This document shows positions 1-54,786 of a DNA stretch of 54,786 bases, in pieces; the stretch's first letter is position 1; the number at the start of each line of letters is the position of its first letter. The stretch lies in IMG/VR virus record IMGVR_UViG_3300043446_002312, positions 1-54,786 of that record; one strand, written 5' to 3'. Under the pieces are notes generated by a model. It ran no database searches, was not told where the DNA came from, and saw nothing but the letters and a program-made list of their open reading frames with translations. The stretch comes from a virus (lineage: Duplodnaviria > Caudoviricetes). The position numbers and the translations under genes were made by a program.

Positions 1-324
1 GACTGAACCCCACTCAACAAGTACGGGCTTGCCGTTTTTAACGGCCCAGCCCATCTTCTTACCGTTTACCATTACAGGTTTGTTGCTTTTGACGTCGGAA
101 CCTTGCTTTTTAGCTTCGGCTTCGCCTTCTTCTTCTTGTTTGGTCTTTTTGCTTGAATCAAAGTCTTTTTCCCCGGTTCCACCCCCGACTTTGCGGCAGA
201 CACCAAAGACCATCTTTTCACCCTCCGGACAACCTTGGCCGTCGGCGAAGTTCCAGTCAACTATCTTGTAGTGAACGCCTTCAACCAGATGGTCAACGGA
301 CGGAAAATTAAAATTGCTTTGCAT
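1..324 (-). CDS. Hypothetical Lys/Glu-rich protein, 3'-partial; putative capsid-internal protein
   Basis: Not in the ORF track. ATG at 324, frame open to the window edge: MQSNFNFPSVDHLVEGVHYKIVDWNFADGQGCPEGEKMVFGVCRK... Confidence 0.75.
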   Translation of the reverse strand, partial: MQSNFNFPSVDHLVEGVHYKIVDWNFADGQGCPEGEKMVFGVCRKVGGGTGEKDFDSSKKTKQEEEGEAEAKKQGSDVKSNKPVMVNGKKMGWAVKNGKPVLVEWGSV

Positions 325-329
325 GGGAT

Positions 330-638
330 TCACCACTTAACTTTGTTGGCCCAATATGCGGCTGAAGATGGCCCTTTCGCGATGTTCTTTGCGTGACGTG
401 CTTTGAAGGCTTCTCTTCTCTTCCTGTAGGATTCTGACTCGCCTTCTTTCTTGGGGGATCCCTTAACGCCAGCTTGACCGAAACGAATTAGTTTCTGCTG
501 ACCGCCGTAGCAAGCTTTGACAACATGGCTGTGTCCGCCTTGTGTGTCCGCTTTAGGTTTGTTGCAGGCTAGATTGGCCTTTTCGGCGTAGTCTCGGTAG
601 AACTGCTCAAGAATTTCCTCAGAGAAAGAGCCCCACAT
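330..638 (-). CDS. Small basic phage protein (RFGQ...AFKARH...SAAYWANKVKW type)
   Basis: ORF coupled to its neighbour; C-terminal motif recognised from small phage proteins; function unknown. Confidence 0.75.
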   Translation of the reverse strand: MWGSFSEEILEQFYRDYAEKANLACNKPKADTQGGHSHVVKACYGGQQKLIRFGQAGVKGSPKKEGESESYRKRREAFKARHAKNIAKGPSSAAYWANKVKW

Positions 639-1198
639 CAGCCTTCCTCACCGAAGCGAATGTAGTCGCCAACACTTGCTAAAGCAACGCCAGCGTTTGC
701 GATCTTGGTAGCAGCCCATGGGGGCAGATTGTCCTCGGGATCGATTATATCGAGCATCGACTCGATTTTTTCCAGAGCAACGCGGAGCTGGGTGATGATC
801 ATTCCGCCATTGTTCTCAGTTGACTGAAGAACTTCGGAATAAGTTGAGTCGTTGACTGAGGCGTGCATGGCGAGTTGACCGTTCTTGTTAGCTGCTTTTT
901 TGATCACTTCCATGCGAGGCATCCGAATCGGTGTTCCCTCGTTCATCTGAGGGTTCTTTTCGTCGCCTTCGCCCGGTTCTTTCGGCAGATAGTTCGGTGT
1001 CATTTCCGCAGTGGCAATGTCACCTTCGCCGTGCTTTGACTCAAGAGGGACACAGTTTGGAACCGTCCTTCCACCTTTCTTCTTTACGCCGATGGCGTGA
1101 TAGCCTTTCCAGCAGGCTTTCTTAAGGCTGTCGCGAGCATCCTCTGAGAAACCAAGGCCCTCGAGCCGTTCCCAGTCGTAATTGTCAGGGTTCATCAT
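638..1198 (-). CDS. Hypothetical protein with CWKGY...KKKGGRTVPNCVP motif; putative internal head protein
   Basis: ATG at 1198 overlaps the upstream stop (ATGA); motif resembles those in myophage internal/hypothetical proteins. Confidence 0.7.
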   Translation of the reverse strand: MMNPDNYDWERLEGLGFSEDARDSLKKACWKGYHAIGVKKKGGRTVPNCVPLESKHGEGDIATAEMTPNYLPKEPGEGDEKNPQMNEGTPIRMPRMEVIKKAANKNGQLAMHASVNDSTYSEVLQSTENNGGMIITQLRVALEKIESMLDIIDPEDNLPPWAATKIANAGVALASVGDYIRFGEEG

Positions 1199-1461
1199 GA
1201 GTCTGTGCTCTTCCAAACGATTAGCTCTTTCTGGATATCCTCGACTTTTTCCGATAAACGCAAGTGGTCTTCACGAAGGGTGTACTTGATTGGAAGATCT
1301 GATCTTAGGTTATCAAGAACCATCTCCATCTTTTCCATGTGGCGAATGATCGTTCCGAACCTCTCGTCAATTCGCTTTCCATTTCGTTCTAGGACCCAAC
1401 CGATTCCGGTAACAGTCGTGACAACGGATGCTAAAACGCTTAAAAGAGCAACGGGTTCCAT
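1195..1461 (-). CDS. Small membrane-anchored coiled-coil protein (holin/lysis candidate)
   Basis: N-terminal hydrophobic helix followed by a heptad-like region. Confidence 0.55.
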   Translation of the reverse strand: MEPVALLSVLASVVTTVTGIGWVLERNGKRIDERFGTIIRHMEKMEMVLDNLRSDLPIKYTLREDHLRLSEKVEDIQKELIVWKSTDS

Positions 1462-1462
1462 A

Positions 1463-2188
1463 CTACTCCGGCAGACCTGATTGACCTGAGGCTAGACGGT
1501 CTTTTACGGACTGCGGCAAACCCGACTCCCAGCCGTGTTTCTTCGCGATACGAATGATGTTAGCCATGATTTGACGAGGATTTTTTCCTCTACCTACTGA
1601 AGACCAGGCGGCAGCAACGTCTTCCGGACTCGAGATCGGGAAAGACATCTCAGGGCCGGCGAACTCGCCCTTGACCCCGCCTGACTTGAGCTCCTTACGC
1701 TTCTCGGTGCTCCACTCGCGGTACTCAGCTTCTTTGCGCTTTTTATCGCGACAAACTGGGCAAGTTCCTCCGCATTTGCACTCAGCCATTGCGAAAGGTT
1801 GCGGGATAGCAAGAAGCTCCGAGTCCTGAGAATCGCCTTCGGCGAAGCCATACTCAGCTTGCTTGAGCTCCTTGAAGGAGGCCATTCGAGATTTCTTGCG
1901 ATCAAAAATCTCTTTCATTGCTTTGTTGCCATCGCAATTTTCGCAATACTCGCGGTTAACAAGGTTAGCCCGCTTTTCGCGATTGGCAGCGTTCATTTTC
2001 AGAACGGCCTCGTTGTGATGTGACATCCCGCCAGTAATGTCGGGAGCCCACTTCTTACCGGAGGCGTTCATCTCTTTCAACCTGTCCACGCTAATCGCAT
2101 TCGAGGCGTTAATGTTACCGCCCACGCCAGGAAGCGAAACGTCGGAGAAGTCGAGACGGGATCCGTACATACAGGGGGGTAGTGGCAA
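1463..2188 (-). CDS. Hypothetical Cys-containing protein; putative virion/internal protein (alternative start ATG 2170)
   Basis: 241-aa ORF; CxxC motifs; FPI...EDVAAAWSSVGR...NIIRIAKKHG motif; GGGTAAAA upstream. Confidence 0.7.
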   Translation of the reverse strand: MPLPPCMYGSRLDFSDVSLPGVGGNINASNAISVDRLKEMNASGKKWAPDITGGMSHHNEAVLKMNAANREKRANLVNREYCENCDGNKAMKEIFDRKKSRMASFKELKQAEYGFAEGDSQDSELLAIPQPFAMAECKCGGTCPVCRDKKRKEAEYREWSTEKRKELKSGGVKGEFAGPEMSFPISSPEDVAAAWSSVGRGKNPRQIMANIIRIAKKHGWESGLPQSVKDRLASGQSGLPE

Positions 2189-2196
2189 TACTTTCC

Positions 2197-2204
2197 TTTT
2201 ACCC
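2197..2204 (-). promoter_or_regulatory. Putative late promoter GGGTAAAA
   Basis: Repeated motif; contains the stop of the upstream gene. Confidence 0.65.
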
Positions 2205-2885
2205 TTTCATTGACAAGAGGGCGGCAACTGCGATATCTGAGAGAAGTTCCGCAACTCCGTCGAGGTTTTCCTCCGCAAATGCCATCTCTCGTGGTTTAAC
2301 CAGGGCAAGAAGTTTATTCGTGTCTTCTCTCGACCTTTCGAGTATTCCTTGCACAATCTTTCTGGGGGTGGGCAACTTACCACCTACCACAGCGGTTGTT
2401 ATACCCGTAACTTCCCCCGCCAATACGGGTGCTGCCAGCTGCACGTATTTAGCAGCTTCTGCTGCGTCAAGTGCTGTTTCAAGCCCCCCGTGCGCTGTCT
2501 TACCCAGGTAGGCTGCGGTAGTTTCTGTGATTAACTTCTTAACAAAACCATCCGCGTTTTGAAGATGTTTTGCTTCAAAAGCGGTTGCAGTCACCGCTTG
2601 AATAACAGTTTCTGCAATTTTTGCCGAAGCTTCGCGGGGGATCCCGTAGTGCGACTCCAGAAAACCGGAAACGGCTGGTGCAAGGATTTTCCCGGTCTTC
2701 CAGGCAACTACTCCCTTAGCACCGTGCTCAGCAATGTGAACACCGTGAGTTTTAACATAGTCCCTCATCTTCCCAAGAGAAGAGTTGATCTTCGAGGGGA
2801 AACCATTCTTACACCGTTTATTCTTACTGATACACGTTGCAGCGCAGGATTTACCTTGAGTGCAACGTTTTCTTGCTTTTGCCAT
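2199..2885 (-). CDS. Hypothetical protein with N-terminal 4-Cys module and an Ala/Gly-rich helical domain
   Basis: KRCTQGKSCAATCISKNKRC module shared with the 4363-5967 protein. Confidence 0.7.
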   Translation of the reverse strand: MAKARKRCTQGKSCAATCISKNKRCKNGFPSKINSSLGKMRDYVKTHGVHIAEHGAKGVVAWKTGKILAPAVSGFLESHYGIPREASAKIAETVIQAVTATAFEAKHLQNADGFVKKLITETTAAYLGKTAHGGLETALDAAEAAKYVQLAAPVLAGEVTGITTAVVGGKLPTPRKIVQGILERSREDTNKLLALVKPREMAFAEENLDGVAELLSDIAVAALLSMKG

Positions 2886-3205
2886 TAGGAACCCTCAGGT
2901 TCTTCGTTACTTTTGCGGCGGCGAGTTACTTGCTCGACCACAGAAGCGGCAGCTGCGGGAGCTGCGGGAACCAGAAGCGCCAGTAGAGTTGTTAACGCCA
3001 ATTTACTCGTTTCGGAGAAACTTGCATTCGCTTGGCTGCAGACTAGAGTTGTACGCTCTGCCTCCACAAAACTGTTTGAAAGTTTGAAACAATTGGCGAA
3101 TTGCGCGCCAGTAGATGCGAACTGAATTAAGAAGATAATGACGAGGCTCCGAATCAGAAAGCGCCGCTCATTAAAATTATTCGTCGTCTTCGTCAGCAGA
3201 CCCAT
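2885..3205 (-). CDS. Small two-TM membrane protein (holin/spanin candidate)
   Basis: Two hydrophobic segments (FLIRSLVIIFLIQF; LALTTLLALLVP) and a charged C-terminus. Confidence 0.55.
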   Translation of the reverse strand: MGLLTKTTNNFNERRFLIRSLVIIFLIQFASTGAQFANCFKLSNSFVEAERTTLVCSQANASFSETSKLALTTLLALLVPAAPAAAASVVEQVTRRRKSNEEPEGS

Positions 3206-3539
3206 CGTCTCCCTCCGTTCTAATTTCGTTTAGGATTTCATCAATGAGGGTGTCAATCTCTTCCTCGGAAAGTTCCTCGTCCTCGGAGACTTCCTCACCG
3301 TCGTAGTATGTTTCTGGCTTGAAAGGTTGTTTCAGGTCGTCATCGGGACCTTTTCCGCTAGGGTAACGCCAAAGGCCAGTATGCTCAATCCAGGGAGAAG
3401 TGTTCGAGATTTCACCTGCAGGCAAGCCTGTGAAAGCATCGACGTCTTGATCTTCAGGAGTCATTAAGCGAGAAGCGTAAGCATCGCGAAATGCTTCAAC
3501 GGCGTCCATGTCAAAGTCGCCTCCAATTCTGTTGCTCAT
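3177..3539 (-). CDS. Hypothetical acidic protein
   Basis: 120-aa ORF with an acidic tail; GGGTAAAA 27 nt upstream. Confidence 0.7.
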   Translation of the reverse strand: MSNRIGGDFDMDAVEAFRDAYASRLMTPEDQDVDAFTGLPAGEISNTSPWIEHTGLWRYPSGKGPDDDLKQPFKPETYYDGEEVSEDEELSEEEIDTLIDEILNEIRTEGDDGSADEDDE

Positions 3540-3566
3540 TTGTCGGTTGTTGTTGAACTGCCCTTA

Positions 3567-3574
3567 TTTTACCC
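3567..3574 (-). promoter_or_regulatory. Putative late promoter GGGTAAAA
   Basis: 27 nt above ATG 3539. Confidence 0.7.
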
Positions 3575-3577
3575 TTT

Positions 3578-4024
3578 TCAACGTTTCTTTAATTTCCCTG
3601 AGGTGTCTTGAAGTATTTTGCTGTTCCCCATCAATTTTTCCTCATATTCTTTCAATTTCGTCTTAACTTCGGCCTTCATCATGCCTTCCTGCAGAAGCTT
3701 TTCTTTCTTCGCTTCCAGGACCTCTGGTGAATGTGGCTCGTTCTTCTCTCGCTCTTTCTTCGCTTTCTCCTTACCTTTCTGCATTGTCTTCGCAGCTTTC
3801 TCACGCTTGGCAAGTTCATCCTTGTGAACGATGTTTCCTTGCTTATCAAACTCGTGGTCGGTGGGAAGTTCCGGAGGAGTGTACTCCTGGTGAATCTCTT
3901 GCGTTAGTCGGTCAAGAAGTTGATCGTAAGAGTCGCGCAAACGCCGTCTGCAAACGCCGGCAGCAGCCACAGTCATCGGGCCACAGGGAACTCTATGCTG
4001 GGAAATTTCTTCGAGTGCGTTCAT
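3578..4024 (-). CDS. Hypothetical Lys/Glu-rich protein
   Basis: 148-aa ORF in an operon-like arrangement. Confidence 0.7.
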   Translation of the reverse strand: MNALEEISQHRVPCGPMTVAAAGVCRRRLRDSYDQLLDRLTQEIHQEYTPPELPTDHEFDKQGNIVHKDELAKREKAAKTMQKGKEKAKKEREKNEPHSPEVLEAKKEKLLQEGMMKAEVKTKLKEYEEKLMGNSKILQDTSGKLKKR

Positions 4025-4025
4025 G

Positions 4026-4358
4026 TCAAGCTCCTGATCGTGGGCGAATGCGGCCGTCGTTGTGGTGGTCGTAGTGAATTCCTTTCTTCTTTTCTTTGCG
4101 AGGATTTGAATCTTGACGGTTTGTTTCTCGCATTGACTGGATCATTGTGTCACGCATGTCACGCAATTGTTGTCGAGGCAAGGTGCAATGATCGCTGTCA
4201 CGATAGGAACGATACCACCGACAGACTTCCGAGGGGTCGTCAGCCTGAAGCATCATATTCCACACTCCGAGGGCTTGCGCGTCCGCCAGAGTTCCGGGTT
4301 TCAGTTTGGCCTCAATCTCGTGCCGCTCGGGGCGATTGAATCGGGTGTCTTTACGCAT
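4026..4358 (-). CDS. Hypothetical protein
   Basis: ATG at 4358 (MRKDTRF) lies just after the upstream stop at 4363. Confidence 0.65.
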   Translation of the reverse strand: MRKDTRFNRPERHEIEAKLKPGTLADAQALGVWNMMLQADDPSEVCRWYRSYRDSDHCTLPRQQLRDMRDTMIQSMRETNRQDSNPRKEKKKGIHYDHHNDGRIRPRSGA

Positions 4359-4362
4359 AATT

Positions 4363-5967
4363 TTACAGGTAGGATCCGAGATTGGGAACAAACTCGTTCA
4401 AGAGGGAGGCAAGACTATCCCCATACTCTTTACTCTTTTGACCCTGCAAACTCAAGCGTGCGGCATTGTCGCCTCTTACGGATGAAGCTTCTGAGTCAGT
4501 TAGAATCCGAGCCTTTCGTAATTCTTCCAGGCGTTCTTTCAGGGACTCGCGTTTAGCTGGGTCAATAGCGGATAGTGCGATAAGAACGGCTGTACTCGGC
4601 TTAACGTTAGTTCCAGGAAGTTTGGGAACGCCATTGTTCATAAAGGCTGGTTTACCGCCCAATCTGTGGTCAAGGTCACGGTCCTGGTGTTGCCAGCCAA
4701 CTCCAGCTGCGCGAACCAAGTAGCGAACTTTATCCCCATATGACTCTACAAGTTTGCGAGTTGTAGCCACACGCTCTTCAGGAGAAGTAGAACTCAGAGC
4801 ATTCGCTAAATCGGTTGGTGCCGCCCCTTTCTTGCCCTTGGTTGCCTCCGATTCCTGTAAAGCGGGTTTGTATATTTCGTTGTCGTAACGGTCTTTACCC
4901 ATTGCCCGGTATTCTTCCAGATTCTTCTTCCAGGTGACGAAGTTGTCGTCCGCCCCCGCCTTCTGGTTGTTAGGTTGAGGCGCCGCCCAAAGAAGATTCC
5001 TGGGCTGATCACCACCACCGCCTTTTGCAAGAGCGTGGGCAAACGCAACCATATGCTCAGGTTCCGCGTTCCGGATATCGATGGGTCTCCCGGTGTAAGG
5101 GTCTAGGCCACCCTGCTCCATCCACCGTTTCACAAGGAAGATTCCCCTTTCCCGTGTAGGTTTGTCAGTAAAGGTTGGGTTTCCATTGCTGTCGTCGCCC
5201 CCGTACATTACGGCGGTTCCCTTCACTGCCCCCGCTTTGTCGATCGCGGATCTAACTTTCGAGGGGAGCATGTAATAGGCGGCTTCGGCAACCTCATCAG
5301 AAATTTCGTGTTTCAGGAAAGTGGACTTAATCAAGTCACCCATTCCGCCTTTCTGGGAGGGATCGAATTTACCGTCCGCGCTGAAAGATTTCTGATACGC
5401 TTGCTCCAAGGCTTCAAGTCTACCGGGCTTGAGTGCAGCCTCGATATCTTCGAAACTCATCTTGCGAACAATATTACGGTCTTGGCCAGGGGTGATAATA
5501 GTGCTGACAAGAAGTTTTGCCACCCCGTCTGCTTCTGAGTCGGTGGCTTTTCCAGAGTCAAGTAAATTCTTAAACGTTGTGAACGCTTTTGTCTGGGATT
5601 GTTCCAGTTCTTTAACTTTTTCTACGACTTCTTCGGCGGTCTCTTCAGTAACTCTGCCGCCTTCCACCTGTTCCGACAGAATCTTGGAAACTCTGCTCAA
5701 GGCAGCCCCAACAGAGGGGCTCAGGCCCACTAAACAGTCATCGTTAATGTGGATACATGTTGCGTTACATTTCTTCCCGATCGAGCATCTTTTCTGCTTT
5801 CCACCAACGGCTTTTTCGTTCGCCTGACGAATAGCAGAAGCAGTTGGACCCTCTGATTTGAGGGAAGCCGCTGGTTTTTCTCTAACCTCGGCCAAGAGGG
5901 CATCCAAATTGTCGTCTGAATAACCTTTTGACCCTGCAAAGTCAAACCAGCGATACTTACTTCCCAT
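4363..5967 (-). CDS. HNH-nuclease-domain protein with N-terminal 4-Cys module
   Basis: EQGGLDPYTGRPID...EPEHMVAF...DQPRNLLWAAPQPNNQK fits the beta-beta-alpha-Me/HNH pattern (Cas9-HNH-like flavour). Confidence 0.65.
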   Translation of the reverse strand: MGSKYRWFDFAGSKGYSDDNLDALLAEVREKPAASLKSEGPTASAIRQANEKAVGGKQKRCSIGKKCNATCIHINDDCLVGLSPSVGAALSRVSKILSEQVEGGRVTEETAEEVVEKVKELEQSQTKAFTTFKNLLDSGKATDSEADGVAKLLVSTIITPGQDRNIVRKMSFEDIEAALKPGRLEALEQAYQKSFSADGKFDPSQKGGMGDLIKSTFLKHEISDEVAEAAYYMLPSKVRSAIDKAGAVKGTAVMYGGDDSNGNPTFTDKPTRERGIFLVKRWMEQGGLDPYTGRPIDIRNAEPEHMVAFAHALAKGGGGDQPRNLLWAAPQPNNQKAGADDNFVTWKKNLEEYRAMGKDRYDNEIYKPALQESEATKGKKGAAPTDLANALSSTSPEERVATTRKLVESYGDKVRYLVRAAGVGWQHQDRDLDHRLGGKPAFMNNGVPKLPGTNVKPSTAVLIALSAIDPAKRESLKERLEELRKARILTDSEASSVRGDNAARLSLQGQKSKEYGDSLASLLNEFVPNLGSYL

Positions 5968-5972
5968 TGCAA

Positions 5973-6794
5973 TCAGTCTTCGTAACGGTCTAAGATGTGA
6001 GCGATAACGGAGTTGCGAACGATATCCTCTTTCGAGAACTCTACAATCCCAACTTCCGACAGGTGGCGTAGTCGGTGAATAGCGTCGACCAAGCCATTCT
6101 CCCTTCGAAACACTTCCATATCGGTCTGCTTCGTATCCCCGATCAGAAGGATCTTCGAATCTTTGCCGACACGGGTCAGAACAGTTTTGATTTGAGAAGG
6201 GAGGAAGTTTTGAGCCTCATCCACAATGATGAAAGCCTCATTGAGCGACCGTCCCCGAATGTCTTCCAGGAGAACAGGCTCGATAATTTTCTTGTTCAGC
6301 AGGTACTCGCTTGCGCCATGCGACTTCATGATGCAGGGCAAGTTGTCAAGAACAGGCGCAATCAGGGGTGCGATCTTCTCGGAAAGGTCTCCAGGAAGTG
6401 CTCCGCGCCCACGCTGGAATTCAACACCTACGTCACTTCGAACGTAGTATACTTTGTCGAAATCGCCTGAGGCGACACCAAACAATCCGTAATGCAACGC
6501 AATCAGCGTTTTCCCAGTTCCGGCGCAGCCATGGGCGAGAGTAACAGTGTTTTTCTTGAGGGAATTCCACAGATCTTCTTGCCGCCAAGTCAGAAACTTG
6601 GGAGGCATAACATCCATTCCTTTATGGTAGGATTGTTCTAGCATCTGGGCATTTTCAGCACGGCGGGCCTTGCGCTTTGTCTTTGAATCTAACATGTTTA
6701 AAGGGGTGATACAGTCGGTGGGTAGGTCATACACTTTGCTGCTTAACAGGATTACATCCTTATCACCCCCTTCAGAACTAATGGAACGAGTCAT
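5973..6794 (-). CDS. phoH: PhoH-family ATPase (alternative start ATG 6695)
   Basis: GCAGTGKT Walker A, LPGDLSEK, RGRSL, IIVDEAQN, GDTKQTD, IVRN. Confidence 0.95.
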   Translation of the reverse strand: MTRSISSEGGDKDVILLSSKVYDLPTDCITPLNMLDSKTKRKARRAENAQMLEQSYHKGMDVMPPKFLTWRQEDLWNSLKKNTVTLAHGCAGTGKTLIALHYGLFGVASGDFDKVYYVRSDVGVEFQRGRGALPGDLSEKIAPLIAPVLDNLPCIMKSHGASEYLLNKKIIEPVLLEDIRGRSLNEAFIIVDEAQNFLPSQIKTVLTRVGKDSKILLIGDTKQTDMEVFRRENGLVDAIHRLRHLSEVGIVEFSKEDIVRNSVIAHILDRYED

Positions 6795-6821
6795 GGTTGG
6801 AAGGGCAACTCGTACAGTGAA

Positions 6822-6829
6822 TTTTACCC
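6822..6829 (-). promoter_or_regulatory. Putative late promoter GGGTAAAA
   Basis: Upstream of phoH. Confidence 0.7.
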
Positions 6830-6865
6830 TACAGCATCCACCACTGGTCCCACTCGTTCAATTCT

Positions 6866-7063
6866 CTAATGAAGTCGCTCTGCGAAGTCATCGAATCCAC
6901 CTTTTCCGCCACACCATCGGGAGTATCGATCGTCTGGCACGTTGTATTGTTTGTCCTTTGCTTTTGTCAAATACATGTCAGCCATTGGCGAAGTTGCCAA
7001 TACCACAGTGCCGTGCTCGGCACGCATAATTTCACTGTTAAAGTCAGTCGGATGAATAGCCAT
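6866..7063 (-). CDS. Small hypothetical protein
   Basis: ATG at 7063 (MAIHPTDFNSE...), about 65 aa. Confidence 0.55.
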   Translation of the reverse strand: MAIHPTDFNSEIMRAEHGTVVLATSPMADMYLTKAKDKQYNVPDDRYSRWCGGKGGFDDFAERLH

Positions 7064-7117
7064 GGTAATCTGTTGTAAACAACAGCAACTTTTTAGGCGG
7101 TTACCAATCGCCAAACT

Positions 7118-8851
7118 TCACTCGTAACCGAGCCGACCTCTTCCACCCCGTCTTCCGCTCACGAAAGGTGAACGAGCGTCGACACCCATCGTTGAAGCGT
7201 CGTAGTCCGGGTCGTTAATTGCAGTGTCACCAGAGAACAACTTCTGCCGCCCCGTTCGAATTTCCCCAAAGACTGACTTATCGCCGAGTCCCTCGCGAAG
7301 TAAATCCCCTTTGAATCGTTTGTTCTGAATAATCGTTTCCTGTAGGCCACGATCAACAACGTCCATTTTCATCGCATAGTAAGTGAGCGCCCAAGCAAAA
7401 GCATCCGTACTGTCGTCATGACGAACAAACGGAAATGCGGTCAATTCCTTAATAAATGCGTCGGTCCAGTATCCCTGAACCAGTTTAACTCGGCTGTTCT
7501 CCAGTAAAGGACAAATGGCTTGAAGTCGCGTAGTCTTCGACTTCAGCGGTCGCATCTCTTCGATCGGAACTTTTGCTTCCTTTCGAAGAACTTGAATGAG
7601 TGAGTGACCGGAAGCAGCTTTTTCAATGCAAAGAACTTTTGCCTGATAGTATGTGTAGTTTTGCTTCACGGCTTCAACCAAGTCTGGGAAACCCCATCGA
7701 CCCTTTACGATCTCCCGAATGTATATCACAGTTGGCTCTCGCATGCTAATTCCAGCCACGCAGATCGCCGTTTCATCCGCCATCTGTTTCTCAGAGAAGG
7801 CGCAGTCAGCCGCGAGCCACACAACATCAAGTGGCGGGCAATCTTCCTCGTCTACAACTTCGATCCAACTGTTCTTGACAATCTGCCCTTCTGCGGCAAC
7901 GGGAACGCCTTGATAGAGAGCCGCAAATTTGAAGCTGCCCATGATCTTCTTCTGCGACTCAAGCATCGGCACAGAAAAAGTCGGGTTCTCGGCCCAATGC
8001 GACTCACCAATTTCACGCTGAAGTGGATCCGTAGAGGGGTCTTCGCAAAGTCCTGCAATATTGATCCAACGCCAACCAAACGGGTTGTGAACCTCGTCAT
8101 AGAGACCATCGCCATCCATCAGAACGCCGTGCAGATCTTTCTCGTGGAAACGAGTTGCGATAACCATCTGGCAGTAATGGTTGGTTCTTCGGGTGGATGC
8201 CTGCTCTTGCCACCAAGACTCAAGGTTGTCAAGTGCTTGTTTTGAGTCCGAGGATTTCAGCGGGTCGTCAATCACCATGGCGCCAACGCCAGGGCTGTCC
8301 ATATCCGTTGTTCCGGCGGTGAAACCAGTTAGCACCCCGCCGACGGATGTCGCAAGAATGTAACCTCCGCCGACCATGTCATATTTTGAGTCGGGGGAGA
8401 ATCCAAGCCATTCGGGAAACACCCGCTTGAACTCCTTCGACTTCATCATGTGAACTACTTCACGGTGAAATTTGAAGGAGAGGGACGCACCGTAAGAGGC
8501 AATGACGTGCTGAGTCTTCTGGTCCCTTCCGAGAAGCCAAGCCAGGAACATGGTTGCAAGCATTGACTTTCCCGATCGTGGCGGGCAGGAAACAATCAAT
8601 CGCTTGTATCTTCTCGTAGCAAGATCTTCAAATGCCGAGCCAATCAGCTCGTGAAAAGGGGCAACCTGGAGGTCGCCATGCTTCATGATGTCACAAAAAG
8701 CAAGGAAGCAATCTCGGGCAGCCTTGTATCGAAACTCTTGAATCACCATGCGTGGTGCTTCCATGAGCGTTAGTTCACGTATGCCTCGCTGGTATTTTCT
8801 CCACGAGCTGTGTTCTTCGAGCTGGCTGGCTTTCGTGATGATAGGGCGCAT
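7118..8851 (-). CDS. terL: Terminase large subunit
   Basis: CPPRSGKS Walker A, VIDDPLK Walker B, ATRFHEKDL, ALYQG; C-terminal RNase H-like nuclease (AADCA, IEKAASG, HDDSTDA). Confidence 0.95.
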   Translation of the reverse strand: MRPIITKASQLEEHSSWRKYQRGIRELTLMEAPRMVIQEFRYKAARDCFLAFCDIMKHGDLQVAPFHELIGSAFEDLATRRYKRLIVSCPPRSGKSMLATMFLAWLLGRDQKTQHVIASYGASLSFKFHREVVHMMKSKEFKRVFPEWLGFSPDSKYDMVGGGYILATSVGGVLTGFTAGTTDMDSPGVGAMVIDDPLKSSDSKQALDNLESWWQEQASTRRTNHYCQMVIATRFHEKDLHGVLMDGDGLYDEVHNPFGWRWINIAGLCEDPSTDPLQREIGESHWAENPTFSVPMLESQKKIMGSFKFAALYQGVPVAAEGQIVKNSWIEVVDEEDCPPLDVVWLAADCAFSEKQMADETAICVAGISMREPTVIYIREIVKGRWGFPDLVEAVKQNYTYYQAKVLCIEKAASGHSLIQVLRKEAKVPIEEMRPLKSKTTRLQAICPLLENSRVKLVQGYWTDAFIKELTAFPFVRHDDSTDAFAWALTYYAMKMDVVDRGLQETIIQNKRFKGDLLREGLGDKSVFGEIRTGRQKLFSGDTAINDPDYDASTMGVDARSPFVSGRRGGRGRLGYE

Positions 8852-8852
8852 A

Positions 8853-9131
8853 TCAATCCCCCGTCAGTTTCTTCAGAAGCTCGCCAACTTTCCCGTCGTA
8901 TGCGACGGCAAGCTCTTGCTCGCTCTTTGAATCAATCTGGGTGAGGGAAACGATGTCCGAAGTAATTTCTCTGTGCGCTTTGATCGCGCTGTTAAAGATG
9001 GAAACCAGGTCACGAGTGGAGCACTCTTCCATCTGATTGGCAAGCTGATCCAGAGCATCTTTCGCCACAAGAAGGGTGTCTTGGGCCAGAATCTCTTTCT
9101 GCTTAATAATGTCTTCGCGTGATTTAGCCAT
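8853..9131 (-). CDS. Probable terminase small subunit
   Basis: Small helical ORF immediately upstream of terL; positional inference only. Confidence 0.5.
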   Translation of the reverse strand: MAKSREDIIKQKEILAQDTLLVAKDALDQLANQMEECSTRDLVSIFNSAIKAHREITSDIVSLTQIDSKSEQELAVAYDGKVGELLKKLTGD

Positions 9132-9289
9132 CAGTAAAGCCTCTTTCTACATTTCGAGCAACCACCTCGCGGTGGCGGGGGATTCCCCTTGTAAGCCATA
9201 ATCTTTTGCAAGATCTTTTTCGCTTCCTCCATTTCGCCCCGTTGTACGGCGGTGTGGTAGTTATTCCAAAGTTCTTGGGATGAATTCAT
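9131..9289 (-). CDS. Small hypothetical protein (52 aa, CxxC)
   Basis: Not in the track; MNSSQELWNNYHTAVQRGEMEEAKKILQKIMAYKGNPPPPRGGCSKCRKRLY; start and stop coupled to both neighbours. Confidence 0.7.
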   Translation of the reverse strand: MNSSQELWNNYHTAVQRGEMEEAKKILQKIMAYKGNPPPPRGGCSKCRKRLY

Positions 9290-10506
9290 TAGCAAGGAGC
9301 AATGGGACCAGGATTACCCTCACAAGGAAGGCAACCCAACTTCCACAGTGAGTTAATGGAGGCCAGATGGAAAGTATCTTCCAGAATCCAACCTTTTCCT
9401 TGAGGGGATTTCGCTACAAAGTAGAATCTTCCCTTCGGAGTCTGAATGAAAGTTTCCGGAACAATTCCGATCACAGAACCCCCTTCGAGGTACAGTTGTT
9501 TTGCCTCGGGATTAAGTGGGTCGATGTTAAGGAAGGTGTATGCCCCGGCAACAACGGCAAACTCACCGGCATTGATACCAGTAAACCACTCAGCATACTT
9601 CGACGCTCGGTCGGAAATCGGGTCGGCTTTACCTGCAACGTCATTCCACAGTTCGATCGCGTACCTTGCCAGGAACTTTCCGGTCGGAGTGTAGAAGACT
9701 TCTTCAAGGGGCTCAGCGGTCTCAGCGTCCCAAACGGTTACAACTAACCTACCATCTTCAGTATAGCTGTTATTACTCAGAAGATAAATCGGTTGATTCA
9801 ACGGATCCGGAAGGAATACTGTGTCAGGGTCGCAAACAAATACCCAATCTCCCGACTGTGTCGCAGGGTTACTCCAGCGAACTCCGTACGCCGTGGAATA
9901 ATCTTCCGACGGCAGTTTATCGCCGAAATACCATGGAACATAGATCTCACCGCTAGCCGAGTCCACGACACCAGCCAAGGGAAGACGGGTCTCTACATTC
10001 GGTCCTGGGAAGATTTGACGGCAGTCGCCTCGCTGAACGCAAGGGTCAAGAGAGACAAAGGGAAGTGTTTCTTCCGCAGTCAGAACGTAAGTTTGAGTGT
10101 AGGTGTACTGAGATTCTGGGCTCAAGCCTGTAAATAATTCGCTTTGGCAAGTAAATGGTTCGATGACTTGAATTGACGCACCGGAGGGAACACTGCCATT
10201 AACGGTGTTGAAAGCGCCAGCAAGAAGCTGAGTGGCGAAATCGTGACCAGAAGATGTAAGATAGTTCTGACAAGAGAAGTTCAGCTCAAAGCTCATACTT
10301 CTTTCGAAAACCATCGGAATCCGATTCTTAACCGTGTTTGAAGAGCCCGTGTAGCGAACAACGATGTTGTTAGTTTGCTGCACCACGCCTTCATTTTCGA
10401 TCGCATCCGCGAGGCGAAGAACATTCACGCTGATCGGAATCAAGGGAGAGGCAATAAGAGCGTCAACAATGAATTGTTCGATACGGGATATTGTGTTAAG
10501 TTCCAT
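9289..10506 (-). CDS. Tail terminator/completion-like protein (Mu gp37-like N-terminus) with a long C-terminal extension
   Basis: N-terminal IEQFIVDAL...IVVRYTGS...SFELNFSCQNY pattern; adjacent to the neck gene. Confidence 0.55.
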   Translation of the reverse strand: MELNTISRIEQFIVDALIASPLIPISVNVLRLADAIENEGVVQQTNNIVVRYTGSSNTVKNRIPMVFERSMSFELNFSCQNYLTSSGHDFATQLLAGAFNTVNGSVPSGASIQVIEPFTCQSELFTGLSPESQYTYTQTYVLTAEETLPFVSLDPCVQRGDCRQIFPGPNVETRLPLAGVVDSASGEIYVPWYFGDKLPSEDYSTAYGVRWSNPATQSGDWVFVCDPDTVFLPDPLNQPIYLLSNNSYTEDGRLVVTVWDAETAEPLEEVFYTPTGKFLARYAIELWNDVAGKADPISDRASKYAEWFTGINAGEFAVVAGAYTFLNIDPLNPEAKQLYLEGGSVIGIVPETFIQTPKGRFYFVAKSPQGKGWILEDTFHLASINSLWKLGCLPCEGNPGPIAPC

Positions 10507-10509
10507 GGT

Positions 10510-11589
10510 TTACGGGAAATTCGTGTTTGATCCGTCAATATACCACCCACCAGCGTCGTTCGGCTCGGCGGTCTGAAGCGTGCCACCCAGTTCAAGGAAG
10601 TTATTTGCTGTAACCCAGTTGGGGAAGTCGTTGTTCTGGCCGATTGCACCCCAGCCCACCCGGTAATCCGGAGCCTGGTCTCCAGCGGTGTCGGTTGTCC
10701 AGCCTGAAAGACCCTTGCCGGAAACCGAGTTGTAGCGTTGGGGAATACGCCAGGAGCGCATAATTCCCTGCGGAGTATCAACTGCTGAGTCACCATTTCC
10801 TGCGCGAATCGCAGTCATTCCCATCTCGGCCTGCATCTGCTTCAGAGCGGCGTCGTAATCCTTGTAGACGTCTTCTCTGCGGCGAACCGTATCGAGGTAG
10901 TAACGAGCGATTGTTAAAGCGGTGCGCCGGCGATTACTTGTAATCAGCACCATTCCAGCTTTACCCGATTGCTCAATATACGAGTCAATCAGGGAGTTGG
11001 CGTCTTGAATCGCCATGTTCAGCTTTGCCACGTTTACTGTAGTGGCTGCTGCGTCGTCTATGTTTGTAAGCTGAATGGCTTCCTTGAGGCCGAAGGCAAC
11101 AATGAAATCGTCGGGAGAAGCACTTCGTGGATCCGACTTATTGTTTGTAAGTTTTCCTGAGCGATTCTGATAAGGAAAACCGTATCCACCGATTGTTTGC
11201 CCCAAGTTAGACTGAATTCGGGAACCGTCTGTGGATTCATCAGGGGCGAGAGTGTTTCGCGCTGCGACGCGGTAGAAGGCCCGCGTGGCGTTTCGCTTCT
11301 TAACAACGTCGTTCGCCGTGGGGGGAATTGGACCGCGAAGGCAAAGGTTTAGGTCCAAAGGAGGCTCGTATGAGACGAAAGCTTGATCCCAAGGAGTTAG
11401 AGTGCTATCTAACCCAAGGGAGACCATCGCATCCGAGGAATAGACCATGGTTTCCACCCCGTACTGACCGTAATTTACGGTGAAGGAGGTGAGCGGAACC
11501 GGGACATTTGTGTCCAGCGGCGCGTCAAAATACAGAACAACCGTTGTTGGCGTAGAAACTAGAATTTCCTTGATCTTAGGCGCAGCCAT
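10510..11589 (-). CDS. Head-tail adaptor (DUF1320/Mu gp36-like) fused to an N-terminal SwmB/Ig-like domain
   Basis: AIQDANSLIDSYI...LTIARYYLD...VYKDYDAALKQM; N-terminal VVLYFDAPLD...SFTVN...VSYEPP. Confidence 0.7.
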   Translation of the reverse strand: MAAPKIKEILVSTPTTVVLYFDAPLDTNVPVPLTSFTVNYGQYGVETMVYSSDAMVSLGLDSTLTPWDQAFVSYEPPLDLNLCLRGPIPPTANDVVKKRNATRAFYRVAARNTLAPDESTDGSRIQSNLGQTIGGYGFPYQNRSGKLTNNKSDPRSASPDDFIVAFGLKEAIQLTNIDDAAATTVNVAKLNMAIQDANSLIDSYIEQSGKAGMVLITSNRRRTALTIARYYLDTVRRREDVYKDYDAALKQMQAEMGMTAIRAGNGDSAVDTPQGIMRSWRIPQRYNSVSGKGLSGWTTDTAGDQAPDYRVGWGAIGQNNDFPNWVTANNFLELGGTLQTAEPNDAGGWYIDGSNTNFP

Positions 11590-11597
11590 CAGCTTCC

Positions 11598-12020
11598 TCA
11601 GCTATAAAGGTTAGTACGAGGGTCGTTAGAGAACGGGTGAAAGTATTCGCTAACCCAGAACGAATAGGCATCTTGTGGAACTTCGATAACGTATCCGTCT
11701 AACTGTCGATACTTGCAGTTTTGCAGGTAATTTGCAGCCTGGCGGAGAGGCCATTCGTCCCTCCAGTTCACTTCCCATGAGTCGATTGTGATGAAAAAAC
11801 CGTCGACCGTGTAATCAATGCGACCAACGATTGGTCCGCCGCTTTGTTCTTCATCTGAGTACGGGGGATTACTATAGTCGAAGGATTCTGAGACTCGCTC
11901 GAAAACTTCGCCGTCCCACTTCACCAAAAGATACCGAAGCTGAACCGGGGGATCTTCGTAGTAAAGGAAATCTTGAAAGAGCCACGTGGGCGATTGAATA
12001 CTGGGACGACGAATTGCCAT
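11598..12020 (-). CDS. Hypothetical protein
   Basis: ATG at 12020 (MAIRRPS) just after the upstream stop. Confidence 0.65.
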   Translation of the reverse strand: MAIRRPSIQSPTWLFQDFLYYEDPPVQLRYLLVKWDGEVFERVSESFDYSNPPYSDEEQSGGPIVGRIDYTVDGFFITIDSWEVNWRDEWPLRQAANYLQNCKYRQLDGYVIEVPQDAYSFWVSEYFHPFSNDPRTNLYS

Positions 12021-12025
12021 AGTTA

Positions 12026-12832
12026 TTAAGGGGGAGCATTCCAGGTAGCTTTTCCGCCAAATGGGTTTGAGCGCGGCGAGGTTCCGTAAGCGGACGATTT
12101 TGGCATCTCTTTGGCTGAAGTCGGAAAGACAAAATCCCACACCGACTGTTCGTTAACTGGTTTCTCGTTGTCTCCGCCACTGTCATTGGGCTGCTTACCG
12201 TCGTTCTCACCTGCGTGACCGTGCTGAAGGTCAACATGGCGTACCCAGATATACTTGCCACTTCGTTTCAGGCAAACACACAACCAATCCGAACTCATCG
12301 GACCACCTTCTTCAATGACTGTGCACCCGTGATTCTCTTTTGATGCGGGGGGAAGGCTCCCAGCCGGATATACCGGAAGGCGCACCATCGTGCTGTTGTC
12401 TGGCATTTTGAGTTTCTTCTCTGCCTTAGACGCTAACAGCTGAGGATCAAACAGGACGTCCTGAAGGATCGCGTACTGGTATTCTCCACTAGAGGGTACG
12501 ATGTTTACTCTTTTGCCAACCAATCCTTTCGGTTGTTTACCTTTGAAGGCAGGCGAGGTGTCAATCCAGTGCGACGGCGCCGCTTGTTCCCCAGGCCGCT
12601 CAGCTGAGAATTCTCCGGTTGCCCCTGTGATTTGAGGTATATCGGTGTTATGATCGTCGAAAATAACCTTTACTCTCCCACGGTTGAGCGGATCATTCAC
12701 GTCCACGATTGTCCCCCGCAAAGTCCCTCTCGGCAGACCTGCGAATTTCATGTTTGTCTCAGTGGCGTTCAGCATTGAAACAAACTGACTCACAAATTCA
12801 GAAGCTCTGAGTTTGGGTGGATGCATGCTCAA
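12026..12832 (-). CDS. Baseplate spike/hub protein (gp5/gpV OB-fold)
   Basis: RGTIVDVNDPLNRGRVKV OB-fold signature; HGH possible apex metal motif. Confidence 0.75.
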   Translation of the reverse strand: MSMHPPKLRASEFVSQFVSMLNATETNMKFAGLPRGTLRGTIVDVNDPLNRGRVKVIFDDHNTDIPQITGATGEFSAERPGEQAAPSHWIDTSPAFKGKQPKGLVGKRVNIVPSSGEYQYAILQDVLFDPQLLASKAEKKLKMPDNSTMVRLPVYPAGSLPPASKENHGCTVIEEGGPMSSDWLCVCLKRSGKYIWVRHVDLQHGHAGENDGKQPNDSGGDNEKPVNEQSVWDFVFPTSAKEMPKSSAYGTSPRSNPFGGKATWNAPP

Positions 12833-13092
12833 TTACCGTTGCGAGGTTTCGAAAATTTGGGGATGTTTCGCGGATGGCGTTTGGGAGGGGGAGAAAGAGG
12901 AGGGGGAGTGCGAACTCCTGTGGGCTGAACCGGCTCCGCTGGTTTTGGCTCTTCAATCGTTGGCTCTTCGATTACCAGAACTTCCGGAATAATCTCGTTA
13001 ACTTCTTCTTGATCGAGTGGTAGTTCTTCTTCCATTGGTTCGAGTGAGTTCACTTTAGGTTGCGTCGATGGTTTACGTCGTCTGGTAGCCAT
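12829..13092 (-). CDS. Pro/Glu-rich hypothetical protein
   Basis: 87-aa ORF; GGGTAAAA 22 nt upstream. Confidence 0.65.
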   Translation of the reverse strand: MATRRRKPSTQPKVNSLEPMEEELPLDQEEVNEIIPEVLVIEEPTIEEPKPAEPVQPTGVRTPPPLSPPPKRHPRNIPKFSKPRNGN

Positions 13093-13114
13093 ACGTTGGT
13101 TAGGTACTAGAAAG

Positions 13115-13122
13115 TTTTACCC
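13115..13122 (-). promoter_or_regulatory. Putative late promoter GGGTAAAA
   Basis: 22 nt above ATG 13092; contains the upstream stop. Confidence 0.7.
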
Positions 13123-16023
13123 GTTCGAAGGAAGAAGGTATAAAGTCTCCGGCTGGGTGACAGCAACTCTCCAGGCTGCTTCTTCTTGCGGATCAAAGAA
13201 ACCGTCCTCAGCAGAGGAAGCGTCAGCTATAAAATACGCGTAGCAAATCTTGTAGTTGTTTGCGTCTACGTTGTAAGTCTTCGACGGATTGTCGCATGTT
13301 GGGGGACACTTGTAAATACTGGCATCCCAGAGTGGAGCTTCAATCGGCTCCATCGCTCCAACAAGGATGTCGTTTACGTAGTAGCCCGATAAGAAGTTAC
13401 ATGCGCTAATGTTCAGGTATATGCCTTCCCAATTCCCGAATCCTTCCTTTGAAAAATCAACCGAGCGGCTGTGGAGAGGGTCGTAATCAATAAACTGTGC
13501 TTCCGAGAATTCATCGTAGTTCTCATCTGCAGTTGGTCGAACGGCAGCGTTAGTGTAAGAAGCATCTACAAACGAAAAGTCGTCGTATATCGCCGTAGAA
13601 TATAGGTACGGCTCAGAATACACATAGGTGTAGTCGGTTCGGTCATTGGCTAGAACCACTTCCTCATAAATCTTAGGAAGGCTTGCCTCTGGAGGGCAAT
13701 TCATCTTTTCGGTCTCGATATTGCTACCATAGTATGCAAAATCTTCGCAAATGAGTGCTGCCTTCTGCCAAGCTGCTCCGTTACGCCCGTAGTCTAACGG
13801 CATACGAACGAAGAAACGCTGCCAATTATCAAGGGCAGGGCCATTGTTCTGGTCGGCTACAAGCGGGTTTTGATAGATTTCTCGATCAAGAAGTTCCGTT
13901 GTGTTTGCAACTTGAAGGTGCTGACTTGCCCACAACCGAAGTGGAGTTTCTGCATCGTAAACGTTGGGGGACATCGTGTAGGTAATCCCGCTGAACACAA
14001 TAGAAGAAATGTCCAGCTGGTAAGAAGATGTAAGAGAATCCGAAATTTCGATCTTCGGGAAATTTGTTTTTCCAGTCAGAGACAGAGGTCGGTAGGTTAC
14101 GGTATAAAGACCGTTAACCGGATCGGAAGTGTAAGAGAACTCGTAATCGTCGGTAAGTAAACCGACTCCGTTTGTTAACAGATTCCCGTCACAGTAGAAA
14201 AGAACGGTCCCTAGATTTAAAGGTGCAGGCGGAGAAGAAAGCGAGGCATTCTGACTGATGGATACCCAAGTAGAATCGTAGTACATTAAAGCACCTCGAT
14301 TCCCCGGCGTGGTATTTGCGTAATCCCACCAGAGCTCCCCTTCGAACGGGCCTCCAAACAATGAACTATTGGCGATAAACTTCAGAATTGAGTCTGGGAA
14401 AAGGGTCCACGTTGTTGGCCCATTTTCTTTGGCAAGAACAGTCTTGTAAGCTCCGGAAACAGTGATATCAAGATTGTCAATAGTGTAGTTCGTACCCGCA
14501 GGGTCTAACCCGTTTGAATTTAGAATATAGGTAGGAACATTGAAAGGAATGTTTACGCACCCTACGTCAAAAGCTAAAACGTTAGCAAACTCAAACCGAA
14601 TTGGAACCCAATACTGAGTATCTGGCTGACGGTAGAGGTACACTCGTCCTGCCCCCGCAAAAGTTCCCTCGATGTTTAGAACGTTGGCAGCTGACGAAAG
14701 TCCTGTGATATTGGCAATAAAGACACTAATTGTGCTAGGTGGAACTAAACTCTGGTTCGCAACAAAAGTTGCTACATCCGGAAACACTATCTCAGGAATA
14801 AGTTCTTGATCCGGCTCTTCTCGGTAAATCACCTCAGCCCAAAACGGGCATTTCTCCTCTTGAACGAACATAGTTGCCAGAACTCCCGTGGCGCTATTCC
14901 ACCACAGTTTACCAGGCGGAAGTATCCCCGAGATGGCCGCGTCGACCGTTGCCCTTTGCGCGTAAACCATGTCAACAATTTCGTTGAACGGAAGTTCGCG
15001 CTCAATTACGGGAAGGAAGAGAGATTTATTTTCATCAAATCCGTGCAGAGATAGGCTATCAAAAGCCAGATTGAACGGGAGAGGGCCTCCTTTGTTCCCC
15101 CACGCGCCCAGGAAATTTTCTAAAGTTTTCGCAGAGTTCCAGTCAGAGGGATCACTCCAATCTTGAATCTTTACCTGGATAGTCGAGTTGGTAGGCGTTG
15201 TTTTGTTTGAATAGGCCCACACAAGAAACGCAGTCACACCTGGCGAGTTCTCCCCAAGACTTTCGGGAATGCTCAAAACCCAGCGCTCAGAATCCTCGTT
15301 GTACGTCGGGGAAACGTCTACAGACAAAGTGTCGGAGTAAGATAGATATAAGGGCTTATCAAAGGCGTAAGATGAGCCTGCAAAAAGTATCGGGAACAGA
15401 TAAGGGAACAGGCCAGTTGTGTCGTAACCCGGAAAAAGAGTTAGAGAGCCGTTATTGTCTTTACAATTGAAAGTGTTGTCACCAGCGACTCCGATTTCAG
15501 GTCTGTAAAAGGGAGCCGGTCTTGCGCCCGGGATATCAATCCGAAGTTGCGTGTTGTTGTTGATCTCTGTAAAAAACGTATCATCAACTTCACCAAAGTT
15601 GAGAACCATTCCGGCAGCGGTTTCCGTTAGAGAGAGAATCGGATAAGCATAAATGTCAAGATAAGCAATCTGACCGGCTTTAATTCGATCGTCCTTCTCA
15701 ATTTCTACAATCGCTACCCAAGGCGAAGTAAAATCCTCGATATTCTCCCAAGTTTTTACAGACAGGACTCGAGGGAGAATGAAACTGTTATAGACTCCGT
15801 AGGTTCCCCCAAGGAGCTGCCTCTTTTGCGAAACCGTCGCGGGAAGGTTAGTCCAGTAGTTACTTCCGCTCCAACCTAGCAGCTGAGCAATAAAATCTAA
15901 CTGCCCATTAACCCTGGATTCAGTTAGGGATACTTGTTCCGCTTGATCGGGAGAGAGGTATTTGTTTGTATAATTACGAAGCTCAAACTCGCTTGCGCTA
16001 AAACTGGGATTCGCTACAGTCAT
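13117..16023 (-). CDS. Large baseplate/tail structural protein (gpI/wedge-like N-terminus)
   Basis: 968 aa, beta-rich; LDFIAQLLGW...KRQLL N-terminal motif; within the baseplate operon. Confidence 0.6.
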   Translation of the reverse strand: MTVANPSFSASEFELRNYTNKYLSPDQAEQVSLTESRVNGQLDFIAQLLGWSGSNYWTNLPATVSQKRQLLGGTYGVYNSFILPRVLSVKTWENIEDFTSPWVAIVEIEKDDRIKAGQIAYLDIYAYPILSLTETAAGMVLNFGEVDDTFFTEINNNTQLRIDIPGARPAPFYRPEIGVAGDNTFNCKDNNGSLTLFPGYDTTGLFPYLFPILFAGSSYAFDKPLYLSYSDTLSVDVSPTYNEDSERWVLSIPESLGENSPGVTAFLVWAYSNKTTPTNSTIQVKIQDWSDPSDWNSAKTLENFLGAWGNKGGPLPFNLAFDSLSLHGFDENKSLFLPVIERELPFNEIVDMVYAQRATVDAAISGILPPGKLWWNSATGVLATMFVQEEKCPFWAEVIYREEPDQELIPEIVFPDVATFVANQSLVPPSTISVFIANITGLSSAANVLNIEGTFAGAGRVYLYRQPDTQYWVPIRFEFANVLAFDVGCVNIPFNVPTYILNSNGLDPAGTNYTIDNLDITVSGAYKTVLAKENGPTTWTLFPDSILKFIANSSLFGGPFEGELWWDYANTTPGNRGALMYYDSTWVSISQNASLSSPPAPLNLGTVLFYCDGNLLTNGVGLLTDDYEFSYTSDPVNGLYTVTYRPLSLTGKTNFPKIEISDSLTSSYQLDISSIVFSGITYTMSPNVYDAETPLRLWASQHLQVANTTELLDREIYQNPLVADQNNGPALDNWQRFFVRMPLDYGRNGAAWQKAALICEDFAYYGSNIETEKMNCPPEASLPKIYEEVVLANDRTDYTYVYSEPYLYSTAIYDDFSFVDASYTNAAVRPTADENYDEFSEAQFIDYDPLHSRSVDFSKEGFGNWEGIYLNISACNFLSGYYVNDILVGAMEPIEAPLWDASIYKCPPTCDNPSKTYNVDANNYKICYAYFIADASSAEDGFFDPQEEAAWRVAVTQPETLYLLPSNG

Positions 16024-17340
16024 TTAAGTTAATTCCACTCCGTAAGTTTCAAGAGCTAAATATTCTTGACGAACACACACAACAGGGCTCATCCAAAGGG
16101 TAGAGTAACCCTTCACTTGCTCGTAAAAGTCAATTAAATCTTCGTCAAAAGGCCTCGTCAACCAGTCGGCAATCGGTTTGTATTCTCTATGAATGATCGG
16201 CCGAATGTCCTGAATATCCTGCAGCTCAAAATTGAAATCCACATCAATATATGCAAGATTGCAGTAGGTTGCCGGAATTTCTTCCCCCTGAGAGTTAAAC
16301 ACGGTAGAAGGTACAGCTTCTGCCGGATATACGGCCAAGGCGCAGCGAGTGGAAGGCTCAGCTTGGCGGGTGACTTTTGTGATTACACCTGAAACTGTTA
16401 TGGACTGAATTTTCATACTCAGCTCCGTGAAATCTACTCGCCATCCAGTCTGCAGACTCGGTGAAACGATGTTGAACTCGAAATATTGACTCGTTTCATC
16501 AGCGGATACGGTTGACGTTGTCACTTCTGACGTTCCTGAGGGATCTACATAACTTAAAGTCGCACTACCGGAATAGCTCGTTCCAGCCGGGCAGCGTAAA
16601 ACAACCTTCGAATAAGCGGATGGCAGAATTGTTTCCGGAAAGACCGGGGCACTTTGGAAAGTTTCATTACTTTCCCACTGAATAAATGACGTGGCGGGTT
16701 GAGCAAAACCTGGGAAATAATTGTCGCTGTTTGACCAATAGGTGGTCGAGTTTAGGAAAGCGTTCACTGAAGGATACCTCCAACCAATAATCCCATCGCT
16801 GCTCGAAGTTATGATGAGTTTAGTCCCCGCCAACGAGTAATCTTCTACTTTATAGTAATTTTCAGCAGGAGCATCGTCATATACCAGCTGGTACGCGACA
16901 AGATAACGACCGCTGCCAATATCGAGTTCTTTTAAGTTTAGAATGGCAGGAGGAACAACGGTTGTTCCATACTTCCAAACGATTTGACCTGCTTTTATGA
17001 TTAGGTTCTCGTGCGAGTCCGAGGCGATCGCTTCCGCCGAGATAGGGCCAAATATCCCTTCGCCCCAGGGAATATACACGTAACCTACGTCCTGAGTCCC
17101 ACCAAGTTGAATGGCAGTATTTGTGGCCGGAAGTATATCGAAGAAGTTTGTTTGATAAGTTTCGCTTACAGCCGGCAATCTGCGGTATATGGGTCTTCCG
17201 TAAATTTCCCACTCTGTAGGGCGATTCTTTAGGTTCTTGACCTCGATATACTGAACTGACGGAGTGTTTACGCTCCTTCTTTCCGTGGAGGTTCGAAGGG
17301 TTTGAATTCCCCCGCTAATTGGGACAAGCTGCTGACTCAT
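16024..17340 (-). CDS. Baseplate/tail structural protein
   Basis: 438 aa, beta-rich, coupled between baseplate genes. Confidence 0.55.
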   Translation of the reverse strand: MSQQLVPISGGIQTLRTSTERRSVNTPSVQYIEVKNLKNRPTEWEIYGRPIYRRLPAVSETYQTNFFDILPATNTAIQLGGTQDVGYVYIPWGEGIFGPISAEAIASDSHENLIIKAGQIVWKYGTTVVPPAILNLKELDIGSGRYLVAYQLVYDDAPAENYYKVEDYSLAGTKLIITSSSDGIIGWRYPSVNAFLNSTTYWSNSDNYFPGFAQPATSFIQWESNETFQSAPVFPETILPSAYSKVVLRCPAGTSYSGSATLSYVDPSGTSEVTTSTVSADETSQYFEFNIVSPSLQTGWRVDFTELSMKIQSITVSGVITKVTRQAEPSTRCALAVYPAEAVPSTVFNSQGEEIPATYCNLAYIDVDFNFELQDIQDIRPIIHREYKPIADWLTRPFDEDLIDFYEQVKGYSTLWMSPVVCVRQEYLALETYGVELT

Positions 17341-20162
17341 AGACCCATAGTCCCATTTCTATAGTTCGGTGGCGAGTAAGAGTAGGTGGTTCCTGTAAAC
17401 CACGAAAGTTGTGGAGTTTCCGATGTAGTAGCGGCATTTTCCCAAACATAAGTGTAAGCAGCTGACGAGTTGTTAAACCGCTCTTCGCTCTTGGGGATCA
17501 GGGTAACTTGTGCGATTCCAAGCTTGATCGCAGAAATATCGCGACCGAACTGCGACTTAATCTGCTCATCGCAAGAATACATATTCACGTAACGAAGAAG
17601 GTTTCCAGCGTATTCCTGTATTCTAGCAGTGTTGGTAGCAACTGTATTCGTCCAATCCGTAACCGTTGGGAGAGGCGAGAAAGCCCGTAAAACGCGGTAA
17701 AGATTTCTCCCATCTTCGGAGAGAATCGTGTCTTCCGAGTAAAGAGCGTAAGAGGGGTTGAAGTAAGAAATATAGGGAAGAGTTAAGAACTCCCCCTCTG
17801 TGAACTCTGAGGTGAGTACGAACACCCCGTTCTCCACATACACCGAAAAGTCAAAGAGTGGACTAACATTAGTCGTTGCTGTGTAAGACAGAACGGTGCT
17901 ACCTTGCCGGAAGATTGTTGTGTCCCCTCTGAAGAACCGGAACATTCGAGTTGGTTCGGTTACAGTTCCGTCAAAGAGCGCCTCCGTTAGCTGAAGGTTC
18001 TGCTCGGAAGTGTAAGCTAGAGGGATCACTAAAGCTTCGGCTAATAGATCGTTGATCTGTGTGCTATCCGGTGTGAAATATTCAGCGGCGATGAAGTATT
18101 GCGGACTCGAAACACTTGTTTCTCTGTACTCCAGGTATGTTCCAACGGGGAACCGTGGCTTATACTTGAAGATAGGAAGTCCGGTATCTGAGTTCCGGAC
18201 AATTATTTCTTTTATTATGCCGAGTTCAACCAGCTGATCAAAATAGTCTTTGGTAGAGAGGCCATTCGGCTGATACGTAAAACTTTGCAGAACATACGCA
18301 AACTTGCTAACTCCGCCCTCCATTGGGTCAACATAGTTATAGTATGGGTCGGCAATAGCGTTCGGACCCGGACCAATCTGAGGCGTAGTTACCCACTCTC
18401 CAGGGGAGTACGTGGTACCTGCGATCAAGTTAAGAGGAGTAACTGCTGGCCCAAGTAAACCAGCTGACAAGGCGCTTGTAACATTGTTTGAGGCTTGCTC
18501 CAGCGTGAAGTCCTGCGAAACAACCCACGCCAATGCCCCAGGCCTCTTCTCAAGCGGGACTGAAGAAGTGGGGTCCGGAATAAACTGTCCATCGCCAGTA
18601 ACGTAGTCGTACTGAACGATCTCTGGATCGTATACACTGCTCGGGGCGACAGTATAAGTGTTCCCGACTACCCACGCCGAGTATGTTTTTACTCCGGAGA
18701 TTTTACCTTCCGCAATCAAAACGGGAATTTCCGTCTTAGAACCGATATTCACGTTGTCTAGAATAACATGGAGTTCCCCGTCTCCCCCTTCACTTGGGCT
18801 CCAGTATACGATGTCGCTCTGGAGATAGCTCCCTGCCTGAAGCAGCTGGATCTGCTTCATCGTCAGGTTACCATAAAGTGTTTGATCTTTCTTATTGTCC
18901 GAGTACGGAGTGAAAGAAGTCACCACTGGATAGTAAACCTTTGACGGTATGGTCTGGAGGACCAACTCATCTTGACTCAGCAATTCCTCGGAAGGTTCGA
19001 AAGTGTAAACCTGTGTGTAAAGGGCTGCGGAGGTCGCAAGTTGAGGCGGAGTATTAAACGCCTTGGCAGATGAAATTCGAGGGTTTACGTATCGGTCGGG
19101 GGTATCAAAGGTTAGGTTAAAAGCAGAATCTACATCACTAACGCTTGGGTCTGTGTAGGCAGGGAAAACGTTTCCGGGCTGTAAGATATCGTATATCCGA
19201 TTTCTGAAATCGAGCGAAGAATTTCGAAGGTTAACTCCGTATGAGCTGTTGGCATCAACCTCAAGGGTGATGTCGTACTGAACTTGGCTAAGTGTAAGCG
19301 GGTATAGATGCCCTGTTGTTCCGATCGGTACTGAGAAATTGACAACATTCTGTCCTCTGCTCAGCTGCTCATCGGTCAGCTCCACCCCATCCGGCCCAAG
19401 AACGAAGAACGAAACTTGACCACTAGGTAAAATGTAGTCGGTTAAATAATTGTAAGAGTACTCGGAACCTCTGTTTGGCTGAACTGAAGTTTGTGTTCCA
19501 ACCCCGAAAAAATCGACAAAGAAATCTTGCCAGTCTTGGCTGCTAACTGGGTTCTTTCTGCGAATAAGTGTGAAGAAACGCTCTTGAACTTCTTGATATG
19601 TCTCTACATCTGAACCACCGGTCGAAGGTTGAGGATTCGTCGAGGATAAGCCAGCTACGTTTATGGCGGAAGAACCGACAATAGAGTTAGCAGGAACGTT
19701 GTAAATTGTTCCAACAAACTCAGAATAAACAGTGACATATAAAACGGTTTCCCCCGGAGGAAAAGTATTCGCATCTGCGGTAACAAAGTTGAAAACTTCA
19801 CCACCAGTGATGTTGGGGTCAGTGGTAAAGACGGAACCAGCTGGAATCGTGACAGGAGCGTTTGACGCAGGTATTGTTAAAACAAGACGCGCAACTGAAG
19901 CTGTTCCCAGTCGGCGCATAGCACCCAAGAAAGGTCCTATCCACTCATTAAGGATCTTTTGAGGAAGTTGGTTGAGCCAAAACAGGAATTCACCCTGCGC
20001 AAAGACTTGCCCTTCCAGCAAGGCTGCCAGAGGGTTACCTGAACTAAAATCGTTAAGAGTTTGATTTGAAGCGTAATAGACCCTTTGCGAAGCTGCTTGA
20101 ACAAGTTGCGCTTCGTTTCTGGGATCAAGAGAAACAGAGGGCAGTGGAGCGTATCTAGGCAC
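17337..20162 (-). CDS. Baseplate J-like wedge protein with a long C-terminal extension
   Basis: NDFSSGNPLAALLE, IPAGSVF, GTIYNVPANSI, TGGSDVETYQE...IRRKNPVSSQDW. Confidence 0.85.
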   Translation of the reverse strand: MPRYAPLPSVSLDPRNEAQLVQAASQRVYYASNQTLNDFSSGNPLAALLEGQVFAQGEFLFWLNQLPQKILNEWIGPFLGAMRRLGTASVARLVLTIPASNAPVTIPAGSVFTTDPNITGGEVFNFVTADANTFPPGETVLYVTVYSEFVGTIYNVPANSIVGSSAINVAGLSSTNPQPSTGGSDVETYQEVQERFFTLIRRKNPVSSQDWQDFFVDFFGVGTQTSVQPNRGSEYSYNYLTDYILPSGQVSFFVLGPDGVELTDEQLSRGQNVVNFSVPIGTTGHLYPLTLSQVQYDITLEVDANSSYGVNLRNSSLDFRNRIYDILQPGNVFPAYTDPSVSDVDSAFNLTFDTPDRYVNPRISSAKAFNTPPQLATSAALYTQVYTFEPSEELLSQDELVLQTIPSKVYYPVVTSFTPYSDNKKDQTLYGNLTMKQIQLLQAGSYLQSDIVYWSPSEGGDGELHVILDNVNIGSKTEIPVLIAEGKISGVKTYSAWVVGNTYTVAPSSVYDPEIVQYDYVTGDGQFIPDPTSSVPLEKRPGALAWVVSQDFTLEQASNNVTSALSAGLLGPAVTPLNLIAGTTYSPGEWVTTPQIGPGPNAIADPYYNYVDPMEGGVSKFAYVLQSFTYQPNGLSTKDYFDQLVELGIIKEIIVRNSDTGLPIFKYKPRFPVGTYLEYRETSVSSPQYFIAAEYFTPDSTQINDLLAEALVIPLAYTSEQNLQLTEALFDGTVTEPTRMFRFFRGDTTIFRQGSTVLSYTATTNVSPLFDFSVYVENGVFVLTSEFTEGEFLTLPYISYFNPSYALYSEDTILSEDGRNLYRVLRAFSPLPTVTDWTNTVATNTARIQEYAGNLLRYVNMYSCDEQIKSQFGRDISAIKLGIAQVTLIPKSEERFNNSSAAYTYVWENAATTSETPQLSWFTGTTYSYSPPNYRNGTMGL

Positions 20163-20174
20163 GACGAGACCTCA

Positions 20175-20732
20175 TCAGAGCGGGCAAACAGTTTCGGAAT
20201 TTCCTGGGCCTACAGAATAATTCTTACAAGCGTTATCTTCTTCCGAGTAGTAAACTCCGTTGTCGATAACGAGGTTTTCCAACAAATCATCAATTTGATC
20301 TTTTAGGACTAGTTTGGTGATCAGGTCCTCACTATCCAGACCCGCAAATTTCTGAGCAATCGTTGGGGAGGGGTAACCGGCAGGATAGTTATATTTGTCG
20401 TTTGTCGTGAAACTTTTAGGAGCGTTCTCCTTGATGTTGGCAGGGTTGGTGAGGCCAGGGCCAGTTTCGTAACCAAAATTCCACACCCCCGTGACAACTT
20501 TGGAACCAGATATAGCAATCCCGCTAATTAACTGACCGCCTTCCACGTTTGGTTGTGGGGTCGTTAAGGTGATGTACCGAGAGTCTAGACCGTTAGGTCC
20601 TGCTGTCACAAGGGAATTCAGGCCAAGCGGCGGGTAATGCCAGTCGAGGTCTTGCCCGTCAAATGAAATTTGCTTGGCGCCATTTAGCCACTGGCTTGTA
20701 ACGATGACACCACTAGAAAAAGTTGTCTTCAT
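20175..20732 (-). CDS. Putative tail/baseplate structural protein
   Basis: TTFSSGVIVTSQWLN N-terminus resembles tail-fibre starts; GGGTAAAA 30 nt upstream. Confidence 0.55.
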   Translation of the reverse strand: MKTTFSSGVIVTSQWLNGAKQISFDGQDLDWHYPPLGLNSLVTAGPNGLDSRYITLTTPQPNVEGGQLISGIAISGSKVVTGVWNFGYETGPGLTNPANIKENAPKSFTTNDKYNYPAGYPSPTIAQKFAGLDSEDLITKLVLKDQIDDLLENLVIDNGVYYSEEDNACKNYSVGPGNSETVCPL

Positions 20733-20762
20733 GAATCCCTACGGATTGCCTTCTTACACTGG

Positions 20763-20770
20763 TTTTACCC
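20763..20770 (-). promoter_or_regulatory. Putative late promoter GGGTAAAA
   Basis: Directly after the terminator, 30 nt above ATG 20732. Confidence 0.75.
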
Positions 20771-20773
20771 TAC

Positions 20774-20800
20774 AAAAAATCCCCAGCCGAAGCCGGGGAT
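20774..20800 (-). terminator. Rho-independent terminator after the capsid/tube genes
   Basis: ATCCCCGGC-TTCG-GCTGGGGAT followed by a T-run; cUUCGg loop. Confidence 0.85.
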
Positions 20801-20822
20801 AAGTAACTCTGAAACTGACAGA

Positions 20823-21266
20823 TCAGGTACGTTCCCAATAGTTAACTGTGAACACACACTCGATCGTCTGAACGTTTCCGCTTTCACGGTCGACGTCAGC
20901 GGTTGTAACTGACTTGTACTGACATCCGTAAAGAACGTATTGGCCGCCTGCAGGAGCAGAACCAGCACCGACACAATCTTTGGGGGTCACGGTAACTGTG
21001 ATCTCTTCACAGTTATATGAAAGCCAGAATTGCTCGAGTTGTTTGAAGATGGTGGGGTCGTACGGGGCCTCTAACGTTACGTCGTCTGCGGTTCTAGGTC
21101 CAATAACGTGGTACAGTCTGTTGCCAGATCCGTTGGCATACCGGCTGTCCTCGGCTGAATCTTTGACACCGCTGAACTTAGTGAACACCGCTGTGAAAGT
21201 GGGTCCACCAAGAGCTGTGAATGAAACTTCGTACTGCGATTTGGTAATCGGTCTTAAAATAGCCAT
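20823..21266 (-). CDS. Tail tube protein
   Basis: 147 aa; FTKFSG...DVTLEAPYDP...ADVDRESGNVQTIECVF tube-like pattern. Confidence 0.75.
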   Translation of the reverse strand: MAILRPITKSQYEVSFTALGGPTFTAVFTKFSGVKDSAEDSRYANGSGNRLYHVIGPRTADDVTLEAPYDPTIFKQLEQFWLSYNCEEITVTVTPKDCVGAGSAPAGGQYVLYGCQYKSVTTADVDRESGNVQTIECVFTVNYWERT

Positions 21267-21294
21267 GATGACACCTCCTTAAGTATTTCTTGGA

Positions 21295-22347
21295 TCAACC
21301 AAGAATGTTGGAGATCATCGCGCCAGAACCGATAAGACCAGTGGCACCAAGACCAACCAGGTTAACAACACGCTCAACAGTGATTTCAGCACGAACCACG
21401 CGGCGCTCACGAATGTAGTACTCGGGGCGAACAGCAGGAGTGCCGGTCAGCTGATAGGTGTAAGCGAAAGCGGGGGTAGCAGCATTAGCACCGCCAGCAG
21501 GCATTACGCTATCTGAAGGACCATTGGGGCTGTAGAACAGCAGGATTCCGTTTGCAGGGAACACAGGCTGCAGGGTGCCATCGGTGGCAAGATAACGGCC
21601 CTCAGCAACGCGCAGACCACGCTCAAGACCGAAGTAACGGGCAAGCAGATCTGTGTCGATTGAATCGGCAGTGGTGTACTTGATACGCTCAAGGATAGCC
21701 TGGTTGGTCAGCAGTTGATCAAACACGGCAGTTCCCAGAACCATCGAGTTCGGGCGAATACCGATTTGGTTGGCAACCGAACGCTTCAGGGTCAGGATAT
21801 CTTCGATCGGGTTGGAAGTCAGTGAAGACCAAGCCGAAGGACCAGCGGCAGAACCGTAGGCGGTCTGGAAGTTAGTCCAGCTGGTGAAACCAAGACCAGT
21901 CTGGGAACCGGCACCGGCGCTGGGCTCGTAAGGGTTGTAACCACCGGTTACAGTCACAGCCTGGCTTACGGTGTACTCGTAAGCGTTCATCAGGCGGGAC
22001 ATGGCGTTGCGAGTTTCGATCGCGCGCAGGTCAACCTGGGCAGGACCTTCGCCAGCGTTCTCGATGACTTCTTCGGGCAGTTCCCAAGCCACGACTTCTT
22101 GCTCAAGCGCATAAGGCTCGGCATCGTAACGGCTCTGAACGAATGGAATGTTGGTTCCGTATGCGCGACGGAAATCGTTGATGGCGAACTGCTCTTTGCC
22201 GAAGCGCAGAATGCGGCCAGCACGAGTCGGGGTGTCAACAACGGGGGCAATAAAGTTGGCGATATTTGTCGCCGGAAGCATGAAACCTTGAGCGAGCGTA
22301 GTCAGAATCGGATCTACGCCAGCATAGGTTTGCTGGAGGTTCATCAT
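21295..22347 (-). CDS. Major capsid protein (HK97 fold)
   Basis: VDPILTTLAQGF, NPIEDI, GIRPNSMVLG, FAYTYQL; follows the protease and cement genes; strong SD. Confidence 0.9.
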   Translation of the reverse strand: MMNLQQTYAGVDPILTTLAQGFMLPATNIANFIAPVVDTPTRAGRILRFGKEQFAINDFRRAYGTNIPFVQSRYDAEPYALEQEVVAWELPEEVIENAGEGPAQVDLRAIETRNAMSRLMNAYEYTVSQAVTVTGGYNPYEPSAGAGSQTGLGFTSWTNFQTAYGSAAGPSAWSSLTSNPIEDILTLKRSVANQIGIRPNSMVLGTAVFDQLLTNQAILERIKYTTADSIDTDLLARYFGLERGLRVAEGRYLATDGTLQPVFPANGILLFYSPNGPSDSVMPAGGANAATPAFAYTYQLTGTPAVRPEYYIRERRVVRAEITVERVVNLVGLGATGLIGSGAMISNILG

Positions 22348-22395
22348 GGGAGGGAGGCTCCGAGATAGTTAAACGACTTCAAATGGTGTGAACCA

Positions 22396-22429
22396 CAGTT
22401 GGGACTTACACCCGAAGGATGCCCAACTG
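22396..22429 (-). other. RNA stem-loop in the leader of the major capsid gene
   Basis: CAGTTGGG/CCCAACTG arms with an inner CC-TTCG-GG hairpin on the minus strand. Confidence 0.55.
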
Positions 22430-22439
22430 AGGTTAATTA

Positions 22440-22913
22440 TCAGGCAAAGCTGACGAGAACGAACTTGCGACCGCCGATTCCGATTTGCTCGCGAATCAGA
22501 GGTGTGGTGCCGTCTAGGGTAACGGCGGTGCCGTCGCCGACGCCAACAGCTTGACCCAGGTCGTTGATTTCGAGCTGGGTGTTCAGGGTCAGATCGGTCA
22601 GAGTTGCAGCGGGGGCAACTTCAACCAGCAGAAGACCGGAGGTAGCAACGGTCAGCTGACGAGCGGTGTAAGGTTGAGCCAGAGCGGTAGGCATGTAAGC
22701 CTGGTTGATACCGACGATTGTCTCAGGCTGAACGGTGAAAGCGTCACCGGCAGCGGCGAAATTAGGGCCAGCCCAGGTAGCATAGGAAACGGCACGGAAT
22801 TCGCCGATTTCCACTACGCCGGGATCGCCGGCTTCGTTGTCAGCAGGAGCTTCGAAAGTTTCTGCGTAACGGATGTACTGACGGCCGTATACGGGACCTG
22901 CGTTTGTAGCCAT
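22440..22913 (-). CDS. Capsid cement/decoration protein (DUF2190-like)
   Basis: ATG at 22913; TVATSGLLLVEV...LEINDLGQAV; lies between protease and capsid genes. Confidence 0.65.
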   Translation of the reverse strand: MATNAGPVYGRQYIRYAETFEAPADNEAGDPGVVEIGEFRAVSYATWAGPNFAAAGDAFTVQPETIVGINQAYMPTALAQPYTARQLTVATSGLLLVEVAPAATLTDLTLNTQLEINDLGQAVGVGDGTAVTLDGTTPLIREQIGIGGRKFVLVSFA

Positions 22914-22987
22914 GGAATTCTCCAAAGTATGAGGACTTCAATTTGTTTACTCTGGGACTTGTTTTTACACCCAGTTAAACTGAATGG

Positions 22988-22995
22988 TTTTACCC
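22988..22995 (-). promoter_or_regulatory. Putative late promoter GGGTAAAA
   Basis: Upstream of the cement/capsid/tube unit. Confidence 0.75.
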
Positions 22996-23649
22996 TTATC
23001 GGTAGTCAATACTACACCGGCAGCGGTCGTAGCATTGGCATTGTTTACCTGGCATGGGGAGGGTTCCCAGTGGTTGCCAACCAAGTCGACCGAACATTAC
23101 ACAATCGGGACAAGTTCTTGAGTCAAGTTTTGGAACTCGCCTCATCTCCCGGTATCCCTGATCTTGTCGAACATAGTATTGGCCAAGGTTGAAGAAAGAA
23201 TAGGACGGGTTTGCTAAATAGCGAATAACGCGAATCAGCAGCCCTGGCCAACTCTTAACTTCACCAAAATCTTGTGTTTTGTCGCCCAACAGAATACCTC
23301 CGTTGTCGAGTGCGTCTTTTGTTTCAACCAAAAATTCATGCAAAGGTGGGAGCATTTCGCCAACGATGGTTGGCCACGCCCGCTCCATTTTACCGCGAGG
23401 GTTGATATCTTCGGCGCCGAGGTTGACAGCGGCAAGCGCAGAGATGAGAGTTTTGTCGAGTAGAGATCTCTCGTACTCCTCCCACCTCATTTGCTTATCC
23501 CGAAGACCTTTCACCAAAACTTTCGACTCATCTGTCATGCGCTCTTCAAGCTCAGCTTGTGAGTTCACTTTCTTTCTTAGAGCCTCGGCTTGGGTGAAAT
23601 AATCTCCCCTCCGTTTCGTGGCCATGCCAATCAGAGAGAGGAGATCCAT
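22996..23649 (-). CDS. Head morphogenesis/minor head protein (Mu gpF-like)
   Basis: TCPDC...PMPGKQCQCYDRCRC C-terminal motif. Confidence 0.7.
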   Translation of the reverse strand: MDLLSLIGMATKRRGDYFTQAEALRKKVNSQAELEERMTDESKVLVKGLRDKQMRWEEYERSLLDKTLISALAAVNLGAEDINPRGKMERAWPTIVGEMLPPLHEFLVETKDALDNGGILLGDKTQDFGEVKSWPGLLIRVIRYLANPSYSFFNLGQYYVRQDQGYREMRRVPKLDSRTCPDCVMFGRLGWQPLGTLPMPGKQCQCYDRCRCSIDYR

Positions 23650-23657
23650 TTCAAACC

Positions 23658-25967
23658 TCAGTTATACATTGTGCGCTTGATAGCTTCCACGTAGTCGATT
23701 CCTTCGGACTCAACCAGTTTCAGAGCTTTTGAGTGGGGGTCAAGATCTTCCTCAGCAAACTGGAAGGTTCCGCCAGCGATCTCGCTGTAGGAAACCATCG
23801 GAGGAAGCTTGCTCAGCAGGCCAAGCAGCTTCGTGGCAGCCGTTTCACCCTCGGAGAACTCCAGGGTTCCGAAGTCAAGACCTTCGCAGTAGCTTTGCAG
23901 TTCGGACTGAGGCATAATTCCGTCGGTCAGGCGGCCATCTTCGTAAAGTGACTCAACGAATGAGGCGATCTTGGCCTTGCGGGCGCTCATCTTCTCTTCA
24001 GCGTAGCGACGCTGCAGTTCAGAATGCTCTTTCTTCAGGCGATCCAGCTCTTCAAAGATGGCATCCGGGTAACCAGCAGGCTTAGCCTGGCTCATTGAAC
24101 CCATGCCGCAATGATCGGCAGAGAACTCGTTGTACTCCTCTTCGTCGGCATCGTCATCGCCGTCTTCGTCGTAAGTAGAACCGAACCCAGTCTTAGTGTA
24201 GGGATTCTTTTTCTCACCGTGCTCTTCAGCGAAAGCGCCTTCGGGGCCGACAACCTGGGCAGCTTCGTCAGTCTCGTCCATAGCACCAGGAGTCAGGTGC
24301 TTATTTGAGGCTTTCTTCTCACCCTTGTAACCTTCGGCGAACACACCGTCGGGACCGGTAACTTCGGCAACGCCACCCTCGAACTGACCAGGCTCTAGTT
24401 GACCTTTCTTGATCTTGGCCTTGCCTTGAGTCAGGTCATCGACTTCGCCCATGGCAGTTACGCCCAGCTCGGAAGTTACCTCATCTGCCTCAGGCTCGGC
24501 GTGATCAATCTTACCGCCTTTGGTGGCTTGACGACCGTCGCTGCTCTTTTGACGCATTACGCGCATGCTTCCATCAGACATAACGTTGATGGTGCTGACT
24601 GCGAACACTTCGTTGTCGGGTGACTCTTCGGTCTCGGTAGGAACCTTGGTGTCAGCATCTTCGCGACCGGCAGGGTTAGCGCCAGAAGCGGTCTTAGGCT
24701 GATTGGGTTCAGGATAGCTCTTAGCGTCGGCGTCGTACTGATCACCGTTCATGGTGCGATCTTCAGCATCCGCTTGACCAGCCCAGCGTGATTCGCCAGT
24801 GGCGTTATCAGAGCCGTCTTTCGCAGTTTTCTTGCGGTCAGCGTCTTGCTCCGAACTTTCAGCTGTATTCAGACGGTCTGCATCTTGCTCACCGCTCTTG
24901 GCAGTGTTCATGCGGTCTTCGCCAACGCCGCCTTTTCCTCCCTTGCCGGATTTGATTCGATCGGCGTAGCCATTGTCGGAAGAACGAGCTGTCTCGTAAC
25001 GACCGGACTCATCATAGTCCATTTCGTCGCCTTCCTCCATTTCAACCTTTTCGCCAGGGTGAGCCTTGGCTTTGGCCTTCATTTCTTCGGCTTTCTTCTT
25101 GAGTGCCGGGGGCAGCTCTTTGTGTTGCTCGTCGTAGACGTTTTCTACAACCTGCATTACTTGGCCGTGGGCACCTTTGGCGTGCTTACGGCTGATTTTT
25201 CCGTCTTCCATAAATTGTTCCTCTGGGAATTGGTCTTCAAGTTCAGCCGTCTGCTGAGTGATTTCGTTGGTTTTGATGCCTTGCTTGGAGCCCTCCGTGA
25301 ATTGTTGGTTTTCTTCGGGGCTGGCGATTTCAGCTGGAGCTTTTGCACCAGCCGCTTGATCCACGTCGGTTTCCTTTTGAGTGTCGACAGAATCTTGAAG
25401 ATCTTTGACAGCGGATGAAACATCTTGTCGAACTTCCTCAAGTTTCTCGCGAAGAACCTCAAGTGGGCTTTTCTCAACGAGCAAGGTTGGGCCAAGTTCG
25501 TCGTCAAAAATTTGGTCCGGAGACAACGTCACTGCGAAGTCAAAGCATCCTTCCATCTCGTTGAATGAGAAGGGTTCGAGACCTTTAACCGCAGGGGGTG
25601 ACGCCCCCAGCAAGGCAAGGTGCCTTGCACTCCATTTCCCCCCGTGCGGGTTGATTTGACTATCCGGGGAGTAGAAGGAAATCGATACTTTTCGATAGTG
25701 ACCATTCTTGACTAAATCTTTCGCAGTGTCCGTGAAAGAGACATCGGCGTAAAGGTTTTGTCCCTCTCTCGTAAATCCTTGGATCCACCCAAAAGAAGGC
25801 AAACTGTCGTTATCACCCTGGTGGCCAAGAACTATAGGAGCTTCATGGACCGAAGGGTCATATGTATCGACAACTTGCTGAAGATCTTCCGGAGAGAATG
25901 TCCGCTTAATTCCTTGAGCAGAGGTCTGATCACCCGCACGAAATACGTGAATTCTTTTAGTGAACAC
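23658..25967 (-). CDS. Mu-like prohead protease-scaffold with a long low-complexity insertion
   Basis: IHVFRAG, HEAPIVLGH, YRKVSISFY, RHLALLGASPPAVKGL; C-terminal coiled coil ending GIDYVEAIK. Confidence 0.9.
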   Translation of the reverse strand: MFTKRIHVFRAGDQTSAQGIKRTFSPEDLQQVVDTYDPSVHEAPIVLGHQGDNDSLPSFGWIQGFTREGQNLYADVSFTDTAKDLVKNGHYRKVSISFYSPDSQINPHGGKWSARHLALLGASPPAVKGLEPFSFNEMEGCFDFAVTLSPDQIFDDELGPTLLVEKSPLEVLREKLEEVRQDVSSAVKDLQDSVDTQKETDVDQAAGAKAPAEIASPEENQQFTEGSKQGIKTNEITQQTAELEDQFPEEQFMEDGKISRKHAKGAHGQVMQVVENVYDEQHKELPPALKKKAEEMKAKAKAHPGEKVEMEEGDEMDYDESGRYETARSSDNGYADRIKSGKGGKGGVGEDRMNTAKSGEQDADRLNTAESSEQDADRKKTAKDGSDNATGESRWAGQADAEDRTMNGDQYDADAKSYPEPNQPKTASGANPAGREDADTKVPTETEESPDNEVFAVSTINVMSDGSMRVMRQKSSDGRQATKGGKIDHAEPEADEVTSELGVTAMGEVDDLTQGKAKIKKGQLEPGQFEGGVAEVTGPDGVFAEGYKGEKKASNKHLTPGAMDETDEAAQVVGPEGAFAEEHGEKKNPYTKTGFGSTYDEDGDDDADEEEYNEFSADHCGMGSMSQAKPAGYPDAIFEELDRLKKEHSELQRRYAEEKMSARKAKIASFVESLYEDGRLTDGIMPQSELQSYCEGLDFGTLEFSEGETAATKLLGLLSKLPPMVSYSEIAGGTFQFAEEDLDPHSKALKLVESEGIDYVEAIKRTMYN

Positions 25968-25993
25968 AGTCTATAAGGGGATCTGATAACATT

Positions 25994-26001
25994 TTTTACC
26001 C
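25994..26001 (-). promoter_or_regulatory. Putative late promoter GGGTAAAA
   Basis: 26 nt above the protease start; contains the portal stop. Confidence 0.7.
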
Positions 26002-27393
26002 TTCTTGCTCAGCAATCTGGGCTTCTTGCTGATCGGCTGGCTCCGCTTCAGGAAGGGCAGCCGCTTCGGGCGCAGCTGCACTTTCATCCCCGAAAATTGA
26101 ACCGAACAGGTCTTGATCTTGTTCTGGATTGTAAGTTGTGGCAGAGGTGTTGTCGGCTGGTCCACCACTTTCCTTCTTGTCTTCCAGTTCAACGCGGAAG
26201 TGCCGCTCCAGCCACTCTTTCTTCGGTGTGAAGCCAGACTGAATGAGCAGAGAGACGTCCGGCATCGTGAGAGTTGACTCCTCGATCCGGAACTCCCGAG
26301 TAAGAACGGGAGCAGCCACATCAGTTCCAAAGTTTAGATCAACGATCCAACGGATAAGAGTCTGAGTTAGAGTTTGCGAGATAATTTCCGAAAGTTCCGA
26401 AGCTTTCACCACGCGAACGACGTTCGCAACCTGAGAAGAAGCGCGGGAGCCAGCTTCAGCTTGCCCTGCCTCGTTCTCTCCGCAAATCAGCACGCTGATT
26501 TCTTTGTCAATGTAGTCAATCAGATTCTTGAATACGTCAGGGCTTCCGGTTGGCGTCACGAACTCTAGCTCGTAACCCTCTGGGAGGATCATTGCCGTTT
26601 CTTGACTCAAGTTGGAAAGATGGTCGTACAGTGTATCGATTTCTTTCGTGCTTGCGCTCAAGGGTGCCTTCGCAACAGCGGTCGGAGTTGCGTACCGATC
26701 CCCGTAAAGAACATACGATTCAATCGCTCTGCGACGAAATTTGACGAGGGGATACAGAATACGACCCAACGATGAACCGTAAGGGTCACCATTGTGTGAT
26801 ACCCAGTAACGATTCACAATGAATTTCCGTGTAGGGAGTTCCACACCCTCGAACATTCGGTTGAATGTTAGACAGCGCATTGTGAAGCCCGTCTGAGCAT
26901 CTTCTTTTTCTTGGAAAACAAAACGGCGCTGGTCACGCATCCGAACGTCAAACGGAACGACTCCTCTTTTCGTCTTCTTCCACATCACTTCCCCGACGGA
27001 GAATCCTGTGATGATTGCTTCCGCCAGTCCTTTGTAAATATCGTCTAACGGAATCTCCTCAAGAACTTCGCTCACGAAGTCGCGTACTGCTACGTCGCCG
27101 GGTTTATCACTGTACTGCTCGATATACCAGGGTCGAGACGTAATTTCTTGAACAAGTTTGGCAAAACAGCCCTGAACCTGCTCGTCATAAAGTAGGCGCT
27201 GGTATACAACTAGGGCACGGTTTCCGCCTTTCTGAATGAGGAGGTCGTCGTTCGGCCTGACGATTGTGTTACCTTGACCAGTGAACGGGCTGCTAGACCC
27301 GAACATGTAGATCGAAGATAGATTATAGGGGTCAGAAGTATAACGAGCTACCTCTCCCGATGGCACTGGGGCTGTCTTAAATCTTTGAGCCAT
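25996..27393 (-). CDS. Portal protein (Mu gp29/DUF935-like)
   Basis: AIITGFSVGEVMW, DPYGSSLGRILY, DRYATP, DYIDKEISVLICG, RWIVDLNFG. Confidence 0.9.
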   Translation of the reverse strand: MAQRFKTAPVPSGEVARYTSDPYNLSSIYMFGSSSPFTGQGNTIVRPNDDLLIQKGGNRALVVYQRLLYDEQVQGCFAKLVQEITSRPWYIEQYSDKPGDVAVRDFVSEVLEEIPLDDIYKGLAEAIITGFSVGEVMWKKTKRGVVPFDVRMRDQRRFVFQEKEDAQTGFTMRCLTFNRMFEGVELPTRKFIVNRYWVSHNGDPYGSSLGRILYPLVKFRRRAIESYVLYGDRYATPTAVAKAPLSASTKEIDTLYDHLSNLSQETAMILPEGYELEFVTPTGSPDVFKNLIDYIDKEISVLICGENEAGQAEAGSRASSQVANVVRVVKASELSEIISQTLTQTLIRWIVDLNFGTDVAAPVLTREFRIEESTLTMPDVSLLIQSGFTPKKEWLERHFRVELEDKKESGGPADNTSATTYNPEQDQDLFGSIFGDESAAAPEAAALPEAEPADQQEAQIAEQEG

Positions 27394-27410
27394 CCAATCC
27401 TCTGGTAGTT

Positions 27411-27590
27411 CTAATCCTTATCTCTATTTTTACCCTCAGGCGAATCAGGGAAATTCTGAAAGAGGTAATTTTCCAGCTTGGTCAAGATCCGAGAGTACTC
27501 ATCGTAGGTGTACTCGCTTGAAGTTTGGCTCATGTAGTGCCGGCAAGCTGAGATTAGCCGGTAGATATCTTTTTCTTGTAAAGAGTACAT
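27411..27590 (-). CDS. Small hypothetical protein (59 aa)
   Basis: Not in the track; MYSLQEKDIYRLISACRHYMSQTSSEYTYDEYSRILTKLENY...; start coupled to the upstream stop. Confidence 0.65.
   Translation of the reverse strand: MYSLQEKDIYRLISACRHYMSQTSSEYTYDEYSRILTKLENYLFQNFPDSPEGKNRDKD
27428..27435 (-). promoter_or_regulatory. Putative late promoter GGGTAAAA
   Basis: 34 nt above the portal ATG. Confidence 0.7.
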
Positions 27591-27967
27591 CAGTTTGCTA
27601 AAGTAAACTGCATCGGCGGTTGAGGAACCCCATTTACGGAATACTGAATAAAAACATGGTATACCCCGTCATCGCCTTGTGTTTGCCAATCACCGGTTAC
27701 GCTTAAGTCGGACAACCCCGAAACATTGGCATAGATTGAAGCTTGAAGCTCAGAGTTGATCTGACCGGGATTTAAAACGTCTAAGATTTGATCGGCTATA
27801 CCGTAGTTTGCTCTCATAACTCGCTCGTAGTAACGAGTTTCCACTACGCTTCGAATTTGCTGCGTAATCAAGGCGTAGTCTACGCTTGTCCCCAAGTTAC
27901 CATTAACTATGGTCAAAGGGTATGTTAGCCCGCGAATACTTGACGATAAAGGCTCTGTTACGCTCAT
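27590..27967 (-). CDS. Baseplate gp25/gpW-like sheath initiator
   Basis: GLTYPL...ITQQIRSVVETRYYERVMRANYG. Confidence 0.8.
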   Translation of the reverse strand: MSVTEPLSSSIRGLTYPLTIVNGNLGTSVDYALITQQIRSVVETRYYERVMRANYGIADQILDVLNPGQINSELQASIYANVSGLSDLSVTGDWQTQGDDGVYHVFIQYSVNGVPQPPMQFTLAN

Positions 27968-28254
27968 CGGTATCTACGAGAAATTTCAAATTCTAGAGTG
28001 TTCAACCTTCTGCGAATCTCTTCGGCTGGAAGGGAACTTTCAATAACTTTGTTCACCTCTTGTCGCATTCCGCTGTGACTCAGGGAGCGATAGTAGGAAG
28101 GATCCACCAGATCCTCTTCTTGTTTTACGCTGGAAAGAAGGGAGAGGCAAAGGGTCTCAATTGAAACCCCTTGCGCTCTAGCCCTTAGTTCAAGCTGTAG
28201 TAGAAGAGAGTCAGGAATCAGTAACGTTAATTCCTTGTTCATTATGACTCTCAT
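27964..28254 (-). CDS. Ribbon-helix-helix-like DNA-binding protein
   Basis: LTLLIPDSLLLQLELRARAQGVSIETL (RHH/HicB-C-like). Confidence 0.6.
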   Translation of the reverse strand: MRVIMNKELTLLIPDSLLLQLELRARAQGVSIETLCLSLLSSVKQEEDLVDPSYYRSLSHSGMRQEVNKVIESSLPAEEIRRRLNTLEFEISRRYR

Positions 28255-28259
28255 TTGGC

Positions 28260-31200
28260 TCAGAAGCCGGTGTTGTTAGTTCCTAGTCCTTGAGCATTCA
28301 GCTCATTCTGCATCTGACCAACGGCAACCCGGATCAGATCGATCTGGATTCTCTCCAGGGTCGGAACAGGAGTTACGAACACCTTGGCGTTGATAATTCC
28401 GTTCTCGAGTGAGGCAGGAGGGTTAATCCGAGCATCACAGATAACCTGGAAGGCGTCGCTTGGGCGAGCACCGAACAGAGCACCACGTGAGTACAGCTGG
28501 TTTAGAACGCTATTGCCAACCGAGATGATCTGGTTGAACGCCACGCCGAAGCCGTCGATGACGTTGAAGATCTGGTTATCGAAAGCATTTCTCAGTGAAC
28601 CGTAGACAACGTTCAGAATGACGCGAGTGTTTACGAACTGATACAGGCGCTGCTGAGCGTCTGCAGTGTTAACGCGAGTTCTTCCACCCCAGACAAACAC
28701 CGCGCTGGTTGGGTAACCAGGCAGAGTACGGATTGCGTTGCAACCGTCAGGGTTGAGCAGGTTCTGCTGAGCCGAGTTGATCGGAATCTGAGCTGAAACA
28801 GCGTCGGCAAGTTGATACTTGACGCCAGCAGGCGGGAATTGATAACCTTCAGCGCGGTAGCGACGCAGAGCGATTCCAGTCACGTAAGGTGAAGGTGGAA
28901 TCCACTGACCTGAAGCGTTCTCGATGTAAGGGCCGTAGTAAGCGATAAAGCCAAAAGGCTGGAAGTATCTTTGGCTATCGGTGTACAGACGGTTGACATT
29001 GTCAACGCCAGCCTCGATAAACTCGGCTTGAGGAACACCGTTGAACCCAACACCACGAATAGCATCGCTGATGATTTCGGTGGAGGTGATTGGGTCAAAA
29101 CGCCAGAGAACACTCGGAGGAGTTGTCTCAGGAGTAAAGTTCAGGCCAACTTGTGAGCCGTAACAAGGTTGACCGACAGCGATTAAGCCCGTATCATCTA
29201 GAGGATCTGGAGCAGCAGGGACAACCACCCAGTCGTAAGTTGTTCCGTTGTAAGTTACGGCAATACGGTCGTTAGCAACAACTTCTGTTACTCCATCAGG
29301 GGCAACAAGGGTTCCAGGACCAACGAAAGACGGAATTGTGAAGTAAACACCGACAAGGTTTGCAATCCTGTCTTGAATATCGGTCCCCGATGAACCAACA
29401 TTCAGACCGTCTACGGCATCAGCGTAATCAGTAATAGCAGAGATTGATCCCCCAGCAGCAGTTATATCAGGGTCGTAAGTTCCGCCATCGATAGCGTCAA
29501 TTGAAGGAACCAGGAATGCTTGTGAGGCATAATTCTGATCAACAGTTGGGGTGCAATACCAGTTCTCAAGAGTTGTTGAGGGAGAACCGGGAGCCTCCAG
29601 AGTTAACTTCGGCAGCCAGCCAGCGGTGGAATCCTCACCGAAAGGCGAAATCAAGCCGATACCCAGGGTTGTTAAGCTGTTGTTGAAGAAAATTGAGGCC
29701 CCAGGATTGCTAGAGGAAGGCGCGGGTGAAGTGTCAGCCGCAGAAGCTTCTTCTGCGATTAAACCACTATTCAGACCGTACTTTCTGCCACGGACAAACG
29801 GAATAACCGATAGCTCAGCGAGAGTGGCCGAAGTTGCTTCACCACCGAGAACTTTCGTGTAGAAAATTGTGGGGTTAGAAACCAGGGAAGCTGTTCCGCC
29901 TGGAATTGCAACGAAAGCACCACCCGTGTAAGCAGTTAGGCTTTCAGCTAAGCAGAAAGTATCTGCATCAATCACTTTAACGTAGTAAACTGTTTCAGAA
30001 GCTTTGGTTGTTGCCCGGAAGAGGCTCGCCCCAGTATCTGTCTTGACTGCTTGAGTGAAATACAGTTTTTGACCATTGGTTAAGCCGTGAGCAACACACG
30101 TGATTCGTGCGGTGCCTGCATTTCCGTTAGTACCCCCGGCGCCAGCAATAGAGCCAGTAGCTCCAAGGCCAATTCCGTTAGGATCAAAAATCGTACGAGA
30201 TACGAAATTCAGGCGGTAGTTAGCAGTGGCATCCTGAAGGCTTGCAGGAAGGTGCAGTGTGTTAACGTACTGAGCGGTTCCAGTAATGTTTTGAATGAGG
30301 TTTGAGGTTTGCCCGTTGATTGTCTGAGGCAGGCTGTAAAAAGGAACAACGTAAGTAAGATCAACGCTTCCTGTGGTGCTGGGGAACAGAACCGCATCCG
30401 CAGGATTAGTTACAAACTGGGAACCTCCTCCTGCAATAACCTCGTTCAGAACTGAAACAGCCCGAGGGGCGTCAAACGCAAAGAAAACGTAATTGTAAGG
30501 GTAATCACCGAACACTTCGGTGTTGTAAGGAGGTGCAACTACAAAGATGGTTCCGTCTTCCGCTAAACCTTCGCTGTTAAAGGCTGTTAAGATAGCACCT
30601 GTAGCATTGCTATAAGTAACTTCTTGAATTTGGTAGGAAACAGGCCAGTAATTGGCAGAATCTAACTCAAGACGTTTTAGGTCGGTTGGTTCAATCGTGT
30701 CATTAACGGTGTACCTGGCCGAGTCCAGAAGACCAACCTTCTCCCCAGCAGCTACAGGAGTAGCAGTCTTAGACTGAGATACAGCGGTTGCTGCAGTCGG
30801 CGAAGCAATCAGAGCTTGGTAAGTGAGCTTGTCGTAGGATACATCAGTTCCAGTCCACTCGTAAATGGCGTTGTCGACCAGATACTTACGGCCGGTAACT
30901 AAATCAGCAGCAGGCTCGTGAGGTGTGAACTCGCTATACTTGTTGACATCGGTCACAAGGAAAGGACCTGGATCAGCAAGAGCCATCCACTTGTAGTTGT
31001 TGCTGGCGCAATGGTCAGCGGCAGCAGCTCCGATAGCAGCACGGCCATCAGCGTCGAACTGAGCGTACGCAGTCGGTGTGATTAGGTAACCCTGATCTTG
31101 TTGACCATCGAAAGCAGTGTTGATGCACTGGATGTAGTCCTGGGGGACTCTCAGAAGATTCTGCTGTTGACCTACGATATTTTGAATGTCATAGACATTC

Positions 31201-31970
31201 TGCATCATGACGTACTCAGCACCAACCGGAAGAACCAGCGGAACAACGTTTACATTAGCGTCAAATGTTGCGGCGGCAATGCTTACGAAAGCATTCTCTG
31301 AGTTCGACAGGGGATCAAGGGTAGTAACAAGGCCGTAATCGCGAACGTAAACAGAGCTACGAACACTTGGGTTGCTTTCGATGGCTTCTGCGATCGCGGT
31401 TGCGATGGCCGAGGAAATTCTACGGTTGTTAACTTCGTCACCAGCAATATAATCCACTGGAATTGTAACCGGAACACCCAGCCACTCTCCATCGGCGGTG
31501 TAACCTGTGGAACCGTCACCGGCTACAAGGCGGTTTCCGTTGATAACAAGCTGCGCGTAAACAACGTCTCCAGCCTCGAAATTCGAGGGAAGACCAGCGT
31601 TACTCTGCTTGGTTCCGTTGGGAAGAATCTCGATCTCAACGATTTGATCAGGTGTGCCGACGCGAACGACGCGAAGATCGCCAACTTGAGCGTTCTGAAA
31701 GAACTCGTTGATGCAGTTGTAGCTCAGTAAGGGAATCCGATTCTCGGGAACGCTTCCGCCAACAAGGGCGAAATAATCGTTCAATGAAGTGATCGGAATA
31801 GGTGTGTTGTAAGGGAATACTGTAACCGGAACCGTTTCTTCGGTCTCCACCAGCATGTAAACAGTGCTAAAATTAGCAACGTCGGCGTTAGCAACAACAC
31901 CGGCACGTTCGTTGATGTATACACCAGGAGCGCCGGGGGTTGTTCCACCACCTAGGGAGAATGTGGCCAT
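28260..31970 (-). CDS. Tail sheath protein, unusually large (about 1236 aa)
   Basis: APGVYINE N-terminus; YYGPY, PPSPYVTG, FPPAG, LNPDGCNAIR, WGGRT, FVNTR, LENGIINAKVFVTPVPTLERI. Confidence 0.93.
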   Translation of the reverse strand: MATFSLGGGTTPGAPGVYINERAGVVANADVANFSTVYMLVETEETVPVTVFPYNTPIPITSLNDYFALVGGSVPENRIPLLSYNCINEFFQNAQVGDLRVVRVGTPDQIVEIEILPNGTKQSNAGLPSNFEAGDVVYAQLVINGNRLVAGDGSTGYTADGEWLGVPVTIPVDYIAGDEVNNRRISSAIATAIAEAIESNPSVRSSVYVRDYGLVTTLDPLSNSENAFVSIAAATFDANVNVVPLVLPVGAEYVMMQNVYDIQNIVGQQQNLLRVPQDYIQCINTAFDGQQDQGYLITPTAYAQFDADGRAAIGAAAADHCASNNYKWMALADPGPFLVTDVNKYSEFTPHEPAADLVTGRKYLVDNAIYEWTGTDVSYDKLTYQALIASPTAATAVSQSKTATPVAAGEKVGLLDSARYTVNDTIEPTDLKRLELDSANYWPVSYQIQEVTYSNATGAILTAFNSEGLAEDGTIFVVAPPYNTEVFGDYPYNYVFFAFDAPRAVSVLNEVIAGGGSQFVTNPADAVLFPSTTGSVDLTYVVPFYSLPQTINGQTSNLIQNITGTAQYVNTLHLPASLQDATANYRLNFVSRTIFDPNGIGLGATGSIAGAGGTNGNAGTARITCVAHGLTNGQKLYFTQAVKTDTGASLFRATTKASETVYYVKVIDADTFCLAESLTAYTGGAFVAIPGGTASLVSNPTIFYTKVLGGEATSATLAELSVIPFVRGRKYGLNSGLIAEEASAADTSPAPSSSNPGASIFFNNSLTTLGIGLISPFGEDSTAGWLPKLTLEAPGSPSTTLENWYCTPTVDQNYASQAFLVPSIDAIDGGTYDPDITAAGGSISAITDYADAVDGLNVGSSGTDIQDRIANLVGVYFTIPSFVGPGTLVAPDGVTEVVANDRIAVTYNGTTYDWVVVPAAPDPLDDTGLIAVGQPCYGSQVGLNFTPETTPPSVLWRFDPITSTEIISDAIRGVGFNGVPQAEFIEAGVDNVNRLYTDSQRYFQPFGFIAYYGPYIENASGQWIPPSPYVTGIALRRYRAEGYQFPPAGVKYQLADAVSAQIPINSAQQNLLNPDGCNAIRTLPGYPTSAVFVWGGRTRVNTADAQQRLYQFVNTRVILNVVYGSLRNAFDNQIFNVIDGFGVAFNQIISVGNSVLNQLYSRGALFGARPSDAFQVICDARINPPASLENGIINAKVFVTPVPTLERIQIDLIRVAVGQMQNELNAQGLGTNNTGF

Positions 31971-32072
31971 GTCAATAAGTAAGTGTTCCTTCTTTCCCTC
32001 CAGTAGTGCAGGCAAGGATGACTCCTACGTGGTCTCCGTAGAGCTACTGTTGGGACACGAATGTGTACTTAC

Positions 32073-32080
32073 TTTTACCC
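32073..32080 (-). promoter_or_regulatory. Putative late promoter GGGTAAAA
   Basis: Upstream of the sheath gene (about 100-nt leader). Confidence 0.7.
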
Positions 32081-32081
32081 G

Positions 32082-32444
32082 TTACTGGACTCCAGTAATT
32101 GCTGGCACGCTATCGAAATTGTAACCGTTAAGGGATTCTCTTAGGACCACACCTTGCAAGGTGTACCGATCTAAGGAAGCAATATACTGGCTCTCTGAGT
32201 CAAAAGGGAAGATTGCATCAGAATCTGTCCCCTCCGGGTTTGCGGAAATGAACGTAGCTTGTTGAAGGCTCCCCGAAGGGCTCTCAGGGTTGGGCAGAAG
32301 AAGTTGCGCACCGAGTGGGGGAAGTTCGGTAACTTCCCACTGTGGATTCAACTCAAGAACTGCGCGGTACTCAAGGGAATTGGTGTAGTACTGGTACCCA
32401 AGTTTCCTCCAGGTGAACTGAGGCTGAAAGGGGAGGGTAATCAT
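32082..32444 (-). CDS. LysM/gpX-like baseplate protein
   Basis: TWRKLGYQYY...YRAVLELNP...LPPLGAQLLLP. Confidence 0.7.
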   Translation of the reverse strand: MITLPFQPQFTWRKLGYQYYTNSLEYRAVLELNPQWEVTELPPLGAQLLLPNPESPSGSLQQATFISANPEGTDSDAIFPFDSESQYIASLDRYTLQGVVLRESLNGYNFDSVPAITGVQ

Positions 32445-32446
32445 CT

Positions 32447-32860
32447 TCAGACCATCTTACGTGAGCGAGCTAGGAGGCGAGCGCCAATCGATGTTCCTCG
32501 GTTAAGGTCGAAACCTTCTTGCTCCGCAACCTTCTTAGCAGCAGCCTCAAGAACAGCGGGGCTGGTAGGAACGAAAATATCGTCTTCCTGGGAACGGTTT
32601 AGAAGTTTCTTGCGAACATCGGTCTCAATATGTTCTTTCTGGACAGCGGGGGCAGCGGCAACAGGCTCCTCGCTTGGCATCTGAACTTCAATCTTTGCTG
32701 GCTCGGGTTGTGCTTCGACCTTTGCCTCTGTTTTAACTTCGACTTCGGGAGTCACTTTTGTTACTTCCTCGGTTTGCTCGTAAGCCTCATTAACAAGAGG
32801 AGTCGAAGGATCATCGGCGGTGAAAGTTCCGTCTTCGTTGTGAGCTCTTCTTCTAGCCAT
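32447..32860 (-). CDS. Hypothetical virion-associated protein (RAHNEDGTFTADDPSTPLVNEAY motif)
   Basis: ATG at 32860; motif recognised from small phage proteins. Confidence 0.65.
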   Translation of the reverse strand: MARRRAHNEDGTFTADDPSTPLVNEAYEQTEEVTKVTPEVEVKTEAKVEAQPEPAKIEVQMPSEEPVAAAPAVQKEHIETDVRKKLLNRSQEDDIFVPTSPAVLEAAAKKVAEQEGFDLNRGTSIGARLLARSRKMV

Positions 32861-32862
32861 GA

Positions 32863-33276
32863 TTAACGTTTTTGTGTGAGAATGTTTTTCCAAGCGATTG
32901 GGACAATCTGCTTGAGTGACTTGTCGGGAACGCCAACCCACGGCCTCGCAGCCATTCGTGAGGTTCCAAACTGGTGATATACACCGTAGGGAGCGGCTTT
33001 CACCTCGAAGCCTTCCCCTTTCGGTAAGATCTTGGCTTCGTCTTGCATATACCCGGTTGCCCGTAAGATAGGCTGCCCTGGGTATTTGCGTAGTTTCGCG
33101 ATTGCGTATTTAGGGGTCAAAGAAGCCCAAGGTCTTCCCGTTGTAGGGTCAGCTTCTTGGCGCCAGGGAACAGCGTGATCCTTCAAGAGAACAGGTGCCC
33201 ACTCTTTTTGTGTGGGCTTCCACCAATTCAAGTTGAACTGAAGGAAGCCGCTCTTCTTGACTTCAAAACTGATCAT
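32863..33276 (-). CDS. Virion morphogenesis/tail completion protein (Mu gpG / P2 gpS-like)
   Basis: RQEADPTTGRPWASLTP, ILRATG, YGVYHQFGTSRMAARPWVG. Confidence 0.85.
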   Translation of the reverse strand: MISFEVKKSGFLQFNLNWWKPTQKEWAPVLLKDHAVPWRQEADPTTGRPWASLTPKYAIAKLRKYPGQPILRATGYMQDEAKILPKGEGFEVKAAPYGVYHQFGTSRMAARPWVGVPDKSLKQIVPIAWKNILTQKR

Positions 33277-34021
33277 CTTCGCCTTGAGCTCTTCTTAATC
33301 TCTTGCTCTTGCTTTTCTGCAAAATCCTCAACAATGCTGATCATTGTAAGAACTTTGCTCATCGGTTGTTTCTCTAACCAGTCTACAGTGCTATCCCAAC
33401 GTTGTTTGCACAGGTGAAAAGAAACTTCAAGCCAATTTTCAACTGTTAGAACTTTTTCGTTGATGACCTCTTCTCCGATCCACTTGAAGATTTTTTCCGT
33501 TTGAGGGAGAGTAAAATACGCCAAGTCGTCTGTGTTCTGAATTAGGCGAGAAATTAAAGGGATCATTCCCGTCTCTTTGCTTCTTAAGATTTGCGCAAAA
33601 TAAAAGTCTTTCGGGCAAATCTCTCGAACATGAACAGAGACGTCCTCGCCAAAACTCAGAAGGTAGGTGAAATCTTCAAGATCTTCAACGATTAGTTTGG
33701 GTCAGCGTCCTCCTCATCAGTTCCGCTTGCTTTGGCAACAAGGTCGCTAAGCTTCTTGAAATCTTTTACGCCGAGGTCAAGAATCTCATCGTAGGTGATC
33801 TTGTCAGAGCCCACAATCAGGCGCTCAATGATCTTCATACCACGCTCAACGTCACCGGCTTTGCCGAGTTCTTTCTCCATATACAGGAGGTCGCGGCCAG
33901 TCATTTCGCGGATTTGAATCTCACGACCGTCGGAAATCGTGGTGGAGAATGTTTCGAGTTTCTTTTGTTTTGGTTCCGCTGCCGGAGTTGGTTGTCCAGC
34001 ATCTGTTGAAATGGTTCGCAT
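33273..34021 (-). CDS. Tail assembly chaperone, extended GT-type form via -1 ribosomal frameshift (about 249 aa)
   Basis: C-CCA-AAC slippery heptamer (33695-33701) just before the TAA; the -1 frame is open to 33273. Confidence 0.75.
33692..34021 (-). CDS. Tail assembly chaperone (Mu gp41-like)
   Basis: IQIREMTGRDL...DEILDLGVKDFKKL; GGGTAAAA 26 nt upstream. Confidence 0.8.
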   Translation of the reverse strand: MRTISTDAGQPTPAAEPKQKKLETFSTTISDGREIQIREMTGRDLLYMEKELGKAGDVERGMKIIERLIVGSDKITYDEILDLGVKDFKKLSDLVAKASGTDEEDADPN

Positions 34022-34029
34022 AGTAATTG

Positions 34030-34248
34030 CTAAGTAAATCTGTCAAGTTTTACCCTCGCCTGGAATAAAGCACTCTCGAGCTCTTCGTCCCCCTCTCCCG
34101 GAGGCAAGGAAAGGTAAATTCCCTGAGCTGTTTTCCAACTTTGGTTGGCCCCTTCAATATCCTTCTCAATCCGTTCGGCTACGTCACCTATCCAGGCCCA
34201 CACCACTTCTCGTCGAAACTGAGGATCAATTGGAAGGGGAAACGGCAT
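34030..34248 (-). CDS. Hypothetical protein
   Basis: 72-aa ORF coupled to its neighbour. Confidence 0.6.
   Translation of the reverse strand: MPFPLPIDPQFRREVVWAWIGDVAERIEKDIEGANQSWKTAQGIYLSLPPGEGDEELESALFQARVKLDRFT
34048..34055 (-). promoter_or_regulatory. Putative late promoter GGGTAAAA
   Basis: 26 nt above the tail chaperone ATG. Confidence 0.7.
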
Positions 34249-34436
34249 CAGAGGGCTCGAGACATCGTGAAAGCTTGCTGAGGCGAGAAATACTCTGAGT
34301 TGTAAGCGCAGTGGACTGAGGAAGGGATTTCCCGTCCTTTCTTATCATAGGGAGTGACTAAATAGTAAACTCCGGCAATTCCAACCATGGTTTCCAGCGA
34401 AGCGGAGGCGACACGTGACTTGCGTGACTTTTTCAT
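34248..34436 (-). CDS. Hypothetical protein
   Basis: 62-aa ORF with ATGA overlap on the polymerase stop. Confidence 0.55.
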   Translation of the reverse strand: MKKSRKSRVASASLETMVGIAGVYYLVTPYDKKGREIPSSVHCAYNSEYFSPQQAFTMSRAL

Positions 34437-37228
34437 TTGATTAGGCCTTTCTTGATTGCGTTGAAGCGAGTGTGGAGCTTTTCGATCGCACCGATCTCAG
34501 AGAGTTCTTGCATCGAGTATTCCACGCCGGATGGCTCTTTGTCGCCACCAGGGTTAGACGGAGTGACGGTTTTTTCCTTGGGTGACTTGCGAATCCGGTT
34601 GTCGATTGCCACACTAGAGAAGTAAGCTCGCGACAGTGGGAGTTCAGGAATCCCAACTGCCGATTGAAACAAGGACCAGGTGTACATATGAGCGATTTGA
34701 AAGAGAACAGCGAACTGCTCTGCATAACGGTCTGGCGTCATAAACCAGATCTCGTCATGAATACTCAGAATGAACCGTGCCGGAATCTTATATTCCTTGG
34801 TGAGCCAGTGGATTGAGGTCAGGAAGATCGAAAGAATCTCGGCACCCGAAGATTGAATCGTCCAGTTGACTCGCCCGGTCTTGAAGTCGTCGCCCACAGC
34901 AGCTGGGCGCATCGCGGTCGAGATCTTGGTGCCCAGGCAAGGGAGCTGGGGCACACGAGTTCGCATTGCGATCTCTTCCATATAGTTGAAGCAACCGGAG
35001 TCCGAGCCACCTTCATACAGCCCTGACCGTTGTTTACCCTTCTTTCCCTCCAAGATTCGGTAGGCGAAGTTCTTCACCTCTGTTGGTGACTTCTCAGGGT
35101 ATTTGCGGCGAATGTAGGTCTGCACAGCACGGACACCAGCTCCGTACAGGACAGCGAAGCCGGCGATCTTAGCCGTATCCCGATCCACTCCAGCCAGCTT
35201 GGCGAGGGCGCTGTGTGGGTCCGTGCCTGCCTCCTTCGAGCCACTCAGAACGTTGTAACCAAAAGGTGAACAACCGACGTGACCGCCTTCCCACTTGTCA
35301 CTGTAGATTGAGGCAATCTGCATTTCCTGACCGTCAAAGTCTGCACCCACAATCTTCCAGCCATCTGGAGCTTTGACTCGCGTTTTGAGTTCAGTGCCGA
35401 TGCGCCAGTTCTTCGTGGAGCACATCGTAACCATCAGCGATTCCACAGTTCTGCGAGTAACTGTGCCATGGCAAAGAATCTCGGGCAGAGTAACCAGCGA
35501 GTCCTCACCGTAAGGGTTGTTGGCACGCAGGAAGATGCGGTCCATCACACGCTTGCGCACCGAAGTCCAGTAGGATACAGAGTTGGCAATCTCGAGTGCT
35601 CGTTTCGCCTCGGGGAGATCACTGCTGAGGCGACCAACCGCCATATCCTCGACGAAATCTTTACTCAGCACCCCGCCAACGTTGTCGCCATTTCCTTTCG
35701 GGTGTGGGATCTTCGTTAGGTTGCCATCCTCGTCGTGGTAGCACCACCCGTCATTCTTGGTGAAGATCATCGGGCTCCCCTCGTACTTGAGCTTCAGCAC
35801 TAGGTGAGCCAGGTTGGACTTCACACCAATATGCTGATTCTCGTCTTTGAGGAAAGGGCGAACCCAGTTCGGAATGTGGGCATATTTGCCTTTCGCAGAC
35901 TTGATTTCCCAGTCGAGCTGAGAAACCCACGGATCTTTGCGCACCCACTGCTGAGCCTTGGCAGGATCGTTGAGGTAGAGAACGCGCCAGTCCTCGTAAG
36001 TTTTCCACACCAGATCCTTACAGATCTGCGTCATTTCGTCGTTGTATTCCTTGTAGACGCGCTCAACATCCTCAATCCACTCCGACCAGTTATCCACAAG
36101 CGGAATGATCGAACCGTTCAGATGGTAGTGACCGCAGAGGGCAACCATCGAGGGAGTGCTATCCAAGTACTTTGGCCACAACGCCTGAAAGAGTTCGGCA
36201 GTGTAGTAAGCATCTTTCAGAGCGTAGTCAAGAGCCTCAGTTAGAACTTGGCGGATCTGAGAAAGATGGGTCGCATCAACGAAGATGTTACGGATCTTTT
36301 TATCCACTTCGCCCAGCTCTTTCACGTCCTCACCGAAATACTTTCGGACGGCTGCAACGTGGAAGTTGTAACACTGCACAAGGCTATTCGTGGCGCCTTT
36401 GTCTAGCCACTTCGGAGCATAGCGCAGTTTGCGCTTCTCTTCAGGCGTCAGACTCTCTGGGTCTTTTCCAGCAAGAACGTACAGCCAGCGTTGACCACGG
36501 GCCAATCCTGACACACCGATGTGAGCAGACAGTGTGTCAAAGTAAAAGTTTTCAGGAGTGGTTTGATCGAGCGTGTAACCCTCACGAGCACGAACACGGT
36601 CGTAGCTGATGTTGTGACCAGGAATGAAGCGGTTGGTTCCGATTGGAATCAGCTCGTGTTGATCCCATTCACTCTCGGGGAGAGTTGGATCAATTAGTTC
36701 GGAAGCTAGCCACACATACGCAGCCTTATCACTCAGAGCGGTTCCGATGATCGGAAACGCACCGCCGTGCACGTAGGTCTCGGTATCGAACGTGAACGCT
36801 TCCTCTTCAGGGAAATCAACTTTCTCGATGTACCATCCGCCAGCAGCGTCATTTTCAACCCACTCATACCGGGTCCAGCCGGATTCAAACCGGAACTCCT
36901 CAGGCGGGGGAAGCGGGGGCAGCTTGCAGCGAGAAAACTGATCGCCAAGCTCCTTATACCTGCCAACTTGATCGCTGGCAATCTTTTCGAAGTGATCGCG
37001 CAAAAAATCACCCTTCAAGTCTGGAAGCGGCAAAGGGCCATCATACAGACCTGCAGGGTGATCTACAGGAACAGAAATATCAAATTCTTTCAGCAGGTTT
37101 TCTGCTTTCTGAATGGACAGACGAGACATTTTCTGTGGCTTTTCTGTGCCAAAGATTTTGTCGTGCAGGTCGTCTGACAGAACGGGGTATCCAAGTTGTG
37201 TTTTCTTCACGGACGTTAGGTTTTTCAT
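34433..37228 (-). CDS. polA: Family A DNA polymerase, mitochondrial Pol gamma-like
   Basis: Exonuclease motifs FDTET, GHNISYDR, DTLSAHIGVSGL; polymerase motifs GTVTRRTVE, VGADFDGQE, RDTAKIAGFAVLYGAG, RVNWTIQSSG, SIHDEI, all closely paralleling POLG. Confidence 0.95.
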   Translation of the reverse strand: MKNLTSVKKTQLGYPVLSDDLHDKIFGTEKPQKMSRLSIQKAENLLKEFDISVPVDHPAGLYDGPLPLPDLKGDFLRDHFEKIASDQVGRYKELGDQFSRCKLPPLPPPEEFRFESGWTRYEWVENDAAGGWYIEKVDFPEEEAFTFDTETYVHGGAFPIIGTALSDKAAYVWLASELIDPTLPESEWDQHELIPIGTNRFIPGHNISYDRVRAREGYTLDQTTPENFYFDTLSAHIGVSGLARGQRWLYVLAGKDPESLTPEEKRKLRYAPKWLDKGATNSLVQCYNFHVAAVRKYFGEDVKELGEVDKKIRNIFVDATHLSQIRQVLTEALDYALKDAYYTAELFQALWPKYLDSTPSMVALCGHYHLNGSIIPLVDNWSEWIEDVERVYKEYNDEMTQICKDLVWKTYEDWRVLYLNDPAKAQQWVRKDPWVSQLDWEIKSAKGKYAHIPNWVRPFLKDENQHIGVKSNLAHLVLKLKYEGSPMIFTKNDGWCYHDEDGNLTKIPHPKGNGDNVGGVLSKDFVEDMAVGRLSSDLPEAKRALEIANSVSYWTSVRKRVMDRIFLRANNPYGEDSLVTLPEILCHGTVTRRTVESLMVTMCSTKNWRIGTELKTRVKAPDGWKIVGADFDGQEMQIASIYSDKWEGGHVGCSPFGYNVLSGSKEAGTDPHSALAKLAGVDRDTAKIAGFAVLYGAGVRAVQTYIRRKYPEKSPTEVKNFAYRILEGKKGKQRSGLYEGGSDSGCFNYMEEIAMRTRVPQLPCLGTKISTAMRPAAVGDDFKTGRVNWTIQSSGAEILSIFLTSIHWLTKEYKIPARFILSIHDEIWFMTPDRYAEQFAVLFQIAHMYTWSLFQSAVGIPELPLSRAYFSSVAIDNRIRKSPKEKTVTPSNPGGDKEPSGVEYSMQELSEIGAIEKLHTRFNAIKKGLIK

Positions 37229-37233
37229 GGCTT

Positions 37234-37270
37234 AGTATAGCTTTGTTACCTCGGCGGTAAACTCAGGGGT
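37234..37270 (-). promoter_or_regulatory. Sigma70-like promoter of the polymerase (near-leaderless) with a shared 14-bp element
   Basis: TTTACC-16-TATACT-5 nt-ATG; ACCCCTGAGTTTAC identical to 47409-47422. Confidence 0.6.
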
Positions 37271-37616
37271 TTACGTAGGCCAGGGTATCGATCGGCGGGG
37301 GCTCAGGGAATCCTGAGTATAGGGACGGGGTGATTGCCCTAACAGGGATTGCTCCAGCACCGTTCCAGGTGTTTGAGGGTCGCACAGGGAACCACCGGTA
37401 GATCGGTGTCCCGTTGTTGTACCCGTACACGCAAGGCTGAGCCATGAACGGGTTGCCAGCTTGCCAAGTGGGATCCGGTGGAACCTGTGTGTAATAATTC
37501 ACACTGTTGTTAGCCCAGCTTTTATAGAAGGGGGCAAGAACATTTCCAAGCAGATCTACATCCACAGTACCGGCATCAACTACGGCTTTCGCCATCTGAA
37601 CAGCACGAGGGTTCAT
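37263..37616 (-). CDS. Hypothetical Pro/aromatic-rich protein, possibly late/structural
   Basis: ATG at 37616 (MNPRAVQ), 24 nt below GGGTAAAA. Confidence 0.65.
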   Translation of the reverse strand: MNPRAVQMAKAVVDAGTVDVDLLGNVLAPFYKSWANNSVNYYTQVPPDPTWQAGNPFMAQPCVYGYNNGTPIYRWFPVRPSNTWNGAGAIPVRAITPSLYSGFPEPPPIDTLAYVNP

Positions 37617-37640
37617 ACAAATCCTATGACCATAGGTGTA

Positions 37641-37648
37641 TTTTACCC
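37641..37648 (-). promoter_or_regulatory. Putative late promoter GGGTAAAA
   Basis: 24 nt above ATG 37616. Confidence 0.65.
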
Positions 37649-37906
37649 TCAAAAGGTGCAGTCCCAGCAAAGTTTCCCGGGGTTTTCATCAAAGAGACCG
37701 AGATTTCGAGCTTCGTTGATTGCCTCCAGAACCTTCACATCGTTATTCAAACGTCGGTGAAGACGAAGACGCCACAGGGTGTATTCTCGGGCATTTCTGT
37801 CGGTAGGATCAGCGAGGTATTTCTGGTATTTGGTTTCGACTGTTTGAACAATGCCGATACCAACCTTCTCGATGAGGTGGTCAACTTTCTGAAGAGCCCG
37901 TGCCAT
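37649..37906 (-). CDS. Hypothetical protein
   Basis: 85-aa ORF coupled to the upstream gene. Confidence 0.65.
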   Translation of the reverse strand: MARALQKVDHLIEKVGIGIVQTVETKYQKYLADPTDRNAREYTLWRLRLHRRLNNDVKVLEAINEARNLGLFDENPGKLCWDCTF

Positions 37907-38712
37907 TAGTTTGCAGAATTGAAGGAGAACATTTTGAGCTCAAAGTTGCGAACACCGGAGCTTTCGTAGACGATATCTTTGTTCTTCTTGTAGATCTCGT
38001 AGGCGTCGAACACCGAAGAGAAGTGCAGCGGGCGATCAGCGGGGCTGCTTCGCCAAAGGAGCATTTCCTGAAGAGAGAGCGGCACATCGATGTCCCACTG
38101 TTCATCTCGCGAAGAGTACAGAAGTGGCAGAGCGTCATTCCGCCACCAGTCGCAGATCTGCGGGCTGTATTCATCCCAAGCCAGGGGATCTGTCAGGTGG
38201 GTGTCGCAAGTTTCTCGGATCCAGTTCACGTACTGGCGGCCACGCTCAACGACGAGATTGGCGCTCGTAGGAACTTCATCCAGAAAGTAAGCTTCCTCGT
38301 CGCCCCTAACAACCCGCTCGATAACTGCAGGGAATAGGAAGGATTCGGAGATAAGCCGGAAGTCTTCGGCACCCTCGCTAACGGAGCGCAAAACAACCTC
38401 AAGAATTGACATGGTGGTAGCAATCTGAAGTTCTTCGCCCGAAGCAGGAATCTTTGGTTTCTCGTTTGATAAACCTTTTCTCAAAAGGCTTAATTCTCTC
38501 TCAAGACGACGAACTTCTCTACCCATCTCCCGTTCAAGCTTGCTCTTGTAGATCTCGGACTGAGTAACTAAATTGTCAAATTTAGTATCAAGTTTTTCTA
38601 ACTCAGCGTCAAATTGCTCTACAGATATTTTGAGGTTGGATAGTTTCTTTTTGAGGGAAGTGACCGAGGAACGTATAGAGTTGGTTGCAAAAATTAAGTT
38701 GTCAGCAGTCAT
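37906..38712 (-). CDS. Hypothetical protein with N-terminal coiled coil
   Basis: 268-aa ORF with heptad repeats. Confidence 0.7.
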   Translation of the reverse strand: MTADNLIFATNSIRSSVTSLKKKLSNLKISVEQFDAELEKLDTKFDNLVTQSEIYKSKLEREMGREVRRLERELSLLRKGLSNEKPKIPASGEELQIATTMSILEVVLRSVSEGAEDFRLISESFLFPAVIERVVRGDEEAYFLDEVPTSANLVVERGRQYVNWIRETCDTHLTDPLAWDEYSPQICDWWRNDALPLLYSSRDEQWDIDVPLSLQEMLLWRSSPADRPLHFSSVFDAYEIYKKNKDIVYESSGVRNFELKMFSFNSAN

Positions 38713-39266
38713 CAGATCGGGCGAATCGTTGCTCTCAGTTGGTCTGTGTTGACGTCGATGACTTCAACGTTAAACGAGTATAGGCTCTCAGGGTCGCTCA
38801 GTAAATGGAAGCTTCCTTCAAACCGATCACCATCCCGGGAGCGCAGATAGAAGTTTCCGGGGGTAGGCGGGGAGCAGAGTGCAATATTACCTGCAAACTC
38901 GGGGTTGGATTCCTCGATCGCTGTAACAAGTCTCTGGTAGATTGCGGAGGCTGCCGCCATCTCACTATCATTTGAAAACTGAGCTCTCAGTTCGCCTTCG
39001 ATCGCTTCAAGGCTGGCTGCAATTCCGGTGTCAAGCACGATCTCGAAAGTCGCGCCTTCTTCCCGAGTCAGAAAACAAACTTCCTCAGAGTCAAAGTTTA
39101 AGTCATCCGGGTCTTCAAACGCTTGAAAACCATGCTCCAGAAGCTCGTAGAAGGTGTCTTTGATTGTTTCCGCGTCGGGACCGCCGAGGTAGTTGGCGAT
39201 GGCGTGGAAAATCCGAGGGTTGGCAAGCAAACGCGCCACCGGGTAAATCAGCTGTTGTTCGTTCAT
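38712..39266 (-). CDS. Hypothetical acidic protein
   Basis: 184-aa ORF; TATACT and GGGTAAAA upstream. Confidence 0.7.
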   Translation of the reverse strand: MNEQQLIYPVARLLANPRIFHAIANYLGGPDAETIKDTFYELLEHGFQAFEDPDDLNFDSEEVCFLTREEGATFEIVLDTGIAASLEAIEGELRAQFSNDSEMAAASAIYQRLVTAIEESNPEFAGNIALCSPPTPGNFYLRSRDGDRFEGSFHLLSDPESLYSFNVEVIDVNTDQLRATIRPI

Positions 39267-39324
39267 TACAGTGCTCCGCCGAAGCAGTATAGCGATCGCG
39301 TCGTTTGGTAATCGTTTAGCATTG

Positions 39325-39332
39325 TTTTACCC
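39325..39332 (-). promoter_or_regulatory. Putative late promoter GGGTAAAA
   Basis: Intergenic, after the gyrA stop. Confidence 0.6.
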
Positions 39333-39337
39333 GGCAT

Positions 39338-41332
39338 TCACAGTTTGACTTCTTCAAGGTTGGCCACCTTGATTCCTTTTGCTCCAGGGCGACCTTGCTT
39401 CACAGTGCTGATGCTAAGCTCCACCTTCTTCTTGCGCGGGGAAACCCAGGGCACGGGGTAAGAGCCTTCACCAAGGTATACAAACTCGGCTTCGGCAGGT
39501 AACCAGAGCTTCCCCTTGCTAGTTGCTTTGCACAGGTCTTCACCACTCAGCACAACAGCCTTAAGTTGATCTTCCAGTTTGAAGACACAGAGGTATTTCC
39601 GCTGAGAAACTTCAGCTTCCCGTTTCGCAAGAGCCACAGGACCGTAGCCCGTGGAGATTGGGCCCTTGAAAGTTGCCCCAACTTTCTTCAAGAAGCCATC
39701 ATGGGTCATTAAAACCAATTTTTCTTTCGCGTCGACGACCATTGCACCCCGTGGGCCCTTGGCCTGCTCAACAACACCCTTCTTCAAATCAATCTTCAGG
39801 AACCGGGGCCTAGGGGGGGCGGGGGGCCTCTTCTGCCCTGCCCTCGGGCTGGCGGCCACGCTTCCAGCCGGAGGCTCCACCAGGGCGCTCCTGCGGGCCT
39901 CACCGTGGCGTTTGGCGAGCTCAGTGATCTGTGTGTACACCCACTTCTGGCGCACCTCTTTGTTCTTTACCAGCTCGTCAAGGGTCTTCAGGCGGTCCTC
40001 CAAGGTTTGCTTCTCGGTTTCCAGTTCAGCCTGGTCAAGACCTGTGAGTTGACGAAGGCGCATCTCAAGGATTGCCTCGGCTTGATCTCGAGTGAACTTG
40101 AACGGGCGGTCCACAAGGGCAACCAGAGCCTCCTTCTTTGATGCCGACTCCTTGATCTTCTTGATGATCGCATCAATCTTGTTGATGGCTTTGATGAAGC
40201 CAATCACGATCTCAAGACGCTGCTCAGTAAGGTCTAGCTCTTGGGAGAACTTTCGCTCCAGGCGAGCCATTCGCCACGAGAACCATTTCTGACAAATTTC
40301 AACTGGGCTGAGCTCGACGGGTCGCGTACCGTCAATAACCAGCGTTTTTGCTGAATAACGAGTGTCGAGATCGGTGTATGCGTAGAGTTGCTCAACCAGC
40401 TGCTCAGTTCCAACATTGGGCTTCGCAACAATCGTGACGCGGTCTCCGGTGAGATCAGACTCGTCGATAACTTCTGCGATTCCATCGAGTTTTCCTTTCT
40501 CTAGAGCGTCACGAACTTGTTCACCGAGTTTCTCAGGGTTGACCCCAGGCGGGAAATGCGTGAATGTAATTGTGAGGCGATCTTTTGCCTTGCCGCTTCG
40601 TTTCTGTACGCCTGTCTCGTGCTTAGCGCGGCAGCGAATGTTGCCAGAGCCTGTTTCTTTGTACCTCTTGAGTTCTTCGTCATTGACAATGTCGCATCCA
40701 GTCGGAAAGTCGGGGATTAGGAGTTCGCGTGCTTTCGCCTCCTTTGGCGCTTTGAACTCGCACGCAAGTTTGGTGGCCTCTACAACTGCTCGCAGAGAGT
40801 GGGGAGCCAGCTTCGTTGAGAACCCCACGGCAATACCTGTGTCGCCATTCAGCAACACCGAAGGAATCGCAGTGTTAAACCGCTCTGCCTCCTGACGGGA
40901 TCCGTCGTAGTTCGGCCTCGTTTCCCAGGTGGCTTTGTCCTGCAGAAGCAATTCAACAGCGGAGGGTCGCAGTTTACACTCGGTATAGCGAGCGGCTGCA
41001 GGGCCGTCAACGGTGCTACCGAAGTTTCCGTGACCGTCAACCCACGGAACGTTGTTGTTCCAGGTTGTGGCCATGTTGACCAGAGTGCCGTAGCAATCGC
41101 CGTGCGGGTGGTAGTAACCCATCGCAAGGCCAGTTACGCGGGCGCACTTCACATAGCGTTTGTCTGGCATCAACCCTTCCTCAAACATCGTCTGAAGGAC
41201 GCGACGCTGGGCTGGTTTCAAACCGTCATACATGTCTGGGATGGCTCGCCCAAGAAGGACGGCCATCGAGTAAGCCATGTAATCCTCCTTCATTTGGGAG
41301 GTTAGATTGGTCGTTGTAAGGTTTTCCGTCAT
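39338..41332 (-). CDS. gyrA: Type IIA topoisomerase subunit A (GyrA/ParC-like)
   Basis: RAIPDMYDGLKPAQRR, KCARVTG, YHPHGD, GNFGS, AAARYTE (catalytic Tyr), PDFPTG, QAEAILEMRLRQLT; ATG at 41332. Confidence 0.93.
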   Translation of the reverse strand: MTENLTTTNLTSQMKEDYMAYSMAVLLGRAIPDMYDGLKPAQRRVLQTMFEEGLMPDKRYVKCARVTGLAMGYYHPHGDCYGTLVNMATTWNNNVPWVDGHGNFGSTVDGPAAARYTECKLRPSAVELLLQDKATWETRPNYDGSRQEAERFNTAIPSVLLNGDTGIAVGFSTKLAPHSLRAVVEATKLACEFKAPKEAKARELLIPDFPTGCDIVNDEELKRYKETGSGNIRCRAKHETGVQKRSGKAKDRLTITFTHFPPGVNPEKLGEQVRDALEKGKLDGIAEVIDESDLTGDRVTIVAKPNVGTEQLVEQLYAYTDLDTRYSAKTLVIDGTRPVELSPVEICQKWFSWRMARLERKFSQELDLTEQRLEIVIGFIKAINKIDAIIKKIKESASKKEALVALVDRPFKFTRDQAEAILEMRLRQLTGLDQAELETEKQTLEDRLKTLDELVKNKEVRQKWVYTQITELAKRHGEARRSALVEPPAGSVAASPRAGQKRPPAPPRPRFLKIDLKKGVVEQAKGPRGAMVVDAKEKLVLMTHDGFLKKVGATFKGPISTGYGPVALAKREAEVSQRKYLCVFKLEDQLKAVVLSGEDLCKATSKGKLWLPAEAEFVYLGEGSYPVPWVSPRKKKVELSISTVKQGRPGAKGIKVANLEEVKL

Positions 41333-41598
41333 TCGGCCTTCGGTAGAGAGCGAATTCGCTCGATCAAGGTGTCTACAGCGTCCACTGTGCAAAACCGAAT
41401 CACATCGTTGGTGATCTCAGTTTCGTACGTCAGGTGCGCGTGCTTGCCCTCATTATGGCTCAGGACGGCCACTTCGTAAAGCGCATTCTCGCCGATCTCG
41501 TATTCAGGGATAACAGAGATTCCGTAACCGTTGTCAAACAGCTCCTTATGCTGGAGTCCAAGAGGATGGGGGAAGAGTTTAAGATCTTCGAGTTTCAT
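41329..41598 (-). CDS. Small conserved-type phage protein (FDNGYGISVI...LYEVAVL)
   Basis: 89-aa ORF; motif seen in phage early ORFs. Confidence 0.75.
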   Translation of the reverse strand: MKLEDLKLFPHPLGLQHKELFDNGYGISVIPEYEIGENALYEVAVLSHNEGKHAHLTYETEITNDVIRFCTVDAVDTLIERIRSLPKAE

Positions 41599-41801
41599 TC
41601 TTCAAAAAGCTGTGCGTATTCTTCTTCGGTGACATTGTCTTCGATCTCACCGATTAGTTCTTCGTCGGTGTAACTGCCGATGTAATCTAGTTGGATATCA
41701 GCGAAGAACCGTTCAAGGTCTCGAGTAGACATTCCATCCAGGTAGCGTTCAACGAGCCATTCCACAAGATAGGAACGCTTTTCGGGGGATAATCCAGTCA
41801 T
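41595..41801 (-). CDS. Hypothetical acidic protein
   Basis: 68-aa ORF with coupled overlaps. Confidence 0.7.
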   Translation of the reverse strand: MTGLSPEKRSYLVEWLVERYLDGMSTRDLERFFADIQLDYIGSYTDEELIGEIEDNVTEEEYAQLFEE

Positions 41802-41965
41802 CAGTAGTTAGAAACAGTGGTGAAAATAGTGCCAGTATGGTTGTAACGGAGATCCACATCGCACTGGTACTCTTCACTCAAGTCGTACGCAAGATCGTAT
41901 GCACGATCAAGGTCAGTCGTAGTGTTTTCCCAGGGAGCAGCGGGACAGATCACGTCGATTCGCAT
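41801..41965 (-). CDS. Small hypothetical protein (54 aa)
   Basis: Not in the track; MRIDVICPAAPWENTTTDLDRAYDLAYDLSEEYQCDVDLRYNHTGTIFTTVSNY. Confidence 0.7.
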   Translation of the reverse strand: MRIDVICPAAPWENTTTDLDRAYDLAYDLSEEYQCDVDLRYNHTGTIFTTVSNY

Positions 41966-41981
41966 AAGGTTCTCTCTTGTC

Positions 41982-42314
41982 TCAGTTAGCCTTCAGAACC
42001 AGGCGGTCGGCAGAGGTGCCAACGCGGAACGCACCGTTCCAGAGGTAAGCACCCCAGAAGTAGGGATCCTTACCGGAAACATTCTGAAACTCGGCGGTAA
42101 TCGAGCCGTACTGCTCTTGACGATCAACCTCAAACTCCAGGTCACGCAGGTTGCGAACTCCGAAGAACTCCTTCAGGTCTTGCAGTTTGCTGAAGTACAG
42201 GTCGCCGACTTTGAACCCAACGAAACGGTTGGCATCGGTCAGGTCTGCGCCTTTGCGAACGTAGCCGGCTTTGACGACTTGGCCGGCGGTGAGGTTGGAA
42301 ACGGTTTTCTTCAT
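41982..42314 (-). CDS. Hypothetical early protein (apparently leaderless)
   Basis: 110 aa; ATG 6 nt after a TATAGT box. Confidence 0.75.
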   Translation of the reverse strand: MKKTVSNLTAGQVVKAGYVRKGADLTDANRFVGFKVGDLYFSKLQDLKEFFGVRNLRDLEFEVDRQEQYGSITAEFQNVSGKDPYFWGAYLWNGAFRVGTSADRLVLKAN

Positions 42315-42320
42315 GTAATT

Positions 42321-42386
42321 ACTATAGCGCCTTTTGCCCGTTTTCGAAAGGGGGCAGGCCGAACTATACGGTTCGGGTATCCGAAC
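42321..42386 (-). promoter_or_regulatory. Repeated early promoter cassette, copy A (divergent)
   Basis: TGCCCCC-TTTCGA-17-TATAGT-6-ATG; GTTCGG boxes 22 bp apart. Confidence 0.7.
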
Positions 42387-42389
42387 TCC

Positions 42390-42875
42390 TCACTCGTTAA
42401 CCAGCACAGCGTGCTTGTATTTATTGCGCAGGTTCAGTATGCGTGTTGCCATACCTTTTTGCCACGATTCACTTTGTGCTTCCCCTCTGCCAGCGTGACG
42501 TTTTGCCAACTCTTTCTCACTCACAGTGACAACAATTAACTCCATGTCGCCGTATTCAAACATAGCATCTAGGTTGGGATTGTTGCTCAAGCGTTCACCT
42601 TCTCCTAGTATAGTCCAGTCCGGGTGAGACTGCGACATTGAGGCCAACCACTCTCTGAATTTAGGACCTACACCTTTGCTCCACCTGTCTGTACCGCTAA
42701 AAACTTGCTCGTCGTATATGCCCAGCACGATTGTCTTCGATGTTTCAAATTTATGGTAAACCACCAAACCTTCTTTCACCAAGGTTGACTCACCTAGGGA
42801 CTTCATACGCTCACGCATCAAGGTGCTTTTACCAACCCCAGGACGTCCAATGTAGTACTGAATTTTCATGAACAT
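42390..42875 (-). CDS. P-loop kinase of DNA hypermodification (5-hydroxymethylpyrimidine DNA kinase-like)
   Basis: GRPGVGKST, FSGTDRWS, GEGERL; adjacent to the aGPT-PPlase gene. Confidence 0.75.
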   Translation of the reverse strand: MFMKIQYYIGRPGVGKSTLMRERMKSLGESTLVKEGLVVYHKFETSKTIVLGIYDEQVFSGTDRWSKGVGPKFREWLASMSQSHPDWTILGEGERLSNNPNLDAMFEYGDMELIVVTVSEKELAKRHAGRGEAQSESWQKGMATRILNLRNKYKHAVLVNE

Positions 42876-42948
42876 TCTCCTTGTTTGAGATAAAGAATTA
42901 CGCGCTCTAGAGCGGAAACTGTGTCGCCACGACTACGATTACATTGAC

Positions 42949-42977
42949 AGTATAGCCCGCTTTAGCCTACGTGTAAA
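42949..42977 (-). promoter_or_regulatory. Sigma70-like promoter upstream of the kinase
   Basis: TTTACA-17-TATACT. Confidence 0.7.
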
Positions 42978-42984
42978 GGTCGGG

Positions 42985-44028
42985 TTACCGAACCGGGTAG
43001 TGGAAAGTGCCAGAATCATGGAACAGAAACATTTTCTGTTTGTCCACGATAGCCCCCTCGGGAGCCAGTAGATCCCCTATTACCTCTTTTCGTGCCTGAT
43101 GCAAAACCTTCCACTCAATGCCTTGCCAACCGTCTTTCTCTGCTTGAGAGATTTCTTCTGACTGTCTATCCAGGTAATAACCCATGTACCGACCCTTCTT
43201 AGTCCGGAACAATTTTTTGTAGGAGCACAGGCAAGTTTCCAGAGAGAAGTTGTCTATGTGACTGGCCAGGTGTGGATGACGCATTTTGCTCTCTCGAAGC
43301 ACCTCCGCCCCAAATCCTTCCAACCAATCATACTCAGTTGCAGTAAGTTTCTGATTGACCCACTCGTCTTTGCCGGCTGCGAAGCACAAACCATTTCGGT
43401 GACTTTTGCTTCCTGAATAGTCGTTGAGGAAGAGTGTTGGACACTCCAAAGGTATGCCGCAGGTGTGCTTTAAAGTTTGTAGGTAAAAGAACGCCGTGTA
43501 CCTTCCAAACTTGTACCAGCTACCTTTGACAATGTTCCACAGTTTAGCAAAGTTTTCTTCTGGTGATCCTAAACAAATGGCGTTAAACTTGCTATACTGA
43601 CTGCGACCCCGAAGCCAATCCTGATAAGACTCATACATGGCAGGGAGGTGCCCCTTACTCCACTTCGTGTCGACTTGATATCGAAGGCGAGGGTAGTTTT
43701 CGTTATTCCACTTTGTAAACCTCTCAACAGAGGCCAATTCTTCATCGGGGAACTCTTGCTTGTAGACCCAAGCTGTGGGTAAGTTGTATGTGTGATACAG
43801 CCAAGCGAACCACAATTTTTCCTCGACGCTGTGCTCGTATCGCTGATTTAAATAGTTCATCAACCACAACGCAGGGTCGCAGTCTCCGTTCTCAACCGAC
43901 CAAGCGTACCATCGAATAAAACCTTCCCGCCTGTTCCCTAACTCACGGTAATCATGACCAACGTTCTCTTCATCTGCACGGGTAACATCAACCGCAGCGC
44001 CTCTGCTCACGTTATTCTCGAGGCCCAT
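42985..44028 (-). CDS. Alpha-glutamyl/putrescinyl thymine pyrophosphorylase-like protein (amino acid:DNA transferase family); start uncertain (44028/44040/44049)
   Basis: DYRE..NRREGFIRWY, GDCDPALW, EKLWFAWLY, YKFGRYTAFFYLQTL, SHRNGLC, LETCLCSYKK, RYMGYYLDRQ. Confidence 0.8.
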   Translation of the reverse strand: MGLENNVSRGAAVDVTRADEENVGHDYRELGNRREGFIRWYAWSVENGDCDPALWLMNYLNQRYEHSVEEKLWFAWLYHTYNLPTAWVYKQEFPDEELASVERFTKWNNENYPRLRYQVDTKWSKGHLPAMYESYQDWLRGRSQYSKFNAICLGSPEENFAKLWNIVKGSWYKFGRYTAFFYLQTLKHTCGIPLECPTLFLNDYSGSKSHRNGLCFAAGKDEWVNQKLTATEYDWLEGFGAEVLRESKMRHPHLASHIDNFSLETCLCSYKKLFRTKKGRYMGYYLDRQSEEISQAEKDGWQGIEWKVLHQARKEVIGDLLAPEGAIVDKQKMFLFHDSGTFHYPVR

Positions 44029-44361
44029 AGTTCTGCTCATAAAGTTCAATCATGTGGTACGGGTAAGGTGGCTCCTTCGCATCGTAAGATCCCGAGAAAA
44101 ATGCGAGAAGTTTTGGAGAATCTTGGATACTATCCGCACAACCATCGTTCCCAAGGCATATCGGCAGATTTGCTGGATTGGGCGGACGTCATCGTCTGCA
44201 TGGGCAATGTTCACGAAAAGTATATGACTGTGCACTACCCGCAGCACTGCCACAAAGTGACAAATTGGCTTGTAGATGACCCTCACTTTGCTGTTGGCAC
44301 AGAAAAACATTACTCCGTTGCCAAACAGATCGAAGAGCTCGTTCTCAGCCGATTTTGTTGA
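43954..44361 (+). CDS. Low-molecular-weight protein-tyrosine-phosphatase/ArsC-fold phosphatase
   Basis: VLFICTGNINRS (CX5RS P-loop), SCGT, HRSQ, WADVIVCM, DDPH general acid. Confidence 0.9.
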   Translation: MTNVLFICTGNINRSASAHVILEAHSSAHKVQSCGTGKVAPSHRKIPRKMREVLENLGYYPHNHRSQGISADLLDWADVIVCMGNVHEKYMTVHYPQHCHKVTNWLVDDPHFAVGTEKHYSVAKQIEELVLSRFC

Positions 44362-45283
44362 TCCACTCTTCAACTTGCTTCGCAGAGCATTGCTCTAGGT
44401 TCAAGTCTTTTCTCATGTTGTTTAACCGTTCTGTAACAACTTTGCGCGAGTTTTTATCAAAATTAGTATATTGATAACCAACCTCCATGCTGTGGTTGTA
44501 AGGCAAAAATGTCGGAAATTGGTAATTGTATGCATTCACTATCTCACTAGGTGGTGGATTATCCCAGACTCGAGTCATAAACTCAAACACCCAAACAAAG
44601 CAAGAAGTGATTTCAAAAGAGTCGAGGGTGTTAGTAAAGTGACGGAATTCCACCGTGTCTGTTTCTTTCAACTGCAGCAAATTGATACCTGCCCGTGTTG
44701 TCAAACCCCAGGCGGGTTCGCCATACTTGTCTTGAGGGGCGTGTGCAGCCAGGAACTCCTCTACCGATGCCGCGTTCAAAGCTCGCTCAACCCTGTCTCG
44801 AGGTACAGCATACTGGTGTGAAACTTTGCGGCGGCGGTAACGTTTCATCGCACCTTGGTACTCCTTTTTTGTTTCAAACTGGTCACGGCACGGAACGGGA
44901 ATCGGCTCAATTGCTTCATAAATTGCGTTCTGATTTTCATCAACATACCGCAGCAGAGTTTTCAACGCTTTCAGGTCTTCGGACAACCCTGGGACACGAA
45001 CATGCAAATGCAGGTTCGTACGGTAATTCAGTTGCGGCCCGATACCTGCAGCCATCAAAGCATCAAAGAAGTCGACTTGCTCTGCAATTGTTTCCGTCGG
45101 TCGTGAGTTAATTTCACCACCTTTTGTGTACAACAACCCTTTAGGGTCGTTGGCGATGCCCGTCGAACTCACGATCGAGTAATCTTTTTTGTTCCAACTT
45201 AGACCATCGGGCAGCTTTGCTTTGCGATCGATGTCACCGTACTCGTATTCCGCACCGAACGTAATTTTCTTGGGATCAATCAC
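44345..45283 (-). CDS. Amidoligase (COOH-NH2 ligase, glutamine-synthetase-like fold)
   Basis: TFGAEYE, GGEINSRP, NLHLHV, INL, TVEFRHF. Confidence 0.85.
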   Translation of the reverse strand: MIDPKKITFGAEYEYGDIDRKAKLPDGLSWNKKDYSIVSSTGIANDPKGLLYTKGGEINSRPTETIAEQVDFFDALMAAGIGPQLNYRTNLHLHVRVPGLSEDLKALKTLLRYVDENQNAIYEAIEPIPVPCRDQFETKKEYQGAMKRYRRRKVSHQYAVPRDRVERALNAASVEEFLAAHAPQDKYGEPAWGLTTRAGINLLQLKETDTVEFRHFTNTLDSFEITSCFVWVFEFMTRVWDNPPPSEIVNAYNYQFPTFLPYNHSMEVGYQYTNFDKNSRKVVTERLNNMRKDLNLEQCSAKQVEEWINKIG

Positions 45284-45942
45284 GGCACAAGCTCCTTAAC
45301 CTCAATAATTTTATGCAAAGTGTGGGGCCGATAAACGATTCCTGGCTCGCAGCGTTTTGCGCCTTGCAAGCCGGCCCTGCGAGCAATATCTGCTGTACTA
45401 CAGATAAACCACCCGTTCTCAACTTTGACCTGATAGAGAGGGCGTTTCCCGTTACGGTACCAAGCCAAACCTTCTTTCGCATGCAGTTCGGTCACGGCCA
45501 TGCTTGCTTCAGAGAATTCTTCAAGGGGTTGCTTACCTACATGCCGCGCTTGGTACAGCAATTCAGAGTCGTTACACGTGGTTAGTTCGTAACCGTATTC
45601 TTCCCAGTATACTGGGCTCCTTTGATCTACCACCCCGTTATGAGCTATTGCCAGGTCGTCAAAAACCTGGATTGGTTGGTTATATTCGAGGTCGGAAGTT
45701 GAGTAGCGAGTGTGCCCGATCAGTTGCAAAAGGTGGTCGCCTGGTTGAACCTCCGCAAAGTGCATTCGAATAAACCACTCAGCCGAGATTGGCGCCTTGC
45801 GAGTAATGACCTTGTTGTTTTGAACTAACGAATAGCCCGTTGCATGCTTACCTCGAATGCGAGACTCATAGAATAAACGCTTGAGCGTTTCGATTTGTTG
45901 TCGAGAGGGGCTCTCAAGATAAGCCCCGACGATGCCACACAT
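45280..45942 (-). CDS. Class II (Ntn) glutamine amidotransferase
   Basis: MCGIVG N-terminal Cys, RGKHATG, GHTRYST, AHNG, DSE, RNGKRPL. Confidence 0.9.
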   Translation of the reverse strand: MCGIVGAYLESPSRQQIETLKRLFYESRIRGKHATGYSLVQNNKVITRKAPISAEWFIRMHFAEVQPGDHLLQLIGHTRYSTSDLEYNQPIQVFDDLAIAHNGVVDQRSPVYWEEYGYELTTCNDSELLYQARHVGKQPLEEFSEASMAVTELHAKEGLAWYRNGKRPLYQVKVENGWFICSTADIARRAGLQGAKRCEPGIVYRPHTLHKIIEVKELVP

Positions 45943-47366
45943 TAGTTTTCGGTATACCAGTAGTTCGTTCGAGAAGCTTGCGGACAGTGCCTAGCCCGGT
46001 ACTCGTCCCACTCATCACTTACCCACATGGAAGGGAAGACACCACTAAATTTGCCACCGTCATTTTTACGGTAGCGGTCTTCATACTGCTTTTGAGAGTA
46101 AGCGATGAACTCTTTGCGGCAGCACTCAGCTTGATAATCGTCGAGCTTAGCCATGCCATCACGGGCGTAGAACACCAGTACAACACTCTCAGCGGTTCCG
46201 GTTTTATCTACAAACTCGGTCTGCCCATGCACTCGGTTGCAGTTGTCTCCTACGAAGAAATCCCCATGACGAAGGTTAAAGGCTAAACGGAACTCTCCCA
46301 TAACAAAATACTGGCCGTCATACTTCTCTCCATCGTGTTTTTCGTTGGTGATGTTCGTTAGAACAGCAACACCGCGAGGGTTGTTCTTACCGTCCAGGTG
46401 CCAAAAGGTGGAGAAATTGTGGTTGATTGTAATAGTCGAGAAAGTTTTAGTTCCCAGAAGGGTGTAACGATCATCCTTACAATCTTTCATCACATTGTGG
46501 ATGTAATTCCACTCCTCCGGCATTGTTTCTTTGTACAAGTCGGATGCTTGCTGATACAACGCTTGATGAGCAACAAAATCATCATAGCGTTTTTGGGTGG
46601 TGGCAGACAGCCTTCCAAAAGGGTTCCGAGCAGAGCGATCCATGAACCCCAGGATGTTACTGTAGACTTTGTTTGCCCTGGTTTGAATGCTTACAAAGTT
46701 TTTATAGGACTTAGCTGCATAAGCGATCTGATCCTCAGCAGTTGCCCACAACTCCAACCAATTGTCAAACCACTCTTGACGCAGCTGATCCCGTTCAGCC
46801 AAGACTGCTTCTTTTTCAGCCTGTGGGGTTTTCTTCTTGCGGGCAATAGATTCCAGTTCAAGAATCCGGTCTTTGTTGACCAGTCCGGAATCTAAAATCT
46901 TTTTAACGTACAGTGAAAACCGTGCGAAGCCGGTGTGCTTGGAGACGAGGTCCTGGGCCTCCTGCAGCGTCGTGATGTTACCCTTGGCTGCTTCCCGGAA
47001 GAAAGCCACTTGGCCATTGGTCAGGCGGGCAGAGGTGTCTGTAGTGAGCTCTTTACCCCCTACCAGGCCTCGTTGGTCAGAGTAGAGATCTTTGCTGACC
47101 CATTTCCAGAAGTTATAACTTTCAGAGTTTGCCTCAATTTTAGTGACTTCGGAGAGAGCACTCTTCAAGAATACAATTGCCCTCTTACCGTTCAAGTATA
47201 CGATTGTATTTCCGTCGATAACTCGATCGTAGTCCTCTTCGGTAGGACGATCCCCGAGACGCTCTTTCTCGAAGGGGAACATTTCGTCAAATTCTATAAC
47301 CTCGCACTCGTAACTTCCAGTACAAGTTTGAATGGTTTCTGTCTTGGTCAAAGTGGATGTGGCCAT
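45942..47366 (-). CDS. TET/JBP-like Fe(II) dioxygenase (atypical co-substrate site)
   Basis: SNILGFMDR, FSTITINHNF, HLD...VHG iron triad, LVFYAR; SD GAGAGG before ATG 47366. Confidence 0.8.
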   Translation of the reverse strand: MATSTLTKTETIQTCTGSYECEVIEFDEMFPFEKERLGDRPTEEDYDRVIDGNTIVYLNGKRAIVFLKSALSEVTKIEANSESYNFWKWVSKDLYSDQRGLVGGKELTTDTSARLTNGQVAFFREAAKGNITTLQEAQDLVSKHTGFARFSLYVKKILDSGLVNKDRILELESIARKKKTPQAEKEAVLAERDQLRQEWFDNWLELWATAEDQIAYAAKSYKNFVSIQTRANKVYSNILGFMDRSARNPFGRLSATTQKRYDDFVAHQALYQQASDLYKETMPEEWNYIHNVMKDCKDDRYTLLGTKTFSTITINHNFSTFWHLDGKNNPRGVAVLTNITNEKHDGEKYDGQYFVMGEFRLAFNLRHGDFFVGDNCNRVHGQTEFVDKTGTAESVVLVFYARDGMAKLDDYQAECCRKEFIAYSQKQYEDRYRKNDGGKFSGVFPSMWVSDEWDEYRARHCPQASRTNYWYTEN

Positions 47367-47385
47367 GGTTCCTCTCGTTTTGGTA

Positions 47386-47432
47386 AGCATAGACTAGGCG
47401 CCACCGGTGTAAACTCAGGGGTGGCCCTGAGT
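47386..47432 (-). promoter_or_regulatory. Hairpin plus sigma70-like promoter upstream of the modification operon
   Basis: ACTCAGGG-CCAC-CCCTGAGT 8-bp stem overlapping TTTACA-16-TATGCT. Confidence 0.6.
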
Positions 47433-48034
47433 CACTGGTGGTACTCGTACTTGGTATCAAACGCAGCTCGAATTATAGACTGGAGTCTGCGGGCCATGTC
47501 CAGGTCTTTGCCACAGTAGATTGTAGTCTTGAGCAAGTCGCTGTAGACTTCGGGCTCGTCTTTGGTGACGGGGACGTCGTAGAAGTTGACTCGGTAGGCC
47601 ACACCCAAGTCTGCACACTTGGCGTTGATTCGGCTTGCTTCTGCAATGAAGTTGGGGCCATGGCCCTTGATTCCGTCGTCACGATTCGTTTGATCAAGGT
47701 AAGCGTGAACCATTTCGTGCAGCAGCGTGCTGCGAACCTGAATCGGGTCGTCAGCACACCTCCGGGCGATCTTGATTTCACCCGTCCCACGGTTGTTCAG
47801 TTTATATGTTCCCCATTTCGTTTTATAGCGACCTTCCCACTTCAGCGTCGGGTATTTCCTCCACGTTTCCCCGTTCTCGTCTACACGCTCGATTACTCGA
47901 AGAACTCGAAGATTTCCGTCGAAATACTTCGCATTGAATTCGGCATACAGCTCACCGAGATCAAACATTACAGTTGGATCGGGGCAGAACCGCTTGAAGA
48001 ATTTGTTAGAAACAGTTGTTTTGAATTCGGTCAT
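47432..48034 (-). CDS. SprT-like Zn metalloprotease
   Basis: LYAEFNAKYFDG, STLLHEMVH, GHGPNF. Confidence 0.85.
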   Translation of the reverse strand: MTEFKTTVSNKFFKRFCPDPTVMFDLGELYAEFNAKYFDGNLRVLRVIERVDENGETWRKYPTLKWEGRYKTKWGTYKLNNRGTGEIKIARRCADDPIQVRSTLLHEMVHAYLDQTNRDDGIKGHGPNFIAEASRINAKCADLGVAYRVNFYDVPVTKDEPEVYSDLLKTTIYCGKDLDMARRLQSIIRAAFDTKYEYHQ

Positions 48035-48282
48035 CAGTCGCGAGCGGAAGTGGGTTGAGCGGCGTAAAAGCCTTCGAGCTCACCAAACGTGGCGACGAGG
48101 CAGTTTTCTTCCAGCGAGAAAGTTGTAACAACTTTGCGGCCTTTGCGGTAGAAGTTGTATTCGGTGTACCACTTCTTGTAGGCTTTGCCTTGGTTGTCCC
48201 AGGCTTGGTGCCAGAGGGTGTTGCGGCCCACCTGGTAGGTCCTGCCGGAGAAGGGTGAGGTGTAGCTAGTGATGTTTTCCAT
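48034..48282 (-). CDS. Hypothetical early protein (apparently leaderless)
   Basis: 82 aa; ATG 6 nt after CATAAT. Confidence 0.7.
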   Translation of the reverse strand: MENITSYTSPFSGRTYQVGRNTLWHQAWDNQGKAYKKWYTEYNFYRKGRKVVTTFSLEENCLVATFGELEGFYAAQPTSARD

Positions 48283-48288
48283 GCCTTA

Positions 48289-48355
48289 ATTATGGCTCAT
48301 TTTGCTGCGTTTGTAAAGGGGGCAAACCGCCCCTCCGAGGTACGGTTAACCGCCC
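48289..48355 (-). promoter_or_regulatory. Repeated early promoter cassette, copy B
   Basis: GGGCGGTT x2, then GCCCCC-TTTACA-17-CATAAT-6-ATG. Confidence 0.8.
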
Positions 48356-48619
48356 TCACATCCACCAGCCGATCTCGCGAACGCCATCCATCTGCTCCAG
48401 CTGGTAATCGTGGAAGGTTTCGCAAATTTCACTAATGGAAGCCCCGACCGGAAGTTCATCACGGCAGATGACATAAACTTCAGCATACAGGAGGTCAAAA
48501 GATTCTTTGTCGGCGTCGTAACCGGCGTAGCAAGCGTCATTAAGAAGCTCCGAGTGAAGCTGGATGCTGGCGGCGAGGGCTTTCTGAGAGGTGGCCAGGG
48601 GGAAGGCGGTTTTGTTCAT
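48356..48619 (-). CDS. Hypothetical early protein (apparently leaderless)
   Basis: 87 aa, bracketed exactly by cassette copies B and C. Confidence 0.7.
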   Translation of the reverse strand: MNKTAFPLATSQKALAASIQLHSELLNDACYAGYDADKESFDLLYAEVYVICRDELPVGASISEICETFHDYQLEQMDGVREIGWWM

Positions 48620-48625
48620 GCTATA

Positions 48626-48691
48626 ACTATAGCTGGTTTTGGCACGAAAGTAAAGGGGGCAAACCGCCCCCTCAGGTACGGGAAACCGCCC
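48626..48691 (-). promoter_or_regulatory. Repeated early promoter cassette, copy C
   Basis: GGGCGGTTT x2 (22 bp apart), then GCCCCC-TTTACT-17-TATAGT-6-ATG. Confidence 0.8.
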
Positions 48692-48918
48692 TAGGCCAGC
48701 TTGGATTCGGGTTCGTTGAACTGATCCAGCAACTCTGGAGCGTAATCTTCAGCCAGGTCCCACAGATCCGTCCAGTCTTGCCAAACGATATGTTCGTAGT
48801 GCATATCCCAAACAGCTTGACGAATCTGTTCTAGCGTCATCTGAGCGACCACTCCATCTACGATTGTAGAAACAATCTCGTCGCGGTCCTCTTCAATCCA
48901 CTCGGTTGGTCGATTCAT
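48691..48918 (-). CDS. Hypothetical acidic protein
   Basis: 75-aa ORF. Confidence 0.7.
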   Translation of the reverse strand: MNRPTEWIEEDRDEIVSTIVDGVVAQMTLEQIRQAVWDMHYEHIVWQDWTDLWDLAEDYAPELLDQFNEPESKLA

Positions 48919-49070
48919 ATGCCTTGCTCTCTGACTTGAGAGTAAATGGTGTTAATGAAGATTTGGCCTGCTAAGTAACCGTAATACAGACCTCTTTCCT
49001 TCAGTTTTTCGATCTCTTTCTCGGTAAACTGAGAGTCAATAAAAGCTTCTCGAGATTCTTGCGGAGTCAC
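48915..49070 (-). CDS. Small hypothetical protein (51 aa)
   Basis: Not in the track; GTG start, coupled at both ends. Confidence 0.55.
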   Translation of the reverse strand: MTPQESREAFIDSQFTEKEIEKLKERGLYYGYLAGQIFINTIYSQVREQGI

Positions 49071-49357
49071 ATCAAAGCCCCGTAATCAAATCTGGATTGC
49101 TGAATCAAGGCGACTCTGTACAGCACTAAGTACCCAATCAGGTCCGAGATCACATCTTCGTCTTCGTCGTTCTGGGCATTCCTCAGCCGAGAAAGTTTAT
49201 CGTCCAGGCGAACTTTGATCTGCTCAAGGGTGCTTGCTTTGCTAAAGACTCGGACCGGATTCAAGGCGGAGTCCCCGTATTTACGGTTCTTTTCGAGAAG
49301 TAGTTCGCGTATATCGTCGCAAACCTGGGCTATGTCTTGTTGGGACTGACTGATCAT
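49067..49357 (-). CDS. Nucleotide modification-associated domain 1 (DUF1599, MazG-like) protein
   Basis: LLEKNRKYGDSA...IKVRLDDKLSR...EDVISDLIGY. Confidence 0.8.
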   Translation of the reverse strand: MISQSQQDIAQVCDDIRELLLEKNRKYGDSALNPVRVFSKASTLEQIKVRLDDKLSRLRNAQNDEDEDVISDLIGYLVLYRVALIQQSRFDYGALM

Positions 49358-49497
49358 TGCTGAGGCAGAATTGAACGGTAGTATGCTTGGTAACGGGCGA
49401 ATCTGTGGACGGAAGGCTCAAACCCCAGCGACCAGCAACATTCACAGTAGGAGAGAAACTCGAACCACGGAGTTGTTGGATCTAAGGCAGGCTTCAC
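49354..49497 (-). CDS. Small hypothetical protein (LDPTTPWFEFLSYCECC)
   Basis: Not in the track; 47 aa, coupled at both ends. Confidence 0.6.
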   Translation of the reverse strand: MKPALDPTTPWFEFLSYCECCWSLGFEPSVHRFARYQAYYRSILPQQ

Positions 49498-49706
49498 AGT
49501 TTTCCACCAACCACGCTATCATAGCTTTTGCTACTGTCTGGAAACCCGTCCTGCTCAGCTTTCAGGTACCACCGTGTTGCTTCCACACACTGATCCTCGG
49601 AGAGGGAAGTGATTAGCGATTTTCCATTCTTATCCACAGAGACAAAAGTTCCCCAGCGTTGTTTCTTGATGTAGAAACAGTCGTCAATCAGTGTTTCCTC
49701 AATCAT
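49494..49706 (-). CDS. Hypothetical protein (LIDDCFYI...YDSVVGGKL)
   Basis: ATG at 49706; resembles small cyanophage ORFs (recognition only). Confidence 0.7.
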   Translation of the reverse strand: MIEETLIDDCFYIKKQRWGTFVSVDKNGKSLITSLSEDQCVEATRWYLKAEQDGFPDSSKSYDSVVGGKL

Positions 49707-50055
49707 GCTGTCTCCAGTCGCTTTCTTTGTCTTGTCGGAACCATTCAGCCAAATCCACAGGGTTCTGTGGGCCAATTAGGTGATTGGTAGGGTCAGGGTC
49801 GCCCAGGTCCATCCCGTCGAGAAGTTCATCCAGTGAGCCTCTTTCGGGCTCGCCGTTGATTGCCCGACGCCGCGCCCTCCTTAGAATTTCAGCAGCCGAG
49901 CGGTTCGCATTCGCCCATTTCTGGGCAAATTGCATTTCTTCGAAGGAGACGCTCAAACCACCCGAAATGCGAGCGGCAATGTCTTCAAGGCGAATCCGTG
50001 TTTGAGTTGAGAGCATTTTGCTTTTCCCGTTGGATAATTTTACCTCAGTAGTCAT
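49699..50055 (-). CDS. Hypothetical protein (MLSTQTRIRLE...DWRQHD type)
   Basis: ORF resembling small cyanophage ORFs (recognition only). Confidence 0.7.
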   Translation of the reverse strand: MTTEVKLSNGKSKMLSTQTRIRLEDIAARISGGLSVSFEEMQFAQKWANANRSAAEILRRARRRAINGEPERGSLDELLDGMDLGDPDPTNHLIGPQNPVDLAEWFRQDKESDWRQHD

Positions 50056-50666
50056 TTTGCTTGGTTTGCGGCTTCAAAAGCGTCACGGAAACCTTCCCAA
50101 CGAAGTTCGTACTCACCTGTGCCGTACTCCCCGTACTTCTCGTAGTAGGCTTTCAGTGCTGGAGACAGTGAGTACTTTACGCAGTAATCCTCGTAGAGAT
50201 CGGTTAATTTCTTCTCTACACTTTCAAAGAGTCTCACTGCGTCAAAATCTGTAACTGCAGGGGCAAGACCCTCATGGAATTCCTGAATGAGGTCCAAAGA
50301 TTCATGAAGAAACCCAACCTCATCCTCGGTCAGCCTTAAGGTAATCTCTCCTTGCTCGTAGCTGGGCGTTAACTCTTCTTCCAGTTCCGCGTCAGTCATG
50401 ACTGGGCTCAAACTCGTCAAATACTGCGCCACTTCTTTGCTTTGCTCTTTGATGTTTTTTTGCGCTCTTGCCATCGCGATTCCTTTGGCGAGGTAACCCC
50501 AGTCGCGCACTTCGGTAACGGGTTTTGTTTTACCGCAAACCTCACATCGCCCTTCATAACTGCTTGAGCAACCGACAGAATACTTGCCGTACGCCTGACC
50601 GCAATCTTTGCAGACGACGTCAGCTTGGGTCAACCTTGTGAGCAGGTCTTCACTTAGAGTTTTCAT
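50052..50666 (-). CDS. Hypothetical Zn-finger-like protein
   Basis: ATG at 50666; CKDC...CEVC. Confidence 0.7.
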   Translation of the reverse strand: MKTLSEDLLTRLTQADVVCKDCGQAYGKYSVGCSSSYEGRCEVCGKTKPVTEVRDWGYLAKGIAMARAQKNIKEQSKEVAQYLTSLSPVMTDAELEEELTPSYEQGEITLRLTEDEVGFLHESLDLIQEFHEGLAPAVTDFDAVRLFESVEKKLTDLYEDYCVKYSLSPALKAYYEKYGEYGTGEYELRWEGFRDAFEAANQAK

Positions 50667-50818
50667 CGTTCTTGTTCTTTGAGTTGGTCGTAGTAGTACG
50701 GAAAAAGTTTCGTGAGAATGCGATCGCAGGCGTTGTAAGTCTTTCCGCCAACTTTGCAATCTTCGAGTTGATATCGACGGACCATCTGGTGAAGCAGACG
50801 GTATTCTTCTCTAGTCAT
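50663..50818 (-). CDS. Small hypothetical protein
   Basis: ATG at 50818 (MTREEYRLLHQMVRRYQ). Confidence 0.6.
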   Translation of the reverse strand: MTREEYRLLHQMVRRYQLEDCKVGGKTYNACDRILTKLFPYYYDQLKEQER

Positions 50819-51023
50819 TTTCAGGCAGGATAAAGTCAATGTCAGAGGCGATTGCGTTGAGAATCGCGGTCTCTTCCCACAGCAGAGTGCCGTAGTCGCG
50901 GGAACCCTTCTCGCAGGCACGATTGCACTCGTGGGTCAGATTGTGCGCCTCGTTGCGGAGGGCTTGGATCACACGCTCCCAATCGGCGCGGCAGAGGGTG
51001 AAGGTGTAGAGGTCGTTTTCCAT
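50811..51023 (-). CDS. Hypothetical early protein (apparently leaderless)
   Basis: 70 aa; ATG 6 nt after TATAGT. Confidence 0.7.
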   Translation of the reverse strand: MENDLYTFTLCRADWERVIQALRNEAHNLTHECNRACEKGSRDYGTLLWEETAILNAIASDIDFILPEND

Positions 51024-51029
51024 GCTTTA

Positions 51030-51096
51030 ACTATAGCGCCTTTTGCCCCGGAAGCAAAGGGGGCAAACCGCCCTGTTAGGTAGGGGAAACCGTACC
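51030..51096 (-). promoter_or_regulatory. Repeated early promoter cassette, copy D
   Basis: GGTACGGTTT...GGGCGGTTTGCCCCC-TTTGCT-17-TATAGT-6-ATG. Confidence 0.8.
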
Positions 51097-51240
51097 TCGC
51101 AAGGGGCCATCGCCTTTACCTTCCAGAGACTTTACAAGCAACTCGGTAAATTTTTCTTGGGCGTCAGCGTCGTACGCCATCATATTGTCGTTCAGCTCTC
51201 GAAGTAATTCGGTCAGATCCTTCCACTCCTCTTGCTCCAC
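51076..51240 (-). CDS. Small hypothetical protein (54 aa)
   Basis: Not in the track; GTG start with GAGG SD; ...YDADAQEKFTELLVKSLEGKGD. Confidence 0.6.
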   Translation of the reverse strand: MEQEEWKDLTELLRELNDNMMAYDADAQEKFTELLVKSLEGKGDGPLRGTVSPT

Positions 51241-51253
51241 GTTGCGTCCTCAA

Positions 51254-51532
51254 TTAAAAAACATCGTTTGGTGTGAATACTAGGCTAACGTCTGCTGCCC
51301 ACTCCACGATTCTATCCCCCAAGTCAAGTGCTTCCTCCGGGGATAAAAGGATCTCCTCAAAGTCACCATACTCAGACCGCCGCCCCAGAATATAGCGAGC
51401 AGCGTGTACAACTCGCTTCCAGAATGGCAACGGGCTTAGGTGTATTTCGATAAACAGGTCCTCGGTGTCCGAGGTAACTACGAGCGAATGCTGAATACTT
51501 CCGCAGCGGCAAAGGTATAGCGTTCGCTTCAT
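51254..51532 (-). CDS. Hypothetical protein (CxCxxxxH; FWKRV..A.RYILG)
   Basis: 92-aa ORF. Confidence 0.7.
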   Translation of the reverse strand: MKRTLYLCRCGSIQHSLVVTSDTEDLFIEIHLSPLPFWKRVVHAARYILGRRSEYGDFEEILLSPEEALDLGDRIVEWAADVSLVFTPNDVF

Positions 51533-51921
51533 CGCTTCACATGAATTACAGGAACGTTGTTCCTCTGCAGCATCTCGATATTTCCAGCGTTATCGTCAGC
51601 CCAAACAAGCGGATCGCCGTGGAACGAACGGATCCTGTTCAGGTGATCTTCCTTGATTACGTGATCCGGAACTCCCTCTTGATCGTCTGGGCGCATAAAG
51701 ATTTGAATCGGAAGAAGGCCGCGCATCTTCAACCATTCGGTTGTTTGTGGGCGCAGTCGTTCAGGGCGAGCGGTCGAGATTAGCAGAGGACGTTCAGCCT
51801 GGAGGGCGATTGCCACAAGAAGCATCGCGGCGTTTTCTCCCAGAGTCAGGAGGTTGTCCTCGTCGTAATGCTCCGAGGTAAGGGTACCATCGATATCAAA
51901 AACAACAGGTTGTCTTTTCAT
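51529..51921 (-). CDS. HAD-family phosphatase (PNK 3'-phosphatase-like)
   Basis: VFDIDGTL, STARPE, FMRP, DHVIKE, ADDN. Confidence 0.85.
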   Translation of the reverse strand: MKRQPVVFDIDGTLTSEHYDEDNLLTLGENAAMLLVAIALQAERPLLISTARPERLRPQTTEWLKMRGLLPIQIFMRPDDQEGVPDHVIKEDHLNRIRSFHGDPLVWADDNAGNIEMLQRNNVPVIHVKR

Positions 51922-52175
51922 ACCAGTTTTGCTTGCAGTTTGTCAAGAGTTTGGAGGAGAGTGTTCATTCGGTTTGCCTCTTGCTGAGCCTCGTCCAGTT
52001 GCCCCCTCGTAACGTAGGTGGCGATTGTTTGCGAGTGTTTCACGCGATAAGTTTCAGCGTAGGAGTCGGCGCATAATGCTAGAATGGCCCACTGCTCGTT
52101 GGTTAGGGTTACCGACCGGCTAATCTCGTTCTTCGGCTCCCCCGCAATAACAACCAGCTCCGTGTTAGTTAGCAC
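51918..52175 (-). CDS. Hypothetical protein
   Basis: 85-aa ORF. Confidence 0.6.
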   Translation of the reverse strand: MLTNTELVVIAGEPKNEISRSVTLTNEQWAILALCADSYAETYRVKHSQTIATYVTRGQLDEAQQEANRMNTLLQTLDKLQAKLV

Positions 52176-52404
52176 TGTCTCGCTCCTTGATGAATTCCGC
52201 TGCTATTCTGTCTGCGTTCCGCTTTATTTCGTAGCGAACCCATGGGCTGTCAGGATGGTGACGAACTCTGAACCAGAGGCGTTGAAGTTCGATACGAAAG
52301 AGCTTGGATTGCAACACTAACCAGTCATACACGTTGCCATCTTGAACAACAACGTAAACGAGGCAAGCGCCAATCGTGAACCAAGTTAGTGTTGCTAAGT
52401 TCAT
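52165..52404 (-). CDS. Hypothetical membrane-anchored protein
   Basis: N-terminal TM segment, 79 aa. Confidence 0.65.
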   Translation of the reverse strand: MNLATLTWFTIGACLVYVVVQDGNVYDWLVLQSKLFRIELQRLWFRVRHHPDSPWVRYEIKRNADRIAAEFIKERDSAN

Positions 52405-52586
52405 CAGATTACTGAGGAATCAACTGCAACAAGGCTCGAGCCGATTGCGGTCAGGAACGTGTTCAGAAGTTTTTGAAGCTTCGCGTCATCAACGTGTTCG
52501 CCGTTGATACTTACGCTAAGGTCCGTGTCGTGATTGTCGTTGTAAGACCGAAAGGAAAAATCAACGTTGTTCTTTTCAGAATCCAT
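52404..52586 (-). CDS. Small hypothetical protein
   Basis: ATG at 52586 (MDSEKNNVDFSF). Confidence 0.6.
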   Translation of the reverse strand: MDSEKNNVDFSFRSYNDNHDTDLSVSINGEHVDDAKLQKLLNTFLTAIGSSLVAVDSSVI

Positions 52587-52848
52587 TTTGTTTCTTGATG
52601 TTGAGGAGGAGAAGGAAACCTTCGTATTTTGAAAAGGTGGGAACCGGTTGCCAGTGGCACAGATACGCTGTGGACAGCCACCATTCACCGCCTTTCTTGT
52701 AGACGCGCGCAATCGGCGTCCCGTTGTAAGCGTTGGAGTAAACGATCTCAGTCTCGGACGAGGAGACGATCCACAATGGTGACTGGTAGTCCACGGGTTT
52801 ACCGTACTCGACGAATGTTCTCCCAGTAAGGAGAGTCTGGACGTTCAT
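52576..52848 (-). CDS. Hypothetical protein
   Basis: 90-aa ORF. Confidence 0.55.
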   Translation of the reverse strand: MNVQTLLTGRTFVEYGKPVDYQSPLWIVSSSETEIVYSNAYNGTPIARVYKKGGEWWLSTAYLCHWQPVPTFSKYEGFLLLLNIKKQNGF

Positions 52849-53107
52849 TGGGTTGAACCTTGATTGGAGCGAGAGTTGCTTTGCGACGCTTAAGAATTTC
52901 CCAGAGCCCAGCTTTTAATCGCGGGTCGGTCGTGGTATTATAGGCGATTACGAGCTTCGTAAATGCCTCGTCACGCTCGGGAATGCGAAGGTTTTCACGC
53001 GAAAGAATGTCTTTCGTGAGGTCAAGATCGCCCGGTTTTCCCTGAACTTTCGGTTTACCGAAGTTTCCAGTGTGAATGCCTGTAGTGCGAAGACCGTGAT
53101 TTGCCAT
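52799..53107 (-). CDS. Hypothetical protein
   Basis: 102-aa ORF. Confidence 0.65.
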   Translation of the reverse strand: MANHGLRTTGIHTGNFGKPKVQGKPGDLDLTKDILSRENLRIPERDEAFTKLVIAYNTTTDPRLKAGLWEILKRRKATLAPIKVQPNERPDSPYWENIRRVR

Positions 53108-53394
53108 CAGTCAAAAACCTTCAGCTCGGAGGCGACGGCACGTTCTGCTAAAAACTTGCCGACTGGATCATTTGCATATCCCCAGTTGCGAGCTTCGGTG
53201 GCACTCTGAAATGGTCCTTGAAAGTAGTGAAAGTTTGGGAGACTGCAGGCTTCTTGCCGTTGCACCCATGCTCCATCCTTGAATCGAAGAACATCTACGG
53301 TATCTTCTTCCCACGGAGTTCCCCAAGAAACGAGGATTGCGTACCATCCGTCAAGCACTGCATCGCCATTGTCTCTATCCTGCCAATCACTCAT
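53107..53394 (-). CDS. Hypothetical protein
   Basis: ATG at 53394 (MSDWQDRD) with ATGA overlap. Confidence 0.6.
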   Translation of the reverse strand: MSDWQDRDNGDAVLDGWYAILVSWGTPWEEDTVDVLRFKDGAWVQRQEACSLPNFHYFQGPFQSATEARNWGYANDPVGKFLAERAVASELKVFD

Positions 53395-53630
53395 TCGGCA
53401 CCCTCCAGCTCGGCGGCGATGGCGAGGAACTTGGCGCGTACTTCTCTTGCTGAAATCATTGGAGTCAAAGTTGAGTTCCATGGTGTTGTGGTTTCCGGCA
53501 CCACCTGATCAGCAGCAGCTCGCAGGGCGGCGGCAGCGAGAGGGCGAGCACGGATTATTTCGCCTTGAAGCTGAATGCAGCCAGCTAGGGCAGCATCAAC
53601 TGCGATTGCGGCGGGGGAGAGGTTAGTCAT
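53391..53630 (-). CDS. Paralog 1 of the LSP..A/ALRAAADQ/AIAAELE family
   Basis: ATG at 53630; shares motifs and DNA blocks with its neighbours. Confidence 0.65.
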   Translation of the reverse strand: MTNLSPAAIAVDAALAGCIQLQGEIIRARPLAAAALRAAADQVVPETTTPWNSTLTPMISAREVRAKFLAIAAELEGAE

Positions 53631-53690
53631 CGGAGGTAGGCGTAGATCGATAGGGCGAGTGAAGTGCAAGCGAAGATCAGTGAGAAGTGT

Positions 53691-53948
53691 TTAAGGGTCA
53701 TCACTAAACCACTCCAGCTCCGCTGCAATAGCACGAAGGTGTTCAGCAGCGGCGACTTGTCCGCGGTCGAAAATTAAATGGCTATCTCCGTGGTATGAAG
53801 AAGGGACAAAAAGGTTTTCAACCTGATCTGCAGCAGCACGCAGGGCGGATGCAATGGCAGGCAGGTAGTGCCAGTCATCGGGCTTGCCACTGGCAGCACG
53901 GTTGAACTCCCAGAACACCTGCTGCGCATGGGGGGAGAGGTTAGTCAT
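53691..53948 (-). CDS. Paralog 2 of the LSP..A/ALRAAADQ/AIAAELE family
   Basis: ATG at 53948; MTNLSPHAQQVFWEFNRAASGKPDDWHYLPAIA. Confidence 0.7.
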   Translation of the reverse strand: MTNLSPHAQQVFWEFNRAASGKPDDWHYLPAIASALRAAADQVENLFVPSSYHGDSHLIFDRGQVAAAEHLRAIAAELEWFSDDP

Positions 53949-54240
53949 CGGAGCCCTCCAGCTCGGCGGCGATGGCGAGGAGTTTGCCATGCGCTTCAAG
54001 GAGAAACTCGTAATACCACATCTCCGCAGGGGCGCTGTAGACGTAACCGGGAGGAAGCTTTTCCGTCTCAAATAATTGATCCGCAACAGCTCGCAAGGCG
54101 GCGGCGATAGCAGGTAGGTAATGCCAGTCGTCCGGCTTGCCGCTAGCGGCACGGTTGAACTCCCAGAACACCGCCTGCGCGTGGGGGGAGAGCGAACTTC
54201 TAATTTGGCGATCATTAGGAGTTGGTTTGGAGTCAGTCAT
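53941..54240 (-). CDS. Paralog 3 of the LSP..A/ALRAAADQ/AIAAELE family
   Basis: ATG at 54240; LSPHAQAVFWEFNRAASGKPDDWHYLPAIA. Confidence 0.7.
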   Translation of the reverse strand: MTDSKPTPNDRQIRSSLSPHAQAVFWEFNRAASGKPDDWHYLPAIAAALRAVADQLFETEKLPPGYVYSAPAEMWYYEFLLEAHGKLLAIAAELEGSDD

Positions 54241-54437
54241 CGAAAGAGTTTGCGAAGTAGCAGGGTGACAATCACGGCAGGCCATAGCAGGGCCACGACA
54301 AACTGGCCCAGGCTTTCCCAGAACTTCTCGCTCGCTGACAGCCAAGGTGCGGAGTAAGGCTGCGCCATCCACGTGCAGGCAACCATGAAGCTATAGCCGT
54401 AGGCGACTACAAGAGCGGTCGTGTGTTTGTCAGTCAT
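54237..54437 (-). CDS. Small two-TM membrane protein
   Basis: 66 aa with two hydrophobic segments. Confidence 0.6.
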   Translation of the reverse strand: MTDKHTTALVVAYGYSFMVACTWMAQPYSAPWLSASEKFWESLGQFVVALLWPAVIVTLLLRKLFR

Positions 54438-54786
54438 CGAGTTGCTCCAGGAGATCGGCGGCGCGATGGAAACGCTTAAAAGTCGCAGTAGCGGCCTTCT
54501 GTAAGGCGTAGTCGGCGTTATACCTCAACCACACCACCAACTCAGCCACTTCTCCACTGGCCTGCGGCTCGGGCTGGGCCACAGCACCATGAGCGAACAA
54601 TCTGATGGCACCACGGCACAAGTCCACTGGGTCTACCTCGGTTCGTTCTGGGTTGCTGTTGAACCAGTCATCGCAGTATTGGCGAAGCACCACGTCTGAC
54701 GGGAAGTTGAGGCCACCCTCGTCGAAGACAACACGGGCTAGCACCTGTTCCTGCGGCTCGGGCTGGGCCAGAGCGGCGCGAGCGCG
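54430..54786 (-). CDS. Hypothetical AQPEPQ-repeat protein, 5'-partial
   Basis: Frame open to the window edge (RARAALAQPEPQEQVLA...); 21-bp repeat at 54561-54581 and 54750-54770. Confidence 0.65.
   Translation of the reverse strand, partial: RARAALAQPEPQEQVLARVVFDEGGLNFPSDVVLRQYCDDWFNSNPERTEVDPVDLCRGAIRLFAHGAVAQPEPQASGEVAELVVWLRYNADYALQKAATATFKRFHRAADLLEQLDD

Follow-up and report, generated by a model that had tools for sequence, protein, structure and literature searches.

Clade-wide replacement of the arginine clamp motif for 2-oxoglutarate in phage TET/JBP-family dioxygenases

The dioxygenase gene and its product

The window considered here is the whole stretch of viral DNA that was analysed, which at 54,786 nucleotides represents only about 25% of a genome of roughly 200 kb. 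At 45942..47390 on the minus strand it carries a gene, designated P0001, which is assigned to the TET/JBP (5mYOX) family of dioxygenases by its open reading frame, its Pfam and PHROG matches and its fold, and whose 482-amino-acid product contains all three of the sequence strings quoted in a preliminary description of the locus. With the Pfam Tet_JBP profile (PF12851), for which the cut-off is 34.9 bits, the product scores 53.9 bits, its residues 267-410 covering positions 28-163 of the 164 in the profile; a six-frame search of the window finds Tet_JBP at 56.5 bits, and PHROG 24024 matches the product at E 6e-43. The AlphaFold model of P0001, which has an overall pLDDT of 85.3, aligns in VIA-align with NgTET1 (Z 19.4, rmsd 3.7, 242 aligned), TET2 (Z 18.8), CMD1 (Z 18.2) and CcTet (Z 17.4), while the next tier, which consists of AlkB-like folds and other 2-oxoglutarate (2OG) oxygenases, reaches Z values of at most 12.2. 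CMD1 is also among the top structural matches in Foldseek (E 1.5e-07). P0001 is a member of the TET/JBP family, and its double-stranded beta-helix is closest to the solved TET-family structures. A phmmer search of P0001 against PDB sequences gave no match at E<=10, no JBP chain occurs among the matches of the PDB sequence searches, and when 8 kb of the window was compared with cultured phages by megablast there was no match either. The protein has an insertion of about 160 amino acids where the phage enzymes that have been tested carry their “variable insertion”, and its E422-C-C424-R425 segment is followed by 57 further family-conserved residues, which form a C-terminal extension past the last conserved Cys.

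The gene neighbourhood

Immediately upstream of the dioxygenase lies a gene for a SprT-like metalloprotease (47432..48034, minus strand; Pfam SprT-like, 48.7 bits), which adjoins the dioxygenase in loci L001-3, L006, L051, L052 and L060 as well. On the other side is a gene for a class-II (N-terminal Cys) glutamine amidotransferase of 220 amino acids (45280..45942, minus strand; Pfam GATase_6, 34.6 bits against 27), which gives weak NCBIfam matches to the purF, asnB and glmS N-domains and is syntenic in L001-3, L051, L052 and L055. It is followed by a gene for an amidoligase-like protein of 312 amino acids (44345..45283, minus strand), which is syntenic in related loci; this protein has no Pfam, PHROG or NCBIfam match, and its ESM Atlas feature score of 0.96 to Amidoligase_2 clusters is a lead only. 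An ORF for a low-molecular-weight phosphatase or ArsC-like protein lies on the opposite strand (43954..44361, plus strand; Pfam LMWPc, 59.6 bits) and has counterparts of 44-96% identity in L001-3 and L051. Beyond it are the genes for the amino acid:DNA transferase (ADDT or AADT, formerly aGPT-Pplase; 42985..44049, minus strand; Pfam PF18724, 73.5 bits against 26.2) and for P-loop nucleotide kinase 3 (42390..42875, minus strand; Pfam PF18751, 44.6 bits against 27), likely a kinase for 5-hydroxymethyluracil (5hmU) in DNA to judge from the published pathways (PMC8989533, PMC13229309). The TTG start listed for the ADDT gene overlaps the phosphatase ORF, and the true start may be further downstream.

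The amidotransferase, kinase and transferase genes all lie within 3.6 kb downstream of P0001, in an arrangement that is syntenic in related loci. When 17 loci that encode a dioxygenase with the remodelled pocket described below were searched by tblastn (E<=1e-5), ADDT was found in 13 of them (the window, L001-5, L007, L051, L053, L055, L058, L062 and L063), and P-loop kinase 3 occurs in 10 of the 17. Across the loci only these two genes recur, and no gene for supplying an unusual 2-oxo acid is common to all. Clusters that combine a TET_JBP gene with a kinase, an AADT and a GATase or amidoligase have been described as 5hmU pathways that operate in situ (PMC8989533, PMC13229309). The substrate and product of P0001 can be read from this context: most likely it hydroxylates thymine in DNA to 5hmU. 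The window and five related contigs were also searched for further genes. The thymidylate-synthase-like hydroxymethylase profile PF00303 and the ParB profile PF02195 each matched in 0 of these 6 records, which says little about the whole genomes, since all 6 are fragments of 11-30% completeness and a more distant ParB gene is possible. A second Tet_JBP gene was likewise seen neither in the window nor in the five contigs.

Replacement of the Arg-x-Ser motif on the last strand

Few features are nearly universal in this enzyme superfamily, and among them is the Arg (or Lys) by which the distal carboxylate of 2OG is clamped. The preliminary description, which was concerned with positions 46160-46430 (residues 321-410 of P0001), had claimed that the enzyme keeps its HxD...H iron triad, that TET/JBP enzymes normally read R-x-S-x-V-x-Y on the last strand, and that S-V-V stands here at the R-x-S positions, so that the 2OG-binding Arg appears to be lost. 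Each of these points is borne out. The iron ligands are H331 and D333 of the segment H331-L-D333 (46392..46400, minus strand, with the codon of H331 at 46398-46400 and that of D333 at 46392-46394) and H388 (46227..46229, minus strand), and all three, like N323, occur in every one of the 385 aligned rows. Canonical rows (n=130) have, at the positions of the last-strand motif, R in 100%, S in 87% or T in 12%, V in 96% and Y in 97%.

Two profiles aligned by HMMER to human TET2 chains set the register of the last strand, and each places the family pattern xxIvLVFYaR on the TET2 segment T-R-I-S-L-V-F-Y-Q-H; the family profile A1 alone gives only E 1.1, and the broad profile A3 was needed to reach E 6.9e-08. 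With the TET2 numbering of PMC7854593, S402 is equivalent to Arg1896, V404 to Ser1898, Y408 to Tyr1902 and R410 to His1904. Residues 402-408 form a strand in the AlphaFold model (block pLDDT 92). On this alignment the Arg-x-Ser that clamps the C5-carboxylate of 2OG at the start of the last strand is replaced in P0001 by S402-V403-V404 (46179..46187, minus strand). The segment Y408-A-R410 (46161..46169, minus strand; Y408 at 46167-46169 and R410 at 46161-46163) follows, and its alignment with TET2 and CMD1 suggests that Y408 is the aromatic residue that stacks on the base and that R410 contacts the base or the DNA. R410 was considered as a 2OG-binding Arg displaced by a shift in register and was rejected, because it aligns with TET2 His1904 and CMD1 Arg418, both of which are base or DNA contacts, and because it is also present where R-x-S is kept (126 of 130 canonical rows).

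The other end of the co-substrate site seems to be intact. R260 (46611..46613, minus strand) is invariant in 385 of 385 rows, alongside invariant R252 and R255, and is taken here to be the Arg that stacks on the base and forms a pair with the C1-carboxylate of the 2-oxo acid. The phage TETs share an Arg equivalent to R1261 of TET2 and R224 of NgTET1 (Burke 2021, PMC8256090); the segment around R260 lies outside the span of the TET2 alignments, so its identification with this Arg is presumptive.

Distribution and covariation of the altered pocket

The alignment comprises 385 relatives, of which 212 rows form one clade and 173 lie outside it. Position 402 is a residue other than Arg in 204 of the 212 clade rows as against 1 of the 173 outside rows, the sole exception outside (P0146) appearing to be truncated, and R-x-[S/T] is read in 169 of the 173. 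To judge from the aligned sequences, this pattern of Arg loss is far beyond chance and belongs to a whole diversified clade, rather than being an oddity of a single sequence. The clade sample contains at least 211 distinct clusters at 90% identity; in FastTree the clade receives modest SH-like values, 93 in the tree of 161 rows and 79 in that of 385.

The loss of the Arg is accompanied by changes elsewhere in the pocket: Ser404 gives way to V, I, F, W, M or T, the Asn at two positions beyond the second His gives way to Q, M, I or E (Q390 in P0001; 46221..46223, minus strand), and Leu362 in the pocket wall gives way to Phe (46305..46307, minus strand). In the subclade to which the window belongs (n=65), position 402 is N in 51 rows and S in 14, position 404 is V, I, F or T, and Q390 and F362 are both present in all 65. 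In the sister subclade (n=139), position 402 is N in 66 rows, S in 58, A in 7 and C in 7, with one other non-Arg residue; position 404 is M, T, W or V, with W in 41; position 390 is M in 87, Q in 38 and I in 13; and F362 is present in 137. The nearest canonical kin, which have the same architecture of 470-500 amino acids (n=44), have R402 in 44, S or T at 404 in 43, N390 in 44 and L362 in 41, and N390 is found in 126 of 130 other canonical rows, whereas F362 occurs in 209 of 211 clade rows. The residue at 402 is still polar (N or S) in 189 of the 204 clade rows without Arg, which is compatible with hydrogen bonding to a carboxylate. The 7 clade rows that keep R402 all pair it with E390, which could neutralise the retained Arg in those sequences. 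The iron triad, R260, T321, N323, V406, Y408 and R or K at 410 are kept in essentially all 211 clade rows, down to 31-40% identity.

Candidate basic residues for a relocated clamp

Two basic residues that distinguish the clade are candidates for having taken over the charge of the clamp. The first, R204 (46779..46781, minus strand), lies in a clade-specific insertion helix, and K or R is present at this position in 205 of 211 clade rows as against 0 of the 44 nearest canonical kin, which have Leu in 35. R204 precedes the invariant W207 and F208 by three and four residues, and from helical periodicity it would be expected on the packed face of the insertion helix. The second, R268 (46587..46589, minus strand), lies 8 residues after R260 in a part of the alignment (250-275) that is free of gaps; K or R is present in 196 of the 204 clade rows without R402 as against 0 of the 7 clade rows that keep it, and the position is N, H, K or D in the kin. 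The loss of R402 and the gain of K/R268 coincide on two branches, and this holds under either reading of the tree. His249 of CMD1, which is five positions past the equivalent Arg, contacts the co-substrate (PMC7854593), so that the segment around 268 can line the pocket. The preliminary description had named another Arg or Lys in the 2OG pocket as an observation that would tell against its claim, and K/R204 and K/R268 may be residues of this kind.

These candidates are nearly but not completely universal: 8 clade rows have neither R402 nor K/R268, 6 have no K/R204, and in one cluster, P0390, none of the positions 204, 268, 339, 396 and 402 is basic. Three other basic residues were considered and set aside. 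R339 is confined to the window's subclade, the 120 sister rows compared having N, D or G and only 6 having K, and from the direction of the strand it would be expected where the barrel opens toward the DNA. K396 is found in only 18 of the 120 sister rows, so it cannot be a general substitute, and R374 is not specific to the loss, since Arg is present there in 39 of the 44 canonical kin also.

Comparison with characterized enzymes

The closest characterized systems are the phage T-dioxygenases of 5mYOX clades C1 and C2, such as 5mYOX97 and 5mYOX176 (O'Toole et al. 2026, PMC13229309). They belong to the same Pfam family as P0001 and share with it the N-terminal beta region, a D-R-x-x-R-x-P-x-x-R segment and the core T-x-T-x-N...H-x-D...H...V-x-Y-x-R. 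The partners of P0001 (GATase, P-loop kinase and AADT) are those given for clade C1, and a C-terminal extension after the conserved Cys is likewise common to P0001 and clade C1 (PMC13229309). The tested enzymes, however, read R-[MI]-S-L-V-x-Y-x-R and H-[GC]-N in Dataset S11 of that study, where P0001 has S-V-V-L-V-F-Y-A-R and H-G-Q, and clade C1 is described there as ParB-dependent, in contrast to the 0 of 6 fragmentary P0001-type records in which PF02195 was detected. None of six family motifs of the present clade occurs in Dataset S11 (PMC13229309), and the clade therefore appears to lie outside the enzymes tested in that work. All of the phage TETs aligned by Burke et al. 2021 conserve the clamp Arg (PMC8256090), and in the article texts searched no clade of phage TET/JBP enzymes is said to be without it, nor is the present clade mentioned in the two key papers.

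Among cultured phages, four of the six distinct phages with a homologue were checked (S-CBWM1, C48C1, Cr30 and DLP_6; HTVC112P and P12024L were left out), and all four enzymes are canonical. The protein gp8 of Synechococcus phage S-CBWM1, which is annotated as a “putative SNF2 DNA repair protein”, is 35% identical to P0001 over 95% of the length. Canonical kin of this type share with P0001 the same insertion helix with its W-F-x-x-W, and N336 is common to both, but they keep E-R-V-S, H-[GA]-N, L362 and L204, which P0001 does not. The neighbours of the S-CBWM1 dioxygenase are sugar-nucleotide genes rather than ADDT and the kinase, and canonical kin often occur in tandem pairs, whereas P0001 is single in the window.

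The preliminary description had also drawn a parallel with CMD1 of Chlamydomonas, a vitamin-C-dependent 5mC glyceryl transferase (PDB 7CY4-7CY8). Both proteins have the TET fold and keep the HxD...H triad, and neither has a canonical working basic clamp for the C5-carboxylate; the aromatic-x-Arg pair that contacts the base, F416/R418 in CMD1 (PMC7854593), corresponds to Y408/R410. The parallel is sound in that CMD1 has a blocked site and uses another co-substrate, but it is loose, because the aligned Arg410 of CMD1 is kept in the sequence and merely points away, while Trp358 fills the site and excludes 2OG (PMC7854593). In P0001 the Arg is itself replaced (S402), and the bulky residues of the clade are at 404 on the last strand, whereas Trp358 is on strand III. 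Phe371 of CMD1 is a vitamin-C pocket residue and Thr399 contacts the co-substrate (PMC7854593); F362, whose spacing from the second His is equal, would correspond to Phe371, and Q390 lies as far from the second His as Thr399 does. The substrate of CMD1 is 5mC and its reaction makes a C-C bond, whereas the gene context of P0001 calls for a hydroxymethyl product. TET2 and NgTET1, which have the fold and the iron triad in common with P0001, bind 2OG by two Arg residues (R1261 and R1896 in TET2, R224 and R289 in NgTET1; PMC7854593), of which P0001 would have only the first, as R260; T321 and Y408 of P0001 align with the TET2 segments T-A-C-L-D-F and L-V-F-Y.

Discussion

The proposed explanation for these observations is that P0001 is a TET/JBP-fold 5-methylpyrimidine dioxygenase which would hydroxylate thymine in replicated phage DNA to 5-hydroxymethyluracil, after which the neighbouring P-loop kinase would phosphorylate the 5hmU, the amino acid:DNA transferase would substitute the phosphorylated base, and further elaboration would fall to the amidoligase-like protein and the glutamine amidotransferase. 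In the clade as a whole the far end of the co-substrate pocket has been rebuilt, with the strand-VIII Arg-x-Ser gone, Asn replaced (here by Gln) and Leu replaced by Phe, while the iron triad and the putative Arg for the 2-oxo-acid head group are retained. K/R204 on the insertion helix and K/R268 appear to have been gained at the same evolutionary point as the clamp was lost, and they may have taken over its charge. The positive charge that faces the distal carboxylate would thus be relocated and not abolished, provided that K/R204 or K/R268 reaches the pocket, and 2OG, or a close dicarboxylic 2-oxo acid, would still be decarboxylated through non-canonical binding. That 2OG is still used but is bound differently from the canonical clamp is considered to have an even chance of being correct. 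Three features of the alignment tell against a relocated clamp: the 7 clade rows with R402 combine it with a possibly neutralising E390, the bulkier and less polar wall (W, M, F, I or V at 404, F362 and M390) is what would be expected if the distal site were closing, and some clade rows are without K/R268 or K/R204, P0390 having no candidate at all. Since all of the contigs are fragments, 11-30% complete, the rest of the genome may also encode a dUMP hydroxymethylase or another dioxygenase, of the canonical type.

A possible but tentative alternative keeps the fold, the substrate and the product (5hmU) and supposes that the co-substrate is no longer 2OG, the distal carboxylate site having been closed. 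The co-substrate would then be a shorter or uncharged 2-oxo acid, such as pyruvate, 2-oxobutyrate, a branched-chain 2-oxo acid or 2-oxoglutaramate, which would be chelated by the retained head-group site of R260 and the iron triad. Four pocket positions change in concert, each to side chains that are larger or less polar. W404 is present in 41 of 139 sister rows and A or C at 402 in 7 rows each, and the E390 that accompanies every retained R402 may be an internal salt-bridge plug. P0390 dispenses with every candidate basic residue, CMD1 is a precedent for a TET fold with a blocked C5-carboxylate site and another co-substrate, and neutral drift is not an adequate account of the loss, given that 172 of the 173 rows outside the clade have the Arg. 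On the other hand, the appearance of K/R204 and K/R268 exactly when R402 goes fits a relocated clamp, position 402 remains polar in most rows, and the genes that recur across the loci are ADDT and the kinase, with no common gene for supplying an unusual 2-oxo acid. We also know of no natural DNA dioxygenase that uses a 2-oxo acid other than 2OG.

Two further explanations depart from the expected product or from catalysis altogether. It is very improbable that the enzyme uses a co-substrate that is not a 2-oxo acid, as CMD1 does, and adds a group to the thymine methyl or oxidises a later intermediate so that the product is not 5hmU. The loss of the canonical clamp, the high rank of CMD1 among the structural matches and the similar placement of F362 and Phe371 are consistent with such chemistry, but R260 and N323, on the head-group side of the 2-oxo-acid site, are invariant, CMD1 keeps its Arg and blocks the site by other means, and ascorbate is uncommon as a metabolite of bacteria. 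A hydroxymethyl product is favoured, moreover, by how tightly and deeply the enzyme is linked to the P-loop kinase and ADDT: since the clade enzymes adjoin the two genes of a published route that requires 5hmU, the product can be argued to be 5hmU still. The suggestion in the preliminary description that the output of the whole pathway would be changed is for this reason unlikely, and its broader proposal of a non-2OG co-substrate or different chemistry is supported in part, by the clade-wide disappearance of the clamp with the iron triad kept. It is likewise very improbable that P0001 is a catalytically weak or inert paralogue which binds DNA or metal as a partner, targeting subunit or regulator, and that the 5hmU comes from a canonical dioxygenase or a dUMP hydroxymethylase whose gene lies in another part of a genome of about 200 kb. 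Only about a quarter of that genome is in the window, and kin phages have tandem canonical dioxygenases, a pair being present in each of G006 (277 kb, 98% complete), G007 and G009. Pairs of remodelled and canonical enzymes whose longest contigs are of the same size (P0013/P0345, 59925; P0039/P0346, 38148; P0251/P0361, 50665; P0035/P0370, 14080) hint that the two types can share one contig. The conservation of the catalytic core across 211 diverse rows would, however, be unexpected for a dead enzyme, it is the remodelled enzyme and no canonical one that adjoins ADDT and the kinase, and the window and each of the 5 related contigs have one Tet_JBP gene only.

The clade has dismantled the canonical 2OG clamp, yet it keeps all the other catalytic residues and heads a thymidine-hypermodification gene cluster. 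If the clamp has moved to a new structural element, the clade would be a natural example of the re-engineering of a 2OG site. If instead the co-substrate has changed, the chemistry would be new among enzymes that modify DNA, and it might provide an orthogonal tool with which to label 5hmU or 5hmC. The more specific form of the latter proposal, in which a clade of phage thymine hydroxylases has closed the pocket for the tail of 2-oxoglutarate and runs on a short or uncharged 2-oxo acid, is put forward as a conjecture about which we are doubtful; if true, these would be the first natural nucleic-acid dioxygenases of the TET/JBP fold to hydroxylate without 2OG, and the hypermodification of phage DNA would be uncoupled from the 2OG pool of the host.

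Loss of the last-strand arginine

The open reading frame at 45942..47390 (minus strand) encodes a 482-residue TET/JBP-family dioxygenase (P0001) and contains all three strings quoted in the preliminary description, whose interval (46160..46430) corresponds to residues 321-410. The protein matches Pfam Tet_JBP with 53.9 bits (cut-off 34.9), residues 267-410 lying on profile positions 28-163/164, and a further match is to PHROG 24024, whose function is unknown. An AlphaFold2 model built from an input of 42 relatives (mean pLDDT 85.3) places residues 402-408 in a strand. Foldseek matches the model to CcTet, CMD1, NgTET1 and TET2 (E 1e-07 to 9e-06), and VIA-align gives Z 19.4 for NgTET1 (rmsd 3.7, 242 aligned), 18.8 for TET2 and 18.2 for CMD1, with a runner-up tier of AlkB-like and other 2-oxoglutarate (2OG) oxygenases at Z <=12.2.

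The C1- and C5-carboxyl groups of a 2OG analogue are held by Arg1261 and Arg1896 in TET2 and by Arg224 and Arg289 in NgTET1 (PMC7854593). The last strand of the P0001 family is paired with the strand T-R-I-S-L-V-F-Y-Q-H of human TET2 chains in two HMMER alignments; that of the family profile is non-significant (E 1.1), and that of a broad profile built from 92 diverse relatives gives the same register with E 6.9e-08. In the numbering of PMC7854593, S402 falls on Arg1896, V404 on Ser1898, Y408 on Tyr1902 and R410 on His1904, which confirms the earlier claim that the canonical arginine is gone from this strand. R410 was considered as the displaced 2OG arginine and rejected: the aligned TET2 residues Tyr1902 and His1904, equivalent to CMD1 Phe416 and Arg418, contact the flipped base (PMC7854593), so the invariant R410 is, by alignment, a base or DNA contact. 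Of 130 canonical relatives, 126 have it alongside R-x-S.

The arginine is present in the phage thymine dioxygenases that have been tested, 5mYOX97 (G-R-M-S-L-V-F-Y-L-R) and 5mYOX176 (K-R-I-S-L-V-M-Y-Y-R), compared by eye from Dataset S11 of PMC13229309. According to Burke et al. 2021 (PMC8256090), it is likewise conserved in every phage TET of their alignment. None of six N-terminal and mid-protein motifs typical of the P0001 family occurs in that dataset, so that the clade to which P0001 belongs, as far as the dataset goes, seems to be untested in print; the words “arginine”, “Arg” and “2OG-binding” are absent from the main text of the same paper (O'Toole et al. 2026). Six distinct cultured phages carry a homologue, and all four of those checked are canonical. 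The homologues of S-CBWM1 (gp8), Cr30 and DLP_6 carry the GenBank label “SNF2 DNA repair protein”, which looks like a propagated misannotation, since these proteins match Tet_JBP.

Extent of the loss and co-varying pocket positions

The relatives examined comprised 401 proteins from four sources: 72 close relatives, the best 150 of 1077 profile-search matches over 1.84 billion representatives, the 120 top-ranking of 163 proteins related to the sister cluster P0074, and 88 related to the canonical kin protein P0076. In the family-HMM alignment 385 of the 401 rows span the domain, the other 16 being left out for having no position 402 or fewer than 150 filled columns; H331, D333, H388, R260 and N323 occur in 385 of 385. 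A FastTree phylogeny was built with the trait columns removed, and the smallest clade containing both P0001 and P0074 comprises 212 rows, with SH-like support of 79 in the 385-row tree and 93 with 161 rows. Position 402 is not arginine in 204 of these 212 rows; seven read R-V-[I/V], and one, P0082 on a long branch, is canonical. Outside the clade (173 rows), 169 read R-x-[S/T], three read R-x-[A/V], and one, the apparently truncated P0146, lacks the arginine. The loss first noticed in a single protein is thus clade-wide, a stronger result than the preliminary description could have known.

Positions 402, 404, 390 and 362 shift in concert. In the 44 canonical kin, which share the same architecture of 470-500 residues, they are R (44), S/T (43), N (44) and L (41). 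The window's own subclade (65 rows) has N (51) or S (14) at 402, V, I, F or T at 404, Q at 390 (65) and F at 362 (65), and its arginine-keeping sister (seven rows) has R at 402, I or V at 404, E at 390 and F at 362, the first, third and fourth in all seven. The large sister subclade (139 rows) has N (66), S (58), A (7), C (7) or another non-Arg residue (1) at 402, M (44), T (42), W (41) or V (8) at 404, M (87), Q (38) or I (13) at 390, and F at 362 (137). The co-substrate pocket of CMD1 is lined by Thr399, two residues after the second histidine, and by Phe371 (PMC7854593), and F362 and Phe371 stand equally far from the second histidine; by this homology, positions 390 and 362 would form part of the pocket wall. 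A small sub-lineage, P0390 together with the protein of locus L058, has A-I-W at 402-404, H-G-M after the second histidine, Q204 and N268 (Q268 in L058). On sequence its pocket is the most extreme, with no candidate cation at the positions examined, and the sub-lineage is a good test case.

Candidate replacements and the co-substrate

Every alignment column was scanned for lysine or arginine gained within the clade. Three residues were rejected as general substitutes: R339, found only in the window's subclade; K396, present in at least 90% of the window's close family but, of 120 sister rows examined, in only 18; and R374, which is also arginine in 39 of the 44 canonical kin. At position 204, K/R occurs in 205 of 211 clade rows (the 212 minus P0082) but in none of the 44 kin, 35 of which have leucine; the position lies in an insertion helix, three and four residues ahead of the invariant W207 and F208, a periodicity which suggests that it faces the protein core. 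Position 268 lies eight residues past R260, where the alignment is free of gaps; of the 204 clade rows without R402, 196 have K/R there, and all seven clade rows with R402 have asparagine. Over all rows of one column scan, the two-by-two table of R402 against position 268 reads 181/8/13/126. The coupling is suggestive rather than proof, because the tree reduces these counts to about two coupled events.

Since K/R204 and K/R268 appear exactly as R402 goes, and 402 stays polar, we lean towards a relocated clamp with 2OG still in use, a reading to which we would give an even chance. A plain relocation has against it the eight clade rows with neither R402 nor K/R268, the six without K/R204, and P0390, in which positions 204, 268, 339, 396 and 402 are all non-basic. 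The absence of any candidate cation from some members favours instead a serious rival, that the tail pocket is closed and another co-substrate is used, as do the bulkier wall residues and the pairing of E390 with R402 in the arginine-keeping rows; we consider it possible, if rather doubtful. That the enzyme is an inert paralogue seems very unlikely, and the CMD1-like chemistry envisaged in the preliminary description is, if anything, more so. The analogy drawn there with CMD1 calls for correction: the 2OG site of CMD1 is blocked by Trp358, and CMD1 keeps its arginine in sequence (PMC7854593), whereas that of P0001 is replaced by S402.

Genomic context and predicted product

The window, the entire record, represents about 25% of a genome (CheckV), implying some 200 kb. 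The rest of it is given over to phage structural and replication genes on the minus strand (7118-32015 and 34433-41392). These encode a terminase, PhoH, baseplate J and three Mu-related proteins (a Mu-type portal, a Mu gp36-like protein and a Mu-like prophage protease), as well as a GyrA/ParC-like topoisomerase subunit and a family-A DNA polymerase whose exonuclease domain is of the mitochondrial type. Neither a thymidylate-synthase-like gene, a ParB gene nor a second Tet_JBP gene was found in the window or in five related contigs, all six records being fragments 11-30% complete. Tandem pairs of canonical dioxygenases are frequent among kin phages, as in G006 (277 kb, 98% complete), G007 and G009. 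These paralogues lie about 1.7 kb apart (also L022-L028, L033 and L037) and are of two types, G-D-N-Q...H-G-N-T-A-M and G-D-T-Q...H-G-N-S-P-M, both with canonical R-V-S. Four remodelled proteins (those that have lost the clamp) and four canonical kin proteins have matching “longest contig” values (59925, 38148, 50665 and 14080), so both types may co-exist in some single genomes.

Directly upstream of the dioxygenase lies a SprT-like metalloprotease gene with an H-E-x-x-H motif (47432-48034, minus strand), which adjoins it also in L001-L003, L006, L051, L052 and L060, and thus in remodelled loci as well as in the canonical-kin locus L006 (49% identity). Its product may be functionally tied to the dioxygenase, or it may guard against DNA-protein crosslinks arising from oxidised bases. 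Downstream, on the same strand, are genes for a class-II glutamine amidotransferase (45280-45942), an amidoligase-like protein (44345-45283; unmatched in Pfam, with an ESM Atlas value of 0.96 to Amidoligase_2 clusters as a lead only), an amino acid:DNA transferase (ADDT; 42985-44049; PF18724, 73.5 bits) and a P-loop kinase 3 (42390-42875). Between the amidoligase-like and ADDT genes, and overlapping both, is a plus-strand ORF resembling a low-molecular-weight phosphatase or ArsC (43954-44361); it is probably a real gene, because it is kept in L001-3 and L051 at 44-96% identity, and ADDT then probably starts further downstream than the listed TTG (44049). L051 has two tandem amidoligase-like genes (10091-11877; 33% and 48% identity to the single one of the window).

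The motif can be read in 17 remodelled loci (the window, L001-5, L007, L050-55, L058, L059, L062 and L063, with L004/L053 and L005/L007 apparent duplicates). By tblastn, 13 of the 17 contain ADDT, the exceptions being four contigs of 2.0-6.2 kb, and 10 contain the kinase; the linkage of the remodelled enzyme with ADDT persists down to 32-41% identity. In L005 (5209-6357, plus strand) and L007, of the sister clade, two ORFs without any family assignment and a gene resembling myo-inositol-1-phosphate synthase (Pfam Inos-1-P_synth, 80.9 bits) separate ADDT from the kinase; this hints that a different group is attached to thymine there.

This type of cluster and its predicted role are already known from published descriptions. 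Lee et al. 2021 (PMC8989533) report contigs with TET_JBP, 5hmU DNA kinase, aGPT-Pplase (the former name of ADDT), amidoligase and glutaminotransferase but without dUMP hydroxymethylase, for which in-situ conversion of T to 5hmU was proposed, and O'Toole et al. 2026 (PMC13229309) link their clade C1 with GATase, P-loop kinase and AADT. The gene context argues that the product of the dioxygenase is still 5hmU.
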